Positions 1 to 64,000 of a stretch of DNA of 64,000 nucleotides are shown one piece after another. Position 1 is the first letter of the stretch, and each line of letters starts with the position of its first letter. Source of the DNA: an uncultured SAR86 cluster bacterium (GTDB lineage: Bacteria; Pseudomonadota; Gammaproteobacteria; Magnimaribacterales; D2472); NCBI GenBank assembly GCA_902511575.1, contig CABXFU010000002.1, forward strand, positions 89,444 through 153,443, written 5' to 3'. The notes under the pieces were generated by a model. The model was not told where the DNA came from, searched no databases, and saw only the letters and a program-made list of their open reading frames with translations. Made by a program: the position numbers and the translations under genes.

Positions 1-734
1 GTTTGCATTACACCACCAACATCGATGTTGTCTGTATATCTTGAATATCTTATCCATCCTGTGAAGCCATCACCACCAATAAATTCTTCCCATGTTGCTG
101 GGCCCTGAAACCAGATTCCTAATTTAAATAACGGATAACTAATGTAAGTCATCAAATTTCTAAAAAAGCCATAACCAGGAGCTATTAAGCTTGTATTTGA
201 TGAAATTATCCGCGAAAACCTATCTGGTTCTTCGGCAATAACTCTAAATCCTACTAATCCACCCCAATCATGAAGATGCGCTGTAACATTGTTTAGATCT
301 AGCATTCTTATTAATTGTGTCATTTTATCAACATGCATTTGATGCGAATAATCATCAATTGAAATATATTTATCAGATTTACCAAATCCAACCATATCAG
401 GCGCTATGACTCTATACCCTGCCTCAGTAAGAGTGGGAATCATTTTTCTAAATAAATAACTCCATGCAGGCTCGCCATGAAGTAAATAAATAATTTCACC
501 ATCTTCTGGTCCTTCATCTAAATAATGAATGCGTGTATCACCAATAGTTAAGTAATTTTCTTTAAATGGATAACCTACAATATTGTTGAAACGCTCAACT
601 GGAGTTCTGAGAACTCCAGGTGCAACTAAATTAAATCTATCATAATTAATATCAACATCTACATTTCTTATGTATAGAAATATTCCGGCTGCAATTATTC
701 CTAGAAGAAATATTATTGATATAAGCTTTTTCAT
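1..734 (-). CDS. alpha/beta-hydrolase, haloalkane dehalogenase-like (N-terminal part; C-terminus lies beyond the window edge)
   Basis: Absent from the ORF track because it is truncated. My minus-strand translation from the ATG at 734..732 gives MKKLISIIIFLLGIIAAGIFLYI...RIHYLDEGPEDGEIIYLLHGEPAWSYLFRKMIP...VIAPDMVGFGKSDK...AHLHDWGGLVGFRV. The HGEPxWSYL(F/Y)RKMIP motif and the nucleophile elbow HDWGG are typical of HLD-I haloalkane dehalogenases. There is an N-terminal hydrophobic anchor. Confidence 0.7.
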   Translation of the reverse strand, partial: MKKLISIIFLLGIIAAGIFLYIRNVDVDINYDRFNLVAPGVLRTPVERFNNIVGYPFKENYLTIGDTRIHYLDEGPEDGEIIYLLHGEPAWSYLFRKMIPTLTEAGYRVIAPDMVGFGKSDKYISIDDYSHQMHVDKMTQLIRMLDLNNVTAHLHDWGGLVGFRVIAEEPDRFSRIISSNTSLIAPGYGFFRNLMTYISYPLFKLGIWFQGPATWEEFIGGDGFTGWIRYSRYTDNIDVGGVMQ

Positions 735-814
735 AAAAATTGATCTTATTAAGTCTACGATATTTCATATGATATGTATTATCATCTTAATAAATAATAT
801 TTAAACTATTTACT

Positions 815-3670
815 ATGAATATCAAAAATTTACTTACTTTTACATTTATATTTTCTACTGTTTTAAATAGTGAGACCTTAATAAAACCTACTTCATACTC
901 TAAAGATTTATATACCGCCAAAATTCTATCAAGCACATATATTAATTCAATTGATCATCCTAATAAATTTTTAGATTTCAATTACGGAGATAGAGTAGCC
1001 AATCCTTCACAAATTTCTGATGCAATTTTGAATTGGTCCAAGCAGTCAAATAAAATTAAGGTTGTTGAGTACGCAAAATCGCATGAAAACCGACCTCTTT
1101 ATGCTGTCTTTATCTCATCATCAGAAAACATTAATAATCTTGAGCAAATTAAAGAAAATATTTCACAACTATCTGATGCAAGAAAAATAAATGATCGAAA
1201 AGCAAACACTATTATTGATTCATTACCTGCAATAGCATGGATGGCATATTCGATTCATGGTAATGAAACATCTGGAGCTGATGCTGCTTTAGGTATTATT
1301 TATCATTTAATTGCAAGCGATGATCCTGAGATCGAAGATCTGCTTAACAAGATGGTAATCATTATTGATCCTATGATGAATCCTGACGGCAGAGATAGAT
1401 TTGCAAAGTCATTAGAACAATACCGTGGTACAGCTCCAAACTATGATGATCAATCGCTCCTGCATACTGGTGATTGGCCCTATGGTAGAACCAATCATTA
1501 TTATTTTGATTTAAACAGAGATTGGTTTTACTTAACTCAACCTGAAACACAAGGTAGAGTGAGTTTAATAAATACATGGAGACCTCAAATTCTTGTTGAT
1601 GGACATGAGATGGGTGCTCAAGATACATTCATGACAGGACCACCAAGAGAACCTATTAATAAAAATATTGATAAAGATCTTATTAAATGGGGAAATATTT
1701 TTGCACAAGATCAAGCTCAAGCTTTCGATAAAAAAAATTGGCGATTTTATACCGGAGAATGGCATGAAGATCTTTATCCAGGATATTCTTTTTATGTTCA
1801 ATTCCGAGGCAGTCTTGGAATATTGTATGAGCAGTCAAGAATGTCAGAAGATGGCGTTAGAAGACATGAGGGAACTATTCAATCATACAAAGAATCAGTT
1901 CATCATCAGTTTGTAAGTAGCATGGAAAATTTAAAAACCCTCCAAAAAAACACTAAGTCTATGTATAGAGATTATTGGGATGGTCGAAAATACAATATTT
2001 CTAAAGATACTGAATATGCCAATCAAACTTTTGTTGTTCTGCCATCTAAAAATCATGGACGTTTAAACTCGTTAGTAGATAAATTAAAAGCGCAAGACAT
2101 AGAGGTATATAAAAATACTGAAACCTTGTTTGTTAAAGAAGCTTTAAATCAATTGGGTGATATTGAAGTAAATTATGAGCTACCTGAAGGTAGCCTAATT
2201 ATCCCAAATAGACAGCCTGAGGCACCACTTATAAAGGCAATTTTAGAATTTGATGCAGAAATTGATGAGTCAGTTCTGAGAGAAGAAAGACAAGAGAATC
2301 TTAGAGATGGCTCTTCAATTATGTATGACACAACTGCATTCAATTTTACAATGATGTATGGACTGCCTGCTGTAACCGTCTTTGAAAATATTGATAAAAA
2401 TCTTATTGAATGGAGGCCCTCCTCTTCCGATATTGAGATAAATGATAATGCTGTAATGTGGGCAACCAATGGTGATGATGATAAATCGGTTGCATTTGCA
2501 GCAAGATTGCTCGAAGAAGATATAAAAGTTCGAATTATAGACAAGGAATCAATGCTTTCAGGCCATGAATTATCTCGTGGAAGTGTAGTGGTTATTGCTA
2601 TGGATAATCCAGAAAATAAAAATTTAACTATTCAAATAAAGGAAATAGCATCTGATCTAGAAATATCTGTTCATTCTATAGAATCTGGATTTGGCCCAGA
2701 AGAACTTCCTGACTGGGGTGGCAGGCATTTTAGACTACTAAAAAAACCTCAAATAGCAATTTTCGGCCATAGTGAATATAACTCTTATGATGTTGGTGTA
2801 AGTTGGTGGTCTTTAGACCATCATCTTGGAATAAGGCACAGTCTTATTAATGGTTCATTCGCCGGATACGCAGATTTAAGACGATACAACACAATAATTC
2901 TTCCAAGTGGATATCCTGATATGAACAATAGTGAATTGGATAATTTATCTAAATGGGTAAGAAATGGTGGAACTTTGATAGCACATAATAGATCAACCAA
3001 TTTTTTATCCTCAAATGATGGTCTAGGTAATGCAAAACAAATACAAGATATCTTTGAAGATGTTAATGATTACAAATTTGATCTAATGAGAGAGATTATG
3101 GCTTTAGATGATCAGATTAATAAAGAAAAAATTAATAGTAACAGTGTTGATAATTTAATTAATTACCCATGGGAATCAATTAAAATTGAAATGTCTACAG
3201 AAGAGCTTGAAATGAGAGATAAATGGCAATCAATATTTATGCCATCTGGATCATTTGTTGCTGGAAGAACTGATAAAAAGCATTGGCTAACTTTCGGTAG
3301 CCCAAATATTTTACCGGTGTTGTATTCAAATTACCCTGTTTTAATGACTGGAGATAATGTTGAAGCAGCAGTCAGAATTGGTGCACTTGTTCCAAATTTA
3401 AATTCAAACAATGCTCAACAAATAAATTGGTCTCTTATTCCATCTGAAAAAAATATAAAAGTAAGAATGAGTGGTTTAGTGTGGCCAGAAGCAGCTCAAA
3501 GAATAGCTAATTCAGCATATGTAACAAGAGAAAAAATAGGAAAAGGCCAAATAATATTATTCTCCGGTGAGCCAAATTTCAGAGGTTCGACTAGAGGAAC
3601 AAATAGAATCTGGCTTAATGCAGTTGTTTATGGCTCGGGTCTTGGTACAAATGCCTTGGTAGACCCCTGA
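815..3670 (+). CDS. secreted M14-family zinc carboxypeptidase with a large C-terminal extension (951 aa)
   Basis: N-terminal signal-like peptide MNIKNLLTFTFIFSTVLNS. M14 zinc and substrate motifs are present: SIHGNETSG (HxxE), DPMMNPDGRDRF and DGHEMG. The roughly 550-aa C-terminal part is unassigned; IILPSG...WVRNGGTLIA resembles a GATase1-like fold. Confidence 0.8.
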   Translation: MNIKNLLTFTFIFSTVLNSETLIKPTSYSKDLYTAKILSSTYINSIDHPNKFLDFNYGDRVANPSQISDAILNWSKQSNKIKVVEYAKSHENRPLYAVFISSSENINNLEQIKENISQLSDARKINDRKANTIIDSLPAIAWMAYSIHGNETSGADAALGIIYHLIASDDPEIEDLLNKMVIIIDPMMNPDGRDRFAKSLEQYRGTAPNYDDQSLLHTGDWPYGRTNHYYFDLNRDWFYLTQPETQGRVSLINTWRPQILVDGHEMGAQDTFMTGPPREPINKNIDKDLIKWGNIFAQDQAQAFDKKNWRFYTGEWHEDLYPGYSFYVQFRGSLGILYEQSRMSEDGVRRHEGTIQSYKESVHHQFVSSMENLKTLQKNTKSMYRDYWDGRKYNISKDTEYANQTFVVLPSKNHGRLNSLVDKLKAQDIEVYKNTETLFVKEALNQLGDIEVNYELPEGSLIIPNRQPEAPLIKAILEFDAEIDESVLREERQENLRDGSSIMYDTTAFNFTMMYGLPAVTVFENIDKNLIEWRPSSSDIEINDNAVMWATNGDDDKSVAFAARLLEEDIKVRIIDKESMLSGHELSRGSVVVIAMDNPENKNLTIQIKEIASDLEISVHSIESGFGPEELPDWGGRHFRLLKKPQIAIFGHSEYNSYDVGVSWWSLDHHLGIRHSLINGSFAGYADLRRYNTIILPSGYPDMNNSELDNLSKWVRNGGTLIAHNRSTNFLSSNDGLGNAKQIQDIFEDVNDYKFDLMREIMALDDQINKEKINSNSVDNLINYPWESIKIEMSTEELEMRDKWQSIFMPSGSFVAGRTDKKHWLTFGSPNILPVLYSNYPVLMTGDNVEAAVRIGALVPNLNSNNAQQINWSLIPSEKNIKVRMSGLVWPEAAQRIANSAYVTREKIGKGQIILFSGEPNFRGSTRGTNRIWLNAVVYGSGLGTNALVDP

Positions 3671-3681
3671 AATGCTAACAA

Positions 3682-5430
3682 CTAAGGATTTCTTATGCTA
3701 TCAACCATTTGGTCAACACTCTTAGGTGGTTTTTTGAAGAAATAACAAATACTAAATGCAACAAAAAAGTTAACGATCATACCTATAAAGCCAAATCCCT
3801 CTGGAGATATACCTAGAAACCAATTATCAGCAGAATTTAAATGGACATTAATAAACTTGTAATTAATTATGTAAGCAGAGGTAATGACTAATCCAGAGAG
3901 CATTCCTGCTATTGCACCCTCTTTATTAAGTCTTTTATAAAATATTCCCATCAGCAATGCAGGAAATATTGTTGCTGCCGCTAGTCCAAATGCAAATGCT
4001 ACTACTTGTGCTACAAATCCAGGTGGGTATATACCAAAGAGTCCAGCTATAAATATTGCAACTGCTGCAGAGCAACGTGCGTAGAGGAGTTCTTGTTTTT
4101 CAGTTATTTGAGTCATGAAGGTTTTTTTCAAAAGATCATGTGATATTGAGGCTGATATAACTAGCAATAAGCCAGCTGCAGTTGATAATGCTGCAGCTAA
4201 AGCACCTGCTGCTACCAATGCAACAACCCAACCTGGTAATTGAGCTATCTCAGGATTAGCTAAAACCATGATGTCCCTATCAATATAAACCTCATTAGAA
4301 TTTGATAAATCTGAATTGTTGTTAACTAGCCTTTCACCAGATAGCCCTCTTCCATTGTTAAAATCTGGTTTTACTCCATCTAATGCATTACCAGATGAAT
4401 ATTGAATAAGTTCATCATTATTTTTATCTTTCCAAGCAATTAATCCAATATTTTCCCAATTTTTAAACCAGCTTGGAGCTTCTTTGTATTGAACCTCTTG
4501 GACAGAATCGATGAAGTTCATTCTTGCAAATGCAGAAACTGCAGGTGCAGTTGAATATAAAATAGCAATAAATATCAAAGCATATCCAGCTGATTTTCTA
4601 GCATCACTTACTCTTGGAACTGTGAAGAATCTAACAATTACATGTGGCAAACCAGCTGTTCCAAACATCAAAGCAGCAGTAATACAAAAGATATCAATAG
4701 TAGATTTGGTATTTTCCGTATAAGCATTAAATCCAAGCTCAGTCGTAACTTTATCTAATTTATCTAATAAATAGACATCGCTGTTAACCAGAGTGTCTCC
4801 AAAGCCTAATTGGGGAATCGGATTACCAGTCATAAGGATGGAGATGAATATTGCTGGAACTAAGTATGCAAATATCAAAACACAATACTGTGCTACTTGA
4901 GTATAGGTAATACCTTTCATGCCACCTAAGACTGCATAAAAGAATACTATGCACATACCAATAATTACTCCTAGGTTAATATCAACCTCAAGAAATCTTG
5001 AGAATACAATACCAACACCTCTCATTTGACCAGCTACATAAGTAAATGAAACAAATATTAGGCATATCACAGCAACCAACCTAGCTGCATTTGAGTAGTA
5101 TCTTGCTCCAATAAAATCAGGAACTGTATATTGACCAAATTTTCTTAAATATGGAGCTAACAATAGAGCTAAGAGAACATATCCACCCGTCCAGCCCATC
5201 AAGTAAACTGAACCATCTTTTCCAAGAAAAGCTATGAGACCAGCCATTGAAATGAATGAAGCAGCCGACATCCAGTCAGCAGCTGTTGCCATACCATTTG
5301 CAACAGGATGAACACCCTTTCCAGCTATATAAAATTCATTTGTTGAAGAAGCACGAGACCAAATGGCGATACCAATATATAAGGCAAAAGAAATGCCAAC
5401 AAAAATATAAGTAAGTACCTGAGTATCCAT
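3682..5430 (-). CDS. sodium:solute symporter (SSS) family, large subunit of a two-component symporter
   Basis: 582 aa, polytopic membrane protein with SSS-type sequence similar to cation/acetate-type ActP relatives. It lies immediately downstream (5 nt) of a DUF4212-like small membrane protein, the usual pairing for this subfamily. Confidence 0.8.
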   Translation of the reverse strand: MDTQVLTYIFVGISFALYIGIAIWSRASSTNEFYIAGKGVHPVANGMATAADWMSAASFISMAGLIAFLGKDGSVYLMGWTGGYVLLALLLAPYLRKFGQYTVPDFIGARYYSNAARLVAVICLIFVSFTYVAGQMRGVGIVFSRFLEVDINLGVIIGMCIVFFYAVLGGMKGITYTQVAQYCVLIFAYLVPAIFISILMTGNPIPQLGFGDTLVNSDVYLLDKLDKVTTELGFNAYTENTKSTIDIFCITAALMFGTAGLPHVIVRFFTVPRVSDARKSAGYALIFIAILYSTAPAVSAFARMNFIDSVQEVQYKEAPSWFKNWENIGLIAWKDKNNDELIQYSSGNALDGVKPDFNNGRGLSGERLVNNNSDLSNSNEVYIDRDIMVLANPEIAQLPGWVVALVAAGALAAALSTAAGLLLVISASISHDLLKKTFMTQITEKQELLYARCSAAVAIFIAGLFGIYPPGFVAQVVAFAFGLAAATIFPALLMGIFYKRLNKEGAIAGMLSGLVITSAYIINYKFINVHLNSADNWFLGISPEGFGFIGMIVNFFVAFSICYFFKKPPKSVDQMVDSIRNP

Positions 5431-5435
5431 AGACG

Positions 5436-5690
5436 CTAAAGTTTCTCCTCAGATTTATCTTTATATTTTTTATCTAATCTATTCATTAGATATATATAAA
5501 TAAAAATTAAGATTACGAAGAAATAAATACTGCCTTGTTGAGCAAACCAAAAACCAAGCTTAAATCCGCCAATTTGAAGTTGATCAAGAGAATCTGACCA
5601 AATAATTCCAAATCCAAATGACACAATGAACCAAATAGAGAGAAGGATTGAAAGAATTTTTAAGTTAGAGCGCCAATAATTTTGTTTCAT
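5436..5690 (-). CDS. small membrane subunit of the solute:sodium symporter (DUF4212-like)
   Basis: 84 aa with two predicted TM helices (ILSILLSIWFIVSFGFGIIW and IYFFVILIFIYIYL). The LGFWFAQQGSIY motif and its position directly upstream of the SSS gene support the call. Confidence 0.65.
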   Translation of the reverse strand: MKQNYWRSNLKILSILLSIWFIVSFGFGIIWSDSLDQLQIGGFKLGFWFAQQGSIYFFVILIFIYIYLMNRLDKKYKDKSEEKL

Positions 5691-5693
5691 TTT

Positions 5694-6416
5694 CTATATC
5701 TTATAGGTAAGTAACTCATGATATGAATCTTCAGCCATAGCTGCAAAGTTTAATACTGTATCTGAGAACTCTTTTTGTTGAATGTTTTTTTTAAAACCTG
5801 TTGAAGAATTCACCGATGGGTACCAGTGAGATGCCCAAATTCCATCATATGGTTTAAGGCCTGCGTCCCATTGGAGCATTTTAGGATCCCAAGATATATT
5901 TAGTTTAGAGCACAATCTTGGTAAATAAGTTTCAGGGCTATCTCGCAAGTCCGCTGCATCAATAACTACTGGAGGCATGCCTGATTCATTCTTGATGTAA
6001 TGAAATAAATTAATTTGATCTAAAAAGCCAAAATCTTCAAAATCAGCTTCAGGCCATTTATTTAAAAAACTTGATATAACGTCCTTTGGTTCTCTTATTA
6101 GAAAACAATTTACGCATTTTAGAATCCATTTTTTTTCAAAATTAGGGAGAATATGTTGCACCATGTGCTTTTGATAACATATACCCGTACCATCTTTTTT
6201 TAAACAATTTTCCGCGACTATCTTCCAGTTCGATTCTTGACTATTTAAAACTTCCTTATACATAGGGTGTTTTTTATTAGATTCTTTTAAATATGATGCA
6301 TAGAATGGCTCATCAATTACTTCAATAATATCTTCTCTATTAGCAAAGCTTCTCATAAGAGCTGTTGAAAGATTGCGTGGACCGGACCACATAGCTAGAT
6401 TGAGTCTTTCAGCCAT
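5694..6416 (-). CDS. sulfotransferase-fold / P-loop-like protein of unknown function
   Basis: 240 aa. The N-terminal MWSGPRNLSTALMRSF resembles the 5'-PSB loop of sulfotransferases. It overlaps the upstream class-IV aminotransferase gene by 8 bp. Confidence 0.45.
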   Translation of the reverse strand: MAERLNLAMWSGPRNLSTALMRSFANREDIIEVIDEPFYASYLKESNKKHPMYKEVLNSQESNWKIVAENCLKKDGTGICYQKHMVQHILPNFEKKWILKCVNCFLIREPKDVISSFLNKWPEADFEDFGFLDQINLFHYIKNESGMPPVVIDAADLRDSPETYLPRLCSKLNISWDPKMLQWDAGLKPYDGIWASHWYPSVNSSTGFKKNIQQKEFSDTVLNFAAMAEDSYHELLTYKI

Positions 6417-7302
6417 TTTTTATTAATTGAAGATATAAACTTTGAAGTTTTTCAGTAATCTTATGCTTACTTTTATCTTCAATCTTCCTACCATCAATTT
6501 CACTGACTGAGGTAATTGAGCCTAGAGTTCCTGTTACAAAAGATTCATCAGCTGAATATACATCAACAAGTGAGAAGTTTTTTTTAAAAATAGGAATCTT
6601 GTTATTCTTACAAATAGAAATTACTTTCTTTCTTGTAATTCCATTCATGCAGTAATCACCTGTACTCGTCCATACTTCACCTTTTTTAACTATAAAAAAA
6701 TTACATGAGTTTGTTGTATTTACAAATCCTAAAGGATCTAACATTAGCGCCTCATCAGCACCAGCTTTTTCGGCTTGAATGCATGCAAGGATACAATTAA
6801 GTTTTGAATGGCTGTTAAGTTTTGGGTCTTGCATCATCGGAGTTCCCCTAACTTGAGGCACAGTGGCTAAAGATATAGGGTTATTGTTTAATGAATCATC
6901 AGAGTGCTCCATGATAATTACTATTGTTGAGCCATTCATGGAATAGGATGGTTTTTGAAATGGCTTGCTTTTAACGCCTCTTGTCAACATCAGCCTAGCA
7001 TGAGCATTATCAGTCATATTGTTAGCAGATCTAGTATTTTCCAAGGCAATTTTAATATCTTCAATTGTTAGCCCTATTTCAAGATCGATTGCTTTGGCTC
7101 CTTCAAATAATCTCTCTAGATGTTCATCTATAAATAACCACCTATTATTAACAAGTCGAATACCCTCCCAAACACCATCTCCCATCATAAAGCCACTATC
7201 AAAGACAGAAATCTTTGCATCATTCTTATGGAGAAGTTCGCCGTTAACATAAATCAACACATCTTTATTTTTTTCAATATGTGAATGTAATTCCTTGCTC
7301 AT
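6409..7302 (-). CDS. class IV (branched-chain / D-amino-acid) aminotransferase family protein
   Basis: 297 aa with fold-type IV PLP enzyme hallmarks: VFDSGFMMGDGVWEGIR, ERLFEGAKAI, NFFIVKKGEVWT, GITRKKVI. Confidence 0.8.
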   Translation of the reverse strand: MSKELHSHIEKNKDVLIYVNGELLHKNDAKISVFDSGFMMGDGVWEGIRLVNNRWLFIDEHLERLFEGAKAIDLEIGLTIEDIKIALENTRSANNMTDNAHARLMLTRGVKSKPFQKPSYSMNGSTIVIIMEHSDDSLNNNPISLATVPQVRGTPMMQDPKLNSHSKLNCILACIQAEKAGADEALMLDPLGFVNTTNSCNFFIVKKGEVWTSTGDYCMNGITRKKVISICKNNKIPIFKKNFSLVDVYSADESFVTGTLGSITSVSEIDGRKIEDKSKHKITEKLQSLYLQLIKNG

Positions 7303-7305
7303 AGA

Positions 7306-7824
7306 TTACTCTCTGATTATATTCATTCCTTCGGTTCTTTTTTGTTGATTGGGATCGACTTCTAATTCTCTTTCATATACCTCAAATTCAAACCATTCAT
7401 TGAATTCTTTACTTCTATTTCGTTTCATATAATTCCAAACTCCCTTTCCAGCATCACTTTTCATCACACCAAGTCTTAAAGCATTTATTCTAGAGTTCAG
7501 ATGTGATTCATCTACAAAGCCTTCTTGGACCTTGTCATAAACATCAAAAAGATCTACAAGGCACATCATTACAAAATGGTTAATCCTCCACCTATCAGTA
7601 TGAGTTAAGTCATCAGCCGCCCAATCTTTTGCAAGAAATTCTGAAAACTCAGAATCTTTAGTTGTATTAAAAAAACGATCATATTGACGCTGTGTAAGAG
7701 AATGACCAAATTGAGCTTTAGTTATTTTATTTTGTTGATTGATTTGCATTCCAAGGTAGACAACAGAAATAACAACTCCCATTGCAGCTATAACTTGAAC
7801 AATAATAAGAATCAATTCAGTCAC
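7306..7824 (-). CDS. hypothetical membrane-anchored protein
   Basis: 172 aa with a single N-terminal TM helix (LILIIVQVIAAMGVVISVVYLG). No family recognised. It is tightly packed, 3 nt upstream of the aminotransferase gene. Confidence 0.45.
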   Translation of the reverse strand: MTELILIIVQVIAAMGVVISVVYLGMQINQQNKITKAQFGHSLTQRQYDRFFNTTKDSEFSEFLAKDWAADDLTHTDRWRINHFVMMCLVDLFDVYDKVQEGFVDESHLNSRINALRLGVMKSDAGKGVWNYMKRNRSKEFNEWFEFEVYERELEVDPNQQKRTEGMNIIRE

Positions 7825-7887
7825 ACATCACCTCATACAGGAAATATTAAAAACACTTCCAAAAAAAAATTATATTAAATATAAAAT

Positions 7888-9555
7888 TTAATAAATTATA
7901 GAAGATTCAAGTTTAACATCAGACATTTGCCAAATGTCATTGTGCTTTTCTAATGCCCTGTCTGATAATTCAGCATTTCCCAATGCCTTATGAGCTTTGT
8001 ATAGTCCAAAATATGACCATCCATTTCTTGGATAATCTTTTAAATCCTGATTGAATACAGAGACTGCTTCTTTAAAGTTTTTGTTCAACATCAAAGCATG
8101 ACCCAGTGATTGTCTTGTTGGGTAATACCAAAATTCAGGCTCTCTATAAGGAAGTGCATCTTGAACTCCTACTGCCATTTTAAAATGCATAATGGATGCA
8201 TCTAAATTAGAATTCGTCATTGCAATTTGACCCATTGCAAGATGATTTGCTATCTCAAGTAATTTATCAGATGGTTGACCGGCTTTGATAATTACTTTTA
8301 TTTCTGGAGATTCTTTTAGGGGTAATATTTTTTCTTGCTCAAATTTTGCTTTTTCAATATTACCCTTTGATGCAAAAGCAATAGATCTTGCATAATGATA
8401 TATACCCAAAGAAAACTTAAACTCATCTATGGGTTTTTCATATGACAAAATTTCATCCCACTTTGCAAACCTTACATATGAAAGCAACGGAATCGTATGA
8501 AAGAATTCTAAAAAAGGAATTTGTTTAATCTGTTCAACACGAACATATTTTGAGACTTTTAACGCGGAATCTATGGACAATTTACTTCGCCCTTCCATGG
8601 TTGAAGCCGCCCATAAAAAATGAACGTTATGAGGATAATACAATGCTGGATAAAAACCTTGAGCATTACATTGCGCAATATAATCTTCATCTACTTTTGC
8701 GGCCTCTATATTAGCAAGTGATGCATCATGATATCTTCCCACACGCCAATAAATATGTGCTGGCATATGAACAAGATGCCCAGCACCAGGAACGAGTTTT
8801 GCTAATCGATCAGCTGGCCCTTCAGCTCTTACAGGATCTGAAGATGCTTCAACTGCATGAATATACAAATGTATTGCGAGCGGATGATTTAGATTGTTCT
8901 CTAAAACTGACTCAAGACTATCAATGACCTTAACTGTATCAGGTTTTGGATCACCATCTTCAGCCCAATAATTCCAAGGCATAGTATTCATTAAGGCTTC
9001 TGCGAATAAAGAAGCTGCATCATCATCTTCAGGATATCTGTTAGATAGTGTTTCCATAGCATTTGCATAAGCTATATCTAATGGTTCTCTATTTGTATCA
9101 GGATTTCCATCATAGCGTGTAGCTAATGCAGATATATACGCCTGCTCTTTCTCAGAAACAGATTTAGACAAGGCAATAGCTGTGTTGATAGCTTTAAAAG
9201 CTGCAAGTCTATTTTGAGGCGCCATAATAACTTTACCATCACTATTAACATTAATATTAGGACCTAATGCTAGGGCCTCGCCCCAAAAGCACATTGCACA
9301 GCTAGGATCTAGTTTTTGAGCCGCTTTAAAACTTCTAATTGATTCAGCATGATTAAAGGCAAATGCCAGGACCAACCCTTGATCAAAATATCGTTGAACT
9401 CCATAAACATTTGAGGAGATCTTATGTGAATGGTTTCCTAGACCTTTCAGCAATGGAGCGCCAGCTTTGCTTGATAACGAAGTATCAGAATTATTAACGC
9501 ACCCTAATAACAAAAATACAGATAAACAAACTAAAGAAAATTTTATTTTTAACAT
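7888..9555 (-). CDS. TPR-repeat lipoprotein, function unknown
   Basis: 555 aa. Lipobox FLLLGC at residues 14-19. Helical TPR-like repeats run throughout. A Fur-type palindrome lies about 57 nt upstream of the start. Confidence 0.6.
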   Translation of the reverse strand: MLKIKFSLVCLSVFLLLGCVNNSDTSLSSKAGAPLLKGLGNHSHKISSNVYGVQRYFDQGLVLAFAFNHAESIRSFKAAQKLDPSCAMCFWGEALALGPNINVNSDGKVIMAPQNRLAAFKAINTAIALSKSVSEKEQAYISALATRYDGNPDTNREPLDIAYANAMETLSNRYPEDDDAASLFAEALMNTMPWNYWAEDGDPKPDTVKVIDSLESVLENNLNHPLAIHLYIHAVEASSDPVRAEGPADRLAKLVPGAGHLVHMPAHIYWRVGRYHDASLANIEAAKVDEDYIAQCNAQGFYPALYYPHNVHFLWAASTMEGRSKLSIDSALKVSKYVRVEQIKQIPFLEFFHTIPLLSYVRFAKWDEILSYEKPIDEFKFSLGIYHYARSIAFASKGNIEKAKFEQEKILPLKESPEIKVIIKAGQPSDKLLEIANHLAMGQIAMTNSNLDASIMHFKMAVGVQDALPYREPEFWYYPTRQSLGHALMLNKNFKEAVSVFNQDLKDYPRNGWSYFGLYKAHKALGNAELSDRALEKHNDIWQMSDVKLESSIIY

Positions 9556-9611
9556 TACAAATAACCTTTTTAAACTGAGATAAATATCATTGTTACATTT
9601 ATGTAACTAAA

Positions 9612-9626
9612 TGAGAATGATTCTCA
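9612..9626. promoter_or_regulatory. Fur-box-like perfect 7-1-7 inverted repeat TGAGAATgATTCTCA
   Basis: Read directly from the 88-bp gap between the lipoprotein start (9555) and the upstream gene's stop. It matches the TGATAATnATTATCA core at 13 of 15 positions and is perfectly symmetric. Confidence 0.4.
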
Positions 9627-9643
9627 ATGTTAGTGTATTTTTT

Positions 9644-10528
9644 TTATACATCAAATAATTTTACTAAGCTTGATGTATCTAAATTTCCCGAATTAGTGCT
9701 TGAAAGTAATTGATATTTCTTCAATACACTTTTAGAAATAGTTAAATTTAACTCATTAGATTTTGATTGCTCAAGTGCTATTTTTAAATCTTTAATCATT
9801 AGATCAACTGCAAACCCAAAATCAAACTGATTATTAACCATAGTATTAAAACGATTGTCCATTTGCCAAGACTGAGCGGCACCGTTAGATATAGCGGAAA
9901 ATACTTTAGTCATATTTAAATTAGAAGTTTTTCCTAAAGCAATTGCTTCAGATAATCCCTGAATCAGTCCAGCAATACATATTTGATTAACCATTTTTGT
10001 TAATTGACCATGACCATTTGGTCCTATTTTTACAATAGTCTTAGAATAAGGATCTATTAATTTCTTGACGATTGATAGTTTCTTATCAGGACCTCCAATC
10101 ATCACAGAAAGAGATCCTTTAATGGCCCCTGCTTCTCCGCCACTTACTGGGGAATCAAAAAAAGAAATTTTCCTTTTAACAATTTCGTTGTTTGAAGTAA
10201 TTAAATTCACAAGCTCAAGTGAAGTTGTCGAATGATCAATTATGAATGAATTATTTTTAAGGCATTTAAATAACTTATTTTTAATTAATAGATCGATAAT
10301 TGAAGCATCGTCTTTGAGACACAATATTAGGCCATCGAATTTAAATCTTGGAAGTTTATTGAAATCAAACTTATGACCTTTATATTTATTTAACCACTTA
10401 TCAACAACTTGAGTTGTTCTATTAAAGATAAAAAGATCACAATTATTCTGTTTTGAAAGATGGCCCGCCATGGGATAACCCATAGTTCCAAGACCAATAA
10501 ATAAGTATTTTTTTTTAGATTTTGGCAA
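9644..10528 (-). CDS. NAD(P)-dependent 3-hydroxyisobutyrate/6-phosphogluconate dehydrogenase-like oxidoreductase
   Basis: 294 aa. Rossmann motif FIGLGTMGYPMAGHL, plus DSPVSGGEAGA and KDLKIA motifs of the HIBADH family. Confidence 0.8.
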   Translation of the reverse strand: MPKSKKKYLFIGLGTMGYPMAGHLSKQNNCDLFIFNRTTQVVDKWLNKYKGHKFDFNKLPRFKFDGLILCLKDDASIIDLLIKNKLFKCLKNNSFIIDHSTTSLELVNLITSNNEIVKRKISFFDSPVSGGEAGAIKGSLSVMIGGPDKKLSIVKKLIDPYSKTIVKIGPNGHGQLTKMVNQICIAGLIQGLSEAIALGKTSNLNMTKVFSAISNGAAQSWQMDNRFNTMVNNQFDFGFAVDLMIKDLKIALEQSKSNELNLTISKSVLKKYQLLSSTNSGNLDTSSLVKLFDV

Positions 10529-10991
10529 GTTGAGATTCAGCAGATGAAACGTCCATGGCTCCTGGATCCTCTATATCAATTGATTGAATTATTCCATTAT
10601 CTACTATCATCGCAAATCTTTTGCATCGATTGCCAAGTCCAAAAGCAGAACCATCCATTGTTAAGCCTAGCTCACTAGTTAAATCACAATTTCCATCTGC
10701 CACCATATCAATTCCATCTGCATTAGATGCTTCTGACCAAGATTTCATTACGAAGGGGTCATTTACTGATATAAAGGTAACGCTATAACCCTTATCTATA
10801 AATTTTTGTAAGTTCTCTGTGTAACCTGGTAAATGTGATAGATGACATGTTGGTGTAAAAGCACCAGGAACTCCTACCAGTATAATTTTTTTTTCTGAGA
10901 AGTAGTCTGCTGAATTTATATTTTGCATCTCTCCATCAATTAAGATTCTCAATTCTTGATTTGGAAAATTATCATTTATTGAAATAGTCAT
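10515..10991 (-). CDS. peroxiredoxin, Prx5-type
   Basis: 158 aa. Peroxidatic Cys motif VPGAFTPTCH. The length and C-terminal region fit Prx5/PrxD. Confidence 0.85.
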   Translation of the reverse strand: MTISINDNFPNQELRILIDGEMQNINSADYFSEKKIILVGVPGAFTPTCHLSHLPGYTENLQKFIDKGYSVTFISVNDPFVMKSWSEASNADGIDMVADGNCDLTSELGLTMDGSAFGLGNRCKRFAMIVDNGIIQSIDIEDPGAMDVSSAESQLAKI

Positions 10992-11059
10992 TTGATCTCC
11001 TTATTTTTAATAATTTTAACCTATTTTAAACAATTTTTTATTTATTACTTTGTATAGTT

Positions 11060-11077
11060 GTTTTAGCATGCTAAAAC
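11060..11077. promoter_or_regulatory. candidate operator: perfect 18-bp palindrome GTTTTAGCATGCTAAAAC upstream of the yerC-like/his operon
   Basis: Read directly; the reverse complement is identical. It sits 15 nt upstream of the ATG at 11093, in the only sizeable intergenic region preceding the his gene run. Confidence 0.45.
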
Positions 11078-11092
11078 ATATAGAATCGCATT

Positions 11093-11350
11093 ATGAAATT
11101 ATCAAGAGTATTAAAAGAGCTAAATTCATCAAAGGATATAGAGAATTTCCTACTGGATTTGTGTACACCATCTGAAATAGAAGCCATGGAAGAGCGCTGG
11201 GAAGTTGCTAAGTTATTGTATGAAGGTAAATCTACATATAGAGATATTGCATCTAAACTTAATACATCTACAGCAACCGTAACACGAGTAGCTAGGTTTC
11301 TATTTAAAGAGACCAACCAAGGCTATATAAAAGTATTAAAAAAAGGTTAG
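11093..11350 (+). CDS. TrpR-related YerC/YecD-family DNA-binding protein (candidate histidine-operon regulator)
   Basis: 85 aa. ...LCTPSEIEAMEERWEVAKLLYEGKSTYRDIASKLNTSTATVTRVARFL closely follows the YerC pattern (RFEVAKML..K.TY.DIS..TGASTATISRV.R.L). It ends 4 nt before hisG. Confidence 0.75.
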   Translation: MKLSRVLKELNSSKDIENFLLDLCTPSEIEAMEERWEVAKLLYEGKSTYRDIASKLNTSTATVTRVARFLFKETNQGYIKVLKKG

Positions 11351-11354
11351 CATT

Positions 11355-12221
11355 ATGCAATCAAAAATAACTATAGCAATCCAAAGGAAAGGCAGGCTCT
11401 ATGAAAATAGTAAAAACCTATTAATCAAATCTGGTATTAATTTTTCAGCAAATGGAGAGCGTCTTTTGGCCAGATCTTCAAATATGGATATAGATATATT
11501 ACTAGTTAGAGATGATGATATTCCCTCTCTTGTGTCTAAAGGCGTGGCTGACCTTGGAATTGTTGGTGAAAATGTCTTAGCTGAACAAGCAGCTACAAAT
11601 AATAATATTACTGCTAAACCATTATTAAAATTAGGATTTTCTAAATGCAAACTAGCATTTGCAAAACCATTAAATTCGAAGTTAAGGTCTCTTAAAAATA
11701 AAAAGATAGCCACCTCTTATCCTGCGCTAGTTAAAAAATATCTGAAAAAGAATTCAATAACTGCTGAGGTTATTAAGATTAATGGCTCTGTGGAGCTAAC
11801 TCCTTATATTGGTATCGCGGATTGTATATGCGATCTAGTCTCATCAGGTGCTACCCTTGAAGCTAATAACTTGGTTGAATTTAATTCACTTATGGACTCT
11901 GAAGCAGTCTTAATTTCTCCAGTGACGTTAAATAAAATTAGACAAAATAATATTGTTAGCTTAATAAAACGATTTGAGGGCGTTATTAATGCTGCTGAAA
12001 GTAAATATGTTATGTTAAATGCCCACAGCCATTCAACTGAAATGATATGTAAATTACTTCCTGGAGCAGATTCTCCAACAATCATTCCATTGCAAAAAGA
12101 TAATAAAGTAGCAATACATGCATTATGCAAAGAACCTGTGTTTTGGGAAACAATGGAAAAGCTTAAATCTAATGGAGCATCTTCAATTTTAGTTCTGCCT
12201 GTTGAGAAAATATTAAATTAA
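11355..12221 (+). CDS. hisG: ATP phosphoribosyltransferase, long form
   Basis: 288 aa. N-terminal ITIAIQRKGRL, motifs DLGIVGENVL and DLVSSGATLEAN, and a C-terminal regulatory domain is present. Confidence 0.9.
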   Translation: MQSKITIAIQRKGRLYENSKNLLIKSGINFSANGERLLARSSNMDIDILLVRDDDIPSLVSKGVADLGIVGENVLAEQAATNNNITAKPLLKLGFSKCKLAFAKPLNSKLRSLKNKKIATSYPALVKKYLKKNSITAEVIKINGSVELTPYIGIADCICDLVSSGATLEANNLVEFNSLMDSEAVLISPVTLNKIRQNNIVSLIKRFEGVINAAESKYVMLNAHSHSTEMICKLLPGADSPTIIPLQKDNKVAIHALCKEPVFWETMEKLKSNGASSILVLPVEKILN

Positions 12222-14093
12222 ATGAAAATTATTAATCGCTCAGCTTCAACGAAGATAATTCAATGGTCTGCAAAAAACTCTTCAAATGATAATATTTCCG
12301 AGACAGTCCTTAGGATTAAAAATCTTGTTTTAAGTCAAGGTACATCTGCTTTTGATCAAATTAACAAAGAGTTAAATACTAAATCACCAAAATCTTTTAA
12401 AGTTAAGGGATCGGAAATATCAAAATCTGATCTATTAGTTTCTGATAAGTTAAAACAATCGATTCTTCAATCAGCAGCTAACATAAAAACTATTTGTGAA
12501 AATGATAAAAAAGGATTTATAGGGAATCCTGTAGAAACAACAAAAGGCATCAAAGTCTGGAAAGAATTCAGACCCATTGATTCAGTTGGTATCTATGTAC
12601 CAGGAGGTAGCGCTCCATTAATCTCATCGTTATTAATGCAAGTAATACCAGCTACAGTAGCTGGATGTAAAAATATTATTATTTGCACTCCTCCCAATAA
12701 AAATGGTTTGGTAGCACCTGAAATATTATGGATAGCAAAAATCTATGGCATAAAAAAAATATATAAAGTTGGAGGCGCTCAAGCAATTTTTGGCATGGCA
12801 TATGGAACTACAATTATCCCAAAAGTGAATAAAATATTTGGGCCAGGCAATGCATATGTTAATGAGGCAAAAAAACTCTCCTCTAACGATGTTGCGATAG
12901 ATCTTCCAGCGGGACCAAGTGAAGTAATGATAGTCACTAATGATCTTGAAAAAATTTCTATTGCAGCTGCTGATGCTTTATCTCAATTAGAACATGATCC
13001 AAATTCAAGAGCCTTCATAATTTCAAACAATCATGCTCTGTTAAAAAAGGTCAAAGCTGAGATTTTAAAACAAATGAGTACCTTAGCTAGGCAAAATGTC
13101 CTCACCCAAAGTATAAAAAATGTATTACTAATTAAGTCTAAATCTTTCAAAGATTCTATATGCTTAATCAATGAATGTGCTCCAGAGCACCTTATTTTAC
13201 TAGATGAAGATTATTCAAAATACCTAGTAGATATTAATAATGCAGGATCAATTTTTTGTGGGGCGTTAAGCCCAGAATCATTTGGTGACTATTCATCTGG
13301 TTCAAATCATGTATTACCAACTAATGGTCAAGCAAAAGTACACTCAGGTCTTAGTGTTAGTGATTTCGGGAAATATATAAGTGTTCAAACGGCATCTGCA
13401 GAAGGCTTCAACAATCTAAAGGATACCGTGCTAGAGATGGCTCAAGCAGAGACTTTGGATGCACATCAGCAATCGGTAAAAATACGAGAAGATATAGCAT
13501 TAAAAAAATCAGTATCTAGAAGCTATAGTGAAATCAGAAAAACAAATGAGACTAATATATTCATTAACTTAAATCTTGATGGCACAGGTAATTATAATAT
13601 TCAAACTGGTTTAAATTATTTAGACCATCTTTTAGAGCAATTTTCAAAACATGGCTCCATAGATTTAAATTTAACTTGTTTGGGTGATTTAGAGATAGAT
13701 GAGCATCATACTATTGAGGATATTGCGATTGCCTTAGGAGCAGCAATAAACAATGCTCTTGGAAGCAGAGTTGGCATAGCTCGATATGCATCAAGTGAAA
13801 TCCTGGTTATGGATGAGGTTAAGAGTATTGTGAGCATAGATTTAAGCTCTAGACGATATCTCAATTTTAAGTGTTCAAAGTTACGAGATTATGTTGGCGA
13901 CTTCCCAACAGAAATGTTTGAGCATTTTTTTATATCTTTAATTAATTCCATTGCAATGACATGTCATATCGATACAACTGGTAAAAATTCACATCATTTG
14001 CTTGAAGCTACATTCAAAACCTTTGCACGATGTTTGAAGTCAGCTGTGGTGATTGAATCATCGACATCGTCATCCACAAAAGGGATTTTATGA
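12222..14093 (+). CDS. hisD: fusion protein: histidinol dehydrogenase (N-terminal) + imidazoleglycerol-phosphate dehydratase (C-terminal)
   Basis: 623 aa. HisD motifs: GIYVPGGSAPLISSLLM, QLEHDPNS, APEHLIL, GDYSSGSNHVLPT. From about residue 434 (nt about 13521) IGPD motifs appear: IRKTNETNIFINLNLDG, LDHLLEQFSKHG, GDLEIDEHHTIEDIAIALG, GKNSHHLLEATFKTFARCL, STKGIL. The reading frame is continuous. Confidence 0.9.
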   Translation: MKIINRSASTKIIQWSAKNSSNDNISETVLRIKNLVLSQGTSAFDQINKELNTKSPKSFKVKGSEISKSDLLVSDKLKQSILQSAANIKTICENDKKGFIGNPVETTKGIKVWKEFRPIDSVGIYVPGGSAPLISSLLMQVIPATVAGCKNIIICTPPNKNGLVAPEILWIAKIYGIKKIYKVGGAQAIFGMAYGTTIIPKVNKIFGPGNAYVNEAKKLSSNDVAIDLPAGPSEVMIVTNDLEKISIAAADALSQLEHDPNSRAFIISNNHALLKKVKAEILKQMSTLARQNVLTQSIKNVLLIKSKSFKDSICLINECAPEHLILLDEDYSKYLVDINNAGSIFCGALSPESFGDYSSGSNHVLPTNGQAKVHSGLSVSDFGKYISVQTASAEGFNNLKDTVLEMAQAETLDAHQQSVKIREDIALKKSVSRSYSEIRKTNETNIFINLNLDGTGNYNIQTGLNYLDHLLEQFSKHGSIDLNLTCLGDLEIDEHHTIEDIAIALGAAINNALGSRVGIARYASSEILVMDEVKSIVSIDLSSRRYLNFKCSKLRDYVGDFPTEMFEHFFISLINSIAMTCHIDTTGKNSHHLLEATFKTFARCLKSAVVIESSTSSSTKGIL

Positions 14094-14689
14094 CAGTAGC
14101 AATTATTGATTGTGGAGGCGCAAACCTTCGCTCAGTTCAAAGAGCCGTTGAGCTTCGCAACATGAAAACCATCATTACAAATGATAGAAATGTAGTATCT
14201 AATGCCTCGTTTGTTATTTTGCCTGGCGTTGGATCAGCTAACAGTGTTATGAACAATCTTATAACCAACAACCTAGTCCCAACTATCAAAAATTTAACTC
14301 AGCCCGTCCTAGGGATTTGCATTGGTATGCATGTGCTCTTTGATCATTCTGAGGAACATGACACAGAGTGCATGGGAATTATTGCGGGAAATATTAAGAA
14401 ATTTAAAGCTGATATTAATACCAAGGTTCCACAGATGGGATGGAATAAAGTGACCTTTATAAATAGTTGTGAAGATAAGCTTAATGATCACTACTATTTT
14501 GCTAATAGTTATTACTCTCCAATTTATGATCACACGTTAGCTGCCGCAGATTACAACCTGCCCTATTCGGCAGCTGTTCAAACAAACAATTATTATGGAT
14601 GCCAATTTCATCCAGAAAAATCATCACAAGCAGGTCAAAGATTTCTAGATTATTTTTTTAATTCCAATGAAGATATTACCCGCTATTGA
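14090..14689 (+). CDS. hisH: imidazole glycerol phosphate synthase, glutaminase subunit
   Basis: 199 aa. VAIIDCGGANLRSV, catalytic GICIGMH, and QFHPEKS. There is a 4-bp ATGA overlap with the preceding gene. Confidence 0.9.
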   Translation: MTVAIIDCGGANLRSVQRAVELRNMKTIITNDRNVVSNASFVILPGVGSANSVMNNLITNNLVPTIKNLTQPVLGICIGMHVLFDHSEEHDTECMGIIAGNIKKFKADINTKVPQMGWNKVTFINSCEDKLNDHYYFANSYYSPIYDHTLAAADYNLPYSAAVQTNNYYGCQFHPEKSSQAGQRFLDYFFNSNEDITRY

Positions 14690-15386
14690 TATACAAAACG
14701 GTCGCTGTGTTCGATTACTAAAAGGAGATTTCAAAGAAGTCACCGAATATAGTTGTGATCCTTTAGCTCAAGCAAAGATTTTTAAGTCTAATCACCTGAA
14801 TTATCTGCATATAGTTGATTTGGATGGTGCTGAAAGTGGAAACCAAATGAACAAAGGTGTAATCACTAAAATTCTTGAAATTCCAGATATATCTATTCAG
14901 GTTGGTGGAGGGATTAGAACAATTCAACAGGTTGAAAATATGCTAGAAATGGGCGTGTCTAGAATTATATTAGGCACAGCTTTATTCCAAAAAAATTTTA
15001 TCCAAGACCTTATGAATCATTTTGATTCAAGTCAGATAGTGTTAGCGTTAGATTTTAAAAAAATTAATAACGCCCCCACTATCTATACTCACGGTTGGCA
15101 AGATAATAGTGAAATTCCGTTATACCAATTCATATCTGATCAGCCATTTTATTCTAATATCCTTGCCACTGATATATCGCTAGATGGCGCGATGGAAGGA
15201 CCCAGTTTCAGTGTTTACAAAGACCTCTTAAATTTATTCCCATCAATAAATCTTATTGCATCAGGGGGCATTAGGTCTCTTGACGATTTAAATAACTTAA
15301 AATCAATGAATATCAAGGAAGCAATTATCGGTAAAGCTATTTACGAAAAAAATATCTCACTAAGGGATCTAGATAATGATTACTAA
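14667..15386 (+). CDS. hisA: ProFAR isomerase
   Basis: 239 aa. ILPAIDIQNGRCVRL, LHIVDLDGA, VQVGGGIR, ASGGIRSLDDL. Confidence 0.9.
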   Translation: MKILPAIDIQNGRCVRLLKGDFKEVTEYSCDPLAQAKIFKSNHLNYLHIVDLDGAESGNQMNKGVITKILEIPDISIQVGGGIRTIQQVENMLEMGVSRIILGTALFQKNFIQDLMNHFDSSQIVLALDFKKINNAPTIYTHGWQDNSEIPLYQFISDQPFYSNILATDISLDGAMEGPSFSVYKDLLNLFPSINLIASGGIRSLDDLNNLKSMNIKEAIIGKAIYEKNISLRDLDNDY

Positions 15387-16143
15387 AAGAATCATTCCAT
15401 GTTTGGATGTTAAAGAGGATAAAGTTGTAAAAGGCGTTAAATTTAAAAATCATAAAATTGTTGGTTCAATTTTAGACTTAGCAGAGAAGTATTCTGATGA
15501 TGGCGCTGATGAGTTAGTATTTTATGATATTTCAGCTAGTACTAAGGGAGCTATTGTTAATAGAGATTGGGTATCAAGAATTGCTGAAGTTATTAATATA
15601 CCTTTTTGTGTTGCTGGAGGGATTAAGACTCTAGATGATGCTAGGGAAATATTAAACCTTGGGGCTGATAAAATTTCAATTAATACCCCCGCTCTAGATA
15701 ATCCAAAATTAATAAAACAATTAAGCAATGAATTTGGCTCACAGTGCGTAGTAATAGGCATGGATGTCAAAATTATTGATAATAAAGCATACCTTTTTGC
15801 AAAAACTGGTAGTGAGAAGACTGCTTATTCAACAGATATATTAGCAACCGATTGGATAGTTAAAGTACAAGAACTTGGTGCTGGAGAGGTTGTAGTAAAT
15901 GCAATGGGCCAAGATGGTGTTAAAAATGGCTATGACATTGAGTTATTACAATCACTTGAAAGCAAATGCTCAATACCAATGATTGCTTCTGGTGGAGCTG
16001 GTGGGCCAGATGATTTCATTAATGTTTTTAATCAAACAGATGTAGACGGGGCTCTTGCTGCAAGCATATTTCATAGAAATGAATTTTCTGTAGGGCAAAT
16101 CAAAGAAGCGCTAAAAGCTAATAAAATAAATGTAAGGATATGA
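15376..16143 (+). CDS. hisF: imidazole glycerol phosphate synthase, cyclase subunit
   Basis: 255 aa. RIIPCLDVK, ADELVFYDISAS, CVAGGI, ADKISINT, IASGGAG. Confidence 0.95.
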   Translation: MITKRIIPCLDVKEDKVVKGVKFKNHKIVGSILDLAEKYSDDGADELVFYDISASTKGAIVNRDWVSRIAEVINIPFCVAGGIKTLDDAREILNLGADKISINTPALDNPKLIKQLSNEFGSQCVVIGMDVKIIDNKAYLFAKTGSEKTAYSTDILATDWIVKVQELGAGEVVVNAMGQDGVKNGYDIELLQSLESKCSIPMIASGGAGGPDDFINVFNQTDVDGALAASIFHRNEFSVGQIKEALKANKINVRI

Positions 16144-16736
16144 AAATGATAAATCTAGACTGGGATAAAGTTAATGGATTGATACCTGCTATTGTTCAAG
16201 ATCATGAAACATTAGAAATATTGATGTTGGGATATATGAACAAAGAAGCATTAAAGCTATCTCAATCATCAGGCTTTGCAACATTTTATAGCAGAACAAG
16301 GCAAAAATTATGGACTAAAGGCGAAACATCTGGGAATAAATTAACCATTAAAAATATTCTTCATGATTGCGATAAGGATACGTTATTAGTCCTAGCTAAA
16401 AATAATGGTCCAACCTGTCATTTGAATAATAATTCTTGTTTTATTGGCGCGCCCTCCTCATCAATCATCATTGATGAATTAGAGCAAACAATAGATGCTA
16501 GATTCAAAGAGGCGAGTATTTCTTCTTATACATACCAACTTTATAAAGAGGGAATAAAAGAAATTGCTAAAAAAATAACTGAAGAAGCTGGGGAGGTTTC
16601 AATTTCAGCTGTCACAAATGATGGAAGAGTTATTAGCGAATCAGCTGACTTAATGTATCACCTCTTAGTAATGCTGCGAAAACTAAATCTTAATTACTCT
16701 GATGTGCTGGAAGAATTAAAAAATAGATCTAGATAG
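16140..16736 (+). CDS. hisI: bifunctional phosphoribosyl-AMP cyclohydrolase / phosphoribosyl-ATP pyrophosphatase
   Basis: 198 aa. The HisI part has GLIPAIVQD, FYSRTRQKLWTKGETSGN and DCDKDTLL. The HisE part has LEQTI..R, KKITEEAGEV and DLMYHLLVML. Confidence 0.9.
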   Translation: MKMINLDWDKVNGLIPAIVQDHETLEILMLGYMNKEALKLSQSSGFATFYSRTRQKLWTKGETSGNKLTIKNILHDCDKDTLLVLAKNNGPTCHLNNNSCFIGAPSSSIIIDELEQTIDARFKEASISSYTYQLYKEGIKEIAKKITEEAGEVSISAVTNDGRVISESADLMYHLLVMLRKLNLNYSDVLEELKNRSR

Positions 16737-16737
16737 G

Positions 16738-18402
16738 TTACTTCTCAACAACATAACTAGTTACTTGCTCTTTCATCTCTTTTCGAAGAATAAACAAAGC
16801 AAATAAATTTGGTATCGTTACAAGTGCTACCACCACATAAGCAATATTCCATACGACCGTTGTATCAATAACAGCTGCTGCAATAAAGCAGATAACATAA
16901 ATCATTCGATACCAAGGAACTGCATTTTCTCCAAATATATAAGCCGTAGATCTATCTCCATAATAAGACCAGGCTATTGCAGTAGAAAAAGCAAATAACA
17001 GTAACCCAATTGCAACAATGTATTCGCCATATTTACCAAGCACACCAGAACCAAAGGCTTTTGATGTAAGTTCAGCAGAATGAATTAAGGATTTTCCTTT
17101 TACAGTTACAGATGAATCTGTTATTTCTCCGTTGACTACTTCTAGAGGTCCATCAAAAGAGCTTCCATTTTTATAAAAAGTAACATCCTCTGCAATAGAA
17201 TTATTATGAAAAATTGTTACATCACCTTGTAGAATCTCTCCATTTGCAATAGGTAAATTTCCAGAGAAGTTTTTTACTGCTGTTGTATTATTTGTAAATT
17301 TTCTAGCATCAAGAATATATTTACCAAGTTCCTCTACATCATTTGAATTGGATTCAGAGTATTCACCAGCAAAAATAGCCATCGATGATCTCTCAAAAGT
17401 ATTTTCATATTTTTGAATCCAAGCACCACTAGATAAAATTACAAGAGCTGTAACACTACATACAACAATTGTATCTATAAATGGTTCTAGGATTGACACC
17501 ATACCCTGTTCAACTGAGTGCTCAGTTTTGGCAGACGCATGGGCTATTGGTGAAGATCCCTGCCCAGCTTCGTTAGAGTATAAGCCTCTTGCAACACCTA
17601 GCTTTAAACTCATTGCAAAACTAGCTCCTAAAAAACCACCAGCAGCAGCCGATCCTGAAAAGACCTGTGAAAAGATTGAATGAAAAGAAGGAATTATATT
17701 TTGATAATTTTCTAAGACAACAACTAAGGCCCCACCAAAATAGATAACAGCCATAAATGGAACTAATTTGCTGGCAATTTTAGCAATCCTTTTGATGCCA
17801 CCCGATATTATGAGCCACAACATAGTTCCCAATATTAGACCAGTAGCTAGTTTGGGTATGCTGAAAGTCGAATCAAGGACACTAGCAATATTATTTATTT
17901 GAGGCATGTTGCCTGAGCCAATAGCGCATATCATCATTAAGGCAGCAAAGAGAACTCCTGCCCACCTCTTATTAAAACTCTTTTCAATGTAATACATGGG
18001 ACCACCAGAAATGGACCCATCAGATAAAGTTGTTCTATATTTATGAGCCATGGTTACTTCAACAAATTTAGTGGTCATTCCAAAAATTGCAGTTATCCAC
18101 ATCCAAAAAATTGCTGCGGGTCCACCAATCCAAATAGCTAAAGCAACACCTCCAATATTACCTGTTCCAACAGCGCCTGACATTGCTGTAGTAAGGGCTT
18201 CAAAGGGAGTGGTCTCTCCTTTGGCATCATCTTTTGCATATTTACCAGTAACAATTCTCCAACCATGACTAAAAAATTTAAATTGAGGAAAGCCTAAATA
18301 AGCAGTAAAAAATATACCTGTGCCAATTAAAAATGCAGGAAACCACCATGAACCACTGAGATATCCATCTAAAAGTAATAAAAAATCGTTAAAGGCAACC
18401 AT
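16738..18402 (-). CDS. alanine/glycine:cation symporter (AGCS) family transporter with an inserted soluble segment
   Basis: 554 aa. AGCS signatures: FEALTTAMSGAVGTGNIGGVA, ARGLYSNEAGQGSSPIAHA. A hydrophilic insert of about 110 aa lies between TM helices (about nt 17045-17425). Confidence 0.85.
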   Translation of the reverse strand: MVAFNDFLLLLDGYLSGSWWFPAFLIGTGIFFTAYLGFPQFKFFSHGWRIVTGKYAKDDAKGETTPFEALTTAMSGAVGTGNIGGVALAIWIGGPAAIFWMWITAIFGMTTKFVEVTMAHKYRTTLSDGSISGGPMYYIEKSFNKRWAGVLFAALMMICAIGSGNMPQINNIASVLDSTFSIPKLATGLILGTMLWLIISGGIKRIAKIASKLVPFMAVIYFGGALVVVLENYQNIIPSFHSIFSQVFSGSAAAGGFLGASFAMSLKLGVARGLYSNEAGQGSSPIAHASAKTEHSVEQGMVSILEPFIDTIVVCSVTALVILSSGAWIQKYENTFERSSMAIFAGEYSESNSNDVEELGKYILDARKFTNNTTAVKNFSGNLPIANGEILQGDVTIFHNNSIAEDVTFYKNGSSFDGPLEVVNGEITDSSVTVKGKSLIHSAELTSKAFGSGVLGKYGEYIVAIGLLLFAFSTAIAWSYYGDRSTAYIFGENAVPWYRMIYVICFIAAAVIDTTVVWNIAYVVVALVTIPNLFALFILRKEMKEQVTSYVVEK

Positions 18403-18411
18403 AATAAACCC

Positions 18412-18645
18412 CTATTTTTCAACCCATTCCATTAAGTCTGTGTATCCACCAATTAATTCATCATCGACAAATATTTGAGGCATAGTTCTGGCGTTGGGAT
18501 TTCTACTCATCAAAGCTTCAAAAACCTCAGAAATCTCAACATTATGCTCAACGTAACTAATGTTATTTTGTGTAAAGTAATGCTTAGCCTTATCACAAAA
18601 GACACAATTTGATTTAGAATATATTTCTACATTTTTTAACATCAT
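18412..18645 (-). CDS. glutaredoxin-like protein
   Basis: 77 aa. VEIYSKSNCVFCDKAK (a CxxC variant, CVFC), TMPQIFVDDELIGGYTDL. Confidence 0.75.
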   Translation of the reverse strand: MMLKNVEIYSKSNCVFCDKAKHYFTQNNISYVEHNVEISEVFEALMSRNPNARTMPQIFVDDELIGGYTDLMEWVEK

Positions 18646-18660
18646 AGGATTATAAGCTAA

Positions 18661-19425
18661 ATGTCATTATTTAATTTAAAAAATAAATCATTTTTAATTA
18701 CAGGCTCATCAAAAGGTATTGGTAAATCAATTGCATTTCATGCAGCCACACACGGAGCAAAAGTTATTATTTCAAGCAGGAAAATTGATGCTTGCAAGGA
18801 AACAGCTGACGAGATTAACAAGAAAGTTGGATCAGAACTAGCCTACCCGATTGCAGGTAATATTGCCCACGAATCAGAATTAGTAAATTTAGTAGAGGAG
18901 ACTAATAAGCTACTAGGTAAGATTGATGTGCTAATTTGTAACGCTGCAACAAATCCATTTATGGGCTCGATGGCAGATATTCCCTCAGATGCTTTTGATA
19001 AAGTAATGAACAACAATATAAAAGCAAATCATATATTAACTAATCTAGTTACACCCCAAATGATTGAACGTAAAGATGGAGTAATAATAATTATTTCAAG
19101 CGTTGGGGGAACTAGAGGAAATAATCTCATAGGTACTTATAATTTAAGCAAAGCTGCAGACATCCAAATGGTAAAAAATATTGCTGTAGGATATGGACAT
19201 CATAATATTAGAGCTAATAGCATTGCTCCAGGTCTTATTAGAACTGATTTCGCTAAAGGGTTATGGGAGAATCCTACTATACTTGAGCAGTATACAAGCA
19301 CACATCCCATGAAAAGAATCGGTGAGCCTGATGAGGTAGCTGGTGCAGCAATAATGTTAGCTTCTGATGCAGGAAAATATATAAATGGTCAAACTATTAT
19401 CGTTGACGGTGGAGCAACTGCTTAA
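18661..19425 (+). CDS. short-chain dehydrogenase/reductase (SDR)
   Basis: 254 aa. TGSSKGIGKSIA, NAA, catalytic YNLSKAA, PGLIRTDF. Confidence 0.8.
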   Translation: MSLFNLKNKSFLITGSSKGIGKSIAFHAATHGAKVIISSRKIDACKETADEINKKVGSELAYPIAGNIAHESELVNLVEETNKLLGKIDVLICNAATNPFMGSMADIPSDAFDKVMNNNIKANHILTNLVTPQMIERKDGVIIIISSVGGTRGNNLIGTYNLSKAADIQMVKNIAVGYGHHNIRANSIAPGLIRTDFAKGLWENPTILEQYTSTHPMKRIGEPDEVAGAAIMLASDAGKYINGQTIIVDGGATA

Positions 19426-20414
19426 CTAAAAAGATTTTTAATTTTGTAAAAAAAATTATTAAGGCCAATCTGCTCATTTAACGAAGAAACTTTATTAAGA
19501 TGATATTTGTAGTCAACCAATTCTTCAATTAAATCTGATGCTTGAGCAGTATCAAACTCAATATTTTCTATGGACGTAATGGCTGGATGAGATTTATAAA
19601 AATCTTGATCGATGCCTATGCATGTCTTTAAAAAAAGAATAATAGAATTAATTTTTTCATCAAAAGAAATGTTTATCTCCTTATAAAATTTTAATAAATC
19701 AGGTGTAGTTTTTTCGCCAAGGCAGTATGAGTTAAGATTTTGAGAAATATCTATATATTGACCAGCCAAATCATTGTTAATTAGATGCTCAATTTGCAAT
19801 GGTGTAGAGTCAGGAGCAAAATTTAATGAGGAAAAATCAATATAACCTTGATCAGCGATCCATTGATCCAGATCTTGGGAGTCAGGATTTTTTATTGTAA
19901 TTAAGCTGGAGCGGCTATATATTGTGGGTAAAAAATATTTACGTTGATTTGAAATAAGAAATATATGCTTATTTTCAGGTAATTCTTCCAAAGTTTTTAA
20001 AAGTGCGTTTTGCGCATTAATGTTCATAGAATGAGCATCAAAAACAATTGCTATTCTTTTTTCAGATACTGAATTAGTCATGGCTATAAATTCATTCAAT
20101 GCTCTTATTCCTTCTATTTTATTAGAAGTTAAAGCCTCTTTCTTTGCTTTAGAATATGTATGAAGCACGCTAGAACATTTATCATTATCAAGAAAACAGT
20201 AATCAGGATGTGATCCAGCTAAAAAGTAATTGCAGGAATTACATATACCACAGGGTGCAAACTCATCCGAACATAATAATTTTTGAGCAAAATATTTAGC
20301 AAGTTGTTTTTTAGCTAAGCCTGACTCTCCTTCGATAATTGATGAGGATGAAAATGCGAGATTTTTGTAGGCTATTATTGAATCATTTAGCCAGGGAAAT
20401 CTTTCAATACCCAT
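19422..20414 (-). CDS. holB: DNA polymerase III delta-prime subunit
   Basis: 330 aa. Zinc module CGICNSCNYFLAGSHPDY and NALLKTLEELP. Its position downstream of tmk matches Gammaproteobacteria. Confidence 0.8.
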   Translation of the reverse strand: MGIERFPWLNDSIIAYKNLAFSSSSIIEGESGLAKKQLAKYFAQKLLCSDEFAPCGICNSCNYFLAGSHPDYCFLDNDKCSSVLHTYSKAKKEALTSNKIEGIRALNEFIAMTNSVSEKRIAIVFDAHSMNINAQNALLKTLEELPENKHIFLISNQRKYFLPTIYSRSSLITIKNPDSQDLDQWIADQGYIDFSSLNFAPDSTPLQIEHLINNDLAGQYIDISQNLNSYCLGEKTTPDLLKFYKEINISFDEKINSIILFLKTCIGIDQDFYKSHPAITSIENIEFDTAQASDLIEELVDYKYHLNKVSSLNEQIGLNNFFYKIKNLFS

Positions 20415-20415
20415 A

Positions 20416-21009
20416 CTAAAATAGACGCTCCACTAAAGTTTTGGTTTGCTGGCTGATTAAGTCAATAGGCTCGGAAGCATCCAATATTTCAACTTCGCTC
20501 CTATCTTTGGCCAGTTGCTGATAACCCTTTCGAACATCTTCAAAAAAATTAATTCCAGAAGATTCAATGCGATCAATAACATCATTAGCTTTTCTTTCAA
20601 ATCCTGTTTTTACATCCAAGTCATATATTATTGTCAGATCAGGAGTTGGACAGTTGATACCATTTATTAAAAAATTAATTAAATCAAGCGAAAGCTTTCG
20701 ACCGAAGCCTTGGTATGCAATAGAAGCATGATAATACCTATCACACAAAATAAAGTCTTCTTTAGAATCCATTAAATGATCTTTAATCATTTCAGACCTA
20801 GCTGCAAACATTAGTAATAATTCTGTATGAGCGGATATGTTAGATTCCTTAGATAAAAGTAATTCTCTAATTTGTTCACCGAAATTAGTCGATCCAGGCT
20901 CTCTGAGAAGTTTTGTAGAAAAACCTTTAGTTTTTAACCAATCCAAGACTAAATTAATTTGAGTAGATTTGCCTACCCCTTCTATTCCTTCAAAAGTTAT
21001 TAATTTCAT
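20416..21009 (-). CDS. tmk: thymidylate kinase
   Basis: 197 aa. ITFEGIEGVGKSTQ, LREPGST, DRYYHASIAYQG. Confidence 0.9.
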   Translation of the reverse strand: MKLITFEGIEGVGKSTQINLVLDWLKTKGFSTKLLREPGSTNFGEQIRELLLSKESNISAHTELLLMFAARSEMIKDHLMDSKEDFILCDRYYHASIAYQGFGRKLSLDLINFLINGINCPTPDLTIIYDLDVKTGFERKANDVIDRIESSGINFFEDVRKGYQQLAKDRSEVEILDASEPIDLISQQTKTLVERLF

Positions 21010-21012
21010 TCT

Positions 21013-22005
21013 TTAGTTAAGCTGATATTTTTTTACAGCTTCAAGATGCTGTTTATAGGTTTTAGAAAATTTATGAGTTCCATCGCCTTTAGCAACAAAA
21101 TATAGATAATCATTTTTCATACCCAATATTACTGCTTCCAAAGATGATTGGCTAATCATTGATATTGGGGTCGGTGGTAAAGCTGAAATTTGGTAAGTAT
21201 TGTATGGGTTATTCTTATCTATAAGATTCGCTTTTGTAATATCGCCATTAAAATCTGGCATTAAGCCATAAATGATTGTTGGATCTGCCTGTAACTTCAT
21301 ACCAATAGATAACCTATGCAAAAAGACTCCAGCAATAATAGATTTCTCTTCTTCGTTGCCCGCTTCTTTCTCTACAATGGACGCGAGAATCAAAGCATCA
21401 GCTAAAGTTGTTAATGGAAAATTAGGTTTTTTCTTTTCCCATAAATTTAGTGATAATTTAAAAAATTCGTCTTGTGACCGTTGTAAAATTTTAGATAAGG
21501 AATCCGAGTACTTATAAAAATATGTATCTGGTTTTAATGTCCCTTCTACAAAATCATAACGATCATCTAAACATTTGAAGTTACTACAATCATTATTTAA
21601 ATTTGATTCTGAAAGAATTTGTTTTATCTCAAATAAATTTTTTCCAGCAGGAATTTCTAACTTGTATATAACAACATCGCCACTATTTACTGAGAGTATA
21701 AATTTTTTCCATGATTTTTTTTTAAGCTGATAATGCCCAGCTTGAGCCATGTTTATATCATTAACTCTTAGATATACCTTTAATAAAAATTTATGAGCTG
21801 GTTTGACTGTCAATTCTTCTAGGATTGAATTAAAGGATGCACCTTTTTTTACAGTATAAAATTCAAGATCATTATCAACTCTAGAGTGAGAAAAAGATTC
21901 GGACGATCCTATTAAAACAATAATAGATATAGCTATAGAAAGTACAAATAAAGAAATATTAGATATTTTTGAAGACAAGTGTAGAGTTGGTTCCCCCAAA
22001 TCCAA
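21013..22005 (-). CDS. mltG: endolytic murein transglycosylase MltG (YceG-like); start uncertain
   Basis: 330 aa. N-terminal TM helix, ILASIVEKEAG, LQADPTIIYG, YNTYQISALPPTPI. The three possible starts are all TTG (22005, 21999, 21978), and each overlaps the fabF 3' end. Confidence 0.8.
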   Translation of the reverse strand: MDLGEPTLHLSSKISNISLFVLSIAISIIVLIGSSESFSHSRVDNDLEFYTVKKGASFNSILEELTVKPAHKFLLKVYLRVNDINMAQAGHYQLKKKSWKKFILSVNSGDVVIYKLEIPAGKNLFEIKQILSESNLNNDCSNFKCLDDRYDFVEGTLKPDTYFYKYSDSLSKILQRSQDEFFKLSLNLWEKKKPNFPLTTLADALILASIVEKEAGNEEEKSIIAGVFLHRLSIGMKLQADPTIIYGLMPDFNGDITKANLIDKNNPYNTYQISALPPTPISMISQSSLEAVILGMKNDYLYFVAKGDGTHKFSKTYKQHLEAVKKYQLN

Positions 22006-23191
22006 AAGAGTTATTCATGGCAATAGATACTTTTTTTTCATTTGAAACCAGGGGTGTGTAATTCAAATCACAATGGGAATCGGGATTATCTAAATTGATT
22101 GTTGGCGGTATAATTCCTTCATTGATTGCCTTAATGCAAAAAATAGATTCTATTGCACCGGCTGCTCCAAGCGTATGACCAGTCATAGATTTTGTTGAAC
22201 TTATTTGAGGCACTGTCTCGCCAAATACACTTTTCAAAGCAATGGTCTCTGCAATATCACCAAGTGGTGTTGATGTTCCATGAGCATTAATATAGTCCAC
22301 TTCTGATAAATTAATTTCAGAATCGTCAATAGCATTAGTCATGGCTAAAGCTGCCCCTCTTCCATCTTCAGGGGGCGCTGTCATATGATGAGCATCTGAA
22401 CTGGTCCCAAATCCGATAATTTCGGCGTAAATTTTTGCTCCGCGTGCATTAGCATGATCAAAATCTTCAAGAACTAAGGATCCAGCACCATCTGAAAGCA
22501 CAAATCCATCTCTATCTCTATCCCATGGTCTGCTAGCTGCTTGTGGATCTGAATTCATAGAAAGAGCTCTGGCTGATATAAATCCTGCAATTGAAAGAGG
22601 TGTTGAGGCCATTTCTGCGCCTCCTGCGATCATTACGTCTGCTTCTCCACAGGCTATAGATCTAGCAGCCGTTCCGATACAGTGATTACCAGTAGAACAA
22701 GCTGTTACCACAGAAGTATTTGGTCCCATGAATCCATGTTTAATGGAAACAAGTCCGGATATCATATTAACAATTGAGCCAGGAACGAAAAATGGAGATA
22801 CTTTTTTATATCCTCTTTCTTCTAATAAAACTTTATTTTTTTCGATAGTATCAATGCCACCAATGCCTGCACCAAAATTAACACCAACTTTTTTTAAATC
22901 AAGGTTAGAGTCTAGTATTCCAGAGTTTTCAATGGATTGATTTGCTGCAATTATTCCATACTGGATAAAAGGATCAATTCTCCTAACTTCTTTCGAGTCA
23001 AGAAATAAATTAGCATCAAAATTTTTTAAACGGCCACCAATTGTTACGGGGCTGTTAGGTAGTCCTATGTCAACGGTTGTAATACCGGATTTCCCTTCTA
23101 CACATGAGTGCCACGCATCATCAACGTTATTACCTATTGGTGAAAGAATACCTAAGCCAGTAACTACAACCCTTCTGTGTAGTTGCTTCAT
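21959..23191 (-). CDS. fabF: 3-oxoacyl-ACP synthase II
   Basis: 410 aa. RVVVTGLG, active-site TACSTG, HGTSTPLGD, KSMTGHTLGAAG, NSFGFGGTN. Confidence 0.95.
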   Translation of the reverse strand: MKQLHRRVVVTGLGILSPIGNNVDDAWHSCVEGKSGITTVDIGLPNSPVTIGGRLKNFDANLFLDSKEVRRIDPFIQYGIIAANQSIENSGILDSNLDLKKVGVNFGAGIGGIDTIEKNKVLLEERGYKKVSPFFVPGSIVNMISGLVSIKHGFMGPNTSVVTACSTGNHCIGTAARSIACGEADVMIAGGAEMASTPLSIAGFISARALSMNSDPQAASRPWDRDRDGFVLSDGAGSLVLEDFDHANARGAKIYAEIIGFGTSSDAHHMTAPPEDGRGAALAMTNAIDDSEINLSEVDYINAHGTSTPLGDIAETIALKSVFGETVPQISSTKSMTGHTLGAAGAIESIFCIKAINEGIIPPTINLDNPDSHCDLNYTPLVSNEKKVSIAMNNSFGFGGTNSTLVFKNI

Positions 23192-23201
23192 CTAAGAGAT
23201 T

Positions 23202-23432
23202 TTAGCTGTTTGAATTTATGTAATTTACAGCTTCTTGGACGGTTGAAATCTTTTCAGCTTCTTCATCAGCAATTTCAAGCTCGAACTCTTCTTCAAGAGC
23301 CATGACTAGTTCTACTGTATCAAGCGAATCTGCGCCAAGGTCATCAACAAATGAAGAGTCATTTTTAACCTCATCATCGCCAACGCCAAGTTGCTCACAA
23401 ACAATTTTTCTTACTCTTTCTTCGATACTCAC
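23202..23432 (-). CDS. acpP: acyl carrier protein
   Basis: 76 aa. Phosphopantetheine site [20 protein letters not shown] strong GGAGGA Shine-Dalgarno sequence lies upstream. Confidence 0.95.
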
Positions 23433-23493
23433 AGGGCATCCTCCGTTTAAAAAAATCTATTCTACAACATTTCTATGAAAAACAATAAAAACA

Positions 23494-24216
23494 TCAGCTC
23501 ATATATAAGCCACCATCAACAGAAATGGTTTGACCGGTAATATATTCACCTTTATCAGAAGCTAAAAATAAAGCTAAATCAGCTATATTTTGAGGGTTGC
23601 CCATTTTGTTGGCTGGAATTTGATTTAAAATATTTTCTAACTCTTTTTCTTTAAAATGATTGGTCATGTCTGTTTCTATAAAACCAGGTGCAATACAATT
23701 AACAGTAATATTTCTTGCTGCTACCTCTTTTGCTAATGCTCTAGTGAAACCCCCTAGGCCAGCTTTACTTGCTGAATAGTTTACTTGTCCAGGGTTTCCC
23801 ATTAATCCGGCAACACTAGATATATTTATTATTTTACCTGAACGATCCTTAACCATTGTTTTAATAAATAGTTTAGTCATATTGAAGACACTTGTGAGAT
23901 TTGAATCTATAACATCGTCCCAGTCTTCATCCTTCATTCTTAAAAAGAGTTGATCTTTGGTTATACCTGCGTTGTTGATTAAAACATTCGGAACAATATC
24001 TTCTTCTTTTAATTTTTTTATGCAGGATGAAATTTGATCTCTATTCGTAACATCCAGCGATAGATGTAAACAATTTTCAGAACCCAAAACACTAGAAAGA
24101 TTAAATTCTGATCTTGAAGTTCCAATAACAAAATAACCATCGTTTAAGAAGCATTTGGCTAACTCCAAACCTATACCCCTAGAAACTCCCGTAATAAAAA
24201 CTATTTTTTTATCCAT
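23494..24216 (-). CDS. fabG: 3-oxoacyl-ACP reductase
   Basis: 240 aa. ITGVSRGIG, NNAGIT, YSASKAG, and its position in the fab cluster. Confidence 0.9.
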   Translation of the reverse strand: MDKKIVFITGVSRGIGLELAKCFLNDGYFVIGTSRSEFNLSSVLGSENCLHLSLDVTNRDQISSCIKKLKEEDIVPNVLINNAGITKDQLFLRMKDEDWDDVIDSNLTSVFNMTKLFIKTMVKDRSGKIINISSVAGLMGNPGQVNYSASKAGLGGFTRALAKEVAARNITVNCIAPGFIETDMTNHFKEKELENILNQIPANKMGNPQNIADLALFLASDKGEYITGQTISVDGGLYMS

Positions 24217-25147
24217 AATTATTTATCTTCTCATAAAATTCAATGTCAGAAGAAGAAAAATAGTTTTCAAGTTTATTAGCTTTAAATAAGCCTGATAACA
24301 CTTTTCCAGGACCACATTCAATAATTGGCAAATTCTTTGTTGCAATAAAGTTACAAGTCTCCACCCATCTAACGGGTGAATGTAATTGAGAGACTAAAAG
24401 AGGCGGAATATCTTGAGGTAGTGATACTGAATCTACAGATACATTATGAATAATTTTTGTATCTGGCATTTTAAATTGAATATCATTCAAGCTTTGTTGA
24501 AATTCATTTGATGCATTCTGCATAAGCATGCTATGAGATGCAATGCTAACTTTTAGTTTAATTGAGCGTTTCGCGCCTTTGGAAGTACACAAAACTTGCG
24601 CTCTTTCAACAGCATCATCATGCCCAGAAATAACAGTTTGCATGGGAGAATTTAAATTTGCACATTGAACATGTGAATCAGGTCCATGGGAAACACTGGC
24701 ACATATCTCAGCAATAATATCTTGCTCTAAACCCATAATTGCCGACATAGAGCCATTTGGAGCTAACTCCATCAATTCACCTCGTTTTCTAACTAATTTC
24801 AAAGCTTCTATTATTGTGATTGAATTACCAGCAACAAGAGCTGAGTATTCTCCCAATGAATGACCAGCTAAATAAGTCGGGGCGATATTAATTGAATTAA
24901 TTAGTTTATTAAAATGGAGATAAGAACAAAGGACTAAAAGAGGTTGAGTTATTGAGGTTTGATTGATTAATTCTTCCGGCCCCTCCTCAATCAACTTAAA
25001 AGCATCATGAGATATTAAATCACTACAGCATTCAAGAGCATATGAAAATTCCTTTGAAAGCGCTATGTCTGATATCCCTCCAGCAGATAGCATGGATAGG
25101 TGTTGTGAACCCTGGCCTGGAAATGCTAAAAAAGCAGAAAAAGACAT
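24209..25147 (-). CDS. fabD: malonyl-CoA:ACP transacylase
   Basis: 312 aa. FPGQGSQ, active-site GHSLGEYSALV, and its position in the fab cluster. Confidence 0.9.
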   Translation of the reverse strand: MSFSAFLAFPGQGSQHLSMLSAGGISDIALSKEFSYALECCSDLISHDAFKLIEEGPEELINQTSITQPLLVLCSYLHFNKLINSINIAPTYLAGHSLGEYSALVAGNSITIIEALKLVRKRGELMELAPNGSMSAIMGLEQDIIAEICASVSHGPDSHVQCANLNSPMQTVISGHDDAVERAQVLCTSKGAKRSIKLKVSIASHSMLMQNASNEFQQSLNDIQFKMPDTKIIHNVSVDSVSLPQDIPPLLVSQLHSPVRWVETCNFIATKNLPIIECGPGKVLSGLFKANKLENYFSSSDIEFYEKINNYG

Positions 25148-25149
25148 GT

Positions 25150-25362
25150 TTAGTCTTGAGCTTCGCTGTCCTCTACTTCCTTGATAGGTTTTCTTAGATC
25201 TTTGATTAAACGTCCTTTGTAAAAGCCGTCTGCAGTCATTTGATGACGGAGATGCCTTTCTCCAGATACAGGATCGGTAGATAGAGTAAGATCAGATAGA
25301 TGATCATGAGATCTGATCATCCCTCGTTTTGATCTAGTTTTTTTACTTTTTTGTACTGCCAT
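25150..25362 (-). CDS. rpmF: 50S ribosomal protein L32 (with C-terminal extension)
   Basis: 70 aa. [20 protein letters not shown] is the canonical L32 N-terminus. Confidence 0.9.
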
Positions 25363-25397
25363 AATATTTTAAAAAAAATGCATCCTATCAGATTAAA

Positions 25398-26339
25398 TCA
25401 AGATTTAATAGTTAAATTCTTTAGCTTGGAGAGAAGTATATCAAATTGATTATTTTTTGAAGCCTCATACCTTACACTTTTGCCTTTAAGATCATAAAAA
25501 GAGATAGATGCAGCATGTAATGCCAGTCGATTGATGGATGTTTCTTTTGCAATATATTTATTTAAATCAAATAGTCCATATTTTTTATCATTGACTATTG
25601 GATGATTTAGATTTGCGCTTTGAACTCTAATTTGATGCATTCTACCGGTGCTAATAAGAATTTCAGCATGTGTAAATGAGTTGAATTTTTTTAGAATTTT
25701 AAAATTCGAAACAGCTTTTTTTCCGTCTAATGATTCTTGCACTTTATGCAGATGCTCTTTTGTTGAAATATTAATGTTTGTTTTAATTTCAATATCTTTT
25801 TTCATAACTCCTATTAAGATTGCCTCATAAATTTTTGTAACTCTGTTAGATTTAAGTTGGTTATGAAAGTGTCTCAAAAACTTTTTATTCTTTGAAATCA
25901 ACAGACAGCCAGATGTAGATTTATCTATGCGATGGCAAAGATCAATTTCTAGCAAGGGAAATGAAGCTCTAGCGATGTCAATCATGCCAAATTGATTATT
26001 TGTTCCAGAATGGACGCTTAGTTCAGGATCTTTATTAACAACAATGTAGTCTTCATTTTGATCAATGATTGATGAATTGAATTCCTTAAGTCTCGAATGT
26101 GGAATCTTTAAATCAGATTCGTCGTTTTTAAAATCAATTAAATATGGTGGAATTCTTATCTCATCGTTAAGCTGCAATTTGTGAGTTGGTTTGATTCGAC
26201 CAGAGTTAACCCTAATCTCGCCCTTGCGAATCATGCTATAAATTTTTGATTTAGGAAGCGATCTATAAATATTAAATAAATAGTTATCAATACGTCTTCC
26301 TGCATGATCATCATCTATTTTTAGGTTTTTGCCACTCAT
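25398..26339 (-). CDS. rluC: 23S rRNA pseudouridine synthase, RluC-like (RluA family)
   Basis: 313 aa. S4 domain (GRRIDNYL...IRKGEIRVN), catalytic HRIDKSTSGCLL, and GRMHQIR. It is divergent from rne, as in E. coli. Confidence 0.8.
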   Translation of the reverse strand: MSGKNLKIDDDHAGRRIDNYLFNIYRSLPKSKIYSMIRKGEIRVNSGRIKPTHKLQLNDEIRIPPYLIDFKNDESDLKIPHSRLKEFNSSIIDQNEDYIVVNKDPELSVHSGTNNQFGMIDIARASFPLLEIDLCHRIDKSTSGCLLISKNKKFLRHFHNQLKSNRVTKIYEAILIGVMKKDIEIKTNINISTKEHLHKVQESLDGKKAVSNFKILKKFNSFTHAEILISTGRMHQIRVQSANLNHPIVNDKKYGLFDLNKYIAKETSINRLALHAASISFYDLKGKSVRYEASKNNQFDILLSKLKNLTIKS

Positions 26340-26609
26340 TAAGGTAGAATACTCGAAATTGTTAGTTTATTAATTAAAAGCTACAAGTATAAAAAGCTTA
26401 TTGCGATATGTCATAAGCACTAATATAAAAATGCTGCAGTGCAGCATGATAAGAGAAAGTTAACAAAGCACAAGGGTGCTAAAAGAATAAAACAAGTTTT
26501 AAAAGCTCCATATAGAATAATGGAGTAAGTTAAAAGAGCTCCAAAGGATAAGACTCTATTAACTCTCAAAGCACTAGTGCTATTCACTTTCTCTGTACCG
26601 GAGAAAAAA
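26340..26609 (+). promoter_or_regulatory. rne 5' leader region with multiple stem-loops (candidate autoregulatory UTR)
   Basis: Hairpins read directly: ATGCTGCAgTGCAGCAT (26431..26447), AGCACaaggGTGCT (26467..26480), CTCCATatagaataATGGAG (26506..26525), AGCACTAGTGCT (26570..26581). E. coli rne carries a long structured autoregulatory leader. Confidence 0.4.
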
Positions 26610-28658
26610 ATGAAAAGAATTTTGATCAACTGCTCATATTCAGATGAGCTTCGTGTAGCTTTGGTTGACGGCGCTAAACTATTTGACTTAGACAACGAGT
26701 TTAATGCTCAATCCCTGTTGAAAGGAAGTATATTCAAAGCAACTGTTTCCAGGGTTGAAACTAGTTTAGATGCTGCTTTTGTTAATTTTGGAAGTGAAAG
26801 GCATGGTTTTTTACCATTAAAAGAATTATCAAATGATTACTTTACTAAAGATGCTGATGGAAAAAAGAAATGTTCACTCAAGGAAGGCGATGAAATCCTC
26901 ATCCAAGTTCTAAAAGAAGAGCGAGGAACTAAAGGTGCCGCCCTATCAAACCAAATCTCACTTGCAGGGCGTTTTATAGTTTTAATTCCAAATTCTGAAA
27001 AATCTGGTGGTGTATCAAGAAGAATATCAGGAGATGAAAGAGATGAAATTAAGAATGCTTTGAATGCACTACAAATTCCAGAGGGCATGAGTGTAATTGT
27101 TAGAACTGCAGGCCTTGGAAGATCTACCGAGGAATTAAAATGGGATTTAGATTATTTAATGAATCTATGGGGTCAAATAAATTCAACTGTCAACGAGGCT
27201 CCAAGTCCTAGTTTAATTTATAAAGATGATAAATTAATTTTAAGAGTATTTAGAGATTATTTTAGAGACGACATAGAAGAAATTCTTATAGATGACGAAA
27301 CTGTGCATGCGGAAGCATTAGATTTTGCAAAGTCGGTAATACCAGATCATGCAGATAAAGTTATTTACTATAATGAAGACATTCCTTTATTTAATAGGTA
27401 CCAGATAGAAAGCCAAATTGAATTAGCATTTCAGAGAGAAATTTCATTACCCTCTGGTGGATCTATAGTAATAGATCCTACTGAAGCGATGGTTTCAATA
27501 GATGTTAATTCAGCACGCTCTACCAAAGGGAAAGATATAGAATCTACTGCTTTTGCTACAAACATGGAAGCAGCTAAAGAGGTTGCTCGACAACTTAGAT
27601 TGAGAGATTTAGGTGGCCTTATTGTTATTGATTTTATTGATATGCAAGATGAAAAACATCAACAAAAAGTTGAAAACACTTTTAGGTCCGCTGTTCAATC
27701 TGATAGAGCTAGAATACAGATTGCTGGAATTTCTAGATTTGGGTTATTGGAGCTATCTAGACAGCGCCTTAGGCCTTCTTTAGAGGAAACGTATGATATA
27801 CAACATGTCCAGATACGTGGCACTCGTTCTTTAGGTCAATCAATTTTAAGAATAATTAGTGAAGATGCAGCCAAGGAAAATACGGGTGAAATTCATGTAT
27901 ATGTTCCAGCAGATGTATCAAGCTATCTTTTGAATGAAAAAAGAAGAGACATCATTGCTATAGAGAATAGCTATAAAGTAAATATTTTAGTTATCGCTGA
28001 TCCGTACAAGTCAAGACCATACTATAAAGTTGCCAGAGTGAAAGCTGCTGCTGGAAAAAAGCCATTTTCATATGATATGACTCCAAACAGCCCTGAACCA
28101 TCCATGGATTGGCGTGATGTGAATTCAAATAAAAAAACATTAAAGCCTTTGGTTAAAGTTTCGGTCCCACCAAGAATGCCAAAGAAAAAAAATAAAAATG
28201 GCATCTTTGCATTTCTCAAATCTGTTTTAACTCTTTCTATTTTTAAATCTAAAAAGAAAAAGACAACTAAAAATAAAAGATCAAGAAATTACAAAAAAGG
28301 TCAATCCAGGACTAATAGAAATACTAGAAATGATAAAAACCAAAATAATCGAAGCAGAAGACCAAATAACAAAACTAAGGATAATAATTCAAAAAGAAGT
28401 CAACCAAAAAAATCTTCAAAACCAGTTGTAATACCTCCAAAGAAAGCTACACAGGCAGATACCAAAGTAGCTAAAACAAATAAAGTTAATAATGCTAATG
28501 CAGAGAAAGATGGCAATAAATCAAATGTTGAAGCTTCAGCATCTACGTCGCCAGCACCAAGTCCTGCGCCTAGGCCTACGCCAGTACCAACTCCTGCACC
28601 TACGCCAGCACCTAAGCCTACTAGAGCTTTAAACGACCCTCGATATAAGAGCGAATAA
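26610..28658 (+). CDS. rne: ribonuclease E (short form, low-complexity C-terminus)
   Basis: The likely start is MKRILINCSYSDELRVALVDG at 26610; the ORF-track start at 26577 is an over-extension. S1 domain, DNase-I-like and Zn-link regions are present (VIDFIDM, GISRFGLLELSRQRL). The C-terminal roughly 170 aa are K/N/R-rich and end in a Pro-rich repeat. Confidence 0.9.
   Translation: MKRILINCSYSDELRVALVDGAKLFDLDNEFNAQSLLKGSIFKATVSRVETSLDAAFVNFGSERHGFLPLKELSNDYFTKDADGKKKCSLKEGDEILIQVLKEERGTKGAALSNQISLAGRFIVLIPNSEKSGGVSRRISGDERDEIKNALNALQIPEGMSVIVRTAGLGRSTEELKWDLDYLMNLWGQINSTVNEAPSPSLIYKDDKLILRVFRDYFRDDIEEILIDDETVHAEALDFAKSVIPDHADKVIYYNEDIPLFNRYQIESQIELAFQREISLPSGGSIVIDPTEAMVSIDVNSARSTKGKDIESTAFATNMEAAKEVARQLRLRDLGGLIVIDFIDMQDEKHQQKVENTFRSAVQSDRARIQIAGISRFGLLELSRQRLRPSLEETYDIQHVQIRGTRSLGQSILRIISEDAAKENTGEIHVYVPADVSSYLLNEKRRDIIAIENSYKVNILVIADPYKSRPYYKVARVKAAAGKKPFSYDMTPNSPEPSMDWRDVNSNKKTLKPLVKVSVPPRMPKKKNKNGIFAFLKSVLTLSIFKSKKKKTTKNKRSRNYKKGQSRTNRNTRNDKNQNNRSRRPNNKTKDNNSKRSQPKKSSKPVVIPPKKATQADTKVAKTNKVNNANAEKDGNKSNVEASASTSPAPSPAPRPTPVPTPAPTPAPKPTRALNDPRYKSE
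28551..28622 (+). repeat. coding Pro-X tandem repeat (PAPSPAPRPTPVPTPAPTPAPKPT) at the RNase E C-terminus
   Basis: 24 codons of alternating CCN/XXX read directly. It overlaps the convergent nudC 3' end. Confidence 0.8.
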
Positions 28659-29448
28659 GCTGACCAGAAATTGATGCATCAGGTGGAATAATTGGTAATT
28701 CATTAATATTGAACCACCTAGCATCTTCAAGCTCGTTATCGTTTAACGCTATTTTTCCAGTTGTGTATCTGCAAAAGTAACCAAGCATTAACTGAGCTGG
28801 AAATGGCCATGATTGTGACGAGTAATATTTAATATCTGAAACTTCAACATTCACCTCCTCTTTTACTTCCCTAATTAATGCTTCTTCAGCATTTTCACCA
28901 GCTTCAATAAAACCTGCAAGGGTGCTATACATATTAGCTGGAAAGAATTTACTTCTTCCCAACAATATTTGATCCTCATCATGTACTAAAGTGATAATGC
29001 ACGGAGATATGGTGGGGTATTTAGGGCTAGAATTACACTCACACTCAAATGCACCCTCGATGTCATTGTACACATTGCTTTTTCCACAAATACTACAAAA
29101 GCCATTACTGGTAATCCATTTTTGAAGTATTGATGCGCGTGAGGCCAGCAAGAAACTAGATTGATCTAGGAAACTTAATATTTGTCTTAAATCAACAAAG
29201 TTTGTAGATTCAGGATTCATAAACAGACCTAAAATATTTTCACCTTTATTCACATTTAGTACATAGAAGTAGCAATCATCTATTAACGCTATTGATAAAT
29301 ATGGTTTTATATGATTTTTTAGATTTAAATCTTTTGGAGCAAAACTATAATTATTTTCGCTTTGATCGTATAAAATCTTACTATCGCAAAATATAATGAA
29401 CTTTGAATCTTCTTTGAATGACTCATGGAGCTCTCTTATTAATTTCAT
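28621..29448 (-). CDS. nudC: NADH pyrophosphatase (Nudix hydrolase NudC)
   Basis: 275 aa. Zinc ribbon CSICGKS...FECEC and Nudix box GFIEAGENAEEALIREVKEEVN, followed by the SQSWPFP motif typical of NudC. Confidence 0.8.
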   Translation of the reverse strand: MKLIRELHESFKEDSKFIIFCDSKILYDQSENNYSFAPKDLNLKNHIKPYLSIALIDDCYFYVLNVNKGENILGLFMNPESTNFVDLRQILSFLDQSSFLLASRASILQKWITSNGFCSICGKSNVYNDIEGAFECECNSSPKYPTISPCIITLVHDEDQILLGRSKFFPANMYSTLAGFIEAGENAEEALIREVKEEVNVEVSDIKYYSSQSWPFPAQLMLGYFCRYTTGKIALNDNELEDARWFNINELPIIPPDASISGQLIRSYIEGRLKL

Positions 29449-29466
29449 GTGAACTAGGATTTAAAT

Positions 29467-30978
29467 ATGATAAATAACTTATATAAAATGTTTCTGGGTG
29501 ATTCGCCTAACTGGTACAAAAATACCATCATAGCGTTTTTAGCAATTAATCCTATTACTTTATTAATTTTAAACTCCATGGAATTAAATGGTAATTTCAT
29601 CGTGGGCTGGATGGTTTTATTAGAATTCATCTTTACGCTGGCCCTTGCTCTTAAATGCTATCCACTCCAACCAGGAGGATTAATTGCAATACAAGCGCTA
29701 TTTCTTGGGCTAACAAATCCCTACTCCTTACTGCATGAAATCGAACATAATTTAGAGGTTATTTTATTATTGGTATTTATGGTTGCTGGCATTTATTTTA
29801 TGAAAAATTTAATGCTAACAATTTTTACAAAACTTCTTCTTACGATTCAATCGAAAACAAAATTATCATTAATGTTTTGTTTTGTTTCAGCTTTCTTATC
29901 TGCATTTTTGGATGCCCTAACTGTAACTGCAGTTTTGATAGCTGTAGCAGTTGGTTTCTATAGAATATTTCATCTAGCAAATTCTGGATTAGCTTTTTCT
30001 ACTTTAGCCCATGATTATCAAGATGATACCTCTCTATCTGAGGCTGGCATTGAAGATTTAGAACACTTCAAAGCCTTCCTTAGAGACTTAATTATGCATG
30101 GTGTTGTTGGAACAGCTCTGGGTGGTGTGTGCACGATTGTTGGAGAACCACAAAACTTGCTTATTGCAAATGTTGCAGGCTGGGAGTTTATTGAATTCAT
30201 GATAAAAATGGCTCCAATCACCGCTCCCGTTTTTGTAGCAGGAATGATCACCTGCTTTGCAATTGAAAAACTTCGTATCTTTGGCTTTGGAAATCAACTT
30301 CCTCTTAGAATTAAAAATATATTCCACGAGTTTAATGATTATGAGCTTGCTAAAAGCACTGATGAGAGCAGACTGGAACTTTACATCGAAATGCTTGTAG
30401 GAATTTTCTTGATAATTGCTTTAGCGCTTCATTTAGCTGCAGTTGGAATCATCGGTTTGGGCGTGATTATTCTACTAACATCCTTTAAAGGCATTACTCA
30501 TGAGCATGACCTTGGAGATGCTTTTAAGGAGGCTCTTCCTTTTACAGCATTATTGGTTGTTTTCTTCGGCGTGGTAAGCGTTATAGCAGATCAACAATTG
30601 TTCACTCCCATTATTACGTTTGTATTAGCTCAGGAAGCGGCTAATCAAGCTCCAATATTCTTCGTAGCCAACGGAGTTTTGTCAGCTATCAGTGATAATG
30701 TTTTTGTAGCAACAATTTATATAAACGAAATTAAAGATGCATTAGATATGAATGTTATCTCAAGAGAACAATTTGATAAGCTGGCAATAGCTATTAATAC
30801 TGGAACGAATATTCCAAGTATAGCAACGCCAAATGGTCAAGCAGCCTTTTTATTTCTTTTGACATCATCCTTGGCTCCATTGATCAATCTTTCATATATG
30901 AGAATGGTTGTAATGGCCCTCCCATATACTATTGTTTTAAGTATTGTTGGTTTTATAGCGGTAGTTATCAATTTATAG
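29467..30978 (+). CDS. nhaB: Na+/H+ antiporter NhaB
   Basis: 503 aa polytopic protein. The N-terminus [21 protein letters not shown] and the overall length match NhaB. Confidence 0.85.
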
Positions 30979-30982
30979 TTAG

Positions 30983-31945
30983 ATGTCTTTTAATCATAAA
31001 TTCTGCATTGCTCCAATGATGCAATGTACTGATATACATGATCGATATTTATTTCGCCTAATAACTAAAAAAGCTTTTTTATATACAGAAATGGTTACCA
31101 CAGGAGCTATTATTCATGGTGGATGCCTAGATCAATTAAACTTTAATAAAGAAATTGAACATCCAGTTGCGGTTCAACTTGGCGGATCAGACCCTAGTGA
31201 ACTTGCGGAGTGCTCAAAAATATGTGGTTCATTGGGCTATGACGAAATTAATTTGAATATCGGCTGCCCATCTGAAAGAGTGCAAAAGGGTTCATTTGGA
31301 GCCTGCTTAATGCAAGAACCAGAACTTGTAAAAGACTGCATTGAGGCTATGCAAGAAGCTACATCAACACCTATTACTATTAAATGCAGAATTGGAGTTA
31401 ATGAGAGAGACGATATAGATTTTATAAATAATTTTGTTAACCAAATAGTAAATCCAAAACTTAAAACAATTATTGTTCATGCAAGGGTAGCGATTTTAAA
31501 AGGTCTTACACCAAGACAAAATAGACAAATTCCTCCATTAAAATATCAAAATGTCTATCAACTTAAAAAAGAATTTCCAGATCTAGAGATTGTAATCAAT
31601 GGCGGAATTAAAGATGTGAATGATTCAATTCAACATTTAGAGCAGGTGGATGGAGTTATGCTTGGTCGCAGCCCTTATGATAATCCAATGATTGTTAGCA
31701 ATGTTGATTCTACAATTTTTGATGAAGTAGATATTGGAGATGATAGAAAGTCTATATTAAAAAAGTACATACAATATTGCTTGATCCAGGCTGATTTAGG
31801 GCATCCACTTTCCCGAACTCTTAAACATATCTTTGGGTTAAATCGAGGATTAAAGAACGCTAAGGCCTATAGATCTCTGATTCTTCAAACTATGCAAAGG
31901 AATAACTTGGAAGCCACTGAACAAGATCTAATATCGATGGTGTAA
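30983..31945 (+). CDS. dusA: tRNA dihydrouridine synthase A
   Basis: 320 aa. FCIAPMMQCTD, INLNIGCPS, HARVAILKGLTPRQNRQIPPL, and GRSPY are characteristic of DusA. Confidence 0.9.
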   Translation: MSFNHKFCIAPMMQCTDIHDRYLFRLITKKAFLYTEMVTTGAIIHGGCLDQLNFNKEIEHPVAVQLGGSDPSELAECSKICGSLGYDEINLNIGCPSERVQKGSFGACLMQEPELVKDCIEAMQEATSTPITIKCRIGVNERDDIDFINNFVNQIVNPKLKTIIVHARVAILKGLTPRQNRQIPPLKYQNVYQLKKEFPDLEIVINGGIKDVNDSIQHLEQVDGVMLGRSPYDNPMIVSNVDSTIFDEVDIGDDRKSILKKYIQYCLIQADLGHPLSRTLKHIFGLNRGLKNAKAYRSLILQTMQRNNLEATEQDLISMV

Positions 31946-31948
31946 AAC

Positions 31949-32656
31949 TTAATCAAGCAAAAAATCATCCATATCGTCAACAAAATCATCTGGCTGATCC
32001 TGTCCATTGCTTGATTCAAAAGCTTGGTACTGCATATATGAGTCTCTTATAAAAGAGTATCTGTCGCCTATAATTAAGGTTTCAACCTCAAGATATCTAG
32101 CGCGTGTCTCTAAGGCATCAAGAGCTGTAACTCCAATCCTCACATCAGTCTCCTCAATTGCGAATGTCCCTCCTAAAACTGAACTAACGCTTCGACCAGC
32201 TAAACCTCGAGGAGTAGAAGGTCCATATATAGGAATCATCAAAAATGGTCCTGAATCGACCCCCCATGATCCTAATGTTTGACCAAAATCCTCGTCATGT
32301 CTTTCTAAGCCAAAACGTGAACCAACATCAATAAAACCACCCAAACCAAGGGTTGAATTAATTATAAATCGAGAAAAGTCATTCACTGCAAGAAGAGGCC
32401 TGCCTTGTAATAACTGATTGGCAGTATTATCAAGCTCATTTAAATTTCTAAAAAAATTACTAATTCCAATTTCTATAAAATCAGGAGTAACAGATGTATA
32501 TACTTCAGCCGTAGGTTTAGCAAAATTATTATCAAGAAATTCATTAAAGGCCCAAATTTTTCTGTTGTAATCTTCAAATGGATCTTCTACAGCATAAGTA
32601 TTTATGCTTAGAAGAAGCGTTAGATAAACTGAAATATGTTTTTTAAATTTAATCAT
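31949..32656 (-). CDS. mlaA: MlaA/VacJ-family outer-membrane lipid asymmetry protein
   Basis: 235 aa. Signal peptide, DPFEDYNRKIWAFNEFLD, NFFRNLNE, QGRP, and GPFLMIPIYGPST. Confidence 0.8.
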   Translation of the reverse strand: MIKFKKHISVYLTLLLSINTYAVEDPFEDYNRKIWAFNEFLDNNFAKPTAEVYTSVTPDFIEIGISNFFRNLNELDNTANQLLQGRPLLAVNDFSRFIINSTLGLGGFIDVGSRFGLERHDEDFGQTLGSWGVDSGPFLMIPIYGPSTPRGLAGRSVSSVLGGTFAIEETDVRIGVTALDALETRARYLEVETLIIGDRYSFIRDSYMQYQAFESSNGQDQPDDFVDDMDDFLLD

Positions 32657-33369
32657 GTGAACTTAATAAGCTCATTATAGAGGGGCTCAAAAAAAGTTGA
32701 TAAATTATTTGGATTAAAGTTTGCCAAATCTTTGGTTCTGGGAATAGAACCCAAAACTTTTAATCCGATTTCATTTTCAAGATTGATTGAGGGGAATTCA
32801 AAAATTTGCTCTTCAGAATTCGGATAGACTGAATAAGACATATTATCAACCACACCAATCATAGGGATTTTAAGTTTTTCAAACATTGTCTTTGATTTAA
32901 TGGTGTCTTGAACAGCTAATTTACTCTGAGAGGTAACTAAAATAACGTGGTTTGGCTTAATCTCTGATGCTACTGTTAGGTATGCATCACCAGTACCTGG
33001 CGGCATATCAATAAATAAATAATCAAGATTGCCCCATTGGGTTAACTCTTTGAGTTGCTTGATTGCGCCACTAAGCATAGGCCCTCTCCACATTGCAGCC
33101 TTATCTTCATCAAGAATAAACCCCATACTATTTAAAAAAATATTATTTACTTCAATAGGTATGAAAGACTTTTTTCCATCTATAGTTTTAACTTCTGGTT
33201 TGGACTTGAAAACGTCAAAGAGAATATGCTGATTAGGCCCATATATATCTGCATCCAAAATTCCAACTTTAAAATCTTTAGCAAAATAAGTTGCCAAATT
33301 TGCGCAAATTGTAGATTTGCCAACTCCACCTTTTGCTGAAGCTACAGCAATTATTTGTTTGATGCCCAT
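32653..33369 (-). CDS. Mrp/ApbC-like P-loop ATPase, short form lacking the CxxC motif
   Basis: 238 aa. Deviant Walker A AVASAKGGVGKST, plus DADIYGP and DMPPGTGD. The position equivalent to NMS..C..C reads DNMSYSVYPNSEE. The gene is divergent from metG, as mrp is in E. coli. Confidence 0.75.
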   Translation of the reverse strand: MGIKQIIAVASAKGGVGKSTICANLATYFAKDFKVGILDADIYGPNQHILFDVFKSKPEVKTIDGKKSFIPIEVNNIFLNSMGFILDEDKAAMWRGPMLSGAIKQLKELTQWGNLDYLFIDMPPGTGDAYLTVASEIKPNHVILVTSQSKLAVQDTIKSKTMFEKLKIPMIGVVDNMSYSVYPNSEEQIFEFPSINLENEIGLKVLGSIPRTKDLANFNPNNLSTFFEPLYNELIKFT

Positions 33370-33424
33370 TGATATAATGTTTTGACTTATAATACTCGAT
33401 TAGTAGTTAAATTGGGTCTCTGAA

Positions 33425-35392
33425 ATCAATAAAACAAGAAAAATAATCGTAACAAATGCCCTTCCATACGCAAATGGTAATATCCATGTCGGCCATATTT
33501 TAGAGCATATTCAAACTGATATCTGGTCTCGTTTTATGAGGTTAATGGATCATGAGGTTTTGACCTTTTGTGCAGATGATGCGCATGGCGCACCTATTAT
33601 GATGAAGGCAGATGAATTGGGCATCGAACCAACAGCATTCATAGATGAAATTAATAAAAGCCACCAAGAATCATTAGCTAAATTTGGTATTGAATATACA
33701 AACTATTACTCAACACATTCCAAAGAAAATGAAGCCCTAGTTTCAGAAATTTACCTTGATGCTAAATCTTCAGGCTATATTTACAAAAAGGAAATTGAAC
33801 AATGCTTTGATGAAGAGAAGCAGATGTTCCTAGCTGACAGATATGTTGTTGGCGAATGTCCTAAATGTTCAGCAAAGAATCAGTATGGAGATGGGTGCGA
33901 AGAATGTGGAGCTACCTACTCTGCTACAGAGCTCATCAATCCTAAATCATCATTATCTGGTACCACGCCAATAACAAAAATTTCTGAACATATATTTTTT
34001 GACTTAGAAAAGGCGAAAGATGATCTGGTGAATTTCCTAGATAATTCATCAATACAAAAACCAATACTTGGAAAGTTATCAGAATGGCTTGATGGTGATT
34101 TAAAAAGCTGGGATATCTCAAGAGATGCTCCATACTTTGGCTTTCAAATACCTGATGAAACTGAAAAATATTTTTATGTTTGGGTTGATGCTCCTATTGG
34201 TTATATGGCATCAGCTGATAATTGGGCTAATAAAAACTCCCATTCACTAGCAAATTTATGGGGCAGAGAATCTGATTACGAAATACATCATTTTATTGGT
34301 AAAGATATTACATATTTTCATGGATTATTTTGGCCAGCTCTATTAATGAAATCAAAATATAAACTTCCAGATAGTATTCATGTGCATGGTTTTGTGACTG
34401 TCAATGGAGAAAAGATGTCTAAATCAAAAGGCACATTTATAACAGCTGATCAATTTGCTGATGCGTGTGATCCAGAATTATTGAGATATTATTTTGCAAG
34501 CAAATTAAACTCCAAAATTGAAGACTTGGATTTAAACCTTGAGGATTTAGCAAAAAAAGTTAACTCAGATTTAGTTGGTAAATTTTCAAATATTTTTAGC
34601 CGTTCAGCACCTTTCATTTCAAAAAATGATAACCGCCTTAGTGAAGCAGTTCATCAAGACCATTTATTACATTGCAATAAAAATATCGAAAAAATATTAC
34701 AACATTTTGAGAATAAGGAATTCTCTAAAGCAATCAAGTTAATCATGGAGATTGCTGATGATACTAATAAATATATTAATGAGTATGCTCCTTGGAAGCT
34801 AGATCAATCCGAAGCACTTACTGTTGCCACAACAGCTATTAATGTTTTTAAAGACTTATGCATCTTACTATCGCCCGTTACTCCAGAACTATGCAAGAAA
34901 ATGTTGTTAATGTTAAATATTGATAACCAAAATATAGAAAACCTCAAAATTGAATTAATTAATGTTGAAATAAATGAATTTGAACCTATTCTCTCAAGAG
35001 TCAAAGCATTAAATATCAAAGACTTTTACAAAAAGGATGAAAAAATGAAAGAAGAAGATAACAATATTATTCAAATAGATGACTTCATGAAAGTCGATCT
35101 AAGGGTTGCTAAGGTTGAAGAAGTTTCATACGTAGAAGGTGCAGATAAATTACTTGCTATCAAGTTAGACTTAGGTGATTTAGGGACAAAAAATGTATTT
35201 GCTGGAATTAAATCAGCATATGAACCTGCTGAATTAGAAGGCAAATTAGTTGTAATGGTTTACAACCTAGCTCCAAGAAAGATGAAATTTGGGATTTCTG
35301 AAGGTATGATTTTGGCTGCAAGTGATTCAGAGGGTGGTATTTTTGTATTGTCTCCTGATTCGGGGGCTCAACCAGGGCAAAAAATTAAATGA
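33425..35392 (+). CDS. metG: methionyl-tRNA synthetase with C-terminal tRNA-binding domain; start codon non-canonical or unresolved
   Basis: The ORF-track start (33536) omits conserved sequence. The in-frame upstream translation reads ...INKTRKIIVTNALPYANGNIHVGHILEHIQTDIWSRF and contains the HIGH motif. Also present are the Zn knuckle CPKC..CEEC, KMSKS, and a Trbp111-like C-terminus (VDLRVAKV). There is no ATG, GTG or TTG between the stop at 33404 and 33536; candidate starts are ATC 33425, ATA 33443 and ATC 33446. Confidence 0.85.
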   Translation: MNKTRKIIVTNALPYANGNIHVGHILEHIQTDIWSRFMRLMDHEVLTFCADDAHGAPIMMKADELGIEPTAFIDEINKSHQESLAKFGIEYTNYYSTHSKENEALVSEIYLDAKSSGYIYKKEIEQCFDEEKQMFLADRYVVGECPKCSAKNQYGDGCEECGATYSATELINPKSSLSGTTPITKISEHIFFDLEKAKDDLVNFLDNSSIQKPILGKLSEWLDGDLKSWDISRDAPYFGFQIPDETEKYFYVWVDAPIGYMASADNWANKNSHSLANLWGRESDYEIHHFIGKDITYFHGLFWPALLMKSKYKLPDSIHVHGFVTVNGEKMSKSKGTFITADQFADACDPELLRYYFASKLNSKIEDLDLNLEDLAKKVNSDLVGKFSNIFSRSAPFISKNDNRLSEAVHQDHLLHCNKNIEKILQHFENKEFSKAIKLIMEIADDTNKYINEYAPWKLDQSEALTVATTAINVFKDLCILLSPVTPELCKKMLLMLNIDNQNIENLKIELINVEINEFEPILSRVKALNIKDFYKKDEKMKEEDNNIIQIDDFMKVDLRVAKVEEVSYVEGADKLLAIKLDLGDLGTKNVFAGIKSAYEPAELEGKLVVMVYNLAPRKMKFGISEGMILAASDSEGGIFVLSPDSGAQPGQKIK

Positions 35393-36432
35393 AAATTGAA
35401 ACAGATATATTGGTTATTGGTGCGGGTCCAGTTGGTCTATTCACTGTATTTGAAGCAGGCTTGTTAGGTCTTAAGTGCACATTAATTGATAACTTAGATA
35501 AAGTAGGAGGCCAATGTTCTGAACTTTACCCAGAAAAACCAATTTACGATATACCTGGTGTCCCCTCTCAAACCGCTCAAGAGCATGTTGATGCATTGAT
35601 TGAGCAAATTAAACCTTTTGAATACGACCTGCATCTTTCCCAAAGAGTTGAATCGATTGAGATTCATTCAACTGCTGATGATATGACCACCTGGTTAATC
35701 AAAACTAATGAAGGAATTGAATGTGTTACTAAAAATATCTTTATTGCAGCTGGCGCTGGCTCATTTGAACCAAGGAGACCTCCCAACATAGAAGAGCCAG
35801 ATAAATTTTTAGGTAATGGTGTCAGTTATGCTGTTAAATCAAAGGACCTTTATAAAGATAAAAATCTATTTATTTTTGGTGGCGGTGACTCTGCTCTTGA
35901 TTGGACGGTTGAACTAGCTAAAACATCAAAATCATTAAATTTAATTCATCGAAGAGATCAATTCAGAGGCGCTCAACACACCGAGGCGCAAATGAGAGAT
36001 TTGGTAAATAGTGGAGATGTTAATCTCCTAACTCCTTTCCAGATTGAGGGCATTATAGGAGATGAAAAAGTTACAGGAGTAACGCTAAAAAACTTTGATA
36101 CTAAAGAGTCTGTTACACATGAAGCTGATGAGCTTTTGTTTTTATTTGGTCTAAATAAGAAATTAGGGCCTATTCTTGAGTGGGAGCTTGAACTGGCATC
36201 TAAAAAAATTGCTGTGAATACAGAAGATTTTCAAACAAATAGAGATGGTATTTTTGCAGTTGGAGATATCAATGACTATCCTGGCAAACTTGATTTAATA
36301 CTATGTGGTTTTCACGAAACAACCTTGGCTGTACAAAAAGCTTTTCAAAGAATTTTTCCTGGTGAGAGAGTTCCATTTGGATATACAACTTCAAATACAA
36401 AACTACAGAAGAAATTAGGTGTTGTTGATTAA
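35389..36432 (+). CDS. ferredoxin-NADP+ reductase, thioredoxin-reductase-like type
   Basis: 347 aa. DILVIGAGPVG, GGQC..LYPEKPIYDIPG, a second Rossmann motif FIFGGGDSALDW, and no CxxC redox pair. This pattern is typical of TrxR-like FNR. There is a 4-bp overlap with metG. Confidence 0.8.
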   Translation: MKIETDILVIGAGPVGLFTVFEAGLLGLKCTLIDNLDKVGGQCSELYPEKPIYDIPGVPSQTAQEHVDALIEQIKPFEYDLHLSQRVESIEIHSTADDMTTWLIKTNEGIECVTKNIFIAAGAGSFEPRRPPNIEEPDKFLGNGVSYAVKSKDLYKDKNLFIFGGGDSALDWTVELAKTSKSLNLIHRRDQFRGAQHTEAQMRDLVNSGDVNLLTPFQIEGIIGDEKVTGVTLKNFDTKESVTHEADELLFLFGLNKKLGPILEWELELASKKIAVNTEDFQTNRDGIFAVGDINDYPGKLDLILCGFHETTLAVQKAFQRIFPGERVPFGYTTSNTKLQKKLGVVD

Positions 36433-36438
36433 TTTTTA

Positions 36439-37110
36439 ATGAGTAATCTTATTGAGCTTATCAATGCGGAGTTACCACAATTTCAATGTGGGAGATGCGA
36501 GACTCCTGGCTGTCGACCATATGCCGAAGAAATTTTAAAAGGTTCGCCTCACAATAGATGCGTACCAGGCGGTCAAGAAACTTCAAATAAAATTTCAGAT
36601 CTTTTAAATCGAGACATCTTATTACTGGATCAAGAATATGGTCCAGACCTGAAAACTCAAGTAGCAAATATTATTGAGGAAGATTGTATTGGATGCACTA
36701 AATGTATTGATGCATGTCCTGTAGATGCAATAACTGGTGCAGCAAATCTAATGCACAACGTAATAAGTGATATATGTACTGGATGCGAATTATGTATTGA
36801 GCCTTGTCCAGTTGATTGCATAGAATTAATTGAAGTAGATCAGGATCAATCATTAGCAGCTAGAAACCAATCTGAATATTTTTTTGATCTTAAGCTTGAG
36901 CTAAAACAACGTAAAAATAAAAAGACAAAGATGAATAAAAGCATTGCAGAAAACTTAGATCTTGCAGAATTAATAAATCAAAAATTAGATAATAGAAATA
37001 TTAACAAGCAGAAATCAATCAAGAAATTACAATTGGAGATGCTTGATTCGCAGAAAGGTGATAAGTATATTTCTGAATCTGATATAGAAGAATTAAAAAA
37101 ACAATTATAA
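36439..37110 (+). CDS. RnfB-like soluble iron-sulfur protein (N-terminal Cys cluster + 2x[4Fe-4S] ferredoxin domain, K-rich tail)
   Basis: 223 aa. LPQFQCGRCETPGCRPYAE...NRCVPGG, followed by CIGCTKCIDACP and CTGCELCIEPCP. No membrane anchor is present. Confidence 0.7.
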   Translation: MSNLIELINAELPQFQCGRCETPGCRPYAEEILKGSPHNRCVPGGQETSNKISDLLNRDILLLDQEYGPDLKTQVANIIEEDCIGCTKCIDACPVDAITGAANLMHNVISDICTGCELCIEPCPVDCIELIEVDQDQSLAARNQSEYFFDLKLELKQRKNKKTKMNKSIAENLDLAELINQKLDNRNINKQKSIKKLQLEMLDSQKGDKYISESDIEELKKQL

Positions 37111-38124
37111 GCTTCGATTATTTAGAGCTTGATAGATTGAAATAGATTTATCTTGGGATTCAATCATTAGGGCTTTAACTCTGCTTGCAATATCTCTGAG
37201 CGCTTGCTCTGTTTCGGCATCATCTCTTTTTAAATAATCTTTAGTTAAGCCTATAACTCCTCCTGAGTTAATCAGGGTATCCGGAATAAAGACTATATTT
37301 TTTTCAAGCAAATTTTCAGCAATAGATGCATCGAGCAATTGATTATTCGCACCACCGGCAATAATTTTACATTTTAGATTATTGATTGAATCTTTTGTGA
37401 AAATTGCTCCGACAGCGCAAGGTGAAAATAAGTCACATTCAATAGAGAAAGCATCTTCAACACAAGTAATATTGTGATTATCAATATTACTTAATTTTGA
37501 TCTATCGATGTCTGAAATGAATACATATGCCCCTGAACTGGCTAAGTATTCTGCAAGTCTTTTTCCTACGCTGCCAGCTCCTTGTATTGCAATTCTTTTG
37601 CCTAAAAGGTTCTCAGAAAAATATGTTTGTATTGCTTGCTCAATTGAGTAAAACAAGCCTTTTGCTGTAAATGGACCTGGATCAACATTGTCAAAAACAT
37701 GCTCACTGTGCTCTCTAATAAAAATAATATCTTCAAGACTAATTCCAATATCTTCTGCTGAAATGTATGTCCCATTTAAACGATTAAGAAACGAGGCAAA
37801 AGATTTAAGAAGATTATTAGATTTATTTCCTTGTTTAAAAATTACAGCTTTTCCGCCCCCAAATGGAATGCCTGCTACATTATTTTTATCAGTCATGCCT
37901 TTGGACAGACGCAACACATCATTCAAACCATCTTCAAACGAATCATATTGTCTGTATCTACACCCGCCTATAGCAGGTCCCTCTTTGGTACTATGAATTG
38001 CAATTAAAGATTTTAATTGTGTTTCTTGATCTTCATAATAATAAACTTTTTCATGATTGAACTCATGGTGAGATGAAATATCTATTCCATTAAAATTTAT
38101 ATCTGTAATGTCTTTAAAAATCAT
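37105..38124 (-). CDS. Leu/Phe/Val (Glu/Leu/Phe/Val family) amino-acid dehydrogenase
   Basis: KGMTDKNNVAGIPFGGGKAVI contains the catalytic Lys motif, and GAGSVGKRLA is the Rossmann motif. I place the start at MIFKDITD (38124), matching the LeuDH N-terminus MEIFKY. The ORF-track start at 38175 would abut the rnt start with zero spacer. Confidence 0.8.
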   Translation of the reverse strand: MIFKDITDINFNGIDISSHHEFNHEKVYYYEDQETQLKSLIAIHSTKEGPAIGGCRYRQYDSFEDGLNDVLRLSKGMTDKNNVAGIPFGGGKAVIFKQGNKSNNLLKSFASFLNRLNGTYISAEDIGISLEDIIFIREHSEHVFDNVDPGPFTAKGLFYSIEQAIQTYFSENLLGKRIAIQGAGSVGKRLAEYLASSGAYVFISDIDRSKLSNIDNHNITCVEDAFSIECDLFSPCAVGAIFTKDSINNLKCKIIAGGANNQLLDASIAENLLEKNIVFIPDTLINSGGVIGLTKDYLKRDDAETEQALRDIASRVKALMIESQDKSISIYQALNNRSL

Positions 38125-38175
38125 ATATGAACGAGTTTTTTCGTTTATATTATATGTGCATATTAAAGGGCTCAA

Positions 38176-38763
38176 ATGTTAAAAGAAAGGTTTAGAAAGT
38201 TTTTACCGGTTGTTGTTGATCTTGAAACAGGCGGCTTTAACTATAAAAATAATGCCATTCTTGAGATTGCTATCCAGCTCATTGATGAAAGTGATTCAAT
38301 GTTAATTTTAGGTGAATCTCATAGATTTCATATTAAACCCTTTGAAGGACTTATTGTTGATTCTGATGCTTTAGAATTTCTTAAGTTAGATTTAAATCAT
38401 CCATTAAGAATGGCGGTTGATGAAAAATTTGCACTTGAGGAAATATTCAAAATTATTAACAAGCAAAGAAGCAAATTTGAGTGCTCAAGAGCAATTCTAG
38501 TTGGTCATAATGCATTTTTTGATCACAGCTTTCTTTTAGAAGCTTGTAACAGAAATAATATTAAAAAATCTCCGTTTCACCCCTTTTCATTAATTGATAC
38601 TGTCAGTCTTGGCGTTCTAGCAACCAAGCAAACAGTATTAGCTAGAATTTGCAAAGAGCTAGATATCGCTTATGAGAATGAAGAGGCACATAGCGCTGCT
38701 TACGACGCAATGGTTACCGCAGAGGTATTTTGCAAGATAATAAATGATTTTGATTTCAGGTAA
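38176..38763 (+). CDS. rnt: ribonuclease T (DEDDh exonuclease)
   Basis: 195 aa. RFRKFLPVVVDLETGGFN, VGHNAFFDHSFL, and HSAAYDA correspond to the Exo I-III motifs. Confidence 0.85.
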   Translation: MLKERFRKFLPVVVDLETGGFNYKNNAILEIAIQLIDESDSMLILGESHRFHIKPFEGLIVDSDALEFLKLDLNHPLRMAVDEKFALEEIFKIINKQRSKFECSRAILVGHNAFFDHSFLLEACNRNNIKKSPFHPFSLIDTVSLGVLATKQTVLARICKELDIAYENEEAHSAAYDAMVTAEVFCKIINDFDFR

Positions 38764-38766
38764 GTC

Positions 38767-39492
38767 TTATAAAGAAACTGAATCTCCGACTTCCCTGCAA
38801 ACAGCTGGCATTAAATCTATTTGTTTATAAGATTCCTTGATACTCAGTAGATAACTTATAAAACCCTTTGTTCGCTTGGGGGCAATACCTGTAGCTATAA
38901 AATACTTAGCCTTTAAAATTGATTGAGCTAATTGGGCCTGCTTAAGATTCATTGAGACTTGAACTAACCCGAGGACTCTTACCATGTCTACCGTAATAAT
39001 ACATGCATCTACATCCTCAACTTTTAACTTAGTATTAAACATATGGGGTTCGTGAAAAACTTTGGATCTACAATCATTCAACGAGTATGAGAATGTTGTG
39101 GTGTTATAAGGTTTGCCTGCTTGGTAAATGTTTAATGTTAACGAATTAAGATCATAGGATTTATCAATATCAACAACAGTAATGTTTTTAAAACCCAATT
39201 TAAGTAAGATCTTTGAAGCCTCATGAGTGGTAAATACAGGAATGTCTTTTTGAAATAGGTTCATTGACTCAGAATCCAGATGATCTGAAAAATGAGCAGT
39301 GATTATAATATGTGTAACTTGATCTATCAGATTATGCTCCAATAAATAAGCTTCAGTGGTGGAGCTTCGATTAAGCAACCAGTTCAACCCTGGAAAAACT
39401 TGTTTTTTTGTTAACCAAGGATCAACAACAATTAAATCGCCATCATTGGAATAAACCCATGATTGGTAGTCATCTCCACGAATAATTTGCAT
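38767..39492 (-). CDS. hypothetical protein, possibly a degenerate metallo-beta-lactamase fold
   Basis: 241 aa. IIITAHFSDHLD sits where MBL proteins have HxHxDH. No firm family assignment. Confidence 0.35.
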   Translation of the reverse strand: MQIIRGDDYQSWVYSNDGDLIVVDPWLTKKQVFPGLNWLLNRSSTTEAYLLEHNLIDQVTHIIITAHFSDHLDSESMNLFQKDIPVFTTHEASKILLKLGFKNITVVDIDKSYDLNSLTLNIYQAGKPYNTTTFSYSLNDCRSKVFHEPHMFNTKLKVEDVDACIITVDMVRVLGLVQVSMNLKQAQLAQSILKAKYFIATGIAPKRTKGFISYLLSIKESYKQIDLMPAVCREVGDSVSL

Positions 39493-39529
39493 ATATATAT
39501 AATTTCATAAATGAGAATAAAAACCATAG

Positions 39530-39544
39530 TGATAATGATTATCA
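39530..39544. promoter_or_regulatory. Fur box: TGATAATgATTATCA, an exact match to the 7-1-7 Fur core consensus
   Basis: Read directly in the divergent intergenic region. It lies 86 nt upstream of the ferritin-like gene ATG (39630) and 38 nt upstream of the divergent gene's start (39492). Confidence 0.7.
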
Positions 39545-39629
39545 TTAAAAAAACACGTTAAATCAGTGCTTTACATATTATATAAAACAAAATAAAGTAT
39601 CTTGAATTATTAAATTTTATGGAGAATAC

Positions 39630-40070
39630 ATGGAAATGAAAGAAATTAATTCACAAGAAGTTTGCGATATATTAAATGAAATTATGGAATATGAACTTGC
39701 AGGAGTTGTTCGTTATACACATTCCTCGTTGATGGTTTCTGGTCCATATAGAATACCTATTGTGACTTTTCTTAAAGAACAAGCAGCAGAGTCAATGCTT
39801 CATGCTCAACAGGCTGGTGAATTGTTGGTTGGTCTTGATGGTCACCCAAGTCTAAAAGTTGCAAAAATTGAAGAAACACATAGGCACTCAATCAAAGACA
39901 TTCTAGAAGAAGGACTCGAACATGAGCTGCATGCATTAAGTTTATACAAAAAATTATTAACAAGTGTTGCTGATGCTTCGGTTTACTTAGAAGAATATGC
40001 TAGAGGCATGATTGGTGAGGAGGAACAGCACTCGCTTGAGCTTAAGGCTATGTTAAAAGACTATGGGTAA
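39630..40070 (+). CDS. bacterioferritin-like / ferritin-like di-iron protein
   Basis: 146 aa. LNEIMEYELAGVVRYTHSSL, and E..H pairs (EHELHA and EEEQHSLEL) typical of ferroxidase-centre four-helix bundles. Confidence 0.65.
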   Translation: MEMKEINSQEVCDILNEIMEYELAGVVRYTHSSLMVSGPYRIPIVTFLKEQAAESMLHAQQAGELLVGLDGHPSLKVAKIEETHRHSIKDILEEGLEHELHALSLYKKLLTSVADASVYLEEYARGMIGEEEQHSLELKAMLKDYG

Positions 40071-40073
40071 TTT

Positions 40074-40388
40074 CTACGAGGCTGCCTCATTGATAATGCT
40101 CTGAAGGTCTCCAGCTTCATGCATTTCAGTGACTATGTCGCATCCACCAATCAATTCCCCGCCAACAAAAACTTGGGGAAAAGTTGGCCAATCAGAAATA
40201 CTTGGCAAAGTTTGTCTTATATCTTGATTTTCTAAGATATCAACATATGAGAATTCAGCGCCGCAATTAATTAAGACCTGAACTGTTTTAGCAGAAAATC
40301 CACACTTAGGTTCATAAGGAGACCCCTTCATATAAATTAGAATTTTATTATCTTTAATCTGATCTTTTATTTTATCTTCAATTGACAT
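40074..40388 (-). CDS. grxD: monothiol glutaredoxin (Grx4/GrxD)
   Basis: 104 aa. MKGSPYEPKCGFS active site, WPTFPQVFVGGELIGGCDI. Confidence 0.9.
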   Translation of the reverse strand: MSIEDKIKDQIKDNKILIYMKGSPYEPKCGFSAKTVQVLINCGAEFSYVDILENQDIRQTLPSISDWPTFPQVFVGGELIGGCDIVTEMHEAGDLQSIINEAAS

Positions 40389-41146
40389 TATTGCGCATTC
40401 CTTACTGTTCTGATGTATTTCATTATGGTGTCGTCGAAACCAAATTTCAATGCATCTGTGATAATTGCATGACCGATTGACACCTCATCAACACTTCCAC
40501 ATTCAATTAAATGAGGTAGATTATCTAAATTAAGATCATGGCCAGCATTAACTCCAAGCATAGATTTTTTTGCTGAATTGATACACTCAATAATATTGCT
40601 TTTACACATTGAAAGATTTACATGATCTTCTTCTTCTAAAAATTTAGCAAATGGTCCTGTATAAATCTCAATTCTATCAAAGCCAATTTCTTGGGCATAT
40701 TCAACCGAATCTACATTAGCATCAATAAATAAACTTGTTCTTGCATTAGAGTCTTTAAGAGATCTAATAAATTTATTTAATTCATCATCTAAAAAACCTG
40801 GTTGCCATCCATGATCAGAAGTAATTTGCTGAAGATCATCTGGGACCAATGTAACTTGCTCAGGATTTGTATGAGCGCATAATTCCTGAAAGCCAATAAA
40901 TTCTCCTTTGGGCATGGTGAAAGGATTACCCTCTAAATTAAATTCAATATTATTTTCTTTGCAGAGTTTAGATAAGTTGATGGCATCTTGAGATGTAGCA
41001 TGCCGATGATCCGGTCTTGGATGAAGAGTAAGCCCATCAACTCCAAGCTCAATACATTTATATGCATAGTCCGTTAACGAAGGGTTATCGTTGCCTCGAG
41101 AGTTTCTAATTAAAGCAATTTTATTTAGATTGACACTAAGCTTCAT
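40388..41146 (-). CDS. pdxJ: pyridoxine 5'-phosphate synthase
   Basis: 252 aa. LSVNLNKIALIRNSRG, GLTLHPRPDHRH, FNLEGNP, IEIYTGPFA, NAGHDLN. Confidence 0.9.
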   Translation of the reverse strand: MKLSVNLNKIALIRNSRGNDNPSLTDYAYKCIELGVDGLTLHPRPDHRHATSQDAINLSKLCKENNIEFNLEGNPFTMPKGEFIGFQELCAHTNPEQVTLVPDDLQQITSDHGWQPGFLDDELNKFIRSLKDSNARTSLFIDANVDSVEYAQEIGFDRIEIYTGPFAKFLEEEDHVNLSMCKSNIIECINSAKKSMLGVNAGHDLNLDNLPHLIECGSVDEVSIGHAIITDALKFGFDDTIMKYIRTVRNAQ

Positions 41147-41160
41147 AAAGGAAAAAAGAG

Positions 41161-41589
41161 CTAGCCTCTGTCTTTAAAATCATCCACATTAATATCAATT
41201 GAGCTGACATCGCTAGGTTGTGAAATAGATGATTCATCCCAAAAAGCTCTACCGCTTTCAATCTTACCCTCTTCATTGACAATGAAGTGATCAACAATCG
41301 CAATATCCATTCCAGAATTATCCTTGATATTTCTAACCTGCATTACAGCCTTTAAAATTCCTTCATTGGAACAAATTACAGTCTCAACGTTTGTTGGTTT
41401 AATTTCCATTCCGTCGGTATGACCGAAATCCCAAAAAGCACATATAGCCTCAATTCCATTACAAGGAGCAGTTCCTACAGGATCCTCAAATATGGCCTTA
41501 TCATCCCAAAGACTTCTAAATAACTCCTTGTCATTATTTTTGTATGCTAGAACATAATTATCTAAAGCAGATTGAACCTTTTCTTTCAT
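41161..41589 (-). CDS. NTF2/SnoaL-fold protein, ketosteroid-isomerase-like
   Basis: 142 aa. The N-terminal pattern ALDNYVLAYKNNDKELFRSLWDDKAIFEDPVG is typical of steroid delta-isomerase-like/SnoaL proteins. There is a 4-bp overlap with the upstream gene. Confidence 0.55.
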   Translation of the reverse strand: MKEKVQSALDNYVLAYKNNDKELFRSLWDDKAIFEDPVGTAPCNGIEAICAFWDFGHTDGMEIKPTNVETVICSNEGILKAVMQVRNIKDNSGMDIAIVDHFIVNEEGKIESGRAFWDESSISQPSDVSSIDINVDDFKDRG

Positions 41590-42083
41590 GTTTTTTCCTC
41601 TTTTTGAATTCCCTTCTCTTGTAAGAGAATTTTAGTAAATTTGTTATCTGAATTAATCGGCGACACCTGCTCCCATATACGATCATATTCAGAATGCTGA
41701 ATTAACCATTGGCCATTAATTTTTATATAAGTATCTTCGTATAATGCGGTGCCCTGAGTAACACTGCCTAAATCAAAATTATAAAAAATGTCCTGTAGGT
41801 ACCATTTGCCAGTTGCCTCGGTTTCGGAAAGTACTTCAATTTCAGGATGATGAGCTGTATGCATAGCAGCAGTTTGATTGTGAAATGCATGAGTTAAACT
41901 TTCTTTGATAGTCTCTTTGCCCTCAGACTCCCATCTATAGGTGCCACCTCGATAGTCTATTGATATATCTGGTGAAAAGACATTATCTAGCAAGTCGAAA
42001 TCAGCCATATCGATAGCCCTAAAATATCTATGTTTAAGATTTTTAATTTCTTCAATATCAATTAATTTTTGCAGTTTATCCAT
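41586..42083 (-). CDS. NTF2/SnoaL_4-fold protein
   Basis: 165 aa. IEEIKNLKHRYFRAIDMADFDLLDNVF is a typical SnoaL_4 / ring-hydroxylating-dioxygenase-beta-like N-terminus. Confidence 0.55.
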   Translation of the reverse strand: MDKLQKLIDIEEIKNLKHRYFRAIDMADFDLLDNVFSPDISIDYRGGTYRWESEGKETIKESLTHAFHNQTAAMHTAHHPEIEVLSETEATGKWYLQDIFYNFDLGSVTQGTALYEDTYIKINGQWLIQHSEYDRIWEQVSPINSDNKFTKILLQEKGIQKEEKT

Positions 42084-42090
42084 GGTTGTA

Positions 42091-42843
42091 TTATCTCAGA
42101 TATGCCTGACCTCCATCTAACATGATCGTAGATCCAGTAATATAATTCATCCCGTCTGACAAAATATGACAAACAGCCTGACCTATATCATCTTTACAAT
42201 CACCAACTCTGCCTAGTGGTATAGTTTTTAGAAATTCATTTGCCTCATCAGGATGCTCGCTCATCCACCAATCCATTCCGGTAGATTTTGCAAGAGGCAT
42301 TATACAATTTACTAAAATATTATCTGGACCCCATTCAACTGCTGCGGCCCTAGATAAAGATCGAATTGACTCTTTTACTGCCGCATAAGCTCCATAAGAG
42401 TTTGAGTCAGGTCTCAATGCAGAAGAGCTTGCTAGGTTAATAATTTTACCGCTTCCTTTTAAATGTGGATAACAAGCTTTCATATAACGAAAAGTAGCTA
42501 AGGGTCCGGAGTTCCACCCATTAATAAAGGACTCATCAGTTACGTCTAAAATATTTCCTAGAGGTACTTCTTGAGCATTATTAATTAAAATATTTAATGA
42601 ATTAAACTTAGACAGCGCTGCTTCAATAGAGCTATTGATTGAGTCATTACTTTTTACATCGCACTCAATAGCTATGGCTGACCCACCTGCTTTGTTAATA
42701 TCATCAGCAACGGACTCAACTTTAGAAAGGGTTCTGCCTACCAAGCAAACATTTGCTCCATTAGAAGCAAGTGCTCGAGCTATACCCTCGCCTACTCCTT
42801 GACCAGAACCAGTGATCAAAGCCGTTCTGTTTGAAAAATCCAT
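42091..42843 (-). CDS. short-chain dehydrogenase/reductase (SDR)
   Basis: 250 aa. ITGSGQGVGEGIA, NNAQ, YAAVKES. Confidence 0.8.
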   Translation of the reverse strand: MDFSNRTALITGSGQGVGEGIARALASNGANVCLVGRTLSKVESVADDINKAGGSAIAIECDVKSNDSINSSIEAALSKFNSLNILINNAQEVPLGNILDVTDESFINGWNSGPLATFRYMKACYPHLKGSGKIINLASSSALRPDSNSYGAYAAVKESIRSLSRAAAVEWGPDNILVNCIMPLAKSTGMDWWMSEHPDEANEFLKTIPLGRVGDCKDDIGQAVCHILSDGMNYITGSTIMLDGGQAYLR

Positions 42844-42845
42844 TA

Positions 42846-44579
42846 TTAAAAATTAGAACCAGTAATATCTTTAGCAGCCAAGTAACCAAATGTCATAGCT
42901 GGACCGAGTGTTGAACCGGGGCCAGGATATGTTGGCAGTAAGGCTGTTGAACAATTACCGCAAGCATAAAGCCCTGGTATAGCTTTGCCATCTTTGTTAA
43001 GCACTCTTGCATTTGTATCTATAACTAAACCACCTGCGGTACCCATTTCACCTGGGTAAAGAACCATACAATAAAATGGCCCTGTCTCTAACGGAGCAAG
43101 GCAAGGATTTGGAGTTACAGATGGATCACCATAATATCTGTCATAAACGCTATCACCTCGATGTAGATCAATATCTTTGCCTGATTTAGCATACTCATTA
43201 ACTTTTAATTGAGTTGCTAAAAGACCTTCAACATCTATACCCGCAACTTCGGCGAGCTCTTCCAATGTTTCACCCTTGGATAAGAATGATGGGGTCCACC
43301 ATTCTTTAGGAACAGCTGAATCTGGCTGCATTGATGCTTGAAGAAGAGGTCCGCATGGACGATTTTTTCTGAATGTACTGTCAAATATCATATAGCAAGG
43401 AGCACATGGATTTCCTTCTGCATATTTATCAAACATATCATTTACAAAGCTGACATAATTTTGAGATTCATTAGAAAATCTTTCGCCATTCTTATTAACA
43501 GTAAAGTTTCCTGGCATTGATTTATCTACCATTGAAAGCCATCCTTTATCTTGTCCTGGAACTTTCATAACTGTAGACCACCATCCTGTATCCATTTGAT
43601 GAGTATCAGCTCCTAATTTTAAAGCAGCTTTTAAAGCATCTCCTGTGTTATAGGTGTTGGCAGCACTCCACTCTATATTTGTGGGTTTAGGTAAATATTG
43701 CTCTCTCAAATTTTGATCTTTCTCGAAACCACCTGAAGCCAGAATAACTCCTTTGTTAGCTTTGATATTAATCTCAACATTATTTTTAGTGGCTTTAATA
43801 CCAACAACTGACCCATTTTCATCAATAAGGTCAGTCATTGCAGTTTCAGTCCACAAATCTACATTTCTATCTTTTAAAGATAAAATTAATCTTGCAACGC
43901 CTGCGTTACCCATGGTTAAGCGTCTATCTTTCCAACCCCATTTAAATCTCATGGGTATATCTAAGATATATTTAGTAAATAACTTTGCAAACTGAGTCTT
44001 CCAACCTGGTAGTGCTCCGAGTAACAGCTGACCTTCTACCTGAGTAAAATTCATATTTATTGGCCCCATAGTAAATGCTGTTTGCGGATGCTGTTCCCTA
44101 AGTTTACCTAGATCATCTCCTAGCTCTGTACCTTTAATGGGCTCGGGCTCCATTGACCTATTTCCAGCTTTTCCACCTGGGTTATCTGGAAAGTAATCTG
44201 GATAGTGGGCTAGGTTTCTGTACTTCACTTGTGAATTTTCATGAAGATAATCAATCATTTTTGGACCTTCAGAAAGGTAAGTTTCTACAAGCTCATCTTT
44301 AATTTGACCTTCAGGTGAGACACTATTTATATAATCTCTTGCATCTTGATCAGAATCATCAACATTCTCAGCTTTTGCATACCTATTGTTCGGAATCCAT
44401 ACACCTCCCCCTGATGTAGCAGAGGTTCCACCAAATTGAGTGCTTTTTTCAATTACCAATGTTTTAGCACCACCGTCATGACTGCATATAGCAGATGTTA
44501 AGGCTCCATTACCAGAACCAATTACAACTACATCGAATTCATAATCCCATTTCATAATAATTTTTTTAATTTTCTTCAA
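42846..44579 (-). CDS. FAD-dependent oxidoreductase, 3-oxosteroid 1-dehydrogenase (KstD)/fumarate-reductase flavoprotein-like
   Basis: 577 aa. FDVVVIGSGNGALTSA, EKSTQFGGTSATSGG, GEMGTAGGLVID, and GLYACGN are typical of the KstD-like FAD_binding_2 family. Confidence 0.7.
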   Translation of the reverse strand: MKKIKKIIMKWDYEFDVVVIGSGNGALTSAICSHDGGAKTLVIEKSTQFGGTSATSGGGVWIPNNRYAKAENVDDSDQDARDYINSVSPEGQIKDELVETYLSEGPKMIDYLHENSQVKYRNLAHYPDYFPDNPGGKAGNRSMEPEPIKGTELGDDLGKLREQHPQTAFTMGPINMNFTQVEGQLLLGALPGWKTQFAKLFTKYILDIPMRFKWGWKDRRLTMGNAGVARLILSLKDRNVDLWTETAMTDLIDENGSVVGIKATKNNVEINIKANKGVILASGGFEKDQNLREQYLPKPTNIEWSAANTYNTGDALKAALKLGADTHQMDTGWWSTVMKVPGQDKGWLSMVDKSMPGNFTVNKNGERFSNESQNYVSFVNDMFDKYAEGNPCAPCYMIFDSTFRKNRPCGPLLQASMQPDSAVPKEWWTPSFLSKGETLEELAEVAGIDVEGLLATQLKVNEYAKSGKDIDLHRGDSVYDRYYGDPSVTPNPCLAPLETGPFYCMVLYPGEMGTAGGLVIDTNARVLNKDGKAIPGLYACGNCSTALLPTYPGPGSTLGPAMTFGYLAAKDITGSNF

Positions 44580-44727
44580 ATTGTAACTAATTCACTATAA
44601 CCCATAGGGTATTTTTTAAAAAATAATCATATATCTTTATTATTATTGACAAAATTTTACTTGTTGATACTCCCAAATTATTTTCATTAATGTCTATAAT
44701 CTAATTTTATAAATTTATAATAATTAG

Positions 44728-45858
44728 ATGAAAACTGACATATGCAAAAAACTTGGAATTGAATATCCTATATTTGCTTTTACTCATTGCAGAGATGTTG
44801 TTGTTGCAGTTAGTAAAGCTGGAGGAATTGGAGTGCTTGGTGCCGTAGGCTACTCTCCGGAACAGTTAAAGGAAGAGCTTGATTGGATTGATGAACATAT
44901 CGGAGAATATCCGTATGGTGTTGATACAGTAATTCCTCAGAAATACGAAGGAATGGATGAGAAAGATCCTGAGCAATTATTGGAATCTTTGCAAAAAATG
45001 ATACCAGAGGGTCATAAAGAGTTTGTTGAAGAACTTCTGTCAGATAATGGTGTTCCTGAGGCTCCAGAAACTAATGGTCCAAAGGGAGGGCTCTTAGGCT
45101 GGACAGAGGCAACAGCTGAACCTCAAATTGATGAAGCTCTAAAACATCCAAATGTAAAACTGATTGCCAATGCATTGGGAACTCCTCCCGCTGATATGAT
45201 TAAAAAAATTCAAGATAAGGGTGTTTTAATTGGAGCTTTATGTGGAAAAATTAAACAAGCTGTTGCTCATAAAGAAGCTGGATTAGATTTTATAATAGCT
45301 CAGGGTGGCGAAGGTGGTGGCCATACTGGAGAAATAGGAAGCATTGTCTTGTGGCCTCAAATTATTGATGCTGTAGAGGGTCTACCTGTTCTTGCTGCAG
45401 GAGGCATTGGAAATGGAAGACAAATGGCGGCAGCCATGTCTACAGGAGCACAGGGAGTTTGGTGTGGTTCATTGTGGCTTGCTGTTGAAGAAGCAGCAGC
45501 TCAGCCAGCTGAAAAAGACTCATATTTGAATGCAACAAGTGAAGACACTATTAGAAGTAAAGCTTGGACAGGAAAACCAGCTCGAATGTTAAAAAACAAA
45601 TGGACTGAGGCATGGGAAAATCCTGAAAACCCAGACCCATTACCCATGCCACTTCAAGGGATGATCACTTTTGATGCTATGAGACGCACGTCTATATATG
45701 CTGGTTCTGGGAATACGCAAGCTGTATCATTTAACGCAGCTGGACAAGTGATCGGTCAAGTAAAACAAATTGAATCTGTAAAAGATGTTATTTATAGAAT
45801 TATTAATGAGTATCTTGATTCTGTTGAGCGATTAAACTCTTTGCTACCAAAAGAATAA
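44728..45858 (+). CDS. nitronate monooxygenase (NMO / 2-nitropropane dioxygenase-like, FMN)
   Basis: 376 aa. LGIEYPIFAFTH, IIAQGGEGGGHTGE, and AAGGIGNGRQMAAA. Confidence 0.8.
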   Translation: MKTDICKKLGIEYPIFAFTHCRDVVVAVSKAGGIGVLGAVGYSPEQLKEELDWIDEHIGEYPYGVDTVIPQKYEGMDEKDPEQLLESLQKMIPEGHKEFVEELLSDNGVPEAPETNGPKGGLLGWTEATAEPQIDEALKHPNVKLIANALGTPPADMIKKIQDKGVLIGALCGKIKQAVAHKEAGLDFIIAQGGEGGGHTGEIGSIVLWPQIIDAVEGLPVLAAGGIGNGRQMAAAMSTGAQGVWCGSLWLAVEEAAAQPAEKDSYLNATSEDTIRSKAWTGKPARMLKNKWTEAWENPENPDPLPMPLQGMITFDAMRRTSIYAGSGNTQAVSFNAAGQVIGQVKQIESVKDVIYRIINEYLDSVERLNSLLPKE

Positions 45859-45867
45859 ATTTTATTA

Positions 45868-46050
45868 ATGCTTGAAAATCTCTTTTCTGAGCTCAATGAC
45901 TTGCTATGGGGTCTTGGTATAGTTTCTTTTTCTATAGTTGGATTATTGATATTACCAAAAAAATTTTCATATAAACTCGGTCAGCATCCTTTAATTTTGG
46001 TGATTATGTTTTTTTCAATTCTATATTTAGTAATAAGAGTATTTAACTAA
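45868..46050 (+). CDS. possible small membrane protein (two TM helices)
   Basis: 60 aa, hydrophobic, 9 nt after NMO. No homology recognised; it may be spurious. Confidence 0.3.
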   Translation: MLENLFSELNDLLWGLGIVSFSIVGLLILPKKFSYKLGQHPLILVIMFFSILYLVIRVFN

Positions 46051-47348
46051 TTGCTTGAGTTGAAGTCAGACGAAAAGTCCTCGACTAAATTAATAAATGC
46101 TTTTACTCCATTAGATAAAGCAGAATCATCAACATAAAAGTACGGCGAATGATTTGTTGGACTATCTTCGTCACCCGGCGCATTGACTCCCAAGAAAAAG
46201 AATAAACCTGGAACTTGTTTCGCAAAAAATGAAAAATCCTCAGCGCCAGTCCTAGGAACTCTTGCCTCAAAAAAATCTCCATCAGCAGCTTCGCTTAGAG
46301 ATGAGGAATATTTATTAGCAAGCTCTTCGTCATTAACAGTTACTGGATAGCCCCCATATACCTGAAATTCTGCAACAGCCTTGGCGTGATGAGCAGCAGC
46401 TACATTTTCAGCAATAAGCTTAATCTCATCTCGTATTTGAGCAGCATAAGAGTCTTTAAATGTTCTAATAGTGCCTTCTAAGAATGCTGTTGAGGGTATG
46501 ATGTTATTCCTCGTTCCTGCTTTCATAATACCAACTGTGACCACTGCTTGGCTGTCTAGAAGATTTAACCTTCTGCTAACAATCGTCTGAAGAGTTGTTG
46601 CTATATCGGATGCTGCAATAATTGGATCTACGCCACTCCAGGGTCTTGAACCATGTGTCTGCTTGCCTTGTACGGTTATTCTGAAAGCTTCTGCTGAAGC
46701 CATAATTGGGCCAGGCTTTGTCCAAATTTGACCATTTTTAAAATTTGATACGTGCAATCCAAAGATGGCATCCGGCTTTTCAATCTCAAAAAGACCTTCT
46801 TTAAGCATTAGCTCTGCACCGCCCTCTTCTCCCTCCGGAGCACCTTCTTCAGCAGGCTGAAAAATTAGTAAGATATCACCATTTAATTTATCTGTATTTC
46901 TAGACAGGAAACTTGCAACTCCGAGCAATACTGCTATGTGAGCATCGTGACCACACGCATGCATAACTCCAACTTCATTTCCTTGATATATAGTTTTAAC
47001 TTTTGATGAAAATGGGAGATTGAGTTTTTCAGTAACCGGTAAACCATCAATATCAGCCCTAAGTGCAATTAACGGACCTGGGTTTTGACCTCTAATAAAC
47101 GCGGTGACCCCAGTGATGCCAAAGTCTGTATTTGGTTCAAGACCCATCTCAGTTAATGCCTCAACTATAGATTCTTGGGTCTTATATTCTCTGTTTGAGA
47201 GCTCTGGATACTGATGAAAATGATGTCTCCAATCAGTAACCTTCGTCATGACTCCTTGCAAGTCTCTATCCAATTGAGATTTTAAGTCATCTGCTTCAAT
47301 AGGACTTATAAGCACAAGCAATACAAAGAACGGAATTAAATTTTTCAT
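46047..47348 (-). CDS. secreted M20-family amidohydrolase (hippurate hydrolase / N-acyl-amino-acid amidohydrolase-like)
   Basis: 433 aa. Signal peptide MKNLIPFFVLLVLISPIEA. Motifs HQYPELSNRE, ALRADIDGLPV, MHACGHDAH, QPAEEG, GAEDFSFF. Confidence 0.8.
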   Translation of the reverse strand: MKNLIPFFVLLVLISPIEADDLKSQLDRDLQGVMTKVTDWRHHFHQYPELSNREYKTQESIVEALTEMGLEPNTDFGITGVTAFIRGQNPGPLIALRADIDGLPVTEKLNLPFSSKVKTIYQGNEVGVMHACGHDAHIAVLLGVASFLSRNTDKLNGDILLIFQPAEEGAPEGEEGGAELMLKEGLFEIEKPDAIFGLHVSNFKNGQIWTKPGPIMASAEAFRITVQGKQTHGSRPWSGVDPIIAASDIATTLQTIVSRRLNLLDSQAVVTVGIMKAGTRNNIIPSTAFLEGTIRTFKDSYAAQIRDEIKLIAENVAAAHHAKAVAEFQVYGGYPVTVNDEELANKYSSSLSEAADGDFFEARVPRTGAEDFSFFAKQVPGLFFFLGVNAPGDEDSPTNHSPYFYVDDSALSNGVKAFINLVEDFSSDFNSSN

Positions 47349-47351
47349 CGT

Positions 47352-48230
47352 CTATCCTCTTTTAAAAATATTTATAAAAATGGCTGGGGTTGAATCCATA
47401 TATTCTTTGAAATCAGATCGTCTTTCTAAAGAGCGTTTGTCCATCATTGAGACTGATGCAATGGCTATTAAAGCATACATAATTAAAGTGCCTACCAAAA
47501 GCCATGCAAAGTTAAAATTAGCTGCCAATGCAAAGACAAAAAGACTAAACCAAAATAATATTTCTCCAAAATAATTTGGATGACGCGAGTAATACCATAG
47601 ACCTGATTTCATGGTTTTAGGCTCAGAAAGGTTCCTCCTAAAATTAAACATTTGCTGATCAGAAATAATTTGAATTATGACTGCTGCTATAGCTAAAAAA
47701 GCAGCCAATATATCTAAATTATTTAATTCATTTCCTGGATAAGCAAGAGCATAAATCATTGGGAGTAATGCCATATAAACACATAGCGTTGGAATAAGAT
47801 GTATGGAACCAAAATCGACTATAAAGTATTGTAATTTGTTATTTGTTTTTCCTTTCATCATGATGTAACGCCAATCTTCATGTGAAAAGCCTTCCCACGA
47901 TCTCATCCAGTTATAAGTTAATCGGATGGCCCAAAACAATAAACATGCATGCATTAAAAATGCTCGCTGAACGTTTCCTGCAGCGGCAATATCTGCCCAA
48001 CACATAATTGTTAAGACAACAGGAATAACTGACCAAAAAGCATCATACCAACTAGAATTTTTGAAAATAACACTTAAAAAATATATAAAAATTGTAGCCT
48101 CAATATGACAGACGAGCACTTTGAAAATTAATGATGACTCAGAGAAGAGGTTCCAAGTAAACAGCATAGAATAAATACATGCTATGTAACCAAATAAAAT
48201 AACCGATAGATGTAAAAGTTTAGTTTTCAT
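47352..48230 (-). CDS. DUF1295 membrane protein (steroid 5-alpha-reductase / ICMT-like fold)
   Basis: 292 aa polytopic protein. SWYDAFWSV, EDWRY, and GLWYYSRHPNYFGEILFW are DUF1295 hallmarks. Its start overlaps the fbiC stop by 4 bp. Confidence 0.75.
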   Translation of the reverse strand: MKTKLLHLSVILFGYIACIYSMLFTWNLFSESSLIFKVLVCHIEATIFIYFLSVIFKNSSWYDAFWSVIPVVLTIMCWADIAAAGNVQRAFLMHACLLFWAIRLTYNWMRSWEGFSHEDWRYIMMKGKTNNKLQYFIVDFGSIHLIPTLCVYMALLPMIYALAYPGNELNNLDILAAFLAIAAVIIQIISDQQMFNFRRNLSEPKTMKSGLWYYSRHPNYFGEILFWFSLFVFALAANFNFAWLLVGTLIMYALIAIASVSMMDKRSLERRSDFKEYMDSTPAIFINIFKRG

Positions 48231-50641
48231 GTGATATTAATTAATTTTTTGGGTTGATGATAATCATTGTTAATTGGGATAAGAGGTATAGACTGCAAAC
48301 TAATTAAGTCTCGAAGATTACTATTTAATGAATCATACAATGTATTTCTTTGCTGTAAATTTAATCCTAGCTCATTGACGATTCCTTCAACTTCCTCCAA
48401 TCGGAGTTCCTGACCAAAAGAAGCACCGGCAGATCTTGTAATAGATTCATTCATCAATACTCCTCCGATATCATTTATCCCAGAAGATAATAGAAATTTT
48501 AGCCCAGGAAGACCCATTTTAACCCAAGAACCTTGAATATTATTGATCTGGCCTTGGAACAAAATCCTTGCAACAGAATGAACCAAAATTGTTTCTTTAA
48601 AAGTAGGCCCAGGTCTAGCTTGGCCGCGCCTATATATTGGAGCCTCATCTGCAACAAAGGGCAAAGGAACAAATTCTGTTATGCCATTAGTTCTCTTTTG
48701 AAGGTTTAAAAGCTCTAATAAATGATGAGCAACATGATCAGTTCTCTCTATATGACCAAACATCATCGTTGATGTTGTGGGCAATCCCACAGAATGAGCA
48801 GTTTCAATAATTTCGATCCATTGCTTGGTGGTAAGTTTATCAGGGCAAATAATTTCTCTTATATCGTCATGCAAAATTTCTGCAGCCGTTCCTGGGAGTG
48901 AATTCAAGCCTGCTTTTTTTAACTCTAGAAGAAACTCTTTAGCAGAGATATTTAAAGTTTTTCTACCGTGATCAATTTCTAAAGGAGAAAAAGCATGAAT
49001 ATGAATTGATGGTGAGCATGATCTAATTGCTCTTACTATCTCAATATAGGTTTCACCAGAATATTTTGGATGTATTCCACCTTGTAAACAGACTTCTGTA
49101 GCACCTCTTTCAACCGCTTCTTTTGTTCTTCGAATAATCTCTTCATGTGAAATATTATATGGCTTGCCTCTAAGATCATCGTGTCCCCTGCCTTTTGAAA
49201 AAGCGCAAAAATTGCATTTGAAAGAGCAGATATTTGTATAGTTAATATTCCTGTTAACAACAAAAGTAATATCTGATCCATGCATTTGTGATTTAACATC
49301 ATTGGCATAATCAGTAACATATTTAAAGTCATTATCTGACGTCTCAAGGAGTTGCTGTATATTCTCAATAGATGGATTGTTTTCAACTTTATTGATCGAT
49401 TGACGAATACTAGAATTAAATACAGCCTCAGGATAAGAGGGTATTTTAGTGCTAATTCCTGATCTCCAGAAATCAGACCGAATGAGAGACTGAGAATCAG
49501 TTATTTGAAGAAGTTGAGAGGATATTCTAGGTGATGAGAAGCTATCAAGATCATTAAAATACTTGGGATATAAAGTTGCTCTTGGTTTTAAAGATTGGTT
49601 CGAAGTTGATGTTATTTTATTTAACTTTTCTATTTCGGGCCAAGGTGCCTCTGGGTTTACATAATCCTTGGTGACTGGTGATATTCCGCCAAAATCATTT
49701 ATTCCAGACTGAGATAGCTGTTTTATATTATCTGAATTTAAATTAGGCGGGACCTGCAGACTAATATCACCAGGCAAGATCAATCTGGCCATTGCAATTG
49801 TCCACATAAGCTCATCGAATGATGGCTCACTAGCATTTGCCATCAATGTATTGGGCTTTGCTCTAAAATTCTGCACTATAACCTCTTGGATATGATTGTA
49901 TGTGAGATGCAATTCAGATATTTTGTGTAATGACTCTAAGCGCTCTAACCTTGTTTCACCTATTCCTATTAATATTCCAGTGGTAAATGGAACCTTTTGT
50001 TTTCCAGCTTCCTCTAATGTCTTCATTCTGAAAATAGGATCTTTGTCTGGAGATCCGTAATGTGGTTGGCCTTTTTCAGTCAACCGAGTAGATAAAGACT
50101 CAACCATCAATCCCATAGAGCCACTTAGGGGTTTAAGTTTGGTAATTTCATCAGCGGTTAAGCAACCAGGATTTAAATGAGGTACTAAGGATGTCTCATT
50201 TAATACAGCTTCAGCACATGCAGCCAAATAATCATTTGTTGTCTTATATCCATTTTCTGACAACCACTCTCTTGCAGCTCTGTATCTCAATTCTGGCTTA
50301 TCACCCAGTGTAAATAAGGCTTCATAACAACCGTGAGCCTCGCCCTCTTTAGCAATTGAAATAACTTGGTCAATTGATAAATAAGGTGATTCAACTTTTT
50401 TAGGAGTTTGAGCAAAGGTACAGTAATGACAAACATCTCGACATAAAAATGTTAAAGGGATAAACACTTTGGGAGAATAGGTTAATAAGTTTTTGTAATG
50501 TATTGTTTTCTTTTCGTAGGAAGCTTTTATCAAAGCATCAGATAAACAAATATTAGCTAAAGAACTTAGATCAGAAAATTCAATTAATCCAGAAGCAATT
50601 AATCGCTTTAAGGTTTGGTTTGACTGTTCTTGAATTTTCAA
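48227..50641 (-). CDS. fbiC: FO synthase (7,8-didemethyl-8-hydroxy-5-deazariboflavin synthase), fused CofG+CofH
   Basis: 804 aa with two radical-SAM cores: CRDVCHYCTF in the N-terminal half and CSFKCNFCAF in the C-terminal half. The length matches the fused FbiC form. Confidence 0.9.
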   Translation of the reverse strand: MKIQEQSNQTLKRLIASGLIEFSDLSSLANICLSDALIKASYEKKTIHYKNLLTYSPKVFIPLTFLCRDVCHYCTFAQTPKKVESPYLSIDQVISIAKEGEAHGCYEALFTLGDKPELRYRAAREWLSENGYKTTNDYLAACAEAVLNETSLVPHLNPGCLTADEITKLKPLSGSMGLMVESLSTRLTEKGQPHYGSPDKDPIFRMKTLEEAGKQKVPFTTGILIGIGETRLERLESLHKISELHLTYNHIQEVIVQNFRAKPNTLMANASEPSFDELMWTIAMARLILPGDISLQVPPNLNSDNIKQLSQSGINDFGGISPVTKDYVNPEAPWPEIEKLNKITSTSNQSLKPRATLYPKYFNDLDSFSSPRISSQLLQITDSQSLIRSDFWRSGISTKIPSYPEAVFNSSIRQSINKVENNPSIENIQQLLETSDNDFKYVTDYANDVKSQMHGSDITFVVNRNINYTNICSFKCNFCAFSKGRGHDDLRGKPYNISHEEIIRRTKEAVERGATEVCLQGGIHPKYSGETYIEIVRAIRSCSPSIHIHAFSPLEIDHGRKTLNISAKEFLLELKKAGLNSLPGTAAEILHDDIREIICPDKLTTKQWIEIIETAHSVGLPTTSTMMFGHIERTDHVAHHLLELLNLQKRTNGITEFVPLPFVADEAPIYRRGQARPGPTFKETILVHSVARILFQGQINNIQGSWVKMGLPGLKFLLSSGINDIGGVLMNESITRSAGASFGQELRLEEVEGIVNELGLNLQQRNTLYDSLNSNLRDLISLQSIPLIPINNDYHQPKKLINIT

Positions 50642-50645
50642 CGAT

Positions 50646-51221
50646 CTAACTGTTAATGTATTTAATTAGTTTGAAGTAATCTTCCTCGGAGTCAAGGTCA
50701 TCTTGAAGGCTTTCAATCGAAATATCTTTAAAATTTAATCCATTATTTTTAAATTCGTCCATAAAAAGATTGTAACTATTGAATCCAAATTTTAGATCAA
50801 AGGATATTGCTGAATTAAACATCAAGCAGTTTGTTCCCTGGCTCGAAAGATCAGAAATAATACTTACTTTTTTCATGTCAAATGAATGAGCTAACTCATG
50901 AAGATCTCTTTCATTTATTTTAGGAAGATCTGCATGCATGATTAAAACAGCATCATTTGTTGTTTGTGCATAAATGGCTTCATTCAAAGCATCATTTAAT
51001 GATGAGTTTGTAAAATATGAAGTTGAATAGTCTAAATGTAAGTTACTGTCATTAGTAACAACTGTTATTGAGTTGCAGATTTTAGAATTATGCAAAGTAT
51101 CAATAGTTTTTTTTGCCATTGAGGCAGCTAAAATTTCCCTTTCAGATGAGCTAATAATATTTGCTAGTCGATTCTTTGAAGAGGAAAACTTTTTGATCGG
51201 TATAAATGCAGAGACATTCAT
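50646..51221 (-). CDS. cofC: CofC/FbiD-family guanylyltransferase (F420 side-chain activation)
   Basis: 191 aa. AFIPIKKFSSSKNRL, LIMHADLPKINERDL, and its position between cofD and fbiC. Confidence 0.75.
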   Translation of the reverse strand: MNVSAFIPIKKFSSSKNRLANIISSSEREILAASMAKKTIDTLHNSKICNSITVVTNDSNLHLDYSTSYFTNSSLNDALNEAIYAQTTNDAVLIMHADLPKINERDLHELAHSFDMKKVSIISDLSSQGTNCLMFNSAISFDLKFGFNSYNLFMDEFKNNGLNFKDISIESLQDDLDSEEDYFKLIKYINS

Positions 51222-52151
51222 TTATTTTGATTCGAGCTCATCAATGATTGTCTTAGCTAGTGCATTTTTTTTATCAAGACTGTTCATAATTAAATCACCA
51301 ATATGTACCTCATATCCTAGCGCATTTAATTCATTGGACTCAGTTACATCAGATGAATCTATAAATATTCTTTTAGAATAATTCTTATAAAATTTAGCGA
51401 TAGTTTTTACGCTTACTTCTTGATCGAGCTCTTGCATCATTTTTGCTGTTGGCCCTTTTAAAGACTGAGCATTAACAATTGGGCTGATAGTTGTAACTTT
51501 ATGTGAAAAATCATGTAAATAATTTTTTAGTTTGGGTAATTGGAGCATTGGATCAATGCTTACATAAGGATTTGATGGACATATGATGATTTCGTCATAA
51601 ATTGATAAATCAAGATCTTTGTTAAAATCAGCCTTATCAAGCCCCTTGAAAACAAAATCAGTTACAGGTGGCTCGCATTTCAATTTAACAAAATATTCTT
51701 GAAATGAAAGCAACCTATTTTTTGTTTGTATATAAGTTTCAACAGATTGATTGCTCATTGGAAAAATATATTTCGGCAGATTGAATGAATCACATAAATT
51801 ATGTGTTGCTTCTGTAAGAGATTGACCGGAATTAATTAAATATGTTCTTTGAATATGGGTTGCTAAATCTTTGTCTCCAAGCTGAAACCATGTTTCTCCC
51901 TTCATAGCAGATAACGCTGAAAGCATATTCCATGATTCATTTTTTCTACCCCAGCCCTTTGATATGTCTGATTCACCAGCGAGGGTATACATCACCGTAT
52001 CAAGATCGGGACAGATTCTTAAACCAAGATGTGTAAAATCATCTCCAGTATTGACGGCAATAGTTAAATTGTCTGGATCGATTGAATTTTTAAATCCTAG
52101 GGCAAGCTTGGCTCCACCAACACCTCCACACAATAATAAATAATTTTTCAT
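51222..52151 (-). CDS. cofD: 2-phospho-L-lactate transferase (CofD/FbiA)
   Basis: 309 aa. LLLCGGVGGAKLA, DLDTVMYTLAG, GDKDLATH, and CPSNPYVSIDPML. Confidence 0.85.
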   Translation of the reverse strand: MKNYLLLCGGVGGAKLALGFKNSIDPDNLTIAVNTGDDFTHLGLRICPDLDTVMYTLAGESDISKGWGRKNESWNMLSALSAMKGETWFQLGDKDLATHIQRTYLINSGQSLTEATHNLCDSFNLPKYIFPMSNQSVETYIQTKNRLLSFQEYFVKLKCEPPVTDFVFKGLDKADFNKDLDLSIYDEIIICPSNPYVSIDPMLQLPKLKNYLHDFSHKVTTISPIVNAQSLKGPTAKMMQELDQEVSVKTIAKFYKNYSKRIFIDSSDVTESNELNALGYEVHIGDLIMNSLDKKNALAKTIIDELESK

Positions 52152-52912
52152 CTAAACAAGTCCTCTTCTTCACTTCTAATTAAAGATCGAGAGTCGCTAA
52201 TATTATTTTGTTTAAATTTATATCCCTTGATTAACACAACAGGTTTTTTTTGTGCAGCCTGCCCCATCAATAATGATGAAGCTGCTGCTAATTCGTCAGC
52301 AATACCTATTTGAGTTACCTTTAACTCATTATCATAAAGATCTTTTTTCCCTCGTTCATCTAAAAGACATTCAATGTTATGGCTCCCTATCGTAAAACCT
52401 ACTATTCCATTTCTAAAAGGTCTACCCATGGTATCGGTAATAATTACAGATATATTTTTTTGAAAATGTTGAGATATAGATTCTGAAATCTTCTTTGCAG
52501 ATTCATCAGGCTTTTTTGGCAGCAACAAGACAGTGTCTTTAAGTTGATCGATGTTAGATCTATCAATTCCTCCATTTGCATGAATAAATCCTAATTTATG
52601 CTCAACAATTAGCACCCCCATTCTATAGCGGACCACCTTTTGTGATTCATTGAGTATTGCTTGAATAAACTTTGGATCTTTATCAATTTTTGTAGATAAG
52701 CTTATTGCCTCCTCAGAGGGGTTCAATTGTGAGATGTCCAGATATCTATTTTCTGATTTAGAAATAATTTTTTGAGCTATTGCAATGACATCTCCATCAT
52801 CAATTGATATTGATTCAGAGGTTATAGCATTGATAATTTCTTTAGATACATCTTGTCCTGGCTGGATAAGCGGAAGTGTCTCTAAAGCAATGAGGTTGAT
52901 GGAACTGATAAT
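52148..52912 (-). CDS. cofE: F420-0:gamma-glutamyl ligase (CofE, single-domain); start codon non-canonical or unresolved
   Basis: The ORF track starts at TTG 52726. The same frame is open up to 52939 and encodes SINLIALETLPLIQPGQDVSKEIINAITSESISIDDGDVIAIAQKIISKSENRYLDISQ, the conserved CofE N-terminus. There is no ATG, GTG or TTG in that stretch; candidate starts are ATT 52912 and ATC 52909, 10 nt after the fno stop and preceded by the purine-rich AAGAGAAG. Confidence 0.8.
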   Translation of the reverse strand: MISSINLIALETLPLIQPGQDVSKEIINAITSESISIDDGDVIAIAQKIISKSENRYLDISQLNPSEEAISLSTKIDKDPKFIQAILNESQKVVRYRMGVLIVEHKLGFIHANGGIDRSNIDQLKDTVLLLPKKPDESAKKISESISQHFQKNISVIITDTMGRPFRNGIVGFTIGSHNIECLLDERGKKDLYDNELKVTQIGIADELAAASSLLMGQAAQKKPVVLIKGYKFKQNNISDSRSLIRSEEEDLFR

Positions 52913-52922
52913 ACTTCTCTTG

Positions 52923-53555
52923 TTAGTGGCCTGTAATCTTTATGCCTGAATGTGCGAGTGAATGTTTTTTATTGATCGCAATTAATATTGACGTTAGAGC
53001 TTCAGCAGCTACTGAATTGCATAATGGTCCAGCATGCCAGCCTGTCAGACCAGCATCAGCTGCTAACTCAATTACGGTATTTCTAGCATCAAGAAAATCT
53101 CCAGCAACCAAAACATCACAATCAATCTCAGCATCGGTCTGTAGCAATTCAGCTGAAATATTTTGAAAAGCAGATACTACAGTAGTTTGTTCACCCAAAA
53201 TTGATTGGGCATTTAATGCCGCAGAACCTATTTCAGGCAATTGAACTCTCATAACCTTTGGAGGCATAAGTGGAACAGTTGCATCAATCATTATCTTATT
53301 TTGCAAACCATCATCAATGCTAATTAAAGTTGATTCTTGATGTGCAAATGGCACAGTTAAGCATGCAAGTTCACAGATTTTAGCAGCATCAATATTCAAC
53401 ATTCCAGACGAACTTTCCAAGCCTAATTGCACTGCAATTTCTTGAGCCTTAGGTAAATCACGGCTGCCAATAAGCACGTCATGTCCAGCCTTAATCCATC
53501 TTGAAGCCAAACCTTTGCCTAAGGATCCTGTCCCTCCTAGAATAGCTATTTTCAT
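52923..53555 (-). CDS. npdG: F420-dependent NADP+ oxidoreductase (Fno/NpdG)
   Basis: 210 aa. MKIAILGGTGSLGKGLASRWIKAGHDVLIGSR and overall similarity to NpdG. An AGGAG Shine-Dalgarno sequence lies 8 nt upstream. It is the first gene of the F420 run. Confidence 0.8.
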   Translation of the reverse strand: MKIAILGGTGSLGKGLASRWIKAGHDVLIGSRDLPKAQEIAVQLGLESSSGMLNIDAAKICELACLTVPFAHQESTLISIDDGLQNKIMIDATVPLMPPKVMRVQLPEIGSAALNAQSILGEQTTVVSAFQNISAELLQTDAEIDCDVLVAGDFLDARNTVIELAADAGLTGWHAGPLCNSVAAEALTSILIAINKKHSLAHSGIKITGH

Positions 53556-53697
53556 TCAATATCTCCTAATTAATATTTAATAAATATTATACAAATTCAC
53601 AAGCCAATCAATGGGTATCTTCAAGAATAAATTTGTAAATATAAATTTAGCTTACATGTTCTATAATTGATTAGATCAGATCAGCAAAAATACTAAA

Positions 53698-54462
53698 ATG
53701 GTAAATTTAAAAAATAAATCTATAGTTGTAACTGGAGGCACAAAAGGCATAGGTATTGAGATTACTAAATCCTTTTTAAAACAAAATGCTAAAGTCTTCG
53801 TTCTAGCAAGACAGAAACCAAAAAGAATCATTCAAGCCAAAGGGAATAAAGCTGTATTTATTGAATGTGATATCAGAAATATTGATTCTATAGATCAAGC
53901 GGTAAAAAAAATTAAAGGTTTGTCAAAATCAATTGATGTTTTGGTAAATAATGCTGGTGGAGCTCCCATGGCTAATGCTCTAAGTGCTTCAAATAAATTC
54001 CATGAAGCAATCATTGATCTAAATCTATCTGCGCCGTTAAATGTAAGCCAAAGATTTGCCAAAATTATGATGAAACAAAAGACTGTTTCAAATATTATTA
54101 ATATATCCAGCGTTACTGCAACTAGGCCTACACCAGGAAGCGCTGCTTATGGAGCAGCCAAGGGAGGTCTTGTAAATCTAACTAAAACCTTAGCACTTGA
54201 GTGGGCTCCCAAAATTAAAGTTAACTCTATAATTGTAGGTTATATAGAGACAGAAAATTCGATACTTCATTATGGCAGTAAAAAAGAAATCAATAAAATT
54301 GCTAAAACTATTCCAATGAAAAGAATGGGTAAGCCAGAAGATATTGCAAAAGCATGTATATTCTTTTGCTCTGATTTAGCTGATTGGATAACGGGTGCAG
54401 CTCTTGAAGTTCATGGTGGTGGTGAAAAGCCAATTTACTTGGACGCAGCTAAGCCCAAATAA
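53698..54462 (+). CDS. short-chain dehydrogenase/reductase (SDR)
   Basis: 254 aa. VTGGTKGIGIEI, NNAGG, and YGAAKGG. Confidence 0.8.
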   Translation: MVNLKNKSIVVTGGTKGIGIEITKSFLKQNAKVFVLARQKPKRIIQAKGNKAVFIECDIRNIDSIDQAVKKIKGLSKSIDVLVNNAGGAPMANALSASNKFHEAIIDLNLSAPLNVSQRFAKIMMKQKTVSNIINISSVTATRPTPGSAAYGAAKGGLVNLTKTLALEWAPKIKVNSIIVGYIETENSILHYGSKKEINKIAKTIPMKRMGKPEDIAKACIFFCSDLADWITGAALEVHGGGEKPIYLDAAKPK

Positions 54463-54464
54463 AA

Positions 54465-55991
54465 TTAGCCAAAAAGTTTTCTTACCAATCTGTTGCCCCA
54501 AAATATTTTTAAAGCCCCTTTTAGTTGCTCAAATGATTTATCTGTATAAGGGTAAGCTGATGCTGACTTTTTACCTATAATAATCGGCATTGGATGAGCA
54601 TATGCTAACAAGCCCTCTTTTCCATTCACTACGCCTAGCCCACTTTCTTTAACTCCACCAAATGGAACTTCATTAACTCCATAGCTCATTGCCATATCAT
54701 TAACAGAACAAGCTCCTGTTTCGATTGATTTAGCCAGTCTTTGACCCTTTTTTAAATCCTTGGTCCAAACATTTCCATTCAATCCATAATGAGATTGATT
54801 GGCTAGCATTAATGCTTCCTCTTCTGATTGAACTTTCATAATTGAGATAATGGGCCCAAAGGTTTCATCTTTCATGATCTTCATCTCGTGAGTAACTTCC
54901 ACAAGAACGGTTGGTTCAAAATATAAGCCTTCAAAATTTGGATTTCTTTTCCCTCCAACCAATACTTTTGCACCTTTAGCAACAGCATCATTAACATGAT
55001 CCTCAATAATATTGACTTGCTTATCCCAAAAGGTAGGACCAACATCACCCTTGCAATCATTTGATTGAATGAGTGACTGAGTTATGGAAACAGCCTCAGC
55101 AACAAACTCATCATAGACATCATCCATAACATAAATTCTTTCGGTACCACAGCAATACTGACCTGCATTCATGCATGAGCCTACAACTGCTCCACTTGCA
55201 GCATCTTTAATATCAGCATCAGAACAAACAATCATGGCATCTTTGCCGCCAAGCTCTAAGCTGAAGGGAATTAGCATTTCACCGCACTTTGCTGCAATCT
55301 TCTTTCCTGTTGCAACACTGCCTGTGAAAGAAACCTTATCTGGAGCTTGATCAATTAATGCGGCTCCCGTTTCACCATCTCCAATGACAGTCTGAACTAG
55401 ATGTTGAGGGGCTTCTGCTAGTGCAAAAATCTCCTGAACCAATGCCCCAGACATAGGAGTAACTTCAGATGGCTTTACCACGACGCTATTTCCACAAAGA
55501 ATAGCTTGAATTACTGGGTTAATGGATAAAATGAATGGACCATTCCAAGGAGTAATGACTGCTACCACACCTCTTGGCTTATATATAATTATTGTTTTTT
55601 TAAGGAACTGCATAGGACCATGCATCTTAATTTTTTTGTCTGCAAGCCACTTTTGAGCTCTTTTAGCATAAAAGACCAAAGAATCTACAGCTGAAAATAC
55701 TTCCATGGCCATAGCTTCTTGCTCTGGTTTGCCGGTCTCTCTCATGACAACATCCATAATTTTATCTTGCTGCTGAATTACTACGTCAGCAACCCTATGC
55801 ATTAATTCAACTCTTTCTTTTAAAGTTGTTTTCTTCCACTCACTTTGCGCAACTTTAGCTTGAGTCATTATCGTTGCAATCTCATCCTCTGATGTGCATT
55901 CATACGTATCGATATGAGAAAGATCAACCGGGCTTTTTAAAGTTAATAGTTTTTTGCCGCTTTCAGAATGAGAGATAGAAAAAATAGCCAT
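54465..55991 (-). CDS. NAD(P)+-dependent aldehyde dehydrogenase
   Basis: 508 aa. TPWNGPF, FTGSVATGKKIA, ELGGKDA, and catalytic Cys in GQYCCGTERIYV. Confidence 0.85.
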   Translation of the reverse strand: MAIFSISHSESGKKLLTLKSPVDLSHIDTYECTSEDEIATIMTQAKVAQSEWKKTTLKERVELMHRVADVVIQQQDKIMDVVMRETGKPEQEAMAMEVFSAVDSLVFYAKRAQKWLADKKIKMHGPMQFLKKTIIIYKPRGVVAVITPWNGPFILSINPVIQAILCGNSVVVKPSEVTPMSGALVQEIFALAEAPQHLVQTVIGDGETGAALIDQAPDKVSFTGSVATGKKIAAKCGEMLIPFSLELGGKDAMIVCSDADIKDAASGAVVGSCMNAGQYCCGTERIYVMDDVYDEFVAEAVSITQSLIQSNDCKGDVGPTFWDKQVNIIEDHVNDAVAKGAKVLVGGKRNPNFEGLYFEPTVLVEVTHEMKIMKDETFGPIISIMKVQSEEEALMLANQSHYGLNGNVWTKDLKKGQRLAKSIETGACSVNDMAMSYGVNEVPFGGVKESGLGVVNGKEGLLAYAHPMPIIIGKKSASAYPYTDKSFEQLKGALKIFWGNRLVRKLFG

Positions 55992-55993
55992 TT

Positions 55994-57064
55994 TTATAAC
56001 TCCTTGAGTTTAGCTTCAAGCATGGGCGTTACATGATTATTGATATGCGCATTCATTCCCATAGGCATAATCTCGTAATGCTCTAGTTTTCTCACAACCT
56101 TAACCATAATAACGGTAAATTTATATAGAGCTAAAATATAATAATAATCAAAATCGTCTGCACTAAATCCAGTTAAAGCTTCCCATTTAGCAATGGTTGC
56201 AACAGGACCTGGAAAACCGCTTAATCTCTCAACATGCACCCCTTTTGAATTACAGTCATCAATAGCTATTCCCCAAGCAAGATCCATACAGGGATCTCCA
56301 AGTGCTGCCATCTCCCAATCTAAAACAGCTGAAACTTGCCCATCTGGATCATACATAACATTTGCACACCTACAATCTCCCCAAAGAATAGAAGATTGAG
56401 TAGGTTGAGGTTTATTAGCTTTGAGCCATTCACGCGCTTGATCCGCAACTGGATGAGCCTCACCATCCATGGCCCAGTCATGAAAATTAAAGTAATAATT
56501 TAGCTCTTGATCAAGATAATCTTCTGCAAGGCTTGGTCTGTTGAGGAATTCAAAATCTCCATTCGAGATATCTACTTGATGAATTTTAGCCATTTGCTCA
56601 ACCCAGCCCCACCAAATTTTCTCTCTAACGTCTTCAGAGGAGTCAGCAACCCATCCCTCTTGATGAAATGGAGGATTATCAGAAGGAGCATCACCGCTAG
56701 CCATTTCCATAACATAAAAGGAGGTACCAAAAACCTCATCACTAGATTCATACCAAAGAACATTAGGCACCTTAATATCATGTTCAGATAATTTTTGCAT
56801 AATCAAAAATTGTTTATGAATGTCATAGTCAGGAAATACAAAAAACCCTTCAGGATAAAAACGAAGAACCATTCCAGTCTTAATCTTTGCACCTTTTAAT
56901 TCATATGAGACATTGAAACTTAGCGTTTCGTTAGAAAAACCTGTATTTTCAGGCCCTCCTAATAACTTAACATTTAGGTCAGTAGCTCCATCTAATTGTG
57001 TTTTGAGCCAAGAACTAAAAATAATTTTAGTTTGGTCTAAATCTCTCTCTTGTGGCTTTGGCAT
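55994..57064 (-). CDS. phosphotransferase-family (APH/ChoK-like) kinase
   Basis: 356 aa. Brenner-like ILWGDCRCANVMYD and a downstream DWEMAALGDP motif, typical of the APH-family proteins often found in lipid and xenobiotic clusters. Confidence 0.7.
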   Translation of the reverse strand: MPKPQERDLDQTKIIFSSWLKTQLDGATDLNVKLLGGPENTGFSNETLSFNVSYELKGAKIKTGMVLRFYPEGFFVFPDYDIHKQFLIMQKLSEHDIKVPNVLWYESSDEVFGTSFYVMEMASGDAPSDNPPFHQEGWVADSSEDVREKIWWGWVEQMAKIHQVDISNGDFEFLNRPSLAEDYLDQELNYYFNFHDWAMDGEAHPVADQAREWLKANKPQPTQSSILWGDCRCANVMYDPDGQVSAVLDWEMAALGDPCMDLAWGIAIDDCNSKGVHVERLSGFPGPVATIAKWEALTGFSADDFDYYYILALYKFTVIMVKVVRKLEHYEIMPMGMNAHINNHVTPMLEAKLKEL

Positions 57065-57131
57065 TGCATTGCTCTATTCATTGATTAAAGATCAACCTTA
57101 ATATAAATTTAATCAATTAAAAAGAAAAACT

Positions 57132-58214
57132 ATGGCTGATTTGTTCAAAGAAAAATGGGATGTATTTTGCGAAAACCTCAAAGATGTTGGATCGATAATT
57201 GAATCAGAATCTTCCCTCAGCGAAACTGACCAAGCTGAAGGTTACAGGTACTTGCTACGTTTAATGCGGTTGTCATTAGAGATGAATTTAGAGCATTCAA
57301 ACCCATCCACGCCATCTTTCTATAACCTTTCTCATGAAACTGCAAAAATAGGTGCGGATAATCCAGACAATATTTATTTAAATGCAAATATAGTCGGAGG
57401 ACAGTCTTATGAAGTCTATGGAAATGTTGGTGAATCAGACTACTTAAGTTTTGGTCTTAAAGAAAATAGGTACAGCAAAGATGGCACCATGATATCTTTA
57501 GGAGAAATTGATTTGAGAGATATGATGGTTGATAGTGCAGGGAATTTTATTTTATATCTTGGCGGGGACACTAATTCTAAAAATTTTTTGCCGCTTCCTG
57601 AAAATGCAAATATGTTGATAGTTCGCCAGACCTACAAAAATAGAATTTCTCAAACGCATGCAAAAATTAATATTAAAACTGTTAGCTCAACAGCTGCTCC
57701 TGAACTTTTAACACCCTCAATACTTGAGACTCAACTCAACCAGTCACTTGCATTCGTTAAAGGAACTGCATCAACCTTTATAAAGTGGGTGCATGAATTT
57801 AAGACCAATCACAAGAATCAATTACCCTTAGGTGATCAAGCTTTTTTTCAAGCAGCCGGCGGTGATCCCAAAATTTGTTACCTTCATGGATATTATGACT
57901 TTAGTAAAGATGAATATATGAAAATCACTACAGATATACCTGAATGCGAGTATTGGAATTTTCAGTTGGAAAATTATTGGATGGAATCTCTTGATTATCG
58001 GCATTTCCCTATACATATCAATGAATCATCCGCCATTGTAAATGAAGATAAAACTTTAACTATCAATGTCAGCCATCATTGCATTAATAAAAAAAATAAT
58101 CTTATAACTGAAGGTCGCAATAATGGAGCTATGCTCCTTCGATGGATAGGCGCAAGCGCTCATCCAATCCCAAAAGTAGAAATAAAAAAACTTAATTCTA
58201 AGGGGGCTAGCTAA
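57132..58214 (+). CDS. DUF1214-like protein, function unknown
   Basis: 360 aa. The AEGYRYLLRLMRLSLE and NPDNIYLNA patterns recall DUF1214/DUF1254 proteins; this family assignment is from memory. Its stop overlaps the next gene's ATG (TAATG). Confidence 0.5.
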   Translation: MADLFKEKWDVFCENLKDVGSIIESESSLSETDQAEGYRYLLRLMRLSLEMNLEHSNPSTPSFYNLSHETAKIGADNPDNIYLNANIVGGQSYEVYGNVGESDYLSFGLKENRYSKDGTMISLGEIDLRDMMVDSAGNFILYLGGDTNSKNFLPLPENANMLIVRQTYKNRISQTHAKINIKTVSSTAAPELLTPSILETQLNQSLAFVKGTASTFIKWVHEFKTNHKNQLPLGDQAFFQAAGGDPKICYLHGYYDFSKDEYMKITTDIPECEYWNFQLENYWMESLDYRHFPIHINESSAIVNEDKTLTINVSHHCINKKNNLITEGRNNGAMLLRWIGASAHPIPKVEIKKLNSKGAS

Positions 58215-59353
58215 TGCTTGATTCTACAAAGATTATAAATGAGGCTAAAAATCAAACTAATTTAGATAATTTTGGTAATCCATTATTTTTGGAAGGGTTT
58301 GAAAGTCTTGTTCAATCTATCAATCATGAAGCTGATTTAAATAATATTGGCTTAGATGCACAAAAATATAGATTAACTGGTGTATTAGCCAATTTACTAA
58401 TGATTGAAGAGGCATGCATTAAGCACCCAGAAATACTGAACGAAGAAATCAATTCTCCTGTTGTAATTGTTGGGCTTCCAAGAACAGGAAGCACTATGAC
58501 CCACAGGCTTCTTGCATCTGATCCAAACCATACCGCTATGCTTTGGTGGGAGGGAAGATATCCAGCAATGTTAAAAAATGAATTGCGTGGTAATCCAGAA
58601 GAACGAATGGAAATGGGAAAAGCTGAAGTTGAAGCAGTGATGCAAGCCTCGCCAGAAGCCCTCACCATCCATCCTTGGGATTACAAAGGTGCAGATGAAG
58701 AAATTTTGCTTTTAGAACATACATTTTTTAGTACTGTACCAGAATCATTTATGCGCCTGCCCTCTTATTCTAAGTGGGTTGAATCGCAAGATCATATTCA
58801 TGCATATGCCCAACTTAAAAAAATGCTTCAATATCTTCAATGGCAAAATCCTGGAAGAGAAAAAAAGAGATGGGTTTTAAAGTCACCACATCATTTAGGT
58901 TTCATTGATAAGTTATTAAATATTTTTCCTGATTCTAAAGTTATACAGACTCATAGGGACCCATTAAAAACTGTGCCGTCGTTTTGTTCGATGTGTGCAA
59001 ATTTATTTGAGCCCCTAACAAATTCATATGATAAAAATGAAATTGGTCATCATTGGGCCCATAAATTAGCTAAGGTATTGAATCATTGTATGAAGATTAG
59101 TAATGCAAATAATGGCAATTTCCTTAATCTTGAATTCAATAAAATGATTCAAGATCCAATTCTTGAAATGAATGAAGTTTATAACTTTATTGATGAAGAT
59201 TTTACTGATCAAGCAGAAAATGCAATGAAGGCATGGAAAGAAGAAAATCAACATGAAATGGGGGCTCATCAATACTCACTTGAAGAATTTGGACTAGAAA
59301 GTTCATTTATTGATAATCACTTTCAAGAATACATTAAGCAATATATAAAATAG
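58214..59353 (+). CDS. sulfotransferase-family protein
   Basis: 379 aa. PAPS 5'-phosphosulfate-binding loop GLPRTGSTMTHRLL, plus RWVLKSPHH and THRDPLKTVPS. Confidence 0.75.
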   Translation: MLDSTKIINEAKNQTNLDNFGNPLFLEGFESLVQSINHEADLNNIGLDAQKYRLTGVLANLLMIEEACIKHPEILNEEINSPVVIVGLPRTGSTMTHRLLASDPNHTAMLWWEGRYPAMLKNELRGNPEERMEMGKAEVEAVMQASPEALTIHPWDYKGADEEILLLEHTFFSTVPESFMRLPSYSKWVESQDHIHAYAQLKKMLQYLQWQNPGREKKRWVLKSPHHLGFIDKLLNIFPDSKVIQTHRDPLKTVPSFCSMCANLFEPLTNSYDKNEIGHHWAHKLAKVLNHCMKISNANNGNFLNLEFNKMIQDPILEMNEVYNFIDEDFTDQAENAMKAWKEENQHEMGAHQYSLEEFGLESSFIDNHFQEYIKQYIK

Positions 59354-59361
59354 GAACTGAG

Positions 59362-60138
59362 ATGTTATTAAAAGATAAAGTAGTAATTGTATCTGGTATT
59401 GGACCAGGGCTGGGTCAAGAGCTTGCGTACGGAGCTGCTAGAGAGGGTGCAAAAATTGCTATAGCGGCTAGATCTTCAGATCTATTAAATAAACTCAAAG
59501 AAGAGATTGGAGAAAAATCTGAAGTGATCGCAATCCCTTGTGATATTACTAAACCAGAAGAATGTAAAAATTTAGTTGATGAAACAGTTAAAAAATTTGG
59601 AAAGCTTGATGGCTTAATCAATAGCGCTTATCGTGCAGGAGATTTCAAGGAAATTGAAGAATCTGATTTTTCTGATTGGCAGGAAACCATGAATACAAAC
59701 TTTTTTGGAACCATGAACCTCACAATGGCTGCAGTTAAAGAAATGACTCCAAATAAACAAGGTTCAATCGTCATGATAAATAGCCTGATAACAAAAAAAC
59801 CTTTGCCAACTCAAGGTGGGTATGCCGCATCAAAAGGTGCCCTAGCCACTGCAACTAAAATTCTTGCAAAAGAGCTAGGCCCCAAAGGAATCAGAGTCAA
59901 TGCAGTCTATATGGGTTGGATGTGGGGTCCACCAGTTGAAATGTATGTAAATTTTACAGCTGATTCTATGGGTGTTGAGCCAAAAGATATAATAGATGGA
60001 GTGACCAAGGATATTCCGTTGGGCATCATTCCAGACGATAGTGATTGTGCCAATGCTGCATTATTTCTAATCTCAGATCTTGCAAAAGTTATTACTGGGG
60101 CTAATTTAGATGTAAATGGTGGAGAATTTATGTCCTAG
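59362..60138 (+). CDS. short-chain dehydrogenase/reductase (SDR)
   Basis: 258 aa. VSGIGPGLGQELA and YAASKGA. Confidence 0.8.
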   Translation: MLLKDKVVIVSGIGPGLGQELAYGAAREGAKIAIAARSSDLLNKLKEEIGEKSEVIAIPCDITKPEECKNLVDETVKKFGKLDGLINSAYRAGDFKEIEESDFSDWQETMNTNFFGTMNLTMAAVKEMTPNKQGSIVMINSLITKKPLPTQGGYAASKGALATATKILAKELGPKGIRVNAVYMGWMWGPPVEMYVNFTADSMGVEPKDIIDGVTKDIPLGIIPDDSDCANAALFLISDLAKVITGANLDVNGGEFMS

Positions 60139-60238
60139 ACGTGTATCGAATGATATTTATTCGTCAAGTTAAATAAAAGTATTCTTCGTTTTTTTTAAAA
60201 ATAAGAATTTCCATGTAAATATTGTTTAAAATCAGCTT

Positions 60239-61105
60239 ATGGCAATTAATGAAGACATCCATACTATCGATCTTATGCTTGGCATCCCCGAGCAAGAAGA
60301 TAGATCTGATTGGTATAAATTCATGGAACCTTTGCTTCGTGATGAAGAATCAAAGTCCATGTTTAAGATGCCTGCTCAATATATGTTTAAAGATATTCCT
60401 GAAACTGGATCACACGATGACTTTATTCAGTTCACCATTGAACAAATGGATAAATTTCATATTAATCAAGCAATGATAGGATTTCATGAAAAATCTGAAG
60501 TTAAGATTGAGGCAGCAAAAAATCATGCAGATAGATTCTTTTTTGATCTACCAGTCAATCCTAATATTGAAAATGAAGCTGAAAACATAAAAAGGCATCA
60601 TGAGACTTATGGCATAAAGGCGGTAAGTGCTTTCCCATCCGGCATGTATCCACAAATAGCTATCAATGATCCTAAGTGGCATCCAATCTATGAAATGTGT
60701 GTAGAGTTAGATCTTCCCTTTTTTTGTTGCGTTGGAGTGCCTGGTCCTAGGATACCAATGGCACCTCAGAAAGTTGAGCTGGTTGATGAAGTTTGCTGGT
60801 ATTTTCCAGAATTAAAATTTGTTATGCGACATGGCGCAGAACCATGGACAGCTTTAGCCTGCAAATTAATGTTGAAATATCCAAACTTATACTATTCAAC
60901 AAGCGCTTTTTCTCCGAAACATTACCCTGAGGATATAATTAATTTTGCTAATACTCGTGGGATTAATAAAATTATGTATGCTGGCTATTTCCCGATGGGC
61001 TTATCATTAGATAAAATATTTAGTGAAATGGATAATGTACCATTTAGAGATGAAGTGTGGCCTAAATTTTTAGGTGAAAATGCACAAAGACTTCTTAAAT
61101 TATAA
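60239..61105 (+). CDS. amidohydrolase_2 (ACMSD/LigJ-like TIM-barrel metal hydrolase or decarboxylase) family protein
   Basis: 288 aa. IDLMLGIP, FVMRHGAEPW, and MYAGYFP fit the amidohydrolase-2 pattern. The assignment is moderate. Confidence 0.6.
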   Translation: MAINEDIHTIDLMLGIPEQEDRSDWYKFMEPLLRDEESKSMFKMPAQYMFKDIPETGSHDDFIQFTIEQMDKFHINQAMIGFHEKSEVKIEAAKNHADRFFFDLPVNPNIENEAENIKRHHETYGIKAVSAFPSGMYPQIAINDPKWHPIYEMCVELDLPFFCCVGVPGPRIPMAPQKVELVDEVCWYFPELKFVMRHGAEPWTALACKLMLKYPNLYYSTSAFSPKHYPEDIINFANTRGINKIMYAGYFPMGLSLDKIFSEMDNVPFRDEVWPKFLGENAQRLLKL

Positions 61106-61116
61106 ACGGTGAAGGA

Positions 61117-62112
61117 ATGAGTAATAAAAAAAGATATCCCATGCCAATTCCATTTGGTTGGTATGTCGTTGACTATGCAGAAGACTTGAATTCTGGCGAT
61201 GTAAAATCTGTTCGTTACTTTGGTCAAGACCAAGTTTTATTCAGAACAACCAATGGCGAAGTCAGCATGCTTGATGCCTATTGCCCTCATCTTGGTGCCC
61301 ATCTTGGTCACGGAGGCATAATCAATGGTGAATGCATTGAATGCCCTTTCCACGCATGGAGATGGAAAGCTGATGGCAGAATAGGAGAAATACCATATGC
61401 AAAAAATATTCCTCAAAAAGCAAAAGACACTCAGATTTTTAAATATCCGACTGTTGAAAGAAATAATTTAATTTATGCTTGGTACCATCCTCATGGTGAT
61501 CAACCACATTATGAAGTAGAAACCTACCCAGAAGTTAACGATCCAGAATGGGGAGATGAATTTGAAAAATATGAATATGAAATCAAATGTCATATTCAAG
61601 ACATGGCGGAAAACGCAGTTGATGCTGCTCATTTTATGTATGTTCATGGTGTTGTATCGTATCCAGAGTTTGAAGTCAGTTATGACAAACAAAAGAGGTT
61701 TTTTTCACAACAAGCAAACATGGAAACTCCAAGAGGAGTTGTTCAGGGAAAAATTTCAGGAGCTTCAAATGGTCCCGGTGATAATTTTACAAAGTTTGAA
61801 GGTATTTGCGACACACTTCTGTTAGGTTCTACAACTCCAACAGAGAATGAAGAAGTGATTACAAGATTTTCTTTTCTTCAGAAAAAAGTTGATGGAAAAG
61901 TTCCTTCAGGCGGTGTTGGCGCAGCGATAATTGCTGATATTAACAAACAAGTTAAAGAGGATATTCCTGTTTGGGAAAATAAAAAATATGCTTCTAAACC
62001 TGTATTGTGCGACTCTGATGGGCCGATTGCTAAATTCAGAAAACATTTTGCAACTTTTTACACTGAATATAATGAAGCAGAAGCAATTGAAGCTTTAAAT
62101 ATTGATCAATGA
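61117..62112 (+). CDS. Rieske [2Fe-2S] non-heme-iron oxygenase, KshA-like alpha subunit
   Basis: 331 aa. Rieske motif CPHLGAHLGHGG...CPFHAWRW, and mononuclear iron ligands in ENAVDAAHFMYVHG. Confidence 0.8.
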   Translation: MSNKKRYPMPIPFGWYVVDYAEDLNSGDVKSVRYFGQDQVLFRTTNGEVSMLDAYCPHLGAHLGHGGIINGECIECPFHAWRWKADGRIGEIPYAKNIPQKAKDTQIFKYPTVERNNLIYAWYHPHGDQPHYEVETYPEVNDPEWGDEFEKYEYEIKCHIQDMAENAVDAAHFMYVHGVVSYPEFEVSYDKQKRFFSQQANMETPRGVVQGKISGASNGPGDNFTKFEGICDTLLLGSTTPTENEEVITRFSFLQKKVDGKVPSGGVGAAIIADINKQVKEDIPVWENKKYASKPVLCDSDGPIAKFRKHFATFYTEYNEAEAIEALNIDQ

Positions 62113-62552
62113 TCAACCTTTACAATAACGAAAATCTAAAATGGAAACGCTTTCAAGAAGGCGATGATTTTGACTATCAGATAGATTATTCGGCAGCTTT
62201 ATTAAATGCAAATGATGATGGTCATGTAGATATTCTTTATAAGTGGGAGCCAGATTGTTACTGCCATTTTCATAGACATACAGCTGAAGTTTCATCTACT
62301 GTTCTTGAGGGAGAGTTACATGTCATTGATATTGATTTAGCTTCAGGAGAAGAGATTGGAACCAAAATCAGAACCGCCGGTGATTATGCGCACAAGGAAC
62401 CCGGAGATGTACACATGGAAAAAGCTGGGCCTAATGGAGCTTTGGTTTTGTTTAATCTATATGCTCCTCAAGGCGTTTTAGCTGAATCTTTAGATATGGA
62501 TGGCACTGTTATTAGACAAGCAACAATAGATCAGCTATTGAAAAAAGCATAA
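62109..62552 (+). CDS. cupin-domain protein (ChrR-like cupin without an anti-sigma domain)
   Basis: 147 aa. HFHRHTAEVSSTVLEGEL is a cupin metal motif. There is a 4-bp overlap with the Rieske gene. Confidence 0.6.
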   Translation: MINLYNNENLKWKRFQEGDDFDYQIDYSAALLNANDDGHVDILYKWEPDCYCHFHRHTAEVSSTVLEGELHVIDIDLASGEEIGTKIRTAGDYAHKEPGDVHMEKAGPNGALVLFNLYAPQGVLAESLDMDGTVIRQATIDQLLKKA

Positions 62553-62555
62553 AAG

Positions 62556-63047
62556 TTATTTATTTAAGATAAATAAGAGATTTTTTTTTAAACTTACAGA
62601 TACAAATCCAATCCCTTCAAGCATTATCTTTGGGGTTTCTTCTATTCTTCCAATCTCTATTTCATCTTTATAAAAAATGATTGTGGGAGTCCTTTTAACG
62701 CCTAACATTTCGCCCCTATTAAGGGGTTCTTTTTTATCATAATCAAGGCCAATTAAAGAAATCTTTTCAGGCTTGAGATTAATATCTTCCAGTATTCTTA
62801 AAAGCTTTGGTATTTCTCTTTGGCTGTCATGACACCAAGTACCAAATAAAACTCTCACGCTAATACCTTCTAAATCAATAATTTCATTGAATTCATATGG
62901 CTCAGTAGAAAGGTAGTTTTTATAGAAATTATTATCCTTTAAAAATAATTCGTCTTTTGTAAGATTACCAATTAATGGTGAGCTGTTGGTAGAAAAAATT
63001 GGAAGACTTATAAAAAAGACTATAAATAAGTAGATGAATCTTTTCAA
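62556..63047 (-). CDS. secreted thioredoxin-fold protein with WCHDS (CxxS) motif
   Basis: 163 aa. Signal peptide, FGTWCHDSQREIP at the thioredoxin active-site position, and cis-Pro region RTPTIIFY. Confidence 0.6.
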   Translation of the reverse strand: MKRFIYLFIVFFISLPIFSTNSSPLIGNLTKDELFLKDNNFYKNYLSTEPYEFNEIIDLEGISVRVLFGTWCHDSQREIPKLLRILEDINLKPEKISLIGLDYDKKEPLNRGEMLGVKRTPTIIFYKDEIEIGRIEETPKIMLEGIGFVSVSLKKNLLFILNK

Positions 63048-63061
63048 AATAAAATTCTTTA

Positions 63062-63232
63062 TTAAGATTCTATGAGCTCAAAATCAAACTTACTTACACC
63101 ACAATCTGGGCAAACCCAATCATCTGGAATATCTTCCCACAAAGTACCAGGCGCCAATCCGTCATCAGGATCGCCCAATTCCTCATCGTAGATATATCCA
63201 CATATTACACATTCATATTTTTTGTAATCCAT
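63062..63232 (-). CDS. rubredoxin
   Basis: Absent from the ORF track because it is under 60 aa. My translation: [56 protein letters not shown] (56 aa), with the canonical CxxCG...WxCPxCG motifs. Confidence 0.9.
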
Positions 63233-63234
63233 AA

Positions 63235-64000
63235 TTAATTTTGTAAATTGGCTTTAATTCTTGCATGCTCTTCCCTGCTCAAAGAGTGAGAAAATAATAA
63301 ATATGCAGCAATAGAGTAACTAATAATTGGTACAAATGTATAGATATAAAAAATGGCCATTTTTGAAGATTTACTATTTTCAATTCCTATGCTGATATCA
63401 AATCCCCAAAGCATCTCTAAGATCAAATACGGTATCACAGCCGCTAAAGCAAAGCCTACCTTAGTTAAGGTTGTTAAATATGAGAACACGGTGCCTGAAA
63501 TATTTTCACCCACATCAAGATTTAATTTATCCGAGATATCAGCAACAATTGCATTAATTAACGGAAGCGGTCCAGAAAATGCAAAACCATATAAAACTAT
63601 AAAAGAACCAACTGCAAAAAGTTTTGGGAGATCTGCAAGATCTTTAATAAACCAGTACCCAATAAAACCAAAAGTTAAAACTACAATTGCATAAATACAG
63701 GAAATTCCTGCAGCGAAATGTTTAGATGTCTTAATACCAAGATATCTCCATAAAGTTAAACCTAGGACACTCACAATGTAATATGCAAGCATCAACCTGG
63801 ATGAATACTCAGGCAATTCAATTACAACCTCCATCCATATTAAATAAAGCGCTCCATTCAGACTCATACAAAATGCTATCAAAACAGCTGCTATAACAAT
63901 TTTATTTAGCATTTTATTTTTAAATAGCCCCTTAAAATCTTTAAATGGGTTGGTTAGAGTTTCTTTAGAGGTTGACTGAACTGAATCAGGCACATTTTTA
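63235..64000 (-). CDS. MFS/GPH-type transporter, C-terminal half (N-terminus beyond the window edge)
   Basis: About six TM helices in 252 aa. The frame stays open through 64000, so the ORF-track start (GTG 63993) is probably internal. Confidence 0.55.

Follow-up and report, generated by a model that had tools for sequence, protein, structure and literature searches.

Genes of the F420 block

The 64-kb stretch of DNA analyzed here (the window) belongs to a SAR86 bacterium and has a coding density of about 96%, in line with the streamlined gammaproteobacterial host that had been proposed from the sequence. Positions 46047-53555 hold seven genes on the minus strand in the order fno, cofE, cofD, cofC, fused cofG/H (fbiC), DUF1295, and M20. 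The original prediction had described this run as co-directional, and we reproduced its coordinates and spacings from the open reading frames (ORFs). From fno to M20 the junctions measure +10, -4, 0, +4, -4, and +3 nt, of which the first depends on ATT 52912 as the cofE start. The predicted assignment of five genes to F420 also stood, since all five products, CofC, CofD, and CofE among them, score above curated NCBIfam/TIGRFAM cut-offs. The relatives with solved structures listed below for Fno, CofD, CofC, and CofE are characterized enzymes.

The first gene, fno (npdG, 52923-53555, 210 aa), encodes an F420:NADP+ oxidoreductase (TIGR01915: 183.3 bits, cut-off 149.8; PF03807). The best solved relatives of this protein are Fno from T. 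fusca (5N2I, 5e-34) and A. fulgidus (1JAX, 1e-28). The FO synthase FbiC (48227-50641, 804 aa, TTG start) is a CofG/CofH fusion that matches TIGR03550 (CofG, 496 bits, cut-off 213) and TIGR03551 (CofH, 504.8 bits, cut-off 374); its score against the full-length bifunctional CofGH model NF006687 lies marginally below the cut-off (1006.3 bits, cut-off 1018). The two CxxxCxxC cores claimed for this fusion are located at residues 67 (CRDVCHYC) and 472 (CSFKCNFC). The phospho-acid transferase acting on FO (cofD/fbiA, 51222-52151, 309 aa) and the guanylyltransferase (cofC/fbiD, 50646-51221, 191 aa) pass their cut-offs narrowly, with 264.7 bits for CofD (TIGR01819, cut-off 257.45) and 111 bits for CofC (TIGR03552, cut-off 105). 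Solved relatives of CofD are M. mazei CofD (3C3D, 5e-49) and M. smegmatis FbiA (6UVX, 6e-48). CofC resembles an archaeal protein from M. mazei (2I5E, 4e-8) more closely than the enzymes from Mycetohabitans (7P97, 4e-4) or Mtb (FbiD, 6BWG, 9e-4).

The F420-0:gamma-glutamyl ligase encoded by cofE (52148-52912, about 253-254 aa) is of the short, single-domain type that had been predicted: Pfam finds a single domain, F420_ligase, a nitroreductase domain is absent, and the protein covers the FbiB model NF009810 only over positions 12-243 of 449. Residues 6-254 align with positions 2-244 of TIGR01916 (264.1 bits, cut-off 180.65) and with A. fulgidus CofE (2PHN, 4e-48). The full-length match to TIGR01916 presupposes translation from ATT or ATC.

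The remaining two genes encode a polytopic membrane protein and a hydrolase. The DUF1295 protein (47352-48230, 292 aa; PF06966: 146.6 bits, cut-off 20.4, 1e-42) belongs to the ICMT/steroid-5-alpha-reductase superfamily and contains at least six hydrophobic segments and an invariant WxxSRHPNYxGE motif. The M20D-type amidohydrolase (46047-47348, 433 aa) carries an N-terminal signal peptide and the dimerization domain PF07687. This protein exceeds the cut-off of TIGR01891 (324.9 bits vs 153.75) and stays below that of the CpsA equivalog model (353.6 vs 500). Its best solved relatives are YxeP (1YSJ, 2e-65), ILL2, and the N-acyl-glutamine aminoacylase 6SLF.

Co-direction, tight or overlapping junctions, and a single upstream TATAAT suggest that the F420 genes are transcribed together as an operon. 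The perfect TATAAT (53586..53591, minus strand), a putative -10 hexamer in the 142-nt divergent intergenic region between fno and an SDR gene, is likely the operon promoter, and was read directly from the sequence; the list returned by a consensus promoter scanner does not contain it. A Shine-Dalgarno sequence, AGGAGA (53562..53567, minus strand), lies 6 nt before the fno ATG. Scanning the block revealed no conserved internal promoter or terminator. At the 3' end, the co-directional run is bounded by a convergent ORF for a 60-aa small membrane protein (45868..46050, plus strand) downstream of an NMO gene. This ORF overlaps the M20 stop by 4 nt and has orthologues in two related contigs, L087 and L128. 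No hairpin terminator is predicted at this end.

The start of cofE

Neither the window nor any of 33 related loci nor the related contig L139 contains an ATG, GTG, or TTG start before cofE codon 63. In the window, the first canonical in-frame start is TTG 52726, which lies 62 codons inside the conserved domain. These 62 codons evolve with dN/dS values of 0.05-0.13. Upstream of them, an ATY codon (ATT 52912 or ATC 52909 in the window) is kept in the 33 loci and in L139. It is preceded by a weak Shine-Dalgarno-like motif, AAGAGAAG (52914..52921, minus strand), the AGAGA core of which is conserved in all sampled lineages except L139.

We considered a conserved frameshift or readthrough from fno into cofE. 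The spacing between the two genes is 7, 8, 10, 11, 12, 15, or 18 nt among loci, and the frame varies as well, which rules this mechanism out. Since spacing and frame vary, the ATY codon is the remaining start, and judged from this comparison cofE must begin at the conserved AUU/AUC behind the AGAGA motif. This non-canonical start was not part of the original prediction. Public gene calls shorten cofE, with lengths of 157-277 aa and 192 aa in the window's own record. Pipelines restricted to ATG, GTG, and TTG starts mis-call cofE, and also metG, in these genomes. Such a weak start could yield very little CofE.

Conservation and interpretation

The block and its flanks recur in all of the more than 50 related contigs that are long enough to show them. 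Gene order is identical in every long-enough contig among L001 (one 1.19-Mb contig), L002, 58 metagenome loci, and L139, and synteny persists down to 54% DUF1295 identity. Across all seven genes dN/dS is 0.04-0.17, indicating purifying selection. These observations bear out the earlier claim that the F420 genes are retained. They evolve faster than the flanking genes, cofC fastest within the block.

In our judgment, the block is probably an operon for coenzyme F420 that SAR86 has kept by vertical descent. FbiC would produce the deazaflavin FO. CofC would use GTP to activate a C3 phospho-acid, either 2-phospho-L-lactate or phosphoenolpyruvate (PEP) and not 3-phosphoglycerate (3-PG), and CofD would move the activated acid onto FO. 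Single-domain CofE would then attach gamma-glutamates, and Fno would equilibrate F420 with NADPH. Transcription probably starts from the TATAAT upstream of fno, and fno itself begins with an ATG preceded by a strong Shine-Dalgarno sequence. The AUU/AUC start of cofE, 7-18 nt past the fno stop, is non-canonical and follows a weak AGAGA motif, so that cofE is probably translated at a low level and in coupling with fno. The DUF1295 membrane protein and the exported M20 protein are encoded in the same direction, perhaps on the same transcript, but these envelope proteins probably have a separate function.

The original prediction held that the side-chain precursor could not be told from sequence. 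This remains true for 2-phospholactate versus PEP, but not for 3-PG. The substrate-binding Thr and Ser of CofC (T147 and S165 equivalents) are invariant in 11 SAR86 lineages. At the positions equivalent to M91, C95, H145, and S162 of Mycetohabitans CofC, the window has Leu, Leu, Gln, and Gly, and the 11 lineages have Leu, Leu, one of Gln, Lys, Ser, or Thr, and an invariant Gly. In the Mycetohabitans enzyme, Ser162 is reported to be diagnostic for 3-PG use, and the mutations M91L and C95L lower 3-PG use (PMC8764529). SAR86 CofC, with Gly in place of this Ser, does not match the 3-PG-activating type. Because Leu/Leu/Gly occupy the diagnostic positions, the product 3PG-F420 is disfavored, and these residues point to 2-phospholactate or PEP as the CofC substrate. 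Production of 3PG-F420, the variant made by Mycetohabitans rhizoxinica, would dispense with a dehydro-F420-0 reductase and could account for the short CofE, the missing nitroreductase partner, the proteobacterial host, and the lack of known F420-dependent enzymes nearby, all of which follow the M. rhizoxinica pattern. Given these residues, the closer similarity of CofC to the archaeal 2-phospholactate-type 2I5E than to 7P97, and the presence of Fno, which M. rhizoxinica lacks, we regard this variant as very improbable. Still harder to credit is a scenario in which only FO matters, as photolyase antenna or exported chromophore, while cofC, cofD, and cofE decay and cofE is a truncated pseudogene. 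The absence of a canonical cofE start, the scattered public cofE lengths, and the fast evolution of the F420 genes would fit such decay. However, dN/dS for cofC, cofD, and cofE is 0.06-0.17, and the N-terminal 62 codons of cofE are under similar constraint. ORFs of the block are intact in all lineages except for one assembly at 0.57x coverage, fno is kept as the first gene, and both the ATY codon and the AGAGA motif show conservation.

Which proteins would complete or use the pathway? A Pfam scan of all 60 ORFs kept as genes from a list of ORFs of at least 100 aa in the window returned no luciferase-like, FDOR/PNPOx-like, or nitroreductase family, the first two as had been anticipated; two of these ORFs have no Pfam match at all. 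The window thus contains no recognized F420-dependent enzyme besides Fno and no FbiB-C/FbiE-type dehydro-F420-0 reductase. Nor did the analysis turn up a source of 2-phospholactate, and all these gaps weigh against the F420 operon reading. The sole nitroreductase-fold gene near the block in L001 is of the RutE type (NF003768).

This gap invites the suggestion that the seven genes are one functional unit, in which DUF1295 is the missing dehydro-F420-0 reductase or a membrane consumer of F420H2, and periplasmic M20 trims or salvages the gamma-glutamyl tails of external F420. The DUF1295 superfamily includes NADPH-dependent C=C reductases, its homologues match PF02544 (Steroid_dh), and relatives of M20 cleave N-acyl-Glu/Gln-type amides. 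Furthermore, fbiC and DUF1295 overlap by ATGA and are never apart in any SAR86 contig, M20 follows after 3 nt and is likewise always adjacent, and no conserved internal promoter separates these genes. Yet tight junctions are the norm in the window (24 of 32 other co-directional pairs are at most 10 nt apart; median 1.5 nt), and flanks without relation to F420 (APH, ALDH, SDR, NMO, KstD) show equal synteny. Beyond the syntenic block, the closest relatives of DUF1295 adjoin P450, PsiE, or transporter genes and have no F420 gene nearer than 8 kb, and around 78 non-SAR86 fbiC/cofH-like loci neither DUF1295 nor M20 occurs within 10 kb. M20 alleles recombine apart from the F420 genes (81-85% identity where fbiC and DUF1295 share 91-93%), and the signal-peptide-like N-terminus of M20 is kept in 10 lineages. 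The AF2 model of DUF1295 (pLDDT 70.6) does not separate reductase from methyltransferase, as the top Foldseek matches, ICMT 5VG9 (E 0.29) and PbSRD5A 7C83 (E 0.97), are both non-significant; a soluble anionic substrate would also suit an intramembrane enzyme poorly. We searched related contigs for an F420-less SAR86 "empty site" that could test the linkage of DUF1295 and M20, and found none. The proposed extension of the operon by these two genes is therefore not supported, and a seven-gene unit appears unlikely. Judged by its sequence, M20 is probably periplasmic and outside the F420 pathway, to which DUF1295 probably does not belong either.

More specifically, conserved neighbors might provide the step seemingly absent in bacteria with single-domain CofE, which we consider quite improbable. 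The leading version casts DUF1295, with its start overlapping the end of fbiC, as a putative new membrane NAD(P)H-dependent C=C reductase that would take over the role of FbiB-C/FbiE in converting dehydro-F420-0 to F420-0. In a weaker version, the upstream APH-family kinase (55994-57064) would be a putative CofB, the long-sought lactate kinase, and the aldehyde dehydrogenase (54465-55991) a putative CofA, together supplying 2-phospholactate.

Significance and comparison with known F420 systems

Among the heterotrophs of the surface ocean, SAR86 is one of the most abundant lineages; its genomes measure from roughly 1.2 Mb upward. The F420 pathway itself is already known and the SAR86 genes are auto-annotated in databases; we found no report of the pathway in SAR86 in the searchable literature. 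A complete, selected pathway with Fno would probably place a low-potential deazaflavin hydride carrier in SAR86 core metabolism. FO and F420 would then also have a large marine source in SAR86, and the range of F420 would extend to planktonic Gammaproteobacteria. Neither this class nor SAR86 is mentioned in a 2021 review of F420 (PMC8498797). The operon also offers a natural bacterial case of archaeal-like CofC and CofE without an FbiB-C domain, useful for the question of 2-phospholactate versus PEP.

With the archaeal-type pathway (M. mazei, A. fulgidus), SAR86 shares single-domain enzymes without the FbiB-type C-terminal domain, and the best solved relatives of its CofC (2I5E) and CofE (2PHN) are archaeal. 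In contrast to separate archaeal CofG and CofH, the FO synthase is a fused FbiC, and all genes stand in one operon with fno at the head, in an aerobic marine gammaproteobacterial host. The fused FbiC is shared with the mycobacterial and actinobacterial pathway (FbiC, FbiD, FbiA, FbiB; PEP route via dehydro-F420-0), CofD is equally similar to M. smegmatis FbiA (6UVX) and archaeal CofD, and the best relative of Fno is actinobacterial (5N2I). Unlike mycobacterial FbiB, SAR86 CofE lacks the nitroreductase domain, and the window holds no stand-alone FbiE. The 3PG-F420 cluster of Mycetohabitans (Paraburkholderia) rhizoxinica also combines a proteobacterial host with a short CofE, no encoded reductase step, and no known F420-dependent enzymes nearby, but SAR86 differs by its CofC (no diagnostic Ser, Leu/Leu at M91/C95), by having Fno, and by the absence of an adjacent ABC exporter. 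The alphaproteobacterial F420 clusters of Oligotropha and Paracoccus (Ney et al. 2017, as far as summarized in PMC8498797) likewise occur in aerobic Proteobacteria and have Fno as the F420 reducer, whereas SAR86 is a gammaproteobacterium with a streamlined planktonic genome.

Identity and Boundaries of the F420 Gene Run

Seven ORFs occupy positions 46047–53555 of the minus strand, and their coordinates reproduce the junctions of +10, −4, 0, +4, −4, and +3 nt claimed in the original prediction. Pfam assigns them, in order, to F420_oxidored, F420_ligase, CofD, CofC, two Radical_SAM domains with CofH_C, DUF1295, and Peptidase_M20 with M20_dimer. Curated NCBIfam/TIGRFAM equivalog models confirmed the five F420 assignments: npdG (fno) scored 183.3 (cutoff 149.8), cofE 264.1 (180.65), cofD 264.7 (257.45), and cofC 111 (105). 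FbiC passed for its CofG domain (496; cutoff 213) and its CofH domain (504.8; cutoff 374), and reached 1006.3 with the full-length CofGH model, marginally under the cutoff of 1018. The CxxxCxxC motifs of FbiC are found at residues 67 and 472. The nearest solved structures are those of characterized enzymes, namely Archaeoglobus fulgidus CofE, Methanosarcina mazei CofD and Mycobacterium smegmatis FbiA for CofD, M. mazei CofC for CofC, and the Fno proteins of Thermobifida fusca and A. fulgidus for Fno. Because junctions, family models, motifs, and solved-structure relatives agree, the run is, on this sequence evidence, real and far from a chance arrangement.

A perfect TATAAT box (53586–53591) is located upstream of fno, which is preceded by an AGGAGA Shine–Dalgarno sequence. 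No riboswitch or other known RNA matched Rfam at gathering thresholds, and no terminator was predicted after M20. At its 3′ end, the co-directional run meets a convergent ORF of 60 aa, which overlaps the M20 stop. This conserved small membrane ORF (45868–46050) follows NMO. The gap between M20 and NMO is a variable spot that has received lineage-specific insertions in related contigs, such as a 116-aa cupin-like ORF (L087, 8094–8444) and a 203-aa membrane protein (L128, 12188–12799).

Start Codons of cofE and metG

The +10 junction between fno and cofE holds only if cofE starts at the ATT at 52912. After the in-frame stop, 71 codons pass without ATG, GTG, or TTG, the first such codon being a TTG at 52726. 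The first 62 residues of the ligase fold are encoded in this start-less stretch, and the alignments of CofE to TIGR01916 and to PDB 2PHN both begin at residue 6. A canonical start is likewise absent from all 33 related loci with a readable junction and from the additional lineage L139. ATT or ATC occurs at codon 1 or 2 in these loci, preceded by an AGAGA motif in all but L139. Since the dN/dS of the start-less segment (0.05–0.13) equals that of the remainder of the gene, this segment is most likely translated. Fusion of fno and cofE by a conserved frameshift or by stop-codon readthrough can be ruled out, because the spacing from the fno stop to cofE varies by lineage (7, 8, 10, 11, 12, 15, or 18 nt) and, with it, the frame of cofE relative to fno. 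Public gene calls of cofE are inconsistent in length (157, 192, 197, 233, 269, or 277 aa), and the public record of the window itself carries a truncated 192-aa version.

The same feature recurs in metG (methionyl-tRNA synthetase; ORF 33536–35392, plus strand), where the sequence for the HIGH motif (TNALPYANGNIHVGH) precedes the first ATG, within 33404–33535. This upstream segment contains no ATG, GTG, or TTG after the preceding stop, implying that metG would start at ATC, ATA, or ATT. cofE and metG make 2 such genes among the 60 in the window. Since metG shares this peculiarity, noncanonical starts look like a trait of the host genome rather than of the F420 genes.

Conservation of the Locus and the Place of DUF1295 and M20

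Searches with FbiC retrieved proteins from two SAR86 genomes, the single-cell genome AG-447-M16 (91%) and FRAM18_bin297 (70%), followed by matches of at most about 45% from Dehalococcoidia, Nitrosopumilaceae, Myxococcales, and Burkholderiales. Identical proteins in public databases likewise carry SAR86 names. A metagenome scan based on DUF1295 returned 58 marine loci. Every contig of sufficient length preserves the order APH–ALDH–SDR (opposite strand)–fno–cofE–cofD–cofC–fbiC–DUF1295–M20–NMO (opposite strand)–KstD, down to 54% DUF1295 identity and also in L139. No F420-less "empty site" in divergent SAR86 was found through NMO homologues: the first search reached only sequences of at least 94% identity, and one with the NMO orthologue of the related locus L131 reached L139, where the whole block is still present.

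Pairwise dN/dS values of 0.04–0.17 for all seven genes indicate that the F420 genes are clearly under constraint, albeit looser (0.06–0.17) than that on the flanks (0.015–0.06). The fastest-evolving gene is cofC, with 38–55% identity where NMO retains 80–95%. In pairs with the related contigs L002 and L095, the fno–fbiC block (52923–48227) shows a dS of 0.17–0.52 versus 0.8–1.9 for flanking genes, which suggests that the block has recombined or swept within SAR86 populations. In L140, an assembly of the same block at 0.57x coverage, many genes are split (fbiC, cofE, ALDH); these are assembly errors rather than pseudogenes, and a warning against inferring decay from such low-coverage contigs.

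The proposal that DUF1295 and M20 extend the F420 operon is not supported by the evidence. Gaps of at most 10 nt separate 24 of the 32 other co-directional pairs in the window (median 1.5 nt; coding density ~96%), so that tight junctions are the default of this genome. Synteny is uninformative, because functionally unrelated flanks are conserved to the same degree. F420 synthesis is cytoplasmic, whereas M20 has a signal peptide-like N-terminus, the features of which are kept across ten lineages despite sequence differences, and is therefore probably periplasmic. Furthermore, M20 occurs in two allele classes (about 82% versus at least 92% identity) in otherwise near-identical backgrounds (fbiC and DUF1295 91–93%, NMO 95–97%), and its dS is ~2.0 compared to 0.2–0.8 for adjacent genes (window 46047–47348; orthologues, e.g., L087 6781–8079 and L095 10883–12175). 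This split where neighboring genes agree indicates a recombination breakpoint between DUF1295 and M20. Neither gene family occurs within 10 kb of any of 78 non-SAR86 fbiC/cofH-like loci. A potential internal promoter in the 3′ end of fbiC (TTTACA-16-TATGAT) was dismissed, since it is conserved in the closest relatives only; with no conserved promoter of their own, DUF1295 and M20 may still be co-transcribed with the F420 genes.

Outside the syntenic block, the nearest relatives of DUF1295 adjoin cytochrome P450, a CitMHS transporter, PsiE, or unrelated genes, with no F420 gene within 8 kb. On two marine contigs they lie directly downstream of a cytochrome P450 (L143, 1663–3901; L142, 238–1944). 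This P450 context hints at lipid or sterol-type chemistry for the DUF1295 subfamily concerned. DUF1295 belongs to the ICMT/steroid-reductase superfamily, and its WxxSRHPNYxGE motif is invariant. Foldseek matches to an AF2 model (pLDDT 70.6) were all nonsignificant, with ICMT ranked first and PbSRD5A fourth, so that its chemistry may be that of a reductase or of a methyltransferase. In the literature, DUF1295 is described from rhodopsin gene neighborhoods and among singlet oxygen-induced genes, with no F420 association.

Precursor Supply, F420 Users, and Known Systems

The side-chain precursor had been described as unreadable from sequence. This statement stands for 2-phospholactate (2-PL) versus PEP, but not for 3-phosphoglycerate (3-PG). 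In Mycetohabitans CofC, Ser162 is diagnostic for 3-PG tolerance or preference, Met91 and Cys95 contribute, and the residue equivalent to Ser162 in M. tuberculosis FbiD is Gly163 (PMC8764529). A HMMER alignment to PDB 7P97, combined with an alignment of 11 SAR86 orthologues, places Leu, Leu, Gln/Lys/Ser/Thr, and an invariant Gly at the diagnostic positions, a pattern that differs from the 3-PG type. SAR86 CofC is nearest to M. mazei CofC (E 4e-8), compared to Mycetohabitans CofC (4e-4) and M. tuberculosis FbiD (9e-4). Because use of 2-PL and of PEP is inseparable even by enzyme assays (PMC8764529), either may be the substrate.

The window encodes no dehydro-F420-0 reductase, so that the enzyme required by the PEP route is unaccounted for, as anticipated. 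On the related contig L001, a gene with a nitroreductase fold lies 6.5 kb away from the cluster but was rejected as FbiE: its product is a malonic semialdehyde reductase of the RutE type (NF003768, 270.6; cutoff 152) and does not match an FbiB C-terminal model. The 2-PL route would need a source of 2-PL, which is not known in archaea either. The same strand carries, immediately before the F420 genes (54465–57064, minus), two genes with a 2-nt junction that encode an aldehyde dehydrogenase and an APH-family kinase; an SDR gene on the opposite strand lies between this pair and fno. It is tempting to compare the pair with CofA of archaea and with CofB, the lactate kinase that awaits identification, but the aldehyde dehydrogenase is closest to succinate-semialdehyde-type models and scores 297 against a cutoff of 650 on the archaeal lactaldehyde dehydrogenase model. 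As family scores lend no support, a CofA/CofB role in 2-PL supply is only speculation.

A Pfam scan of the 60 ORFs retained as genes upheld the claim that the 64-kb window holds no F420-dependent family beyond Fno: luciferase-like, FDOR/PNPOx, F420H2 quinone reductase, and nitroreductase families were all absent. The neighbors (KstD-like, KshA-like Rieske, SnoaL, SDRs, ALDH, APH, and NMO) look like genes of lipid or steroid-type catabolism. Two conserved ORFs match no Pfam or NCBIfam family, one of 360 aa (57132–58214, plus), syntenic in L001 and L002 beside a sulfotransferase, and one of 172 aa (7306–7824, minus). Elsewhere, a single 623-aa ORF (12222–14093, plus) fuses histidinol dehydrogenase (HisD) to imidazoleglycerol-phosphate dehydratase (IGPD).

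Our literature search found no paper linking SAR86 with F420, deazaflavin, or cof/fbi genes, and neither Gammaproteobacteria nor SAR86 features in a review of F420 distribution from 2021 (PMC8498797). With the exception of a truncated cofE, the names given to these proteins by public pipelines are already correct. The run is ecologically noteworthy because its host is abundant; the conserved noncanonical cofE start and a 2-PL/PEP step without FbiB-C are modest curiosities. The pathway that it is predicted to encode is the known one, with a mosaic enzyme set. FbiC is fused as in Actinobacteria and Proteobacteria, whereas CofC and the single-domain CofE are archaeal-like. Fno is the only reducer, as reported for predicted Beta-proteobacterial and Tectomicrobial F420 producers.
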